Shown: in pieces, positions 1-32,000 of the stretch
How the letters are laid out: each line of letters opens with the position of its first letter
How positions within the stretch are numbered: the first letter of the stretch is position 1
Source: Flavobacteriaceae bacterium
Lineage (GTDB): Bacteria > Bacteroidota > Bacteroidia > Flavobacteriales > Flavobacteriaceae
Reading direction: 5' to 3'
DNA length: 32,000 nt
Assembly (NCBI GenBank): GCA_965224465.1
Contig: OZ245049.1
Location: 360,001-392,000, forward strand
Notes under the pieces: model-generated
What the model was told of the DNA's origin: nothing
The model's input: only the letters and a program-made list of their open reading frames with translations
Databases searched by the model: none
Position numbers and translations under genes: made by a program

Positions 1-304
1 AGATGCTGTCTCTACAAAAGACAATATTTTTAGGCTCTCCACTTCCTCCATCCCAATGAATCCTACCTTTACTTATATCAAATTTATATGTAAAACTATG
101 AGTTGTTCCGTAATTGTAATTTGTTAGAGCACCTCTTGAAGTGGTTTCTTTATTTACTTTTTCAACTACTAAAAGGATACCGTTAGGCAGTCTTTTATTG
201 GTTTTGTCAATTTTTTCTACGGTATTATACCTACAAGTCGTAGTTAGAAAACTAAAAATGATGAAGAAATATATTCCTTTTTTTTTGTTAAAATTACAGG
301 TCAT
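1..304 (-). CDS. hypothetical lipoprotein, N-terminal ~101 codons (ORF runs off the left edge)
   Basis: My own translation of the minus strand from ATG 304..302 to position 1 has no stop (MTCNFNKKKGIYFFIIFSFLTTTCRYN...). It has a hydrophobic leader ending in Cys. It is absent from the ORF track, probably because the window edge truncates it. Confidence 0.4.
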   Translation of the reverse strand, partial: MTCNFNKKKGIYFFIIFSFLTTTCRYNTVEKIDKTNKRLPNGILLVVEKVNKETTSRGALTNYNYGTTHSFTYKFDISKGRIHWDGGSGEPKNIVFCRDSI

Positions 305-391
305 TTATTATATGTAAAACGTCGTGCCTATAGCAAAGGCTAAAATCAAAAGTACTAAACTTTTAAGAAACAAAGAGTTCTGTAACGTTTA

Positions 392-411
392 TTTTAGCGC
401 CCCTGCTAAAA
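392..411. terminator. hairpin TTTTAGC-GCCCCT-GCTAAAA, possible recG terminator
   Basis: 7-bp perfect stem with a 6-nt GC loop, 137 nt downstream of the recG stop. There is no clean U-tract. Confidence 0.25.
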
Positions 412-547
412 CAGCAATATCTTTGGATTTCAGATGTCCTTTATAATATCAAATACATTTCCAAGTGATGGTCTAGAGATAAAAAACTGACTTTCGGAAG
501 TATCCCTCGTACCTTTGAGTTGAGCTTGTTGATTTTAATTCAAAAAA

Positions 548-2653
548 CTAACTAATATGACTCCAAAGCGTACTGTTTTTTGCCAAATGTTGATAGGTTG
601 CAGCAATCATTTTATGCGCAGGCTTCACTAGGTTTGGATCTTCGTTGAGTAAATGAATGGCTTCTGCACGTACCTGTATAAGAACATCGGCATCTTTTAC
701 AATATCGGCTATTTTTAAATCGAGCACACCGCTTTGTTGTTTTCCCATAAGATTTCCTGGCCCACGAAGTTTGAGATCTACTTCTGCAATTTTAAAGCCA
801 TCGGAAGTATCTACCATTGTTTTCAAACGAACTTTAGAATCTGCGGAGAGTTTAAAACCACTCATCAGAATACAAAAACTCTGAGCTGCTCCACGTCCCA
901 CCCTTCCACGCAGTTGATGCAGTTGAGACAGACCAAAACGTTCGGAACTTTCAATAATCATAATAGACGCATTGGGAACATTTACACCCACTTCTATCAC
1001 AGTAGTGGCAACCATTATTTGTGTTTCACCTTTAATAAAACGATTCATTTCATATGCTTTGTCCGCAGGTTTCATTTTCCCATGAACAATGCTAATATTG
1101 AATTTTGGCAAAGGAAATTCACGGACAATACTTTCGTAACCATCCATCAAATCTTTATAATCCATGGCTTCCGATTCGTTGATCAATGGATATACAACAT
1201 ATACTTGTCGTCCTTTAGCAATCTCTTCTTTCATAAACTTGAATACACTGAGTCGATTGCTATCATATCTATGTGCTGTCTTTATTTCTTTTCTCCCTGG
1301 AGGCAATTCATCAATCACAGAAATGTCTAAATCGCCATACATACTCATTGCCAGTGTTCTAGGAATTGGCGTTGCCGTCATCACTAAAATATGTGGTGGT
1401 AAATCATTTTTCTTCCATAATTTGGAGCGTTGTTCCACCCCAAAACGGTGTTGTTCATCAATAATGGCAAACCCAAGGTTTTTAAATTGCACTTTATCTT
1501 CCAGTAAGGCGTGCGTTCCAATCAAAATATCCAAAGAACCATCCATTAACGATTCGTGGATCAAACGGCGTTGTTTGACTTTACTAGAGCCCGTTAGCAA
1601 TTTAACTGTGATAGGCAAATCACCCAACTGTTCTACAATGGAATTGAAATGCTGAATGGCTAATATTTCTGTTGGCGCCATCAATGCAGCTTGAAAGCCA
1701 TTGTCTATGGCCATTAACATACAGAGCAAGGCAACAATGGTTTTCCCAGACCCCACATCTCCCTGTAAAAGCCGATTCATTTGAGCATTCGAGCCCACGT
1801 CTTTTCTAATTTCTTTTAATACACGTTTCTGGGCATTGGTCAAATCAAAAGGCAGACCATGGGTATAAAAATCATTAAAATGAGGGCCAATTTTATCAAA
1901 AACATAGCCTTTGACACGTGACTTTCTGACTAGTTTTTTTCGAATGAGTTGCAATTGAATATAAAACAATTCCTCAAAAACCAATCGCTGTTGTGCACGG
2001 GTTAATAAATCTTGAGATGTTGGAAAATGAATATTAAATAAAGCATCTGATTTTGACAGTAATCCGTTCTCATTAATTATTTGTTCAGACAACGATTCTC
2101 TAAACGTACCTTTAGTTTCTAAAAACAATTGCTGCATCATTTTTACCAATACGCGATTGGTAACACCTCTATTACTCAGTTTTTCGGTGGATGAATAGAT
2201 AGGTTGCATGGTAATCTGCCCACTTTTTTGATGTACTGATAACAGTTCCATTTCTGGATGCGCCATAGAGAATTTGGTGCCATAAAGCGTTGTTTTACCA
2301 AATAACACATAGGGTATATTTATCTTTATATTCTCTTGAATCCATTTTGCAGCTCTAAACCAGACCAATTCTATCGAACCCGTACCATCTGTAAAGACAG
2401 CTACCAACCTAGAACCTCGTTTTTGTTTCACTGTTTTGAAACCTATAATTTTACCAACCAACTGAATTTCCGACGAGTTTTGCTGTAAATTCGCGATTTT
2501 ATAAAACTGAGTTTTATCGATGTATCTATTTGGGAAAAAACTAATTAGATCCCCAAAAGTACGGATACCAAGTTCACTTTTAAGTAAATTAGCACGTACT
2601 GGACCTACACCCGTTAGGTACGCAATCGATGTATTGAGGTTATATTGTGGCAT
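548..2653 (-). CDS. recG: ATP-dependent DNA helicase RecG
   Basis: 701 aa. N-terminal wedge/OB region, Walker A GDVGSGKT, DEQH box (IIDEQHRFG), helicase C motifs (QLHQLRGRVGRG) and a length typical of RecG. Confidence 0.96.
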   Translation of the reverse strand: MPQYNLNTSIAYLTGVGPVRANLLKSELGIRTFGDLISFFPNRYIDKTQFYKIANLQQNSSEIQLVGKIIGFKTVKQKRGSRLVAVFTDGTGSIELVWFRAAKWIQENIKINIPYVLFGKTTLYGTKFSMAHPEMELLSVHQKSGQITMQPIYSSTEKLSNRGVTNRVLVKMMQQLFLETKGTFRESLSEQIINENGLLSKSDALFNIHFPTSQDLLTRAQQRLVFEELFYIQLQLIRKKLVRKSRVKGYVFDKIGPHFNDFYTHGLPFDLTNAQKRVLKEIRKDVGSNAQMNRLLQGDVGSGKTIVALLCMLMAIDNGFQAALMAPTEILAIQHFNSIVEQLGDLPITVKLLTGSSKVKQRRLIHESLMDGSLDILIGTHALLEDKVQFKNLGFAIIDEQHRFGVEQRSKLWKKNDLPPHILVMTATPIPRTLAMSMYGDLDISVIDELPPGRKEIKTAHRYDSNRLSVFKFMKEEIAKGRQVYVVYPLINESEAMDYKDLMDGYESIVREFPLPKFNISIVHGKMKPADKAYEMNRFIKGETQIMVATTVIEVGVNVPNASIMIIESSERFGLSQLHQLRGRVGRGAAQSFCILMSGFKLSADSKVRLKTMVDTSDGFKIAEVDLKLRGPGNLMGKQQSGVLDLKIADIVKDADVLIQVRAEAIHLLNEDPNLVKPAHKMIAATYQHLAKNSTLWSHIS

Positions 2654-2700
2654 TGGTAATAATTAGGTTACGAAGATAGTAAATGCTTGGAATTCTTTAC

Positions 2701-2708
2701 TACCTTTG
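2701..2708 (+). promoter_or_regulatory. Bacteroidota-type -7 promoter box (TACCTTTG)
   Basis: Matches the TAnnTTTG consensus, 19 nt upstream of the ATG at 2727, in the recG/rsmB divergent gap. Confidence 0.35.
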
Positions 2709-2726
2709 CAGTTCAAAAAATAATAC

Positions 2727-3935
2727 ATGCGATTACATAAGAATTTAGTTATTACTGTGGTGAATTCCTTAAAGTTGATATTTATCGAAGAGGAATATGC
2801 GGGGAAGGTAGTAGAAAAAGCGTTAAAAATAAATAAAAAATGGGGTGCACGTGATAGAAAATTCATTGCAGAAACCATTTATGACATCGTTCGATGGAAG
2901 CGTTTATACAATGAAATAGCAGGAACTAAGAATCACTTTACCAATGATAACTTATGGAAATTGGTAGCTGTTTGGGCTGTATTACATGATGTTGAATTAC
3001 CAGAATGGCAACATTTTTACGGAACGCCAGTACGTAGAATCAAAGGAAGATTCATCGAATTGCAAAAAGACCGTGTATTTAAAGAGTCTATTCCAGATTG
3101 GATGGATGAAATATGTGTCAAAGAATTAGGAGAGAAAAAATGGGCTAAAGAAATTACTGCTTTGAACCAAAAAGCAAGTGTAATTGTACGTACCAATTCT
3201 CTAAAGGTGACTAAAATCGCCTTGCAAAAAGAATTTGAGCTACAAGAAATACATACCAGTTATATCCCAGGAAATACACATGCGTTACAATTGGACAAAC
3301 GCGCCAATGTTTTTGTAACAGATGCCTTTAAAAAAGGATACTTTGAAGTGCAAGATGCTTCTTCACAATTAGTGGCTCCATACCTGAATGTAAAACCGGG
3401 AATGCGTGTGATTGATACCTGTGCAGGTGCCGGAGGAAAAACATTGCATTTGGCAGCATTGATGGAAAATAAAGGGCAAATAATTGCCATGGACATTTAT
3501 GAGCACAAATTGAGGCAGTTAAAAAAACGTGCCAAACGAAATGGAGCACATAATATTACTACCCGTGCCATTAATACTACCAAAGACATTAAAAAATTCT
3601 ACAATTCAGCAGATCGTGTATTGATAGATGCTCCTTGTAGTGGTATCGGAGTTTTAAAAAGAAATCCAGACTCTAAATGGAAATTACAACCTGAGTTTTT
3701 AGATCAGATCAAAAAAACACAAGCTGAAATTTTACAAAACTATTCAAAAATGTTGAAAGTAGATGGGCAAATGGTCTATGCAACCTGCTCTATTTTACCT
3801 TCTGAAAATGAATTACAAATTGGGAAATTCTTATCCGAAAATACTAATTTCGAATTAATTTCTGACCATAAAGTTTCTCCAGCAGCATCTGGTTATGATG
3901 GTTTTTATATGGCATTGCTAAAAAGAGTAGAATAA
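2727..3935 (+). CDS. rsmB: RsmB/NOP2/Sun-family 16S rRNA m5C methyltransferase
   Basis: 402 aa. NusB-like N-terminus, SAM motif DTCAGAGGKT, catalytic DAPCSG and TCS motifs. Confidence 0.88.
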   Translation: MRLHKNLVITVVNSLKLIFIEEEYAGKVVEKALKINKKWGARDRKFIAETIYDIVRWKRLYNEIAGTKNHFTNDNLWKLVAVWAVLHDVELPEWQHFYGTPVRRIKGRFIELQKDRVFKESIPDWMDEICVKELGEKKWAKEITALNQKASVIVRTNSLKVTKIALQKEFELQEIHTSYIPGNTHALQLDKRANVFVTDAFKKGYFEVQDASSQLVAPYLNVKPGMRVIDTCAGAGGKTLHLAALMENKGQIIAMDIYEHKLRQLKKRAKRNGAHNITTRAINTTKDIKKFYNSADRVLIDAPCSGIGVLKRNPDSKWKLQPEFLDQIKKTQAEILQNYSKMLKVDGQMVYATCSILPSENELQIGKFLSENTNFELISDHKVSPAASGYDGFYMALLKRVE

Positions 3936-3937
3936 TT

Positions 3938-5005
3938 ATGAACATTAAGTGTATCATCGGATGTTTTGCAATGCTTTTAGTAGCTTGTGATGGAGACAGT
4001 CCCGAAAGTCCAAAACCTGTTCCTGAGAATAAAAACCCAGGAAATTTTACAGCAGATGTAAAAAACATCACTGTAGACCAAGCTATTGTAACATGGACCA
4101 ATGCCATAGATCCTGATGGTGACAATGTGACTTACAAAGTAACTCAAGGTGCTGTGACTAGTACCAGTTTAAATGCAAATTCCTATACATTTGCAGGGCT
4201 AAAAGATGCTACATCTTATAATGGAAACGTGACTGCTAGTGATGGTAATGGAGGGACAAATAGCACTGATTTTTCGTTTAAAACATTAAAAAAACAAACG
4301 AGCAATACTGGAGATTTTGTAATTCCTAATGCATTGAAAGAGTACTATAAAAGCATGGATTTTACAAAAACAAAAACTGCATTGTATGATGATTTAGCTA
4401 CCTTAACCATTGCCAAACATACAAATATGTTGGAATATGGTGAGCGTCATAACTATTTATACAAAGCAGATAAAGATCCAAGTAACAGTGAAAATGTTCT
4501 GTTGATATATTCAGGAGTAAGTACGTATTGGAAAGAATATATGAGTGGTAATAATAGCTACTCACCACAAACTTTTAATACAGAACATGTATATCCTCAA
4601 TCTAAATTAGGAGACGGGCATGCAAAAGGAGATTTACACCATTTAAGAACCTGCAATGGAAACATCAATGGTAAGAGAAATAACTGGCCATTTACAGATG
4701 GGAAAGGGACTTATAAACTTAAAAATAATGCTTGGTACCCTGGAGATGCTTGGAAAGGTGATGTAGCACGCATGATTTTGTACGTAAACTTACGCTATCA
4801 AGAGTCTTTAGATGGAGATATTAGTACAGAGGGAATTGACTTGTTTTTAAGATGGAACGTCGAAGATCCTGTATCAGAAATTGAAATACAACGAAACGAC
4901 TTTATAGCAGCTACGCAAGGAAATAGAAATCCCTTTATTGACAATCCGTATTTGGTAAGTCTTATTTTTGGTGGCAATGCTGCTCAAAATAGATGGGACA
5001 AATAG
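3938..5005 (+). CDS. secreted lipoprotein: fibronectin-III domain + endonuclease I family nuclease
   Basis: Lipobox LLVAC, then an Fn3-like stretch (ITVDQAIVTWTNAIDPDGDNVTYKV). Endonuclease I signatures are NTEHVYPQS, HHL and GNRNPFIDNP. Confidence 0.82.
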   Translation: MNIKCIIGCFAMLLVACDGDSPESPKPVPENKNPGNFTADVKNITVDQAIVTWTNAIDPDGDNVTYKVTQGAVTSTSLNANSYTFAGLKDATSYNGNVTASDGNGGTNSTDFSFKTLKKQTSNTGDFVIPNALKEYYKSMDFTKTKTALYDDLATLTIAKHTNMLEYGERHNYLYKADKDPSNSENVLLIYSGVSTYWKEYMSGNNSYSPQTFNTEHVYPQSKLGDGHAKGDLHHLRTCNGNINGKRNNWPFTDGKGTYKLKNNAWYPGDAWKGDVARMILYVNLRYQESLDGDISTEGIDLFLRWNVEDPVSEIEIQRNDFIAATQGNRNPFIDNPYLVSLIFGGNAAQNRWDK

Positions 5006-5058
5006 GTTTTCACCAATTAAGAATCCTTCTTGAAATAAATTTTAGTTTCAAAAATATT

Positions 5059-5090
5059 AAATAAAGCAACGATATATCGTTGCTTTATTT
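5059..5090 (+). terminator. rho-independent-type terminator hairpin
   Basis: AAATAAAGCAACGAT-AT-ATCGTTGCTTTATTT, a 15-bp perfect stem ending in a T-run, 54 nt after the stop at 5005. Confidence 0.7.
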
Positions 5091-5331
5091 GTTTAGTTTA
5101 AGCTCGTTACCCTAATATTTGGACCTCCAAGGCGCTAACTCAACATATAAATGAGTCTTTCGGAAGTATCCCACTTCCCCTCAGTCCAGGCTGATGATTG
5201 GTTTTAAGAGTTATACCTATTACATCTTATCATCATACAACTTTGTAAAAACAAATGGTGATTAGATGCCCTAATTATACTTCCTGTTTTATCCATTGCT
5301 AAAATAAAGACATCCAGATATTGATGCCTCA

Positions 5332-5483
5332 TACCAATTACAATCCAAAATGATCACTATAAATAGTTTATTCTATGCACGAGCGTTGTTACATAACAGA
5401 ACGATCGTGAAGGCTATCCATCCTTTTTTAGCCTAACAAAAATAATTCCATTTCTAAACCTTGACTTGGAAATTTAATTGGTA
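5332..5483. mobile_element. MITE copy (full length)
   Basis: Terminal inverted repeats TACCAATTACAATCCAAAATGATCAC / CTTGACTTGGAAATTTAATTGGTA. The interior is homologous to the copies at 8012, 13640 and 21768. Confidence 0.7.
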
Positions 5484-5584
5484 TCAGTCTTCTATCGCTA
5501 TACATTGAGAATTTGTTTGTTAACGCGCAAAAATAAAAGATTCAAAAACACTATTTATAATCTATCTAAATAGTAAAAAAAGTA

Positions 5585-5592
5585 TATATTTG
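5585..5592 (+). promoter_or_regulatory. -7 promoter box TATATTTG upstream of the TetR gene
   Basis: Matches TAnnTTTG, 23 nt upstream of the ATG at 5615. Confidence 0.35.
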
Positions 5593-5597
5593 CAAAT

Positions 5598-5611
5598 AAG
5601 AACAGTGTTCA
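5598..5611. promoter_or_regulatory. candidate TetR operator AAGAACA-G-TGTTCA
   Basis: Perfect 5+5 palindrome GAACA.TGTTC between the -7 box and the start codon. A second copy lies at 6249-6262. Confidence 0.45.
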
Positions 5612-5614
5612 TTT

Positions 5615-6232
5615 ATGCAAAAAAAGAAAGAAGACATTTACAAATCAATTCTTATCGTAGCAAAAAAAGAATTTTTAACGCGTGGTTATAAAAACACAAC
5701 TATGCGTATTATTGCCAAACAATCGGATGTTGGTTTAAGTAATATTTATAATTATTTTGAAAACAAAGATTCGATTTTTGTAAAAGTACTCTCTCCATTA
5801 TTAGAAGTGATAAATACAATTTTTGATGATCATAATAAAGACGAGTGTTTAACATTAGAAGCTTTGGAATCCGAAAAAATTCAAACTCAAAGTATTAAAA
5901 TGATGGTGGATTTAGTTGAAAATTACCGTGTAGAATTAAAGATTTTATTATTTCATTCTTATGGATCATCTCTAGGAAATTTCAGAGATGAATATGCAAA
6001 ACGATATACCGAAGTAACATTGGAATATATAGAAAAAATGAAAATAAAGCACCCAGAGATAAACACAAATATTTCACCGTTTTTAATACATACTTTAGGT
6101 TCTTGGATGCTAACAATAATAGGAGAGATAATATCTCATAACGAATTATCACATCAAAAAATAGAAAAGTTTATGGCTGACTTTGTCTTATTTGGATCTG
6201 CTGGTTGGAAGGAATTATTTAAAAATCGTTAA
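5615..6232 (+). CDS. TetR/AcrR family transcriptional regulator
   Basis: 205 aa. N-terminal HTH (GYKNTTMRIIAKQSDVGLSNIYNYFENKDSIF) is typical of TetR_N. Confidence 0.9.
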   Translation: MQKKKEDIYKSILIVAKKEFLTRGYKNTTMRIIAKQSDVGLSNIYNYFENKDSIFVKVLSPLLEVINTIFDDHNKDECLTLEALESEKIQTQSIKMMVDLVENYRVELKILLFHSYGSSLGNFRDEYAKRYTEVTLEYIEKMKIKHPEINTNISPFLIHTLGSWMLTIIGEIISHNELSHQKIEKFMADFVLFGSAGWKELFKNR

Positions 6233-6248
6233 AAAATTTGAACACATT

Positions 6249-6262
6249 TGAACAGTGTTCTT
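6249..6262. promoter_or_regulatory. second candidate TetR operator TGAACA-G-TGTTCTT
   Basis: Same palindrome as 5598-5611 in inverted orientation, 17 nt upstream of the ATG at 6279. Confidence 0.4.
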
Positions 6263-6278
6263 TATTGATAAAAAAAAC

Positions 6279-7145
6279 ATGAACAAACGCATACAATCAA
6301 ATTTAAAAGATATTCCAGAAACAATGCTTTGGACTTTGCATAATAGAGCCAAAGAAGCAATGCGTAAAGACGGCATTATTACAGATGAAAAATGTGTAGA
6401 AATTTATAAATCGATAGCTTATGATTACGAAAGGAATTTTGGAAAACCAGAGCCTTCACATGCAGTAAGATCTTTATTGTTTGATAAAGAAATCAAACAA
6501 TTTTTAAAAGAAAACCCAGAAGGAACCATTATTAACCTCGGGGAAGGATTGGAAACCCAACGTTTCAGAATTAAAGAGAATAATGCCTTGTGGTTGAGTA
6601 TAGATATGCCAGAAGGAATTGCCATTAGAGAGCTTTTTATAGAGCCAACTCAAAGGCATATACATGTACCATTATCTGCATTGGATAGGAAATGGTTTGA
6701 CTTAGTTCCAAAAAACGAACCTGTTTTTATTACAGCTCAAGGTCTGTTTATGTATTTCTCAGAAAATGAAGTAAAGTCCTTAATTCACGATATGCTGTCA
6801 ACATTTAATGAAGGTTATTTAATGTTTGATACCATCCCTCTTTGGATTTCAAATATGACCATGAGAAAAAAGGGTTGGCAAAAAACCAAGAACTACATAA
6901 CTCCAAAAATGCCTTGGGGAATAAATAGAAATAAACTGTATACCTTAAAGGAGTGGTCCGAAAACATTACGAGTATAAAAGAACTATTTTTTGTGTTTCC
7001 AAGGGGTTTAAAAAAATGGTTTTGTAAATGCGTCTTAGAGCTACCAATATTAAAAAATTATGCTCCCACAGGAATAAAAATTAAATTTAAAAATAAGGAG
7101 TCAATACGTTTAAATAAATTCCCTTTGGACTTCTTACACAAATAA
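6279..7145 (+). CDS. class I SAM-dependent O-methyltransferase (LCMT/TcmP-like)
   Basis: The ORF track starts at GTG 6255. I prefer ATG 6279 (MNKRIQSN...) because 6249-6262 is the operator palindrome. The NLGEGLETQ motif resembles the GxGxDT SAM loop of the leucine carboxyl / polyketide O-methyltransferase family. Confidence 0.75.
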   Translation: MNKRIQSNLKDIPETMLWTLHNRAKEAMRKDGIITDEKCVEIYKSIAYDYERNFGKPEPSHAVRSLLFDKEIKQFLKENPEGTIINLGEGLETQRFRIKENNALWLSIDMPEGIAIRELFIEPTQRHIHVPLSALDRKWFDLVPKNEPVFITAQGLFMYFSENEVKSLIHDMLSTFNEGYLMFDTIPLWISNMTMRKKGWQKTKNYITPKMPWGINRNKLYTLKEWSENITSIKELFFVFPRGLKKWFCKCVLELPILKNYAPTGIKIKFKNKESIRLNKFPLDFLHK

Positions 7146-7547
7146 TAGGAACGCTTTTTAACATACACGTTTTCTGTTACGGAAGCCCTATAAATAAGCA
7201 TTGCATTGTTCTCTCTGATAACAATAGATACCACTATAAAATTGACTCCGCTCCTACCCTCTGCCTAGACTCCACGTATAACTGACGGAAATTATTTATG
7301 GGGCATATCTTCACAAAAAAAACCTCTATTACGTTGTCTGTTTGTATGAATCGCTATTTTTCTTAGTAGAATTCATGCAAACCAAATTTAAAAAGGGAAT
7401 GAAATAGTAACTTCTATCCGTATTTAAAGGCAGACAATAACCTCGGAGCAAGCCTATTAGTCATCTAAAAACCTTAATCATTTAGAAAAGCACTGAGGAA
7501 TTAAACCCACTGGAGGGATTAAAACACAGAGGATATACCCCATATTA

Positions 7548-7660
7548 TACGAACTAAAATCCAAAATCACCGATATAAATAGGTTGTTTTATGTGCTGGC
7601 ATTATTGAAAAACAGAAATTAATTCTATTTCTAAGCCGTCACTTGGAAATTTAATTGGTG
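7548..7660. mobile_element. MITE copy with internal deletion and degenerate left end
   Basis: Carries AAAATCCAAAATCACCGATATAAATAGGTTGTTTTATGTGCTGGC ... CCGTCACTTGGAAATTTAATTGGTG and lacks the central ~45 bp present in the full copies. Confidence 0.55.
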
Positions 7661-8011
7661 TTAAAGGGTCAAAATGTAAAAAAAAATGAATTCATGCCTG
7701 TTTGCACCAGAGAAGGTCTGTTTATTTTTACTTCATTTTTAAAAAAAATTGTATACCTAAAAATATGTATGTATCTTTAACCGTAAAACATACATTTAAA
7801 AATAAAACGTGCTTTTTCATCTTAAACATATAACACCTTTCTCCGTAACTTATAGTACCACAGCACGGTACCTATACATTAAACATGATGTTATATTTCT
7901 TAGAATTAATGAGCACAGAACCAAATCATGGAATTATTATGATTTAAAATATACACCTACAAACACGATTGCACGTTCAATCGCACATTTTAATTTACAA
8001 GGAGAAGAAGT

Positions 8012-8158
8012 GAACAATGTGACTGTTATAAATAGGTTGTTTTACATGCTGGCGTTGTTAAAAAACAGAATGATAGCTGGGCTATCCATCCATTTACCAC
8101 CTAGCTAAAACAAAGAATAATTTCATTTCTAAACTGTCACTTGGAAATGTATTTGGTA
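8012..8158. mobile_element. MITE copy (left end degenerate)
   Basis: ATAAATAGGTTGTTTTACATGCTGGCGTTGTTAAAAAACAGAA ... CTGTCACTTGGAAATGTATTTGGTA. This explains the 3' half of the spurious ORF 7809-8108. Confidence 0.6.
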
Positions 8159-8207
8159 TACGCCCACACCAAAAAAACACTTGAAATTTGTATCTAAAAC
8201 CAATCCT

Positions 8208-9800
8208 ATGAATAAAACATTTTTTTCTTTATTTCTTTTATTAATGCTCCAACTAAGCTGTATTGCTCAGGAATATTGTGGAATTATACCGCAACCAAAT
8301 AGCTGTGTCTTTACCAATCAGGGGGATTTTGTTCTTAATTCTAACACACAGATTGTTTACACACAGGCAACAAAAGTTCCGGCAAGAATGTTACAGGAGT
8401 TTATAAAATCAGACGTTCAACTAAAAATAGCACGCACACAAAAAAACAAGGACTATAGCATTGTGTTTGAGCAAGACAATACCTTAGACAAAGAATCCTA
8501 TACATTAGAAACTACTGCGCGTAAAATAACGATTACTGCGTCAGGAGAAGCGGGTTGGTTCTATGGCATTCAAAGTTTGAGACAATTAATTCAAAAATCA
8601 CTAGAAATCCCTGCAATACTGATTAAGGATCAGCCTCGTTTTTCTTGGAGAGCGTATATGTTGGATGAATCTCGCTATTTTCATGGTGAAGATTTTGTAA
8701 AATTAATACTCGACCAGATGGCATTGCTAAAAATGAATGTCTTTCATTGGCATTTGGTAGATGATGCTGGATGGCGGATTGAAATTAAAAAATATCCACG
8801 ATTGACAACCATCGGCTCAAAAAGGAGAGATTCGGAAATAGAAACTTGGGGAAGTGGAAAGTTTTCAGGAGAACCCCATGAAGGATTTTATACGCAAAAA
8901 CAAATTAAAAATATTGTAGCCTACGCTGCTGACAGAAATATAACCATCGTACCAGAGTTTGAAATGCCAGGACATTCAAGTGCTGCTATCGCTTCGTATC
9001 CATGGCTTGGAACATTGGGCACAGATCTTGAAGTTCCTGTTAAATTTGGAAGACTCTTTGATAATTACGATGTTACAAAACCAGAGGTAATAACTTTTAT
9101 TCATGATGTTTTAAAGGAAATTTTTGAATTATTCCCTTCTAAAGTAATCCATATTGGAGGCGACGAAGTTGGGTATAAAGTTTGGAGAGATAGTAAAAAA
9201 GTGCAACAATATATGCAAGAAAACAATATTGCTACTCCTGCGGATTTACAAATTCAATTTACCAACAATATTTCTCAGTTTATCGAGAATAATGGACGTA
9301 GAATGATGGGATGGAACGAAATCATGGGAGTTAATATTCACAAAGGATTTAAAGAAAAAAAAGAAGATCTCGCCGCTGAAACTACACTTGCAAAAAACGT
9401 GGTTGTCCACTTTTGGAAAGGCAATGTAGATTTAATGGTTCAAGCAGCCAAAGAGGGTTATGGCATTGTAAATTCGTTACACAGCAATACCTATTTAGAT
9501 TATAGTTATAAAACCATTTCTCTAAAAAAAGCTTATAATTTTGATCCAATCCCTCCTAATTTAGCAGCAGTATATCATAAAAATGTATATGGACTGGGAT
9601 GTCAAATGTGGAGCGAGTGGACACCTACCAATGCAGATGTTGAACGCCAAACATTTCCAAGAATTGCCGCATTTGCAGAAGTTGGATGGACAAAAACAAA
9701 GAACAAAAATTTTACGAAATTTAGTCTTGCCTTAAAACAATTAGAAAAGCACTGGGCAGCCTGTAACATTAAATTTCACAAAGACAATAACAATAATTAA
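8208..9800 (+). CDS. GH20 beta-N-acetylhexosaminidase (secreted)
   Basis: The ORF track starts at TTG 8181. ATG 8208 gives a clean signal peptide (MNKTFFSLFLLLMLQLSC). GH20 signatures are HWHLVDDAGWR, PEFEMPGH and HIGGDEV. Confidence 0.92.
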   Translation: MNKTFFSLFLLLMLQLSCIAQEYCGIIPQPNSCVFTNQGDFVLNSNTQIVYTQATKVPARMLQEFIKSDVQLKIARTQKNKDYSIVFEQDNTLDKESYTLETTARKITITASGEAGWFYGIQSLRQLIQKSLEIPAILIKDQPRFSWRAYMLDESRYFHGEDFVKLILDQMALLKMNVFHWHLVDDAGWRIEIKKYPRLTTIGSKRRDSEIETWGSGKFSGEPHEGFYTQKQIKNIVAYAADRNITIVPEFEMPGHSSAAIASYPWLGTLGTDLEVPVKFGRLFDNYDVTKPEVITFIHDVLKEIFELFPSKVIHIGGDEVGYKVWRDSKKVQQYMQENNIATPADLQIQFTNNISQFIENNGRRMMGWNEIMGVNIHKGFKEKKEDLAAETTLAKNVVVHFWKGNVDLMVQAAKEGYGIVNSLHSNTYLDYSYKTISLKKAYNFDPIPPNLAAVYHKNVYGLGCQMWSEWTPTNADVERQTFPRIAAFAEVGWTKTKNKNFTKFSLALKQLEKHWAACNIKFHKDNNNN

Positions 9801-9815
9801 ACCAATATCCTAAAA

Positions 9816-12104
9816 ATGAGAATTGTATATTCACTTATCACTATCCTTTTATTAGTATCCTGCAACAAGGAAACACCTACGCTTACAAAGGAGCAAATCA
9901 CTGTTATTCCATTGCCTAACTTACTTGAAATAGGTACTGGATCCTTTAAAATAGATAAAAACACCACTATATATACTACAGATAAATCACAGGAGAATGC
10001 GGCTCTATTATTAAATAATCTGTTAGAAAAAAGCAGTGGATACACCTTAAAAACATCAAATAACACAAACGCTGACATTCAGTTTAAAGTCTTAGAATCT
10101 ATCCCGAAAGAAGGGTACAAACTAAGCATTACCCCTACCCAAATTATAATTGAAGCCAATGATGGAGCAGGCTATTTCTATGCCATTCAAACCCTACGTC
10201 AACTCCTTCCTTATAGCATAGAAAAAGAAAAAACGACACATACTACATGGGATATACCTTGTGTAAACATCACAGATTCTCCACGATTTAAGTGGCGTGG
10301 GATGCACATGGACTTTAGCCGTCACTTTTTTAGTTTAGAAGAAGTGAAATTGTTTTTAGATGATATGGCACTGTATAAATTAAATAAGTTTCACATGCAT
10401 TTGACGGATGACCAAGGATGGAGAATCGAAATTAAGAAATATCCGTTGCTTACAGAAAAAGGTGCTTGGAGAACTGAAAATGCCAATGATACATTTTGTA
10501 ATGAACAAGCAAAAACAAACCCTTTATTTATCATCGATCCACAACATTTTAAAGAAAAAGATGGTGTAAAAAAATATGGAGGATTCTTTACTCAAGTTCA
10601 AATTAAAGAAATTATTGCTTATGCAGGAGCCTTACATATTGAAGTAATTCCAGAAATAGACATGCCAGGTCATTTTAAAGCTGCTTTGGACAATTACCCC
10701 TATTTATCTTGTACAAATAAAGCAGGATGGGGAGAAAAATTTTCTAGACCCGCTTGCTTAGGTAAGCAAGCCTCTTATGACTTTGCGAAAGATATTTTAA
10801 GTGAGATTGCTGATTTATTCCCTTCTCAATACATTCATATTGGAGGAGACGAAGTAAACATTCAATCTTGGAAAGAATGTGCTAAATGCCAAGCTTCCAT
10901 CAAGAAAAATAACTTAAAAAACGAACACGAATTGCAATCATTCTTTAATAAAGACATTGCCCATTTCTTACATTCAAAAGGAAAGAGATTGCTTGGTTGG
11001 GATGAGATCGCTGAAGGTGGCTTATCTAATGATGCTACTATTATGTGGTGGCGTAATTGGGCTCCAAAAGCCAGAGATATCACTGTAAATAATGGATCAG
11101 ATTTAATTATTACTCCAGATTTCGAATACTATTTTGATTTTACTAACGAGTCTACTCCGCTTTCAAAAGTATATAACTATGAACCTGTACCTAGTTATTT
11201 TACTCCACAACAAGAAGCACACATTATTGGAATTCAAGCAAATTTATGGTCGGAACGCATCCCTAATTTCAAACGATTGCAATACCAAGCGTTCCCAAGA
11301 CTACAAGGACTAGCAGAATCTGCTTGGACCTCAAAGACAAACAAGAATTTTGATTATTTTTCTAAACGATTAGAAGCACACTATCCAAGAATGGATGCCT
11401 TAAACATCCATTATTACATTCCTTCAGTAGAAGGATTGGCTAATAAAATAGTATTTATAGATACCGCTATTATTAAATTAAAAGCCCTTATAAAAGGGAT
11501 GGATATATATTATACGCTTGACGGTAGCAGACCCTCCAATACATCTACAAAATATAGTACCCCCTTAAAAATAACAACCAATACCAACATTCAAACTATT
11601 GCCTATAAAGGATCTATTTTTAGTGAAATAAAAGCTGCATCCATAGAAAAACAGGACTATACCGGGGCTAAAAATGTACAACCTACTACTGGAAGTCTAA
11701 AGAGATGGGGAAATTCACAAAAAGTAACATCTGTAGCGCATATTAATTTTAATACAGAACTAACTCCAACGTTGGTTTCCGAAATTAATTTGTCAGAATT
11801 CGAAAATAAAGAACATATCGCTCTTTTGTTTAAAGGTTTTTTTAAAGCAGAAGACGATGGGTTATATGAGTTTTCTACAAAATCTGACGATGGAAGTTTG
11901 CTGTATATTGGAGCCAAATTGGTAGTAGATAATGGTGGAAATCATGCAGGAATCCTTAGAAACGGAATGATTGCCCTTAAAAAAGGATGGCATCCTATTA
12001 TGATTAAATACCATCAAGGTGGTGGCGGAAGTGAATTGGCTGCTTGGTATAAAAGCCCCAAAGGAAAAAAACAATTATTAAAAGGTTCCGTTATTGGATA
12101 TTAA
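9816..12104 (+). CDS. GH20 beta-N-acetylhexosaminidase with C-terminal chitobiase-type and PA14 domains
   Basis: Lipoprotein signal LLVSC. GH20 motifs are HMHLTDDQGWR, PEIDMPGH and HIGGDEV. The C-terminus has IYYTLDGSRP (CHB_HEX_C-like) and GLYEFSTKSDDGSLLYIG...VVDNGGNH (PA14-like). Confidence 0.92.
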   Translation: MRIVYSLITILLLVSCNKETPTLTKEQITVIPLPNLLEIGTGSFKIDKNTTIYTTDKSQENAALLLNNLLEKSSGYTLKTSNNTNADIQFKVLESIPKEGYKLSITPTQIIIEANDGAGYFYAIQTLRQLLPYSIEKEKTTHTTWDIPCVNITDSPRFKWRGMHMDFSRHFFSLEEVKLFLDDMALYKLNKFHMHLTDDQGWRIEIKKYPLLTEKGAWRTENANDTFCNEQAKTNPLFIIDPQHFKEKDGVKKYGGFFTQVQIKEIIAYAGALHIEVIPEIDMPGHFKAALDNYPYLSCTNKAGWGEKFSRPACLGKQASYDFAKDILSEIADLFPSQYIHIGGDEVNIQSWKECAKCQASIKKNNLKNEHELQSFFNKDIAHFLHSKGKRLLGWDEIAEGGLSNDATIMWWRNWAPKARDITVNNGSDLIITPDFEYYFDFTNESTPLSKVYNYEPVPSYFTPQQEAHIIGIQANLWSERIPNFKRLQYQAFPRLQGLAESAWTSKTNKNFDYFSKRLEAHYPRMDALNIHYYIPSVEGLANKIVFIDTAIIKLKALIKGMDIYYTLDGSRPSNTSTKYSTPLKITTNTNIQTIAYKGSIFSEIKAASIEKQDYTGAKNVQPTTGSLKRWGNSQKVTSVAHINFNTELTPTLVSEINLSEFENKEHIALLFKGFFKAEDDGLYEFSTKSDDGSLLYIGAKLVVDNGGNHAGILRNGMIALKKGWHPIMIKYHQGGGGSELAAWYKSPKGKKQLLKGSVIGY

Positions 12105-12116
12105 AAAACAACATCA

Positions 12117-13661
12117 ATGAAAAATATAGTTAAATTTATTGCTATTCTTTGTGTTTTCGTACTAAGTTCCTGTCATAAATCAGCAACAAACACAGTGCAA
12201 ACCAGGCCCAATATCATCTTATTTATGGTAGATGATATGGGCTGGCAAGATACTTCGGTGCCTTTTTGGACAAAAAAAACAGCTTTTAATAAACGCTACC
12301 GCACACCAAATATGGAACGTTTGGCAAGTCAAGGACTCAAACTTACCCAAGCCTACGCAACTCCTATTTGCTCCCCTACCCGTGTGAGCTTAATCTCTGG
12401 AATGAATGCTGCGAGACATCGCGTCACTAACTGGACCTTAAAAAGAGGAGAATACATGGTAGCTCCTCCAAAAGGATTGAAAATGCCACTATGGAATTTA
12501 AATGGAGCACAACCCACAGATAGCATTGAACTCTCTGTACATATCACCCCTTTTCCTCAAATTCTAAAAGACAATGGCTATCATACGATTCATGTTGGAA
12601 AAGCTCATTTCGGAGCCCTTGGAACACCAGGTGCAAATCCATCTAATCTAGGTTTTGAAACCAATATTTCGGGACATGCAGCGGGTGCACCAGGAAGTTA
12701 TTACGGAAAAGAAAACTTTAAAAAAGTCTTAGGAGAAACTAATATTTGGGATGTTCCAAACCTTGAGAAATACTATGGAAAAGATATTTTTCTAACCGAA
12801 GCCTTGACTTTAGAAGCAATAAGCGCTATGGATATCGCTCTAAAAGATAAGAAGCCATTCTATTTATACATGTCTCATTATGCTGTACATACTCCAATTA
12901 TGGGCGATCCACGTTTTGAACAGCAATACCTAGACAAAGGACTAGACACTATAGAGGCAAAATACGCATCTATGATAGAAGGTATGGACAAAAGTTTGGG
13001 AGACATCCTAGATTTTGTGAATCAAAAAGGGATCGCAGACAATACCATTATTCTATTTATGTCAGACAATGGTGGATTGAGTGCTGTGGCAAGAGGAGGT
13101 CAAAAACACAGCCATAACAAACCCTTATCTAGCGGAAAAGGCTCTATTCATGAAGGAGGAATACGCGAACCTATGTTGGTAAAATGGCCTGGAGTTACCA
13201 CAGCAAATGCTGTTAGTGATAGCCGAATTATTATAGAAGATTTTTTTCCTACAATTTTAGAAATGGCGCAGATATCCGATTATAAAACAGTTCAAAAAAT
13301 AGATGGAAAAAGTTTTACTCCGATTTTAAAAGGCGTAGCATTAAATTTTGATAGGCCTCTATTTTGGCATTATCCAAATAACTGGGGACCAACAGGCCCA
13401 GGAATAGGTGCTTTTAGTGCAGTACGATTGGGGAATTACAAATTGATTTACTACCATATAGATCAATCTTATGAGCTATTTGACATTAAAAATGATATTG
13501 GTGAAACACGTAATCTAGCAAATACACACCTTAAAATGGTCTCCCAATTATCCAAGGTGCTTGGGGATTATTTACGTAGTGTTGATGCTCAAATGCCCAC
13601 GAATACAACTACGGGTAAACGTGTTGCATTGCCAGGAAACACCAACTACAGTCCAAAATAA
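12117..13661 (+). CDS. formylglycine-dependent sulfatase (arylsulfatase / N-acetyl-hexosamine sulfatase family)
   Basis: Lipoprotein signal LSSC, metal site MVDDMGWQD and the C-x-P-x-R motif CSPTRVSLISG. The last 7 codons and the stop lie inside a MITE terminal repeat. Confidence 0.93.
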   Translation: MKNIVKFIAILCVFVLSSCHKSATNTVQTRPNIILFMVDDMGWQDTSVPFWTKKTAFNKRYRTPNMERLASQGLKLTQAYATPICSPTRVSLISGMNAARHRVTNWTLKRGEYMVAPPKGLKMPLWNLNGAQPTDSIELSVHITPFPQILKDNGYHTIHVGKAHFGALGTPGANPSNLGFETNISGHAAGAPGSYYGKENFKKVLGETNIWDVPNLEKYYGKDIFLTEALTLEAISAMDIALKDKKPFYLYMSHYAVHTPIMGDPRFEQQYLDKGLDTIEAKYASMIEGMDKSLGDILDFVNQKGIADNTIILFMSDNGGLSAVARGGQKHSHNKPLSSGKGSIHEGGIREPMLVKWPGVTTANAVSDSRIIIEDFFPTILEMAQISDYKTVQKIDGKSFTPILKGVALNFDRPLFWHYPNNWGPTGPGIGAFSAVRLGNYKLIYYHIDQSYELFDIKNDIGETRNLANTHLKMVSQLSKVLGDYLRSVDAQMPTNTTTGKRVALPGNTNYSPK

Positions 13662-13770
13662 CCGATATAAATAGGTTATTTTATGTGCTGGCGTTGTTAT
13701 AAATTCTAAGGATAGCTATGGGTATCCTTAGAATTTTTGCCTAATTAGAACAAAAAATAATTCCATTTTT
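13640..13770. mobile_element. MITE copy, right end truncated by the next copy
   Basis: The left TIR CACCAACTACAGTCCAAAATAACCGATATAAATAGG overlaps the sulfatase 3' end. An internal 12-bp hairpin is ATTCTAAGGATA...TATCCTTAGAAT. Confidence 0.65.
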
Positions 13771-13852
13771 AATTACAATCCAAAATGACAGCTATAAATA
13801 GGTTGTTTTATGTGCTGGCGTTGTTGAAAAAACAGAACGATTGTAAGCTAGG
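13771..13852. mobile_element. MITE left-half fragment
   Basis: AATTACAATCCAAAATGACAGCTATAAATAGGTTGTTTTATGTGCTGGCGTTGTTGAAAAAACAGAAC, after which homology is lost. Confidence 0.6.
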
Positions 13853-14140
13853 AAAACTCAAAACAGTCTATCTATTTAGCGGAAGAGCCCCCTCCTGCCT
13901 ATTGGTTACAACGAATAAAAGCAGGTACTAATAAGCAAAAAAAACGTAGTCACGTAATGGGAAATAGTGCCAACATACTACTGACCAATACTTAACCGGA
14001 TCTAAAAACGGTACAAACCAATTCCTACGAAAGAGATTGGGAGCAAATGACCTAAAAATAGGTGATATCTATTAAGGTATTTGTCGATAGCCTCTTAATT
14101 AAATCTCGCAATCCCCATAGTATCATCTTTTGAGCTGGTA

Positions 14141-14206
14141 AAGTCAACAGGATGTTCATGCTGGGCGTGGCGCACCGGATTGATGAACATTTAGTTATTG
14201 TGTGTA
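14141..14206 (-). other. attC-like imperfect palindrome (terminal site of the candidate cassette array)
   Basis: The plus strand reads GTCAAC-AGG-ATGTTCAT-G-CTGG-GCG-TGG-CGC-A-CCGG-ATTG-ATGAACAT-TTA-GTTATTGTGTGTA. It has 8-bp perfect inner arms, a small GC apical stem and a one-sided ATTG bulge. AAC/GTT boxes sit 3 nt outside the arms. The site overlaps the stop codon at 14191. Confidence 0.55.
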
Positions 14207-14922
14207 GCCTTTTCTGTTTTTACTCCACTAAATCCAGTTGCACAACCATAGAAATAAGAACTATAATTGAGTTTAAAACCTTCTTTTCTAAATATTTCCA
14301 TTGCTTTTTCTGCATTTTTGAATTTATCAGTATATTCCCAAAGCATTTTATATTCAATAGGGTTCCCTAAAAATACTTTCCCCAAAATTGGTATAATATT
14401 CTTTAAATAAAATCGGTAAAAAAACTTCAAAATCTTATATTTTGGTTCTGAAACTTCTATGAATGAAATTTCTCCATTTGATTTTAAAATTCTGTTAGTC
14501 TCATTTGCTAATATTTTTAATTGACTTTCATTAAATGTCTTTAGTCCAAAAGCACAAGTAACAAAATCATTATGATTTGATTGTAATTCATTATTCAAAA
14601 CATCTTGATTTAGAATAATTGCTTTACCGTTAAACGTATCATTATTTTTCGTTTCAGCATATTTTAACATTCCATCAGAAAAATCAAGTGCAGATATTTT
14701 TGCTTTTGGAAACCTTTTTTTTGTTGCTTTCCAAGTTTCTCCCATTCCTGTGAGTAAATCAATTATTTCAACTTCCTTTCCTGTTTTATTAAATGATTTT
14801 AAAAAAGTTTTTCTCCAACGTATTGAAAAGCCAAATGATGTTATATAATTCATTCTTTCATATGAACTACTCATACGGTTAAAAATCTTTTTCACATATT
14901 CTGGGCTGTAAATATTATTCAT
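14191..14922 (-). CDS. class I SAM-dependent methyltransferase (UbiE/COQ5-like)
   Basis: 243 aa. The N-terminal YERMNYITSFGFSIRWRK resembles the UbiE/MenG signature, and the SAM loop is DLLTGMGE. Confidence 0.78.
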   Translation of the reverse strand: MNNIYSPEYVKKIFNRMSSSYERMNYITSFGFSIRWRKTFLKSFNKTGKEVEIIDLLTGMGETWKATKKRFPKAKISALDFSDGMLKYAETKNNDTFNGKAIILNQDVLNNELQSNHNDFVTCAFGLKTFNESQLKILANETNRILKSNGEISFIEVSEPKYKILKFFYRFYLKNIIPILGKVFLGNPIEYKMLWEYTDKFKNAEKAMEIFRKEGFKLNYSSYFYGCATGFSGVKTEKATHNN

Positions 14923-15391
14923 TCAGTATAGTTTTCCATTTTTCAGTTTCAGCAAAATCTTTTATAGTCTCATTCCTAACGATTAATAATTTTTTCATAT
15001 ATTTTGTTAAAATTATATAATTAAAAAGTTTTCCGATAATTCCAAAAGGTGATTGAAATTCAAAAATATCTTTCATTATTACAATGTTGTTTTTAACTTC
15101 AAAATAGTGGTCGTGTTTTATTAGTTTAAAAATTCCTTTAGTTTGTTCATCTTTAAAATGAAAAGGTCTTTTGTATTGAGTGATTTTTGATGTTAGTTTT
15201 TGAGTAATTCCAAAATGAGTGGCTTTCCAAGTTACGAATTCATCTAATCCGATTAGTCTTGATATTTTTCCGTCAATTGCTTTTTCATTCGATTTGGCGA
15301 TTGAAATTTTGTGTAGATCAATACTTCTTGAAAGGTCAAAACATATTTCTATTTTAGAATTTATTTTGGTTTCAAGTTCGATTTCTGGCAT
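14915..15391 (-). CDS. SRPBCC (START/Bet v1-like) family protein
   Basis: 158 aa, with the length and pattern of Polyketide_cyc2-like ligand-binding proteins. It overlaps the downstream methyltransferase by 8 nt. Confidence 0.55.
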   Translation of the reverse strand: MPEIELETKINSKIEICFDLSRSIDLHKISIAKSNEKAIDGKISRLIGLDEFVTWKATHFGITQKLTSKITQYKRPFHFKDEQTKGIFKLIKHDHYFEVKNNIVIMKDIFEFQSPFGIIGKLFNYIILTKYMKKLLIVRNETIKDFAETEKWKTILNE

Positions 15392-15409
15392 TTAGCATTC
15401 AGTTTTTGG

Positions 15410-15497
15410 TTTACACACAACGCTTTAGCTAAGTGCAGTACGGTATTTAAAAAGGGAAATGACCTTCGATAAAGCACGAGCAAAGCTATTGTTTGTT
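15410..15497 (-). other. attC-like imperfect palindrome
   Basis: TTTACACACAAC-GCTTTAGC-TAAGTGC...GCACGA-GCAAAGC-TATTGTTTG. Both arms carry CAAC/CAAT, GCTTT, GCT and GTGC in mirror order. It is GC-enriched relative to its flanks and starts 19 nt upstream of the ATG at 15391. Confidence 0.5.
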
Positions 15498-15516
15498 TTT
15501 TTATTTTTCAATCTTT

Positions 15517-15544
15517 GAAAACCAAATCAATAGATTTGGTTTTC
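15517..15544 (-). terminator. strong hairpin GAAAACCAAATC-AATA-GATTTGGTTTTC
   Basis: 12-bp perfect stem, 162 nt downstream of the stop (15706) of the IS66-disrupted gene. Confidence 0.4.
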
Positions 15545-15705
15545 TGTAAATATAAAAGAACCTTTGGAAATAAACAAGGAACCGTATTGACGTTTAGGTT
15601 GGGCACTGCGTCCGTTTCGTTTAACAGCTCATAATTGCTCTGTTTCCGATTCCGCAAAGTTTCTCCTTTGTTTTGATGTAAAAACTATTACGTTTCTATT
15701 TGAAC

Positions 15706-15957
15706 TTATTTATTCCACAATTTAAAAACACCAGATAAAGCAGTAAAAAAGCCTACGGATGGAAGTATTACTTGTGTTAAATTGATTTTTCCTGTACTGA
15801 TACCCATTGAAAGATATATCAAACCGATTATAAAAACAATTATTCCAATTATTAGAATTTTCTTACCCGTATCCCTTTCCTTACCTATATAGTTTTTATA
15901 TTCATTTTCTGTTAATCCATAAAGTCTTTTTAATTCTTTTTTAATAGCGTTTTCATC
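15706..15957 (-). pseudogene. C-terminal half of a small membrane-protein gene split by IS66
   Basis: In frame with 18478-18701 once the IS and one TSD copy are removed. It encodes ...NAIKKELKRLYGLTENEYKNYIGKERDTGKKILIIGIIVFIIGLIYLSMGISTGKINLTQVILPSVGFFTALSGVFKLWNK with stop TAA at 15708-15706. Confidence 0.8.
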
Positions 15958-16015
15958 GTATCCGTCCGACCATCCCCATATTTTTTAGCAGAAAAATAGC
16001 TCCTATTTTTGACGC

Positions 16016-16324
16016 ATGAGAAAAAACGAAGAAAAACGAGCCTATATGACAGCTGTTGTTTCCGATTGGAAGTTGAGTGATTTAACCTTGGAAGATTATT
16101 GTAAAAGTCATAAAATTACACTTTGTAAATTTAGGTACTGGAATAAGAAATTGACCTCCAAAAATGCCAGTGGATTTTCAAAGGTTGAACTTATTGATGC
16201 TCCTATTGAAAACAGCAGAAATTCTATTTTAGATAGTTTTAAAATCGAGTATCCAACAGGTGTAAATTTGGTCATTAACAAAGAGATTACACTTATCGAT
16301 TTACAAAATTTAATTCATTTGTAA
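16016..16324 (+). CDS. tnpA: IS66 accessory protein TnpA (orf1)
   Basis: 102 aa, first gene of the IS66 trio. The stop abuts the tnpB start (16324/16326). Confidence 0.8.
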   Translation: MRKNEEKRAYMTAVVSDWKLSDLTLEDYCKSHKITLCKFRYWNKKLTSKNASGFSKVELIDAPIENSRNSILDSFKIEYPTGVNLVINKEITLIDLQNLIHL

Positions 16325-16325
16325 T

Positions 16326-16667
16326 ATGCTAAATATTTCAAGTGAACTTGATTTTCATCTGTACCTAGAACCCACAGATATGCGTAAAGGATTTAATGGT
16401 TTGTCAGGTGTTATCCGTAATAATTTAGAAGAGGATCCTAGTAATGGAGCTGTTTTTATCTTCATAAATAAACCTCGAAACAAAATAAAACTATTGCATT
16501 GGCAAGCAGGTGGATTTGTACTGTATTATAAACGATTGGAACGAGGTACTTTTGAACTTCCGGTGTATGATAATCTGAAAGGAAGTATACAAATGAAATA
16601 CAGCCAAATGGTGATGCTTCTTGATGGACTGTCTATAAAAAACATCCAACAAAGGAAACGTTATTAA
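16326..16667 (+). CDS. tnpB: IS66 Orf2 / TnpB
   Basis: 113 aa. EPTDMRKGFNGLSGVI...KLLHWQAGGFVLYYKRLERGTF is the conserved IS66 Orf2 signature. Confidence 0.92.
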   Translation: MLNISSELDFHLYLEPTDMRKGFNGLSGVIRNNLEEDPSNGAVFIFINKPRNKIKLLHWQAGGFVLYYKRLERGTFELPVYDNLKGSIQMKYSQMVMLLDGLSIKNIQQRKRY

Positions 16668-16735
16668 TGTCTTTTTACAGGTAAAAAACCTAATAAAACC
16701 AGGCTGTTCATGTATATTTTTCGTATATTTAATGT

Positions 16736-18421
16736 ATGGAAAAAGACTTAGAACAGCTATCAAAAAAAGCACTTATAGCCCTATTACAGGAGGCTAATTC
16801 TAAGTCAGATTTACTTATCAAAAAGACAAATTCTCTTAGCTCAAAGAATGAGTTACTTAATACAAAGACAAGTTCTCTTAGCGCAAAGAATGAGTTACTT
16901 ACTATAAAGACAAAAGACGTTACTTTACAAAAGGCTATCCTAGAAGCTCAATATAAAGAATTAGAGACAAAATACGGATATGGACAATTTCAATTAGAGC
17001 AATTACGTCGTATGATTTTTGGGACAAAACGTGAGCGTTTTATAATGGCTAATAACCCTTTTCAAATGCAACTCCCTTTCGAAGTTTTAAAAGAGATGCC
17101 CCAGGAAGAAGAAGCTCCTGTAAACATTACATATCAACGTAAAAAGGCTAAAAAAAGAACGATTGGAAGTTTAAATCTCCCCAGTCATTTACCTGTTGAA
17201 ATTATTAATTTAGAGCCTAAAGAGACTATAGAGAACCGAATAAAAATAGGTGAAGAAATTACAGATAAATTAGAACTTGTACCCACAAAGCTATACATAA
17301 AACGATATGTCAGACCAAAATACGCCTTAAAAAAGAAAGTACAAGACACATTGATTGACAATGGAAACCCTTTAGGTATTAAGACCGTTATTATGGCTGA
17401 TTTACCAAGTTTTGCTATTGAAAAATCTGTAGCATCAAACAGCCTGCTAGCACAGCTATTGATTGATAAATTCTTAGATCACTTACCGTATTATCGACAG
17501 ATAGAACGTTTTAAACGAGAAGGAATCTCTATAAGTTCATCTACAATAAATGGATGGCAAAACAGCTTAGGACACTTACTTAAGCCGCTGTATCAGGCTA
17601 TGAAAAACACGGTGCTGTCACAAGGATATGTACAGGCCGATGAATCAACTATTCCGGTGCTAGACAAACAGAAAAAAGGAAAAACTCATACTGGATATCA
17701 TTGGGTGTACTATTCACCCATACAAAAAATGGTATTGTTTGATTATCGTCACTCTAGATCTAAACATGGACCTAGAGAAATGCTTAAAAACTTTAAAGGG
17801 TATTTACAAACAGATGGCTACGCTGTATATGATGAATTTGCACTTAAAAAAGATGTCACTTTAGTAGGGTGTATGGCACATGCACGTCGTTATTTTGAGA
17901 AAGCACTAGACTATGACAAAGTAAAAGCGAGTCATGCGATGGTACTCATTCAACAATTATATGCCATTGAACGACATTGTAAAAACCAGGAATTTACTCC
18001 TGAGCAACGGCATGCTTATCGCCTAGATAAAGCACAACCAATAATGGATACATTTATAAAATGGTTGATCCATAATACCCAAGGAAGCTTACCTAAAAGT
18101 TCCTTAGGAAAAGCAATCACTTATACATTAAAACGATGGGACTACTTAAAAGCCTACCTGTATGACGGTACTTTAGAACTAGATAATAACCTGGTAGAAG
18201 GATCTATCAGAACATTAGCTATTGGACGTAAAAATTATTTATTTGCAGGTAGCCATGATGCTGCAAAAAATGCTGCCATGTTCTACTCCTTTTTTGGGAC
18301 TTGTAAAAAACACCAAGTAAACCCCTATAAATGGATGAAAAAAGTACTGGATATAATCCCTGATTACAATGCTCGAAAGCTAAATGAGCTATTTCCACAA
18401 AATTTAAACCTCGATCAATAA
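16736..18421 (+). CDS. tnpC: IS66 family DDE transposase TnpC
   Basis: 561 aa. It has an N-terminal coiled coil, LPYYRQ, ADESTIPVLD and GCMAHARRYF, and a C-terminal NNLVEGSIR..GRKNYLFAGS. Confidence 0.93.
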   Translation: MEKDLEQLSKKALIALLQEANSKSDLLIKKTNSLSSKNELLNTKTSSLSAKNELLTIKTKDVTLQKAILEAQYKELETKYGYGQFQLEQLRRMIFGTKRERFIMANNPFQMQLPFEVLKEMPQEEEAPVNITYQRKKAKKRTIGSLNLPSHLPVEIINLEPKETIENRIKIGEEITDKLELVPTKLYIKRYVRPKYALKKKVQDTLIDNGNPLGIKTVIMADLPSFAIEKSVASNSLLAQLLIDKFLDHLPYYRQIERFKREGISISSSTINGWQNSLGHLLKPLYQAMKNTVLSQGYVQADESTIPVLDKQKKGKTHTGYHWVYYSPIQKMVLFDYRHSRSKHGPREMLKNFKGYLQTDGYAVYDEFALKKDVTLVGCMAHARRYFEKALDYDKVKASHAMVLIQQLYAIERHCKNQEFTPEQRHAYRLDKAQPIMDTFIKWLIHNTQGSLPKSSLGKAITYTLKRWDYLKAYLYDGTLELDNNLVEGSIRTLAIGRKNYLFAGSHDAAKNAAMFYSFFGTCKKHQVNPYKWMKKVLDIIPDYNARKLNELFPQNLNLDQ

Positions 18422-18477
18422 AATCGAGGATTTTTTATGTATTTTTAATTCCTATACGTACTTCGTCGGACGGATAC

Positions 18478-18701
18478 TTTTCATCAAGCATTTTATCTTT
18501 TAGCTGTAATATCATTTTTTCAATCTTCTTATGGGATATAGTATTGGATTCTATCTCTTTTTTTTCTTCTTCTACAATTTTATTTAGGTTTATACCTTGG
18601 CTCATTAAGTCATATTGAATACTTTCGATAGATTCTCCCATCTTAAGTCGTTCAATCACTATGGAATTAATTTCCTCGCGTTGATTTTTTTGTTCTTCCA
18701 T
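18478..18701 (-). pseudogene. N-terminal half of the gene split by IS66
   Basis: Codons 1-74 (MEEQKNQREE...KDKMLDE). The track ORF 18435-18701 reads through into the IS end for 14 codons. Confidence 0.8.
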
Positions 18702-18736
18702 ATTTTAAATACTTAAATTTTTCAATTGCAATTTTT

Positions 18737-18813
18737 GTACACAAATTAAGTTTCAATTTGGTTTTGTTTCTTCAAAGTGTTTTTTCACTCAGACTTTTTT
18801 ATCTTAGTTGTGC
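18737..18813 (-). other. weaker attC-like palindrome
   Basis: GTACACAAATTAAG ... CTTAGTTGTGCCC are mirror outer boxes, with an inner AGTG-TTTTTT-CACT hairpin. The left box has AAT rather than AAC. Confidence 0.3.
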
Positions 18814-18885
18814 CCAAAGTTTTGTGTATGGTTTGTTGTGTGTTTAAATGTACAAATTTTCAGTTAAGTACAAATTTCATAAAAA

Positions 18886-19556
18886 TCACTTATCTTTGGT
18901 TTAGCAAGAAGTAGCAATAAACTATACACTTTGCTACACTAAACACCTACGGTGTAGCTTTCGTTGCGAACCATTAACTTCTGTGTTATTAATTTAAAAT
19001 TTAAATAACATGAAAAACACAGAAGAAAACAGCCGTATTGCAACAGAAGTAAAGGTAGTAAAAATAGAAGTAGCAAACTTGGTTCGTATTTATGAAAATA
19101 GGTTGATAGTTGCTAGTAAATCAGATCAAACTATTCGGAATTATGTGCGTGGGCTCGTAAAACTATATGAATTTCACGATAAAGACCCCAAGGAATTGAA
19201 TTGGCGTAGCATCAAGCTGTATGTTGCAGAATTGCGATACTACTATCAGGAAATACTAGAAAATGTATCTTTAGCACAGAAAATTCCCTATTCCAAAGAA
19301 AAACCAATTTCACCCTTAACTATTAGGCGGGAGGAGTTAAATTGTTGTTTGAAAGCTGTATTAATTATAAGTACAAGGTGATATTTCGCTTGTTGTATTC
19401 CTGTGGTATTCGAAGATCTGAACTAGTGCATTTAAAGATACATGATATTGAAACAAAGGATGGGAAAATGTGGATTAGAATTAACAAAGGGAAAGGGTCA
19501 AAAGACCGGTATGTTTATATTAACCCAAAAGTATACCACTATTTTAATCGCTAGGT
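18886..19556 (+). mobile_element. 5' portion of a tyrosine-recombinase/IS91-type composite element (truncated)
   Basis: A ~125-bp leader is shared with 25211-25344, including the hairpin CTACAC..GTGTAG and the 10-bp IR CTTCTGTGTT/AACACAGAAG around the ATG. The degraded recombinase gene follows. Confidence 0.6.
19010..19554 (+). pseudogene. tyrosine recombinase (phage-integrase family), frameshifted and 3'-truncated
   Basis: Two overlapping ORFs (19010-19381 and 19342-19554) together read SDQTIRNYVRGL...YVAELRYYYQEILEN...INYKYKVIFRLLYSCGIRRSELVHLKIHDIETKDGKMWIRINKGKGSKDRY. The catalytic C-terminal half (H-x-x-R, Y) is missing. Confidence 0.75.
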
Positions 19557-19571
19557 GTTTGTGTGCCGTTT
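19557..19571 (-). other. R''-like half-site (GTTTGTGTGCC) abutting the stop at 19572, cut off by the recombinase element
   Basis: Its 9 nt TTGTGTGCC (19559-19567) are the exact complement of GGCACACAA (20359-20367) at the other end of the same ORF block. Confidence 0.45.
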
Positions 19572-20339
19572 TTAATTTGGCCCATCAATTATTGGTTCAG
19601 GATTTAAATTAAATTTATTAGTTTTTTTATCATAAGTAACTATCATGTATCCACCCACTCGTCCAATATTATTCCAAATAATTATTTTTCTTGTTTTTGT
19701 ATTTACTACTTCTACATTGTCGTATATGATAGTCTTGACATTTCCTGTTTGACTTTCAATTTCAGAAAAGTCAATTGTTTGAAAAATTTTATTGTCTCTC
19801 TTCTGAATTATTTTTAAGGAATTCATTTGTGCTCTTCTGTCTTCTTCTAATTTTGAATAGTTCCCTACAAAATAAAAGTCAGATAAGGAATTTGTTTGTA
19901 GAATTTCTATGTTTGAATATTCATTTTTGTCTGTTGTGTCTATTAGTTGAGAAACAAAATCTAAGTGTAAGATTAATCTCTTATTTGTAGATAAATTTTT
20001 CCAGATTCCTGATATTTTACTTTTCGAAAAGTCAAACTCAAAAATTGCAGAATATTTGTTGTTAGAGATTTCATATAACAATGCTTTATTATTTTTAAAA
20101 TTAATTTTCCCCTCAAGTCTAATTGGAGTATTGTATTTATCATATTTGTAAACTCCAATAACATTAAAATCTCTTTTTTCCTGTTCTCCAAAATATCCTT
20201 GTCTAACTTGAATAGATAGAGTAATTGGATATTTATCTATTGTTCCTTTGAAATTATAACATTCATACCAACCCGCGTAAATTTTTGTAAAGCTAAAGCA
20301 GATAAAAAAAAGTAAAATTACGGATGTTTTCTTTGTCAT
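19572..20339 (-). CDS. hypothetical secreted protein
   Basis: 255 aa with an N-terminal signal peptide (MTKKTSVILLFFICFSFTKIYA). I recognise no domain. Confidence 0.7.
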   Translation of the reverse strand: MTKKTSVILLFFICFSFTKIYAGWYECYNFKGTIDKYPITLSIQVRQGYFGEQEKRDFNVIGVYKYDKYNTPIRLEGKINFKNNKALLYEISNNKYSAIFEFDFSKSKISGIWKNLSTNKRLILHLDFVSQLIDTTDKNEYSNIEILQTNSLSDFYFVGNYSKLEEDRRAQMNSLKIIQKRDNKIFQTIDFSEIESQTGNVKTIIYDNVEVVNTKTRKIIIWNNIGRVGGYMIVTYDKKTNKFNLNPEPIIDGPN

Positions 20340-20358
20340 AATGATTGCTGTTTTTTAT

Positions 20359-20440
20359 GGCACACAACGCTTGCGCTATGCCAAGTGGGCTTGTGTTGCG
20401 CCTGCGGCAAGCACATTTGGTATAACGACTGTTGTGCATA
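20359..20440 (-). other. attC-like imperfect palindrome (best example)
   Basis: GGCACACAAC-GCTTG-CGCTATGCCAAGTGGGCTTG-TGTTGCGCCTGCGG-CAAGCACATTTGGTATAACG-ACT-GTTGTGCATA. Outer boxes are CACAAC/GTTGTG. The ~19-bp inner arms have mismatches and bulges. GC content is well above the AT-rich surroundings, and the site fills the gap between two minus-strand ORF blocks. Confidence 0.6.
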
Positions 20441-20453
20441 GTTGTTTTTAAAA

Positions 20454-20570
20454 TGGTGTGAAGCAGGGGACTCGAACCCCTTTAACCCTCAGTCCTAATA
20501 AAGTTTAATTTTCGTCAGTTACTAATATTCCAAAGCAAAGGCTCCATTCTTCACACGAGGGTCGCTTCAC
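20454..20570 (-). ncRNA. tRNA-like element (canonical T-arm + acceptor 3' strand + CCA; no cloverleaf)
   Basis: The minus strand reads ...AGGGG-TTCGAGT-CCCCT-GCTTCAC-A-CCA (20481-20454). The complementary 5' strand GTGAAGC is at 20570-20564. A second closing helix is CCCTC (20561-20557) / GAGGG (20490-20486). The 66-nt AT-rich interior cannot form D or anticodon arms. Confidence 0.35.
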
Positions 20571-20714
20571 GAATAATCATTTTCAATTTTTCCATAATTA
20601 CAGATTTTATCAGTTCTACAAACACTATTGCTAATGCGAAGAATAGAAATTGACTTAGGTCAAATAGATAACTGGTTACTAATTCTACTTTGTTACATAG
20701 GCTCTTAAATATCT

Positions 20715-21548
20715 TTAGAACGGTAAATCTTCCCAATCTACCGTTTCTGTTTCTTCTTTTTTATTTTCTTGTTCTATTGTCTTTTCAATGGTTTCAATAA
20801 ATTTTATCGAGTTAGTAACATTATTAAATATTAAAACACTTTCAGAGTAATTCAAAATTTGATTGTCGTGAGCAAAACTTCTATTGTTTCTAATGTCATT
20901 AAATGCTTCTATGACGTGGATAGAATATTTTAAAATTCTTTCAGTCATTTGAGATTCGATTTTCTCATTTGCCACAATGAACTTTACATATTTACCAAAT
21001 ATTGCATTTAGTGATTCTGCTTTTTTAATTTCAATCTTATGACTTTCACATAATTGACGGATAAATTTCATTACATATGTATGCAATCTATCTAAAGCAA
21101 CTTCAGGTTCATTTTTATCTATACTTTCTCGGATAGATTTGGCAAGTAAACTAAAGTCTCTATCATCAGAAACTTCCTTAATTACACCAATTTCTTCAAT
21201 AATTGTATCCTCTAATAATTTTCCTGCTATTTTTTGACACTCGTCAAATAGATTTTGCTCTGGTTGAGTTATTTCTCCATAAGACATAAGTTTTTTGTCC
21301 TTCCAATAATCGAGCATTTCAGAGGTTAATTTCCCTACTGTATAGTTTTTTTCTTTATGCCAAATTGCTCTTAGTCTGTTGGCTTTAGAATCTCCAAAAT
21401 CAGAGTAATTATCTGAATAGAATTCTAAATTCAATGTTTCAAAGACAAAATTACTTAAAGTCCTATTTGAAAAATCAAGTACATAACCGCCTTCCATTTC
21501 AAAGAACTTTTCTAATTTCAATTTTTCACTTCTATTTAGGTCTGCCAT
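20715..21548 (-). CDS. AbiJ-like abortive-infection protein with C-terminal HEPN (Abi_C) domain
   Basis: I prefer ATG 21548 (MADLNRSEK...) to the track start at 21575, which lies inside the attC-like box. The N-terminal GYVLDFSNRTLSNFV...GDSKANRLRAIW resembles AbiJ N-terminal domains. The C-terminal IRNNRSFAHDN fits the HEPN Rx4-6H motif. Confidence 0.72.
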   Translation of the reverse strand: MADLNRSEKLKLEKFFEMEGGYVLDFSNRTLSNFVFETLNLEFYSDNYSDFGDSKANRLRAIWHKEKNYTVGKLTSEMLDYWKDKKLMSYGEITQPEQNLFDECQKIAGKLLEDTIIEEIGVIKEVSDDRDFSLLAKSIRESIDKNEPEVALDRLHTYVMKFIRQLCESHKIEIKKAESLNAIFGKYVKFIVANEKIESQMTERILKYSIHVIEAFNDIRNNRSFAHDNQILNYSESVLIFNNVTNSIKFIETIEKTIEQENKKEETETVDWEDLPF

Positions 21549-21563
21549 TCGGTTTTTCTCAAT

Positions 21564-21650
21564 TACGCACAACACCCGTATATCATCAATAAACTTCCAA
21601 AACTTGACGTTATTTCCGTTATCTCTATAATAGTTTCGGGTTGTGTGTTG
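21564..21650 (-). other. attC-like site (outer boxes good, interior poorly paired)
   Basis: TACGCACAACACCCG ... CGGGTTGTGTG is an 11-bp inverted repeat with 2 mismatches, separated by ~60 AT-rich nt. Confidence 0.35.
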
Positions 21651-21767
21651 TTTTTTTGTTAAAAGTATTCAAATTTTTTAAATTTTCAAGCGGTCCAACG
21701 ATTTTTTTATTGTTTATTTCGATGGTCTTGGTGTATATCTCTGTGGTTTTTGGAGAAGCAGGCTTAA

Positions 21768-21926
21768 CACCAATTACAATCCAAAATGACAGATATAAAT
21801 AGTTTATTTTACGTTCTAGTGTTGTTGAAAAATAGAACTATAACTAAGGCTATCCTTAGATTTTTCGCCTAGCTAAAACAAAAAATAATTTCATTTCTAA
21901 ACTGTCACTTGGAAATATATTTGGTG
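21768..21926. mobile_element. MITE copy (full length, reference copy)
   Basis: The TIRs are CACCAATTACAATCCAAAATGACAG / CTGTCACTTGGAAATATATTTGGTG, and there is an internal hairpin CTAAGG-CTAT-CCTTAG. Confidence 0.75.
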
Positions 21927-22180
21927 TAAGAGGACTTTTTAGATTCAATAAGAAGTTGCTTTATAACCTATTGTTTATGTGTGTAAAAGAGACGCTGTTT
22001 GAGTTTTCGTTGGACAAACGACAAAAGATGGAAGCCAAGCCCGGTTTGATAACCATTCTCCATACATGGAATCAAAAAATGCAGTATCACCCACATATTC
22101 ATTGTATTATTCCCAGCGGAGGTATCAACGAAAAAGGGGAATGGAAAACGTGTAAGGGGCCCGTAATTATGTTGGTTTAG
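21927..22180 (+). pseudogene. IS91-family (Y2 HUH) transposase internal fragment
   Basis: ...LITILHTWNQKMQYHPHIHCIIPSGGINEKGEWK matches the conserved HTW..L..HPH.HC..P.GG core. It starts exactly at the MITE end and loses homology after ~75 codons. Confidence 0.7.
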
Positions 22181-22374
22181 TTCTATGAATGCCAACATAT
22201 TTACAGGAGCCATAGTGTTTCTTATAGACTACGTTTTTGGTCTAACATAATTAAAACAAGCATATTAAAAGATGTATTTTTCCTTTTTAAGTCCATTTGA
22301 TTTTTTACAGAGTTGTAGTGTATTTCCGAACGGTATTCTAAAATATGGTTTTTTTACCCCTTGCTATTTTTGCC

Positions 22375-23499
22375 TTATTTTGATTTGTAAAAAGCTTCTA
22401 AAGTCGTTAAAAAAGAAGCTCCTAAAGCTTCTGAACGCTCTGCTGACCATCCTTTTGTTGCATCAGGAAGGTTGTTATTATCTTTAAAAGGCATTTCTAA
22501 AGTAAAAGAAAGTGTTTTGAAAAGTTCTCCAATCTGTTTAGAACAAATCGCTAAGTTTGCCTTTTGTGGAAGGTTATCTTCATATTTATATACATCTTGA
22601 AATTCAGGAGTTACCGATATCCACTTATTTTTAAACCGAGTTTCTTCGGCTAAAATTTCAGGAGTAATACTTGGAATCCCTTGTAAGCTGGTTACAAAAT
22701 TATAAGGTATCGCCTCGTCACCATGTACATCTAATAAAAAATCTAAACCTGTTTCTTGCATTTTTTGTTTGCAATAAAAAACCTCTGGTTCGGTAGCCTT
22801 GTCAGGATTTTCCCAAACTCGGTTGTAATTTATCCCCAAAGTGTTTACCCGTATGTTCCCCGAAATACTTCCATCAATATTCATGTTCGGAATCAAGTAA
22901 AAACAACAGGTTTCTAATAAGCTATCCATCGTAGTATCTTTTGATATGAAACGATCTACAATTCCTTTCATAAACCATTCTGCCATACTTTCCCCTGGAT
23001 GCTGACGTGCAATTATCCAGATGTTTTTTTTATCCTCGCTCGGTTTTCCAAATTGTAAAAGTTCAATCGGTTTGTTATTTATGGTTTGCCCTAAAACAGT
23101 GGTTGTACATAATTTACTTTGACTCGATTTTTCTATTAAATCAAGATGTTGCTGATAGGTAAAAGGCGTGAAATAAGCAAAACTCACTTGTGTTTGCGTA
23201 GGTGTGATACTGAAATAAAGTTTGCCATTTTTATATTCGGTATTTTGTAAACGAAACCAATTTTTAGCGTCATAAGAAGCATTGGTATTGTAATTTTCCC
23301 AACCATCAGCAAAGGCACTTTCACTTGTGTTATTAATACAGAAATTATAGGTTTCTCCTATAATAGCATTCGTCATTTTAAAATTAAACCATTGAAAATA
23401 ATGAGAATTCGTGTCTTTACGGATGTTTAATTGTATCGTGTTTTCTTGCTGTGATACTACAATAATATTACCAGCATCTATATTTGTTGTTATTTGCAT
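22375..23499 (-). CDS. M14-family zinc carboxypeptidase (cytosolic-carboxypeptidase-like, with N-terminal beta-sandwich domain)
   Basis: 374 aa. Zn-binding is IARQHPGE (HxxE) with a later DVHGDE. There is no signal peptide. Confidence 0.8.
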   Translation of the reverse strand: MQITTNIDAGNIIVVSQQENTIQLNIRKDTNSHYFQWFNFKMTNAIIGETYNFCINNTSESAFADGWENYNTNASYDAKNWFRLQNTEYKNGKLYFSITPTQTQVSFAYFTPFTYQQHLDLIEKSSQSKLCTTTVLGQTINNKPIELLQFGKPSEDKKNIWIIARQHPGESMAEWFMKGIVDRFISKDTTMDSLLETCCFYLIPNMNIDGSISGNIRVNTLGINYNRVWENPDKATEPEVFYCKQKMQETGLDFLLDVHGDEAIPYNFVTSLQGIPSITPEILAEETRFKNKWISVTPEFQDVYKYEDNLPQKANLAICSKQIGELFKTLSFTLEMPFKDNNNLPDATKGWSAERSEALGASFLTTLEAFYKSK

Positions 23500-23621
23500 A
23501 AAGTTTTATTAGTTTAATTTTTATTTTTTTATAGATAAAATGAAACCACGTTTACATTCAGGAAGGTAAAACCCTAACAATTTATTGTGGTTATTGCATA
23601 CGGAAACGTTTAAGCGTAAGC

Positions 23622-25001
23622 TCAAAACTGGTCTGATATCATCCAATTATCTAAAGCAATTTTTTTATTTTTGGACTGCAGCCAGATTTTACTTTTTGTC
23701 AAATCCTCTATATTTACTTTAATATCAAAATACACCTCTTCTTTTGGTGTTTCTATAAAAGTAGTATATTGGTTAAATAATAACTTCTTATCAAACATAA
23801 TAGCTACCCAACGTCTTTCGTCTTTGTTATTTAATATTTTAATTCTAATTAAAACCGGTAGTGGTTTTGTAATGATTTCTTTTAAAAAATCAGCACTTCT
23901 ACTATATTGATTCAAATAAAAATCTATGATCTTAATATCTTTAAGTTCGTTAATTTCATTTGGTTTTTGGTTAATTGCAATTCCAAAAGGATATAGGCTT
24001 CTAAAACTTAAGATTTCTTCAGGACTTAATTTAGTAACCGTTCCTTTTTCAAGAATTTTAAAATCCCGATTTAAATTTTCAATACTAGTACTATCTAGTG
24101 GCGCAATTTGAGAATGGGTTTTAAAAATAGAATCCAGAGTTTGCCCTTCTACAGTATTGAAAGCTACATCAAAATAAGGGGTTAAGTGCGTATAATCAGT
24201 ATATTCTTTCTTTAATAAGTCTACATGTCCATTGGGTAATATATGAATAAGCATATCACTAATAATGAGTTGTTTTTCATAATTTTCAGCTACTTTTAAT
24301 TTCTTCTGGTCAATGGGAAAGAGGTCTTTATAAAACTTATTTTCTAAAACGGAATACCATGACAGTTCAAAAGTATCAAAACCAATAGGAATTAACGTGT
24401 CTGTGGAATTCGTATAATACCGCTGACTATACATATATTCGTACGGTTCGGTGAAACCTTCTATTTCAGAAACTTTTCTATAATTTTCGTGAAACCTAGC
24501 GCAAAAAGAAGCCGTTTTTTTTCTTTTAGAATCTATAAATTTTATACAGTCTATTAGTATCGGAAAATCTTTGTCATGTGCTATTATAATATTACTACTA
24601 TAATGTTTTCTTTGTGTTTGATATAAGTAATAAGCGCTACTAATAGATAAATACATCGGATAGCCTAACAATATAATCCCCCATATTAATAATTTAATTT
24701 TATAGCCTTCTACACTATGAGCAACTTGGCTAAAGCTAAAAGAGCCGTAAGCTATAAAGGCATAAAAAGCAGTAATAGTGAGAAACTTCAGAATCATATC
24801 CGTATTTAGACGTATAGCAATATTGCTATTGGAAAAGGACTTCCCTAGCGCATTTGCGTAAACAAACAAATAACAAGTAATAAGCGTTAGAATTATAGCG
24901 GAAGTGGTTACTCCTATTGTACCACCAAAATAAGCAGCAGGAAAAAGAAACAACAAACCAATGCCAATCATAATTAGTAACGTAGCAAGGAAATCAGACA
25001 T
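23622..25001 (-). CDS. hypothetical multi-pass membrane protein with large soluble C-terminal domain
   Basis: 459 aa. About 4 hydrophobic helices lie in the first 125 aa, followed by ~330 aa with no motif I recognise. Confidence 0.7.
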   Translation of the reverse strand: MSDFLATLLIMIGIGLLFLFPAAYFGGTIGVTTSAIILTLITCYLFVYANALGKSFSNSNIAIRLNTDMILKFLTITAFYAFIAYGSFSFSQVAHSVEGYKIKLLIWGIILLGYPMYLSISSAYYLYQTQRKHYSSNIIIAHDKDFPILIDCIKFIDSKRKKTASFCARFHENYRKVSEIEGFTEPYEYMYSQRYYTNSTDTLIPIGFDTFELSWYSVLENKFYKDLFPIDQKKLKVAENYEKQLIISDMLIHILPNGHVDLLKKEYTDYTHLTPYFDVAFNTVEGQTLDSIFKTHSQIAPLDSTSIENLNRDFKILEKGTVTKLSPEEILSFRSLYPFGIAINQKPNEINELKDIKIIDFYLNQYSRSADFLKEIITKPLPVLIRIKILNNKDERRWVAIMFDKKLLFNQYTTFIETPKEEVYFDIKVNIEDLTKSKIWLQSKNKKIALDNWMISDQF

Positions 25002-25210
25002 AATGGGAAGATTGATTTTTTTCGGATATATTTTAGCGCCTTTAACATATTTACTTAATGGTAGCCAATGGTCTGTATATGAAACGTAGCATATAAAAAT
25101 ACGATAAATTTTAGGTTTATCACAGCACCAAATTTAACAATTTTCGTTTTAATTTTTCACATTTAAATTGATGAATTGTAAATTTTGTAGAATTGTTAAT
25201 AGATACAGAC

Positions 25211-25344
25211 TTTTGGGTTTAGAACTTAGCCTTTATTATTTATATTGTTGCACTAAACACCTCTGGTGTAGCTTACGTTGCGACCCCTTAACTTCTGTGT
25301 TATTCATTAAAAATTTAATAGCATGAAAAACACAGAAGAAAACA
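25211..25344 (+). repeat. second copy of the recombinase-element leader plus first ~8 codons
   Basis: Aligns with 18886-19032 at roughly 80% identity by eye. Homology ends at ...CACAGAAGAAAACA, directly next to the attC-like site. Confidence 0.7.
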
Positions 25345-25394
25345 TCTGGATGTTCATGCTGGGCGCTACGGACCGGATGAACACTTAGTTATTA
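25345..25394 (-). other. attC-like palindrome, homologue of 14141-14206
   Basis: TCTGG-ATGTTCAT-G-CTGG-GCGCTACGG-A-CCGG-ATGAACAC-TTA-GTTATTA. It overlaps the stop codon at 25392, and its distal box is replaced by the recombinase-element fragment. Confidence 0.5.
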
Positions 25395-25751
25395 TATGGC
25401 ATTTTCAATCCATTCAATTGCCTTTGTAAGTGACTCCTCTTGTTCGCATTTTACATCTGGTATTATGGAACCTTTAATTATATTTTTATCCGAGTCACAT
25501 ATAAATGTGTCACTAAAAAATAATACTGTTCCATCTGAATTGATTCCAATTATTTTAAGTCCAGTTGTCATTCCCTGAGATTCCGAACCAAATATTTTAG
25601 TGTTTCCTTGAGATTTTAAAACTATTGTAACAAATTCTCCCAGACTTGCTGTCTTAGAGTTTATCAAGACAGCTGTTTTTTTATTTTTATTTTTCAATGT
25701 ACTATCAAAATCAATGCTTTGAATCGAACCTGAATTTCCTTTAAAATAATG
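25392..25751 (-). pseudogene. C-terminal fragment of a gene interrupted by IS30 (weak S41 peptidase-like C-terminus)
   Basis: The frame stays open from the IS30 junction (HYFKGNSGSIQSIDFDSTLKNKNKKTAVLINSKTASLGEF...). VLINxxTASxGE resembles the Ser-containing strand of S41 peptidases, but other S41 motifs are absent. Confidence 0.4.
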
Positions 25752-26875
25752 CTGAATTCAAGTCACAAACGCAACTTTTAGTTAAATAATAATTGTTCCA
25801 TTACAAATATAGGGTTTTGATATTTATGTCTCTTCCTAGGTCTGTTATTTAATTTTGTTTCTACCTCTTTGATTCTTTGATCTGTTAGGTTTGTAAAGTC
25901 ACTTCCTTTGGCAAAATATTGTCTAATCAAACCATTTAAATTTTCGTTAGATCCTCTTTCCCAAGAGTGATATGGATGCGCAAAAAAGTAATCAATACAT
26001 AAATTTTCTGCAACCTGCTCATGGCCTGCAAATTCTTTTCCATTATCAGCTGTTATAGTATGTAGATAAGGCTTCCAGTCTTCTAATATTTCATTGATAG
26101 CTTTAGTGACAACAACTGCTTCTTTAGAGCTTACTTTTTTCATTTTAAGCATTCCAGAAGCTCTATCATTTACGGTAAGTATGGCTTGATTATGGTTTTT
26201 ACCTATGATTAAATCGACCTCTAAATCTCCAAATCGATTTCTTTGTTCAACAACTTCAGGGCGTTGTTCTATACTAATACGATTCTTTATAACCCCTCTA
26301 GAATCCTTTGATGAGCCACGTTTTCTATATCTCCTTCCCTGTCTGCGAAGGTGTGTATGTAAATCACCATCATTCCTCTTGTCTTCCCTAATATGCTGAT
26401 ATATACGCTCAATAGACACCGTTTCTTTACCTTGTTTTTTTAGGACACCAACTACTTGCTCAGGACTATAATCGTCTCGCAATAACAACTCTATTGCTTG
26501 TTGAATATCTTCTGTAAAGCGTTTTCTTTTAGGCTTTTCTTTATGACGTTTAGCATACTTTTTTTGGGCTAATTCATGCTTGTAAACTCCATTTCTTTTG
26601 TCTGAATTACGCTTAATCTCTTTGCTAATAACAGACTTGTCTTTTCCTATAGCAGCTGCTATCTCAACCTGTTTATAACCTTGTTTTAACATGCAACAAA
26701 TTGTGTATCTTTGCGCTTGGGTGATGTGTTTCATACAACTTCTTTTTTCGAGATTTGAGACCGTAAGATACATATCCATCAAGACAAGAAAGGTAGGTTT
26801 TCCTACTTTTCTGTTTTGAAAATATAACCATCATAGAATCAAATCGAAAAGTTGCGTTTATTAGTTGAATTTAAG
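25752..26875 (-). mobile_element. IS30-family insertion sequence (~1.12 kb)
   Basis: Imperfect ~28-bp terminal IRs CTGAATTCAAGTCACAAACGCAACTTTT (25752-) / AAAAGTTGCGTTTATTAGTTGAATTTAAG (-26875), with a single transposase ORF. Confidence 0.85.
25778..26734 (-). CDS. IS30 family transposase
   Basis: I prefer the start at MKHITQAQRY (26734). The N-terminal HTH is QGYKQVEIAAAIGKDKSVISKEIKRN, and the DDE core is DLIIG...TADNGKEF...SWERGSNEN. Confidence 0.92.
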   Translation of the reverse strand: MKHITQAQRYTICCMLKQGYKQVEIAAAIGKDKSVISKEIKRNSDKRNGVYKHELAQKKYAKRHKEKPKRKRFTEDIQQAIELLLRDDYSPEQVVGVLKKQGKETVSIERIYQHIREDKRNDGDLHTHLRRQGRRYRKRGSSKDSRGVIKNRISIEQRPEVVEQRNRFGDLEVDLIIGKNHNQAILTVNDRASGMLKMKKVSSKEAVVVTKAINEILEDWKPYLHTITADNGKEFAGHEQVAENLCIDYFFAHPYHSWERGSNENLNGLIRQYFAKGSDFTNLTDQRIKEVETKLNNRPRKRHKYQNPIFVMEQLLFN

Positions 26876-27039
26876 AAGTTATTATTAATGCTTGTCCAAT
26901 TTAACTCATCTTTTTTGATGGAATTATAATGTATTGACTTAAAAATTTTATCAAAGAATATTTCTTCTTTAGTCTTTTCTTTTTTAGCACAAGAATATAG
27001 TAACACCACAAGGATTAAGAATAATATTGGGGTTTTCAT
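26876..27039 (-). pseudogene. N-terminal fragment (lipoprotein signal) of the gene interrupted by IS30
   Basis: MKTPILFLILVVLLYSCAKKEK...DELNWTSINNN. The track ORF then reads into the IS30 end. Confidence 0.45.
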
Positions 27040-27082
27040 ATTTATTTTATTGTAATGATATAAAACGCATGTTGGCAAATCG

Positions 27083-27622
27083 TTATATATTCACTTGCTC
27101 TTTTATTCTTCCAATTAGGTATTCAAAATCGGATTTCAAATGCGTTCGATTTTTCTCGATTAGAGTCAGTAATTCAATTTTCGAATTGTCTTCTAATAAA
27201 ATGAACAATTTACCATTAAAGGTGTCTTTGTAATTATTTATTTCGTAGGTCAAATCTTGAATATCTTGTGTTTCGTATTTTTTCGACTCATTTTTAGATA
27301 ATAACTCTATTGAATTTGGAGAAAATACTTTTTTATACTTGCTGTTCTTTGATAATTTATAAGCATTCCCTATCATTACAAAACCACTTCCACCGAGAAG
27401 TAAAACAATAATTTTAAGTACCTGACTCATAGGTATATCCAATCTATTAATCAAACCAGCAAAGAAAAAAGATAACAGAATAATAAGTGCCCCAACTATA
27501 TACTTAATCATTACTTTTTTAGTTTTTCCAATTGTTAGCGTTTGAGAATTCTCGTCATAATCGAAAATTAAATGATGTCTTTTAAATTTTAAACCTAACG
27601 TGTACAATACTTTTTTATCCAT
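27083..27622 (-). CDS. hypothetical membrane protein (two central TM helices)
   Basis: 179 aa. It is bracketed by 11-nt inverted boxes TGTTGGCAAAT (27070-27080) and GTTTGCCAACA (27636-27646). Confidence 0.65.
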   Translation of the reverse strand: MDKKVLYTLGLKFKRHHLIFDYDENSQTLTIGKTKKVMIKYIVGALIILLSFFFAGLINRLDIPMSQVLKIIVLLLGGSGFVMIGNAYKLSKNSKYKKVFSPNSIELLSKNESKKYETQDIQDLTYEINNYKDTFNGKLFILLEDNSKIELLTLIEKNRTHLKSDFEYLIGRIKEQVNI

Positions 27623-27635
27623 ATTTATATTTAAT

Positions 27636-27686
27636 GTTTGCCAACACTCATATAACCATAATAAGAACTAAAACATAATGGTATAT
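27636..27686 (-). other. partial attC-like site (R'-like box + one pair of arms)
   Basis: GTTTGCCAACA-CTC-ATATAACCATAAT-12 nt-ATAATGGTATAT. I found no convincing distal box. Confidence 0.3.
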
Positions 27687-28142
27687 CTATTTAGTCTACA
27701 GTATTGGGGGTATTATTAATTTACATTTCTAAACAGCGTCATATAATTTTGTTTAGCCTTGTAAATATACACTAAATAAGGATATACGAATGCTTTAATC
27801 ATTCAATTTATTGATAGCGAGGCTCGCTCGTATTTAGCGTGTAATAAGGGTGATATATACCTTGTGTAACTAGAGGTAAGCAATAAACCTTGGATAGATA
27901 ACAGTTTTAATAGTCTTAAAAATTATTGGTTTTAATAAGCGTGGTAGATACTGACTTTTCCTAAGAGTGATTTTAAAGATCAGAGCATCGGAATTTTATA
28001 AAACAACACTATATATTGAATCATAAAGTTCGTTTGTTAGAACCACGTATACCTTACTTAAAATTAAAAACATCCAACTTTACGTGAATCCATAAAAATA
28101 TAGCATGTAAAATTCAATCCGATAATAAAAATCTTAAACCAA

Positions 28143-28229
28143 ATAATCGTTGCTGGCTAATAAATCAAACCATACGAAACTATGTGCGTGGACTAGTCAA
28201 ATTGTATGAGTTTCACAACAAAGCCCCAA
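28143..28229 (+). pseudogene. fragment of the same tyrosine recombinase gene as 19010-19554
   Basis: ATCGTTGCTGGCTAATAAATCAAACCATACGAAACTATGTGCGTGGACTAGTCAAATTGTATGAGTTTCACAACAAAGCCCC aligns with 19105-19190. Confidence 0.6.
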
Positions 28230-28235
28230 TGGGAG

Positions 28236-28890
28236 GCCTTAAAAGAAACACGTCAGCATCATGATTTATCACTACCAGAGGGCTTAGAAATATTACTACA
28301 AGCTGAACAGTTAGATCGTGAAAATAGGCGTTTTGAACGCTAAAAACGAAGTGCTAAGTTTTGATATAGTGACAGTATAGAGGAGTTAAACTTTGAAACC
28401 TCTAGAGGCTTAAATAAATCACAAGTACCGAGCTTGCAACGGGAAACTACATTAAAAACGGAGAGTCAATACTTATAACAGGCTCCACTGGATGTGGTAA
28501 AAGCTTTACAGCATCGGCATTGGGACACAGAGCATGTTCTCAAAGAGTAAAGGTGTTATCCTATAACCTTCAAAAACTACTCACCATTATTAAAATGGCA
28601 CGTATTGATGAAAGTGTTTTTAAGCTATTGGAGAAAATATCAAAATCTGGATTATTGATACTCGACGATTTTGGAATAACTCATTTAAATAACCAGCAAC
28701 AAATGGATTTAATGGAACTAATTGAAGATCGATACGGAAAATCATCCACCATAATAGCGAGTCAATTACCCGTGGAAAACTGATATGAAATCATAGGAGA
28801 AGCAACCATAGCAGACGCCATTTTGGATCGATTAGTACACCGTTCTCACCGAATAGAATTAAAAGGAAAAAGTCTAAGAAAAAAACTGTA
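28236..28890 (+). pseudogene. istB: IS21 helper ATPase IstB, multiple stops and frameshifts
   Basis: Recognisable pieces lie in different frames: LPEGLEILLQAEQLDRENRRFER, GSTGCGKSF (Walker A), LLILDDFG (Walker B), DRYGKSSTIIASQLPVE and IADAILDRLVHRSHRIELKG. Confidence 0.75.
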
Positions 28891-28979
28891 ATTTTGTCAG
28901 TATCCCATTTTTAAGACCAAAATCTACAGAGGGGTCAACATCACCGGAATGAGGGGTCAACATCATCGGAATATCTACC

Positions 28980-29036
28980 TAGCTAGAACAAAAAATAATT
29001 CTATTTCTAAACCGTCACTTGAAAATGTATTTGGTA
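28980..29036. mobile_element. MITE right-half fragment
   Basis: TAGCTAGAACAAAAAATAATTCTATTTCTAAACCGTCACTTGAAAATGTATTTGGTA, truncated on the left by the IS21 remnant. Confidence 0.6.
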
Positions 29037-29115
29037 TTAATACAGCTATCAACAGCAATCAGTAGAGAAAATATTTACTACAAGTTAACACAGAATCTTA
29101 GATATTAACTGGACT

Positions 29116-29733
29116 TTATTCAGACTTAGTTTTTCGTAAATCTTTATACTTACAGTTTTTTGTTCTGTTACACTCAATAACATCACTATCAATATTTTTA
29201 TATAGGATTTCTAATAATTCTGTTCTTAATTTAAAAGGGCTCCTTTTTTCTGGTAAATCTATATAATTTGCTTCTTTGTCGTTTTTCATAGCGAAAATTA
29301 GAACACGTGCTCCTAAATAACCTTTTGTTCGATTTCCTTGAGCATTCTCTAAAAACGGCTTAATGGACAAGCTGTCATTGGTACACTTTATATTGTGTAC
29401 GTAAAAAATACATTTATTTTTATAGGTATAACTTGTTGTCTTTACTAATAATTCCTTTTCGTTTAAATTAAAAATGTAGCTTATAAAATTAGAACTACTA
29501 TTAGTTAACTCATCAGAATATTTAGTACCTGTATGTTTTACATCTTTTAATAATTTTAATACGCTTTTAAAATCAATTTTGGTTTGTATTTTTTTTTTGG
29601 CTTTTAGATTTTTTGTAACTGTGCTATCAAAAACAACAGTTTTAGTTATTGGTGTTTCTTTATCTATTTTAATAGTCTTTTTACAACAAACTATAAATGT
29701 TAAAATAAATAATATTATAAAATAGTTTTTCAT
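29116..29733 (-). CDS. hypothetical lipoprotein
   Basis: 205 aa with a signal and lipobox (FILTFIVCC). No recognisable domain. Confidence 0.65.
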   Translation of the reverse strand: MKNYFIILFILTFIVCCKKTIKIDKETPITKTVVFDSTVTKNLKAKKKIQTKIDFKSVLKLLKDVKHTGTKYSDELTNSSSNFISYIFNLNEKELLVKTTSYTYKNKCIFYVHNIKCTNDSLSIKPFLENAQGNRTKGYLGARVLIFAMKNDKEANYIDLPEKRSPFKLRTELLEILYKNIDSDVIECNRTKNCKYKDLRKTKSE

Positions 29734-29773
29734 AATTATTTCTTTTTATTTCTAAGTTGATAGATTTCTAATT

Positions 29774-30256
29774 TCATAGGGTATTTATCTCTCCAAGCGT
29801 GAACTGTTCCAAAAAATAATTTTCAAGCTGCTTACATATTCTTGGTAATACACCAACCATTTGGTCAATAAATTGAAATTCAAAAGTGTCATCTTTTTTA
29901 TTTACAATAACTGTAAAAGAATGGTAATCATTATCATAAGAACCAATAAAAACATAATTTCCATTATCGGGACAGTTACTTTTCATATAATCAATAGGAC
30001 TGTCTTTAAAGCCTTTTAAAGCAGTATCAGTATTTCCGGGTTGCCCACTACTTGTTAAAACTTCCTTATTGTAAATATCTACAACCGTAAATGTTTTTGA
30101 TGGTTCTGCGTAAGTTGCTGCTATTGTTTTGTTTCTTACACCGTGCGTTGTAGACTCTCCTGCTTTAACAAAATCATTTGGTGTCATTTTATTTGCAGAA
30201 GTCAAATGATTTTGGTCTTTTCCGAAATTTAAAACACTAGGACTATCTAAAAGCAT
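29774..30256 (-). CDS. hypothetical protein (no signal peptide)
   Basis: 160 aa. The frame stays open upstream to the IS256 end, so the N-terminus is uncertain. Confidence 0.55.
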   Translation of the reverse strand: MLLDSPSVLNFGKDQNHLTSANKMTPNDFVKAGESTTHGVRNKTIAATYAEPSKTFTVVDIYNKEVLTSSGQPGNTDTALKGFKDSPIDYMKSNCPDNGNYVFIGSYDNDYHSFTVIVNKKDDTFEFQFIDQMVGVLPRICKQLENYFLEQFTLGEINTL

Positions 30257-30272
30257 ATAAATTATAGGTTGT

Positions 30273-31675
30273 GTAATTTAAACTCTGTCTGCTTGTTTTT
30301 TTCTACGTTTTAAAATAGTTCGATTTTCTCTTCATAAGGCTGCTTTAAAAATCGAACTATTTTAAAATGAGCCCCAGCGGCTAGCGTCACGAATTGCTTC
30401 CGTTTTTATGTAAATCCAACGTTATTCGATCTTCAAATTTAATATATAATTGTTGAATTGTCAAGCACCAATTATGTAAAGGGTTTGTCCATTTTTTTTC
30501 GATATTTTTTGTTGCTAAGTAAACAAGCTTTAATAGTGCCATATCACTGGTAAAAGCCCCTTTTGTTTTAGTTACTTTTCTTACCTGTCTATGAAAACCT
30601 TCTACTGCATTTGTTGTGTAAATTATTTTTCTGATAGGTTCTGTATACTGAAAAAACTGAGATAACTCTTCCCAATTACGGTTCCAACTTTCTAAAACTA
30701 CAGGGTATTTTTCTCCCCATTTTTCTTCTAATTTCAATAACTCCAACTCAGCAATATCCTTATTAACAGCCTTGTAAACAAGCTTTAAATCTCGAATAAA
30801 TTCTTTTTGGTCTTTGGAAGCTATATACTTTAAAGAATTACGAATTTGATGAACAATACACTTTTGAATTTGTGTTTTAGGAAATACACTCAAGATAGCT
30901 TCTGAAAACCCTTTTAAGTTGTCTGTACAGGCAATTAGGATATCCTTAAGCCCTCTGTTATTAAGGTCTGTCAATACTTGAAGCCAAAAATTTGCGCCTT
31001 CACTTTCTGAAATATACATTCCTAAAACCTCTTTGATCCCTTCTTTATTTACTCCTAAAACATTGTAAAGTGCTTTGTGTTGTATTTTACCGTCTACTTT
31101 TACCTTGTAATGCATAGCGTCAAGCCAAACAATGCAGTACATCTGTTCTATTGGACGACTTTGCCATTGTTTTATATCTGGTATGATCTTATCTGTAATT
31201 TGACTTAAAACAGTGTGTGATATATCTGTATCATACATCTCTTTTATATGACCAGAAATATCGCGTAAGCTCATTCCTAGGCCGTATAATCCAATGATCT
31301 TATCTGATAAATTATCTGCTAAAATGGTTTGACGCTTTTTTATCAGAACAGGCTCGAAACTACTATTTCTATCCGCTGGCGTGCTTATTTCAAAACTACC
31401 AATACTAGTTTTAACAGTCTTTTTGCCCTTTCCATTACGTTTATTCCCTTTAGAACGTTCCTCTTCACTAAGGTGTGATTCCATTTCTGCTTCCAATGCT
31501 TTCTCAAGAAATTGTTTCATTAAAGGAGCAAAGGCACCTTCTTTTCCGAATAAACTTTTTCCTGATAATAATTGATCCAATGCCTTTTTTTCAATGTTGG
31601 CTAACTCGTCTTTTGTCATGTTTTCTGTTTGAATAAAGTTAATACTTTTTTTTATTCAGACAGAGTTGAGTTTAC
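30273..31675 (-). mobile_element. IS256-family insertion sequence (~1.4 kb)
   Basis: Terminal IRs GTAATTTAAACTCTGTCTG (30273-30291) / CAGACAGAGTTGAGTTTAC (31657-31675). No flanking direct repeat was detected. Confidence 0.8.
30387..31619 (-). CDS. IS256 (Mutator-type) family transposase
   Basis: 410 aa. FAPLMKQFLEKALEAEMESHL, WLDAMHYKV, CTDNLKGF, QKCIVHQIRN and TTNAVEGFHRQVRKVTK are the family signatures. Confidence 0.93.
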   Translation of the reverse strand: MTKDELANIEKKALDQLLSGKSLFGKEGAFAPLMKQFLEKALEAEMESHLSEEERSKGNKRNGKGKKTVKTSIGSFEISTPADRNSSFEPVLIKKRQTILADNLSDKIIGLYGLGMSLRDISGHIKEMYDTDISHTVLSQITDKIIPDIKQWQSRPIEQMYCIVWLDAMHYKVKVDGKIQHKALYNVLGVNKEGIKEVLGMYISESEGANFWLQVLTDLNNRGLKDILIACTDNLKGFSEAILSVFPKTQIQKCIVHQIRNSLKYIASKDQKEFIRDLKLVYKAVNKDIAELELLKLEEKWGEKYPVVLESWNRNWEELSQFFQYTEPIRKIIYTTNAVEGFHRQVRKVTKTKGAFTSDMALLKLVYLATKNIEKKWTNPLHNWCLTIQQLYIKFEDRITLDLHKNGSNS

Positions 31676-32000
31676 AGTCCCAGTTATCCTTAAAAACTTG
31701 CCATTTACGCCATCTATTCTGTAAACTTTAATGTCTTTAAGGTTATATTTTTCATTTCCATCTAATACAACTTGCCATTCTGGTTTTGCATTTGGGAATT
31801 CGTTTAAATTATTGTGTGTTAAATTAAACCCTGTAACCTGATAATTTTCAATGTCTTTTTTTGCAATTCTCTTTACTATTTCTATAGCTTCAGCCCAACA
31901 TATTTTATAGCCTTTTTCGTAGTCTATTACTTTCGTTATTTTTCCTTGTTCATTGTAATGAGTTTCTTTATTTATTTTAGAATTACCATTTTCATATTTA
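31655..32000 (-). CDS. hypothetical protein, 5' end beyond the right edge, 3' end truncated by IS256
   Basis: My translation of the minus strand from 31999 is open for 108 codons (...KVIDYEKGYKICWAEAIEIVKRIAKKDIENYQVTGFN...YRIDGVNGKFLRITGT). It then runs 7 codons into the IS256 inverted repeat, ending at TAA 31657-31655. Confidence 0.4.

Follow-up and report, generated by a model that had tools for sequence, protein, structure and literature searches.

Imperfect palindromes as candidate boundary sites of co-oriented gene modules in a Flavobacteriaceae chromosome

Gene content of the region

The window, the whole 32,000-nt stretch of DNA that was analysed, comes from an IS-rich part of the chromosome of a marine member of the Flavobacteriaceae. 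Every non-IS ORF between 14.1 kb and the end of the window lies on the minus strand, as reported in a first-pass annotation of the same DNA. Its description of these ORFs as short and of unknown function holds in part. Of 11 units, six match nothing in Pfam or NCBIfam, and the units include an abortive-infection-domain gene, which fits accessory content; the description fails, however, for ORFs of 374 and 459 aa and for a conserved SRPBCC gene. The SRPBCC protein (ORF 14915-15391) shares 65-75% identity with >2000 Bacteroidota proteins. Its gene is chromosomal and conserved widely, unlike a typical floating cassette, a point against the module reading proposed below. The following features were identified:

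14141-14206, minus strand: palindrome A (type 1), overlapping the TAA stop of the UbiE-like gene
14191-15391, minus strand: SRPBCC + UbiE module (SRPBCC 14915-15391; UbiE-family methyltransferase 14191-14922), with ends TTGTGTGTA (5') and TACACACAA (3')
15410-15497, minus strand: palindrome B (type 2), CACACAAC box 24 nt upstream of the SRPBCC start
16016-18421, plus strand: IS66-family element, splitting a gene (18435-18701 / ~15700-15975)
18737-18822, minus strand: weak type-2 site F, ACACAAATTAAG...CTTAGTTGTGCC, upstream of an 88-aa ORF
18822-19562, plus strand: IS91-like element with an internal deletion; its tyrosine-recombinase gene (19010-19554) is frameshifted
19560-19577, minus strand: box X, GGCACACAAAC, at the ORF255 stop
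19572-20339, minus strand: ORF255 module, no family match, ends GTTGTGTGCC and GGCACACAAAC
20359-20440, minus strand: palindrome C (type 2), box 23 nt upstream of the ORF255 start
20385-21593, minus strand: Abi_C module (Abi_C-domain gene 20715-21548 plus 275 nt with a tRNA-like element)
21564-21650, minus strand: palindrome D (type 2), box 19 nt upstream of the Abi_C gene start
25345-25394, minus strand: palindrome E (type 1), overlapping the S41-peptidase gene stop, 83% identical to A
25245-25345, 28164-28232 and 21956-22180 (Y2_Tnp): further recombinase/IS91 fragments

Structure and placement of the palindromes

The five main palindromes, A to E, are real and non-random, and lie where the first-pass annotation placed them. 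Two further palindromes had been proposed; the one at 18737-18813 is weak, and there is none at 27636-27686. The claimed GC enrichment is clear in A, C and E (0.46-0.54 vs 0.31 background), modest in B and D (0.37) and absent at 18737-18813 and 27636-27686 (0.28). Likewise, an exact CACAAC/GTTGTG pair of terminal boxes is found in C and D, but not in B, where the distal box is degenerate and reads ATTGTTTG. Read in gene orientation, A consists of the box TACACACAAT, AACTAA, a hairpin (ATGTTCAT...ATGAACAT) carrying the one-sided CAAT/ATTG bulge noted earlier, and CCTGTTGAC. E is continuous at its distal end with the opening 24 nt of an IS91-associated recombinase gene. C forms an almost full-length hairpin (GC 0.54), and D pairs only in its outer stem of about 11 bp. 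By sequence, the palindromes fall into type 1, B/C-type and D/H-type families.

Placement relative to the genes was confirmed: three TAA stop codons (14191, 19572 and 25392) fall within or at sites, and the CACAAC box is separated from the next ATG by 24, 23 and 19 nt. The Abi_C module is bounded by an imperfect inverted repeat of ~30 nt, whose two halves are the arm of D nearest the gene and the distal arm of C. Box X, whose cognate partner is the box of C nearest the gene, is what remains of a site that the IS91-like element cut off with its right end (...TAATCGCTAGGT/GTT). The left end of that element abuts the right side of site F. Sites had been expected at the junctions between cassettes. 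They are present for several units, but two junctions (22375-23499 / 23622-25001 and 29116-29733 / 29774-30256) have none.

Abundance and distribution of copies

Exact CACAAC...GTTGTG pairs spaced 30-160 nt apart occur twice in the window (C and D), compared with 0.11 expected from shuffles; in 1.44 Mb of related genomes the frequency is 0.24 per 32 kb, and all of those pairs are unstructured and coding. An exact 18-mer, GGATGTTCATGCTGGGCG, is common to A and E (0 expected by chance). In ~50 kb of this lineage the 11-mer GTTGTG[CT]GTAA was found four times, each time ahead of a start codon; related genomes have a single copy in 2.9 Mb (both strands). The leader sequence is conserved for 5-20 nt past GTT.

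Further copies with the same placement relative to genes were detected on L095, a 16-kb metagenome contig from the same sample as a contig (L001) that overlaps the window, and assumed to be of the same lineage. It carries a type-1 copy at the stop of an ApbA gene, two D-type copies (H and H2, homologous to the interior of D) upstream of unrelated genes, and a GTTGTGCGTAA box upstream of a cNMP-binding gene. H and H2 belong to a duplication of at least 250 nt. Type-1 copies are 83-90% identical and D/H copies 72-96%, with loops conserved as well as stems. All nine copies keep strict orientation and distance to start and stop codons. No copies were detected in the core half of the window, in 20 kb of other contigs from the sample (L099/L100) or in 1.4 Mb from related genomes. 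In ~45 kb of same-lineage DNA there was no sign of a REP-like scatter next to core genes in either orientation, which had been named earlier as a refuting scenario.

We regard it as unlikely that the palindromes are ordinary gene-end hairpins (terminators) plus leaders, with their likeness due to local duplications and the box pairing described below to a short consensus and chance. Single-site DNA folding energies are unexceptional (z -0.3 to -2.6), there is a plus-strand T-run after B, C and D, the sample is small and H and H2 lie within one duplication, as such a view would have it. Against this, motif counts are far above both chance and related genomes, homologous sites are flanked by unrelated genes, a simple scan called no site as an intrinsic terminator, and the permutation tests below argue against chance.

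Pairing of boxes across gene units

Boxes are complementary across a gene unit in a unit-specific manner. With anchored 16-nt boxes at the two ends of the same unit, the summed score was 40 vs 23.2 ± 4.1 for permuted partners, and 2 of 5040 permutations reached the observed score, in a sample of only seven units whose boxes were first chosen by eye. The two halves of one palindrome scored no better than permuted halves. An unanchored local-alignment version gave 70 vs 54.7 ± 4.6 (p about 0.002), a result to which two units contribute most, including one from the duplicated region (L095 H/J).

Comparison with a related organism

The two-gene SRPBCC-UbiE module is also present in a related organism (L101), where SRPBCC is 94% identical. 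Homology between the two begins at CGTTGTGTGTAA and stops after GCTACACACAAYAA; the hairpins around the module differ, and so does what little of the upstream gene's 3' end is visible. In both genomes, the end of the UbiE coding sequence contains the 3' copy of an inverted repeat that matches at 11 of 12 positions. No boxes are present in relatives at 72-75% identity. The comparison with L101 yielded homology breakpoints at boxes; the 3' hairpin is not carried with the orthologous module. The breakpoint evidence is weaker than it appears, since any operon-preserving rearrangement breaks just outside the operon. The idea that the palindromes mark the ends of co-oriented gene modules has gained support from the unit-specific 5'/3' box complementarity and from the breakpoints at boxes, two tests that were not part of the first-pass annotation.

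The main rival to the reading developed below, which we consider somewhat unlikely, is that small REP/BIME- or MITE-like hairpin repeats, selfish or structural, were inserted at gene ends in an IS-rich region, the genes being ordinary and chromosomal rather than mobile, and any role of the repeats being limited to stabilising mRNA ends or terminating transcription and to providing IS targets. Here, as with REPs, lineage-specific multi-copy hairpins with conserved loops lie at gene ends, different families occupy equivalent positions around the same genes in related genomes, and the sites are IS insertion hot spots: an IS21 sits within a type-1 loop, and type-2 boxes have IS91-like elements directly beside them. 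The SRPBCC, M14, S41 and UbiE genes resemble normal chromosomal genes, and failure of the attC models (see below) also suits this rival. However, it predicts neither box complementarity across the gene nor the repeat copy in the UbiE coding end, and the strict orientation and phase to start and stop codons in 9/9 copies, clustered and so far not dispersed, are unlike REPs. No RAYT (Y1_Tnp) gene was seen among the DNA of this lineage examined, and no target-site duplications are visible. Mobile insertion cassettes and MITE-flanked units likewise combine passenger genes and short terminal inverted repeats with the lack of an own transposase, but the units here differ in their uniform orientation and absent target-site duplications, and no IS in reach has ends matching the boxes.

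Comparison with integron attC sites

The first-pass annotation assigned the region to an integron-like cassette array. Two covariance models, R1 and R2, were built from authentic class-1 attCs and recovered held-out attCs (estX 26 bits, arr-3 22 bits, gcuF 45 bits). Applied with filters off to 78 kb of the lineage, they gave a maximum of 10.4 bits (E of at least 2.2; nothing at E<2) with no hit at sites A-E. All real attCs satisfied a loose R-spacer-L rule with a position-4 bulge, and no site here did; the canonical geometry with its extrahelical base is absent. The IntI predicted beyond position 32000 was found neither in the window nor in the 3.4 kb past it. The model, geometry, IntI and junction results do not support integron or CALIN membership, nor does the hairpin travel with its module: the sites are not canonical attCs, and the region is no CALIN in IntegronFinder's sense.

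A genuine but divergent CALIN, with intI/attI more than 3.4 kb past the window and attCs too divergent for proteobacteria-trained models, is quite unlikely. Several traits resemble cassettes. The units are co-oriented and mostly look promoterless. The imperfect palindromes have ..AAC/GTT.. termini and one-sided bulges; they overlap the stop of the upstream gene, finish ~20 nt short of the following start and are used as IS targets. The gene-adjacent half of a site complements the R''-like box at the far end of its gene, exactly as in cassettes, and type 1 (..TAAC-5nt-GTTCA...TGAAC-5nt-GTT..) is much like aadA-type attCs. Integrons have been reported in Bacteroidota (PMC8618304; PMC9024848). 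Class-1 attCs, however, are said to cover the attC diversity found across all genomes (PMC8618304), which speaks against sites too divergent for the models. Unlike attCs, the sites have no fixed 7-bp R box, 5/6-nt spacer or L box with an extrahelical base, box complementarity reaches 10-30 nt, and the leader is conserved past GTT; some junctions are siteless, and the hairpin is not inherited with an orthologous module. The recombinase fragments, about 300 aa and Xer-like, are IS91-linked.

Recombinase genes and Xer/dif-like systems

All three tyrosine-recombinase fragments belong to IS91-family elements. GTTG-type sequences lie at or beside both ends of the IS91-like element, in direct and not inverted orientation. 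Xer-like recombinase genes are abundant in the region, and unit-specific inverted repeats of 10-30 nt surround single gene units, which would suit units flipped or swapped by a tyrosine recombinase in the manner of Bacteroidota invertons/shufflons or Acinetobacter plasmid pdif modules. The boxes ACGCACAA / TTGTGCGT are loosely similar to dif half-sites. As in pdif arrays, discrete modules are flanked by inversely oriented site halves, and homology between contexts ends at sites. The pdif (XerC/XerD) sites are 28 bp long, with a 6-bp spacer and alternating orientation; here, in contrast, boxes are 6-70 nt of hairpin apart and the modules are chromosomal and all co-oriented, with no alternative orientation in two assemblies. 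The only recombinase genes seen are those in IS91-like elements. We consider this explanation very unlikely.

Proposed organization

Our best reading, held tentatively, is that the palindromes are non-canonical module-boundary sites with cassette-like logic. Three observations underlie it: the anatomy, boxes that complement each other within a unit, and homology that breaks off at boxes. The palindromes would be junctions between co-oriented modules of one or two genes. Each opens with the box G-TTGTG(Y)G..., roughly 19-35 nt ahead of the start codon, and closes with a complementary box ...C(R)CACAA-C at or shortly past the stop codon. Between this 3' box and the 5' box of the next module lies a hairpin of lineage- and family-specific sequence, so that box, hairpin and box appear as one 50-90-nt imperfect palindrome. 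Modules may join or be exchanged at the boxes, by an integron-cassette or Xer/dif-like logic in which the gene-adjacent half of the site travels with the gene; the putative recombinase would be encoded outside the window and is not demonstrably IntI. Against exchange, no recombinase candidate was found, and no excised, inverted or alternative arrangement was observed. Secondarily, the sites probably serve as IS insertion targets. Spacing between box and hairpin is variable (about 2x3, 5x7 and 7x4 nt), which is awkward for a single structure-reading recombinase.

Genomic context

The left part of the window holds ordinary genes. Every non-IS ORF from 14191 to the window end lies on the minus strand, as the first-pass annotation had reported when it proposed an integron-like cassette array there. 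This DNA is crowded with IS elements.

Features of the window
1-13661, ordinary genes: RecG, RsmB, two GH20 hexosaminidases and a sulfatase
14141-14206, site A, type-1 palindrome
14191-15391 (-), SRPBCC-UbiE gene pair
15410-15497, site B, type-2 palindrome
16016-18421, IS66
19572-20339 (-), ORF255
20359-20440, site C, type-2 palindrome
20385-21593 (-), Abi_C-domain unit
21564-21650, site D, type-2 palindrome
25345-25394, site E, type-1 palindrome
25778-26782, IS30
30387-31619, IS256
from 14191 on, an IS21 IstB fragment and an IS91 Y2_Tnp fragment
from 14191 on, a tyrosine-recombinase gene in three fragments

The nearest public relatives of the sulfatase come from marine Flavobacteriaceae MAGs (83% and 79% identity), and the GH20-GH20-sulfatase order is kept in the two closest MAGs in a synteny check of 80 related genomes. 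In these MAGs the "array" genes downstream of the sulfatase are absent; with at most 83% identity, the relatives are too distant for presence/absence tests. A metagenome contig (L001, ENA sample ERZ25073217) encodes proteins identical to those of the window and reaches 3.4 kb beyond its right edge. At least four lipoprotein-like paralogues stand there in tandem (L001 1-3800, ~32.0-35.4 kb), two of them broken by an IS (DDE_5) and by IS256. No CACAAC/GTTGTG palindromes were found between these paralogues; the intergenic segments are ~75 nt long and conserved.

Palindromic sites and their copies

Imperfect palindromes were confirmed at sites A to E; one of the two weaker sites that had been proposed, 27636-27686, is no palindrome. 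The window holds two exact CACAAC...GTTGTG pairs against 0.11 expected; 1.44 Mb of related genomes gave 0.24 per 32 kb, and the matches there were unstructured and coding. An exact 18-mer is common to A and E. The TAA stop of the upstream ORF falls within three of the sites, and the gaps between box and ATG are 19-24 nt, both in agreement with the layout first described. The claimed enrichment in GC was confirmed in A, C and E and is modest in B and D; the two weak sites (18737-18813 and 27636-27686) show none. The sites share one orientation throughout, but they do not mark every boundary: none was found at 22375-23499/23622-25001, at 29116-29733/29774-30256 or between the tandem genes beyond 32 kb. 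The folding energy of single sites was unremarkable, and a simple terminator/promoter scan called no site. That terminators plus chance would account for the sites seems improbable.

Eleven copies or remnants were identified, seven in the window and four on a 16-kb contig (L095) from the same sample as L001, which is assumed to belong to the same lineage. On L095, an ApbA gene has a type-1 copy at its stop, the loop of which IS21 interrupts, and a GTTGTGCGTAA box precedes a cNMP-binding gene. Two D-type copies on this contig, H and H2, share a mean of 72% identity with D over ~110 nt, loop included. Paralogy was rejected as the source of the likeness between D and H, for the downstream proteins (that of H and the Abi_C-domain protein) are unrelated.

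The core 13.6 kb of the window had no copies of the palindromes, nor had two further contigs of the same sample (L099 and L100, 20 kb) or 1.4 Mb of relatives. The 11-mer GTTGTG[CT]GTAA was counted four times in ~50 kb of DNA from this lineage, each time ahead of a start codon, and once in 2.9 Mb of related genomes (both strands). An exact scan of GTDB representative genomes for the type-1 core gave no matches. A single JGI metagenome match to this core (L002 1839-1873) was dismissed as chance: ATGTTCATGCTGGGCG comes from a GC-rich organism, in whose M20 amidohydrolase it encodes MFMLG.

Comparison with integron attC sites

By 2022, complete genomes of Bacteroidota had yielded a single complete integron, and integrons are rare there (PMC9024848); a cassette array in Flavobacteriaceae would therefore be notable. 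The box sequence ACACAAC/GTTGTGY is one transition off the R''/R' consensus (RYYYAAC/GTTRRRY), and AAC/GTT is kept in A, C and D, while B has AAT/ATT. At E<=10, a search of the window against Rfam returned nothing relevant and no attC family. IntegronFinder calls a CALIN, a cluster of attC sites without an integrase, from at least two attC sites at E<=1. As proxies distinct from IntegronFinder's own model, we built covariance models from attCs of IntI1-linked plasmid arrays (13 curated): R1 used 11 authentic class-1 attCs, with R-box and L-box pairs and an extrahelical position, and R2 used 20 attCs from a structure-guided alignment by R1. According to a review, class-1 attCs are no less diverse than those of all sequenced genomes together (PMC8618304), which makes a class-1-based proxy reasonable. 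Held-out attCs were recovered with E values of 5e-4 to 6e-9, and R1 scored untrained attCs at 26 (estX), 22 (arr-3) and 45 bits (gcuF).

The predicted attC matches did not materialize. With filters off, R1 and R2 reached at most 10.4 bits, with E of at least 2.2, across the window, L001, L095, L099, L100 and L101 (a relative's contig with the SRPBCC-UbiE pair); the best E in the window and L001 was 2.4, and neither model matched at sites A to E. The fixed folded geometry of an attC was likewise absent. The real attCs used all have a 7-bp R box, 5/6-nt spacers and an L box of three pairs, a bulged base and five pairs, and they formed 7-8 of the 8 L pairs in the geometry check, whereas A to E all failed it, even with spacers of 4-6/4-7 and 7/8 pairs allowed, and their spacing varies from site to site. 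A loose rule-based scan (85 matches against 96 in shuffles) is non-specific and was used only for per-site checks. A complete integron would have an IntI-type tyrosine recombinase, with the IntI-specific insertion, beside its array. No IntI-type recombinase was found in the window or in the 3.4 kb past its right edge, where palindromes were also absent.

Box pairing across genes

In gene orientation, the 5' box of a unit matches the reverse complement of the same unit's 3' box better than the halves of one palindrome match each other.

Boxes at the two ends of single units
Abi_C-domain gene: 5' box GTTGTGCGTAATTG; reverse complement of 3' box GTTGTGCATAGTTG
ORF255: 5' box GTTGTGTGCC; reverse complement of 3' box GTTTGTGTGCC
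SRPBCC-UbiE: 5' box TTGTGTGTA; reverse complement of 3' box TTGTGTGTA
L095 404-aa gene: 5' box AGGTGTTGCCAGTAAT; reverse complement of 3' box AGGTGTTGCCAGTAGT

For 16-nt boxes anchored at AAC/GTT in seven units, the cognate box sum was 40, against 23.2 +/- 4.1 for permuted partners (2/5040 permutations); box pairs within palindromes gave 24 against 25.4 in the same test. The anchored boxes were picked by eye, and the test was therefore repeated without anchors, by local alignment of the 45 nt ahead of each start with the whole 3' flank. The signal persisted (70 vs 54.7 +/- 4.6, p about 0.002) in this small sample of seven units and about 11 sites, and came mostly from the 404-aa unit and from the Abi_C-domain unit, whose imperfect inverted repeat spans 30 nt. 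In both tests the 5' end of a unit complements the R''-like box of that unit, as TTRRRY... at a cassette's 5' end does with its R'' box.

Homology breakpoints in a relative

L101 is a 1.4-kb metagenome contig whose SRPBCC is 94% identical to that of the window. Homology between the two runs from CGTTGTGTGTAA, at most 2 nt ahead of GTT, until after GCTACACACAAYAA; on either side of this stretch the sequences are unrelated. The module ends of L101 form a 10-11/12 inverted repeat. Its upstream hairpin differs (GGTATATAGTTAC / GTAACTATATACC), as does the 3' end of its upstream gene (20 nt visible). An attC inherited with its gene was not observed: the L101 pair retains the R''-like box, followed by different sequence with no type-1 hairpin. 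Relatives at 72-75% identity carry the SRPBCC gene in ordinary contexts with no boxes. Directly downstream of a 74%-identical SRPBCC in distant relatives (L097/L098 6635-7009) we observed a Y1_Tnp gene of IS200/IS605 or RAYT type, which bears on the REP hypothesis and lies outside this lineage.

Nature of the sites

By this evidence the locus is no canonical integron, a result that protects against calling a CALIN here in error. Several findings contradict a canonical IntI/attC system: box-hairpin spacing varies, the leader is conserved past GTT, sites are missing, the attC models failed and the orthologous module comes without the hairpin. A true integron of divergent type is correspondingly given little chance.

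The architecture is reproducible in its cross-gene box pairs, species-specific hairpins and breakpoints at boxes, and neither the integron nor the REP model explains it in full. REP/BIME elements would be expected in many extragenic copies across the genome, in either orientation, along with a RAYT (Y1 transposase) gene. REP/BIME-like repeats are a possible but somewhat doubtful explanation; species-specific hairpins and targeting by IS are REP-like, yet box pairing across genes and homology breakpoints are predicted by a cassette-type organization and not by a plain REP/MITE model. MITEs and mobile insertion cassettes have inverted repeats too, but their other hallmark, target-site duplication, is absent here: no target-site direct repeats flank B, C or D, or the SRPBCC-UbiE unit in either genome. 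pdif/Xer modules are bounded by alternating 28-bp XerC-spacer(6)-XerD sites, whereas the boxes described here lie 6-70 nt apart in one polarity, and an inverton or a dif-module-like system appears most improbable.

We tentatively favor, short of an even chance, non-canonical module-boundary sites on which a putative recombinase would act. A more specific proposal, which we regard as rather unlikely, is an undescribed IntI-independent cassette system of marine Flavobacteriaceae. Its modules would carry unit-specific 10-30-bp terminal inverted repeats (GTTGTG.../...CACAAC), stand head to tail with lineage-specific hairpins between them, and be exchanged at the boxes by a putative recombinase or HUH enzyme. 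Such an enzyme could be kin to the tyrosine recombinase or the Y2 transposase of the IS91-like elements that crowd the sites. Should modules really move at the boxes, an abundant marine lineage would have a new way to shuffle its genes, and the boxes would be recombination sites of a new kind. Otherwise the sites are a well-documented example of attC mimicry by REP-like repeats, and could serve attC predictors as a negative control where genomes are AT-rich.

Mobile elements and small features near the sites

The recombinase fragments were considered as IntI and rejected; they score equally for XerC, XerA and IntI and are part of IS91-like elements. Their full-length relatives are ~300 aa long, mostly on ~2.5-kb contigs, and on L095 Zn_Tnp_IS91 and Y2_Tnp directly follow the recombinase gene. 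We observed an IS91-family element with its own Xer-like tyrosine recombinase (Phage_int_SAM_4, Phage_integrase and MrpR_C_cat) upstream of Zn_Tnp_IS91/Y2_Tnp.

Copies of the IS91-family element
window 18822-19562, 25245-25345, 28164-28232 and 21956-22180, four decayed pieces
L095 ~8228-12562, complete copy

The right end of the element adjoins a GTTG-type box in both copies (...CGCTAGGT followed by GTTG), and at both readable right ends this box belongs to a type-2 site at a gene's stop codon. IS91 prefers insertion beside GTTC/CTTG, a preference that this position fits.

IS66 cuts one minus-strand gene into 18435-18701 and ~15700-15975; GTCGGACGGATAC on either side of it (15960-15975, 18462-18480) resembles a target duplication. 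An S41-family peptidase gene (25392-25777, 26839-27078) is broken by IS30, and the 79-aa ORF at 26839-27078 appears to be its N-terminus, with a lipoprotein signal.

A tRNA-like element of ~100 nt (20456-20556, minus strand) separates the Abi_C-domain gene from site C. Its acceptor-like stem (GUGUGAAG/CUUCACAC) has 8 bp and is followed by ACCA, and its T-arm (GGGGUUCGAGUCCCC) is perfect. It was not accepted as a tRNA, as neither ARAGORN nor Rfam called it; a tRNA in decay, the remnant of an att site and a small RNA that goes with the Abi gene are possible readings. The region's best sigma-70-type hexamer pair (TTGACG-16-TATAAT, 11/12; 21604-21631, plus strand) lies inside D and faces away from the Abi_C-domain gene. 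Both H and H2 have kept TTGACGTTATTTCCG. Promoter-like pairs are no more frequent in the region than expected by chance, and the promoters of Bacteroidota have other motifs.

A MITE-like repeat of ~130 nt (...CAATCCAAAATGAC.GNTATAAATAGGTTNTTTTATGTGCTGGCGTTGTT...CTAGCTAAAACAAAAAATAATTNCATTTCTAAACNGTCACTTGGAAAT...), unrelated to the palindromes, occurs in core intergenic regions and in the "array" alike (5335-5480, 7555-7660, 8020-8160, 13638-13772, 13771-13831, 21766-21930 and 28975-29035). Just downstream of every IS256 transposase copy seen there is a perfect 20-bp hairpin (TTTTAAAATAGTTCGATTTT...), which therefore appears to belong to IS256 and not to the host locus.

Positions of the IS256-linked hairpin
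window 30308-30367
L001 5073-5120
L099 5241-5288
L100 660-707 and 4235-4282

Follow-up and report, generated by a model that had tools for sequence, protein, structure and literature searches.

The stretch of DNA analysed here (the window, 32 kb) comes from a marine genome of Flavobacteriia type, whose chromosome probably carries, between 14.1 and 27.7 kb of the window, an array of integron-kind mobile gene cassettes. Each cassette has a box GTTG-N4-TAA... upstream of its ORF and ...CTA-N4'-CAAY downstream, and the two are mutual reverse complements over 11–13 nt except at position 11. This rule, by which boxes match within a block, holds in the window and beyond it. The array ORFs, one or two per cassette, are all on the minus strand. 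They are short and bear no relation to one another, with Abi_C, a methyltransferase and peptidases among them and many that lack a Pfam match. The array was subsequently interrupted by IS66, IS30-like, IS256-family, IS21 and IS91-type insertions (Table 1).

Table 1. Units, palindromes and insertions of the array with the boxes at their ends, in window positions.
Feature	Position	Strand	Particulars
Site A	14139..14196	+	Box TAAAGTCAAC (14139-14148), then 48-nt stretch with hairpin ATGTTCAT..ATGAACAT, TTAGTT at end; shares homology with site E and L002 6590-6618
Cassette MT	14197..15421	-	Left box ATTGTGTGTAG (14197-14207), right box TTACACACAAC (15411-15421), complementary over positions 2-10
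Cassette MT box pair	14198-14206, 15412-15420		TTGTGTGTA vs TACACACAA, complementarity 9/9
Cassette MT ORFs	14191-14922, 14915-15391	-	First ORF: UbiE-type methyltransferase
Palindrome C	15422..15487	none	66 nt, from cassette MT's CAAC to next unit's ATTG
Unit U2	15488..18823	-	Left box ATTGTTTGTTT; ORF interrupted by IS66 (orfs 16016-18421)
U2 split ORF	~15706-15985, 18435-18701	-	C-terminal part, N-terminal part
Long imperfect palindrome	18824..18932	none	GTGTATGGTTTGTTG...CAATAAACTATACAC-TTT; in L002 and L015, type also flanks the IS91-type element on its left
IS91-family element remnant	18933..19556	+	Internally deleted, with tyrosine recombinase; left end GCTACACTAAAC, a mutated GTTGCAC
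Its recombinase fragments	19010-19381, 19342-19554	+	
Its right end	final ~21 nt of 18933..19556	+	...TTTTAATCGCTAGGT
Cassette X	19557..20368	-	Left box (G)TTTGTGTGCC; ORF 19572-20339; right box TGGCACACAAC (20358-20368)
Cassette X box pair	19559-19567, 20359-20367		TTGTGTGCC vs GGCACACAA, complementarity 9/9
Palindrome B	20369..20430	none	62 nt; window's strongest hairpin
Cassette Y	20431..21573	-	Left box GTTGTGCATAG; Abi_C ORF 20715-21548; right box TTACGCACAAC (21563-21573)
Cassette Y box pair	20431-20440, 21564-21573		GTTGTGCATA vs TACGCACAAC, complementarity 9/10
tRNA 3'-half look-alike	~20454-20500		Inside cassette Y
Palindrome D	21574..21639	none	66 nt; next left box GTTGTGTGTTG (21640-21650); left half homologous to L002 13867-13911
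IS91 (Y2_Tnp) transposase gene fragment	21729..22180	+	Contains MITE-like repeat 21766-21927
IS91-type left end, second copy	25197..25343	+	GTTGCACTAAAC at 25247; recombinase ATG 25323; breaks off 21 nt into recombinase ORF
Site E	25344..25390	+	Hairpin homologous to A, CTTAGTT at end
S41-peptidase unit	25391..27656	-	Left box ATTATATGGCA, right box ACTCATATAAC (27646-27656), 7/11 match, 8 bases contiguous; cassette Z nested within
S41-peptidase ORF fragments	25392-25697, 26839-27078	-	Separated by IS30-like element (tnp 25778-26782), missing from sister contig L001
Cassette Z	27071..27645	-	Boxes GTTGGCAAATC, TGTTTGCCAAC (9/11 as 11-mers) flank ORF 27083-27622; lacks its own palindrome
Cassette Z box pair	27070-27080, 27636-27646		TGTTGGCAAAT vs GTTTGCCAACA, complementarity 10/11

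A sequence-only reading had placed four matched box pairs at the ends of ORF blocks, and all four were found there with the complementarities listed in Table 1. Its observation that the boxes of one block agree better than those of one palindrome was borne out with 11-mers, each own-block pair scoring 9/11 against 7/11, 6/11 and 8/11 across palindromes C, B and D. The pair it had singled out as a misfit (15488-15498 with 18737-18746) is one, scoring 4/11 in the alignment made here where that reading gave ~6/10, and no matching right box was found for this unit, U2. The near-perfect matches have a single constant mismatch, A/C, at box position 11. In the permutation test that the same reading had proposed, the true pairing was the single best of 24 for four blocks and of 120 for five, numbers so small that the window alone sets a floor of ~0.01–0.04 on p. 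When five blocks from other loci were added, the observed score was reached by 4 of 362,880 permutations, a figure biased by the origin of three of the five in match-seeking searches. Two tests are free of this bias, that of array L089 (below) and a strict motif search of ~380 kb of sequence (RTTG-N4-TAG ... TTA-N4'-CAAC, core exactly complementary, no more than 8 kb apart), which returned matches for 8 of 67 candidate pairs on one strand, where 0.26 were expected, and for 0 of 35 on the other. Additionally, the first right neighbour of the related IS91-type transposon obeys the rule in 7 of 11 Bacteroidota loci, with positions 2–10 perfect. A loose scan for AAC-hairpin-GTT gave 130 matches and its reversed-sequence control 134, i.e., no excess.

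The same pattern is seen in L089, a 23-kb metagenomic array of at least 27 cassettes and 20 near-identical repeats of up to ~195 nt, which encodes mostly proteins of unknown function. Over 13-mers, own-cassette boxes agree at 210/247 and same-repeat boxes at 136/260, a result equalled in 0 of 200,000 permutations; the score is 12/13 in 14 of 19 cassettes, the sole mismatch falling at position 11 every time. In its many cassettes and near-identical repeats L089 resembles the sedentary chromosomal integrons of Vibrio with their VCR arrays, from which it differs in the greater length of its repeat and in that no intI was seen in the 23 kb of L089/L090. The array of the window, conversely, has heterogeneous palindromes and is in this respect nearer to the attC sites of a mobile integron. 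L089 also holds a 69%-identical homologue of cassette X with an identical box pair (GTTGTGTGCCAT / ACGGCACACAAC), and its neighbours and repeat differ from those in the window. This is the sole case found of what the sequence-only reading had suggested looking for, the same block elsewhere with the same boxes, and cassette X alone thus represents independent units in different arrays. The box pair is portable together with the ORF. Further homologues of X lie in an ordinary conserved gene cluster with no boxes. The evidence supports the boxes, and not the palindromes, as the limits of the mobile units.

Neighbouring cassettes in the window are separated by imperfect palindromes of ~48–110 nt. 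They were judged against the form of attC sites, taken as at least two imperfect palindromes of 57–141 nt with R'' RYYYAAC, R' GTTRRRY, an unpaired spacer and extrahelical bases. With their boxes included, palindromes B, C and D measure 82–88 nt and have CACAAC/GTTGTG cores; AAC/GTT is kept in B and D, and C has ATT. Internal loops and bulges occur in inconsistent orientation, folding energies relative to shuffled sequence are unremarkable (z from -0.2 to -2.5), and Rfam gave no match within the window. The spacer and bulge asymmetry of B agrees with canonical integron polarity, and the register of the MT and S41 boxes agrees with the palindrome polarity of the IS91-type element. Because the own-block match is symmetric, it carries no information on whether a palindrome belongs to the unit on its left or on its right. 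In the IS91-type element, the palindrome that it owns is 3' of the element's genes, whose strand is opposite to that of the ORF cassettes. Were the cassettes to obey this rule as well, every ORF would point away from its own palindrome, contrary to integron cassettes; palindrome ownership may be reversed here relative to the ORF.

The array shares with integron cassettes, attC sites and CALINs its co-oriented short ORFs, the imperfect palindromes between them, AAC...GTT bounds, one cassette in different arrays and the entry of IS elements, in those systems along with group II introns. As in those arrays, the start of a cassette complements its own inverse core rather than the partner box of the attC site, here over 11–13 nt. 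It differs from them in the boxes, which are GTTGTGY/RCACAAC reaching 11–13 nt with the position-11 A/C mismatch where the canonical integron has 7-nt GTTRRRY/RYYYAAC, and some sites open with ATT, which counts against the integron-kind reading. It differs also in that no intI was found among the ORFs scanned in the 32-kb window (almost all of at least 60 aa) and 3.4 kb beyond its end. A complete integron, with an adjoining intI for a tyrosine recombinase that has the IntI-specific insertion, is not supported in this span, the recombinase fragments at 19010-19554 belonging to the IS91-family element. Very few integrons are on record for the host phylum, those of Bacteroidetes amounting to In0 elements plus a single complete one, from Salinibacter (PMC9024848). 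Both points weigh against the integron-kind reading, as do the folding energies, the conflicting signs of polarity and the unpartnered U2. The integron-style interpretation of the sequence-only reading is upheld for mobile units, a portable box pair and circle-type geometry, and not supported for membership of the integron family.

The box geometry is supported as the expected trace of circle excision and insertion with exchange at or beside G/TT. A cassette would be excised as a circle, within which its two boxes may pair at the base of the folded palindrome, single-strand folding giving an attC-like hairpin. An IntI-family tyrosine recombinase would swap strands between the hairpin and a resident site at their like RTT/AAY triplets, the putative crossover position. 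Insertion through such an exchange would mean that the two boxes of one palindrome derive from different cassettes. There are two candidate enzymes, the IntI-like recombinase that the embedded IS91-family element encodes and an integron integrase encoded at some other place in the 5.24-Mb genome.

This element has the features of IS91 and ISCR elements: a Y2 HUH transposase with Zn_Tnp_IS91, left and right ends that differ, a right subterminal hairpin, and junctions that each show a tetranucleotide and no duplicated target. The transposase at locus L002 scores 258 and 129.6 bits against NF033538 (cut-off 125), and the gene order int-Zn-Y2 recurs in nearly all Bacteroidota loci L004-L036. Three copies from a single MAG show complete identity over the span GTTG to ...CTAATT and diverge beyond it, limits that put both ends of the unit at the RTTG triplet. 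Identity between copies begins and ceases at the conserved RTT/AAY triplet. The unit boundaries lie at RTTG. Unlike IS91 and ISCR elements, it has RTTG as its tetranucleotide, its left end and right subterminal box form a covarying 11–12-bp stem with an attC-like hairpin, and it is located exactly at cassette junctions, among neighbours of like architecture. The end layout runs from a GTTG left box through the complementary box and covarying hairpin to the neighbour's RTTG. Covariation is evident in compensatory changes at 16 of 33 pairs and in the 86.5% of cells that are paired, compared with 33–43% when partners are slid (0 of 500 shuffles as high). The recombinase is equally close to IntI4 (2a3v, E 6.6e-32) and XerA. 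It was rejected as an IntI, with 165.7 bits for P0002 against TIGR02249, where the cut-off is 265, and with the IntI insertion missing; P0002 aligns to this profile and to IntI4 in two stretches, and full-length homologues are 290–304 aa. ISShvi3 and ISSod25 are IS91 members with an upstream tyrosine-recombinase gene. IS91-borne recombinases are the nearest relatives of IntI (10.1101/542381), and ISShvi3 has been reported beside an attC site of an integron in Shewanella (PMC9229058).

The element also opens an alternative that is unlikely yet the best placed of those considered, namely that a Y2 HUH transposase acting in trans moves the ORF blocks as non-autonomous IS91-type units, by a rolling-circle or peel-and-paste route with a single-stranded circle. 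Under this scheme the tetranucleotide RTTG would be cleaved and also targeted, the palindrome would serve as an oriIS-like end, and the complementary box would act as a guide in presenting the cleavage site; new units would enter 5' of a resident unit's RTTG and so build head-to-tail arrays. Such a route would leave an identical footprint, and exactly this layout is displayed by the IS91-type element, whose transposase is above the NF033538 cut-off. The blocks would then behave like mobile insertion cassettes (MICs), in which passenger genes between IS ends are moved in trans, with the difference that the block palindromes are not copies of IS ends. Known features of the IS91 family fit the block layout (PMC13181058): cleavage at a terIS tetranucleotide that adjoins a palindrome, a GTTC/CTTG target after the oriIS palindromes, insertion by way of an ssDNA circle, and a target that is not duplicated. 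Further, all matched blocks point the same way as the element (8 blocks on its strand and 0 on the opposite one). Palindromes A/E, B, C, D and the long type, however, have no sequence in common with the element's hairpin or with each other. HUH transposases recognise specific end sequences, whereas IntI recognises structure. The blocks also lack the element's conserved left-end subterminal palindrome (ACACC..GGTGT), and L089 maintains homogeneous repeats with no IS91 gene in its visible 23 kb. The base before TTG follows the type of the left-hand palindrome, being A after 3/3 A/E sites and 4/4 L013/L019-type hairpins and G after most others, a pattern that weakly favours a cut after position 1 (as G/TT) over one before the tetranucleotide.

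That the blocks are immobile is very improbable. The palindromes would be terminators, REP-like or regulatory elements, the box likeness a common consensus, and the IS91-type element a visitor with a preference for GTTG targets. A strong consensus (GTTGTGYGTAG / TTACRCACAAC) does make part of every match automatic, folding energies are near those of shuffled sequence and loose scans did not beat their controls. Consensus would not leave the variable 4-nt cores exact within blocks and not across palindromes, at 8 against 0.26 expected and 0/200,000 in L089, or let cassette X keep its box pair in a different array. A terminator model does not predict complementarity between the boxes upstream and downstream of an ORF, and the sequence read by eye has no T-run 3' of the hairpins on the ORF strand. 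Least probable of all are Xer/dif-type modules of the kind known as pdif on Acinetobacter plasmids, where genes lie between inversely oriented XerC/XerD sites and the inner arms of each module match: matched inverted arms and an Xer-like recombinase family are present here, but the junctions read by eye have no 11-6-11 (28-bp) dif-like core, the boxes are separated by 48–173 nt of an imperfect palindrome whose sequence varies, and the units are all co-oriented where pdif sites alternate.

Within an array of integron-kind cassettes, the closest parallels to the placement of the IS91-type element are IS1111-attC elements and group IIC-attC introns, which likewise take a fixed position and orientation at a cassette recombination site. 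The element differs from these in its transposase family and in that its own ends mimic a cassette.

The ORF blocks of the window are bracketed by end boxes that match each other across the block better than the two boxes of one palindrome match. Read as + strand 11-mers, the left box is RTTG-N4-TAG and the right box TTA-N4'-CAAC, and own-block pairs score 9/11 each as reverse complements versus 6-8/11 for the two boxes of a single palindrome. All four pairs described in the sequence-only reading (9/9, 9/9, 9/10 and 10/11) were recovered in place and with the same scores, the box pair of a fifth block, which it had set aside as not fitting, is indeed unmatched, and in the permutation check that it proposed the true own-block pairing ranks first of all 24 (or 120) permutations, the maximum obtainable from the window by itself. 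The residual mismatches are non-random: they affect position 1, which is A or G, and position 11, where the left box has G and the complement of the right box has A; this TAA versus TAG asymmetry is present in the window cassettes MT, X and Y, as it is in a foreign cassette array (L089/L090).

Coordinates and extent of features in the window and in L002, a comparison locus holding a related IS91-type element
Feature	Position	Remarks
Ordinary chromosome	1-13661	~35% G+C; RecG, RsmB, endonuclease I, TetR regulator, two GH20 hexosaminidases, sulfatase
Palindrome B	20369-20430	62 nt, CAAC to GTTG
Palindrome C	15422-15487	66 nt
Palindrome D	21574-21639	66 nt
Sites A and E		two shorter hairpins, mutually homologous
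TTAGTTATT junctions	14191-14199; 25385-25394	L002: 6613-6621
IS66	16016-18421	
Tyrosine-recombinase fragments	19010-19554; 25323; about 28136-28229	21-nt stub at 25323
Y2_Tnp (IS91) fragment	21956-22180	
IS30-like transposase	25778-26782	
IS256/Mutator transposase	30387-31619	
IstB fragment	beyond ~13.7 kb	variable part of the window
MITE-like repeat copies	5333-5482; 7549-7664; 8020-8159; 13638-13772; 13771-13846; 21766-21927; 28977-29040	L002: 11167-11621

Folding energy alone does not single out the palindrome sites (z -0.2 to -2.5), a loose scan for AAC-hairpin-GTT was unspecific (130 hits versus 134 in a reversed-sequence control), the background was high in an 11-mer bracket search (87 hits versus 60 in the control geometry), and Rfam and tRNA scans gave no matches. 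At sites A and E, a canonical reading (R'' = AATAAC) produced a 3-nt register shift relative to the cassette's other box and was dropped; with the boundary set between TTAGTT and ATT the shift disappears. The TTAGTTATT junction next to an A/E-type hairpin is the conserved end of three unrelated ORFs (methyltransferase, S41 peptidase and ApbA), with the stop codon of the methyltransferase ORF supplied by TTAGTT immediately outside the cassette box and that of the S41 ORF lying just within its own. A long palindrome of ~110 nt occurs at 18824-18932, with the same type in comparison loci L002 and L015. Additionally, cassette Y holds a tRNA 3'-half look-alike, GGGGTTCGAGTCCCCTGCTTCACACCA, downstream of its Abi_C ORF (~20454-20500, - strand), which may be an attachment-site remnant; ARAGORN detected no tRNA at this stretch.

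Protein X has many homologues, one of which (69% identity) is located in JGI contig Ga0209023_10001629 (L084/L089/L090), where at least 27 co-oriented ORFs are arrayed over at least 23 kb. Between them are 20 copies of a 173-nt repeat, every copy being edged by ..AAC and GTT... As 13-mers, the boxes of this array score 210/247 within cassettes versus 136/260 for both boxes of one repeat, and the own-cassette score was reached in 0 of 200,000 permutations. The match is 12/13 in 14 of 19 cassettes, and every one of the 16 cassettes with 10/13 or better is mismatched at position 11 (A/G in 15, A/C in one). In one cassette GTA...TAC replaces GTT...AAC, such that the base at position 3 varies together with the cassette. 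Upstream of the X homologue stands GTTGTGTGCCAT, and ACGGCACACAAC closes its cassette; the window has this same pair, and the sequence beyond the boxes is unlike that of the window; the prediction that a block would be found elsewhere with its own box pair is thus borne out for X. The other X homologues (L087, L088, L091-L094) occur in ordinary gene clusters with no boxes, and in Flavobacterium the usual place of the family is among six consecutive uncharacterised genes whose arrangement is conserved, without boxes or palindromes (L087, L091, L092 and L094), which suggests an ordinary chromosomal gene as the source of cassette X. No window cassette protein other than X recurred in the comparison loci.

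The same end grammar is that of the IS91-type element whose remnant adjoins cassette X. The recombinase fragments at 19010-19554 had been considered a decayed intI divergent from the cassettes, an assignment dropped in view of full-length relatives of 290-304 aa with an IS91 transposase behind them in nearly every Bacteroidota locus. In L002, Zn_Tnp_IS91 and Y2_Tnp come directly after a 74%-identical recombinase, an order seen in nearly all of the genome-derived Bacteroidota loci L004-L036. Similarly, insertion of X and Y inside one IS91 element was replaced by an internally deleted remnant (18933-19556), which keeps the right end and abuts the left box of cassette X, and a separate fragment at 21729-22180. 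The left end of the element is GTTG[C/A]ACnAAA, and near the right end lie a complementary 11-mer, a 54-55-nt hairpin, CTAAkT and then the RTTG of the neighbour; in three copies from one MAG, identity runs from GTTG to ...CTAATT with divergence directly outside. Joined right to left, the ends fold into a 12-bp foot with a 1/3-nt internal loop and two single-base bulges. When 11 elements are compared, compensatory changes are present at 16 of the 33 pairs in this junction hairpin and 86.5% of cells pair, versus 33-43% with slid partners, and the observed pairing values were reached by 0 of 500 shuffles. A simple search of non-Bacteroidota IS91-type elements (L037-L083) found no GTT...AAC end pair. 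In L010, a 54-nt hairpin follows ..TATAAC at 9816-9889, directly upstream of an element's left end GTTGAACCAAA, and may represent a tandem arrangement or the remnant of a second copy.

In seven of the 11 loci that have enough flank (L002, L005, L013, L014, L015, L033 and the window), the element's first right-hand neighbour is a - strand ORF block with matched boxes. The boxes are perfectly complementary at positions 2-10, mismatches occur only at positions 1 and 11, and the ORFs of these blocks are mutually unrelated. In a strict motif search, the core matched exactly in eight of 67 candidate pairs on the strand of the element (0.26 expected) and in none of 35 on the opposite strand; beyond the first unit, an automatic chain walker ran into AT-rich chance hits. 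The own-block pattern is confirmed, and it is stronger than the sequence-only reading could know.

That reading had also interpreted the blocks as integron-type cassettes that form circles and exchange at the GTT triplet. Such cassettes are supported in kind, but this does not establish them as members of the integron family, since a search for the defining integrase found none in the window, in 3.4 kb past its end or in 23 kb of the foreign array; 2.7 kb more toward the head of that array again held cassettes and no integrase. The array is best placed among the integron-type cassette systems, as a new variant. A classical IntI encoded elsewhere in the genome is a plausible enzyme, as integrons have been reported in Bacteroidota, though rarely (PMC9024848, PMC8618304), and a true integron of Shewanella is on record with an IS91-like element beside an attC site (PMC9229058). 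The IS91-borne recombinase is also plausible, and an IntI-like enzyme of an IS91-family transposon as the recombinase of the array is a substantial minority possibility. This protein is about equally similar to IntI4 (2a3v), to which it aligns in two stretches, and to XerA, and it scores 165.7 bits against the integron-integrase model, below the cut-off of 265, in agreement with a placement in which the recombinases carried by IS91 elements are closest to IntI but do not have its insertion (Smyshlyaev et al., 10.1101/542381). Alternatively, rolling-circle movement would yield identical junctions, and those seen are the ones predicted by IS91 biology (PMC13181058), but the block palindromes are unrelated in sequence, which argues against a sequence-specific HUH enzyme.

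The palindrome that belongs to the IS91-type element is the one on the 3' side of the element's genes. The box register of MT and S41, together with the segment shared by D-type sites, is consistent with this polarity in the ORF blocks too, which would place the palindrome upstream of each ORF; the spacer/bulge asymmetry of palindrome B instead fits the canonical integron orientation. Were ownership on the ORF-start side, the X circle would hold B joined to the left box (...GACTG/TT(T)GTGTGCC, slash at the join), and were it on the ORF-stop side, the Y circle would hold B joined as ...GCAAGCG/TTGTGCGTAA (- strand).

A joint reading, which we regard as rather unlikely, would have an IS91-borne, IntI-like tyrosine recombinase move the cassettes, giving integron-like capture in Bacteroidota with neither classical IntI nor a fixed platform. 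The enzyme would ride on a rolling-circle transposon that is itself cassette-shaped, the cassettes would have their palindrome upstream of the ORF, and the 11-13-nt box stem, fixed A/C mismatch included, would be the feature recognised. If true, the ancestor of integrons could have a living relative in this system, which would bridge single-strand rolling-circle elements and single-strand attC recombination. Gene capture in Proteobacteria relies mainly on integrons, of which there is scant record in Bacteroidota, a phylum dominant in oceans, soils and guts, where these arrays show cassette-type gene shuffling with at least 27 cassettes in one array. The grammar of the arrays is clear and checkable, with 13-nt boxes that pair except for a single invariant mismatch; current attC models may miss such arrays, and the boxes offer a simple handle for finding more. 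The exact and repeated tie to an IS91-family element carrying the closest known IntI relative makes two questions testable, the role of the tyrosine recombinases of IS91 elements and the origin of integron single-strand recombination.

From ~13.7 kb on, nearly all ORFs of the window lie on the - strand and transposon debris is abundant. A sister-strain contig (L001) is 100% identical across 19308-25750 and lacks the IS30-like insertion (25751-~26835) that splits the S41-peptidase ORF; this contig instead has a group II intron reverse transcriptase adjoining the IS91-type remnant. A MITE-like repeat of ~140 nt is dispersed over the core and variable parts of the window, and in L002, as in the window fragment, a copy lies within an IS91 transposase gene. 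A perfect 20-nt inverted repeat (TTTTAAAATAGTTCGATTTT / AAAATCGAACTATTTTAAAA, 30308-30367) lies between a 160-aa ORF and the IS256-family transposase gene. Past the window end (>32000; L003 1-3700), paralogous lipoprotein genes follow one another in tandem, with short conserved stretches between them, and a DDE_5 insertion sequence breaks one of the gene copies.
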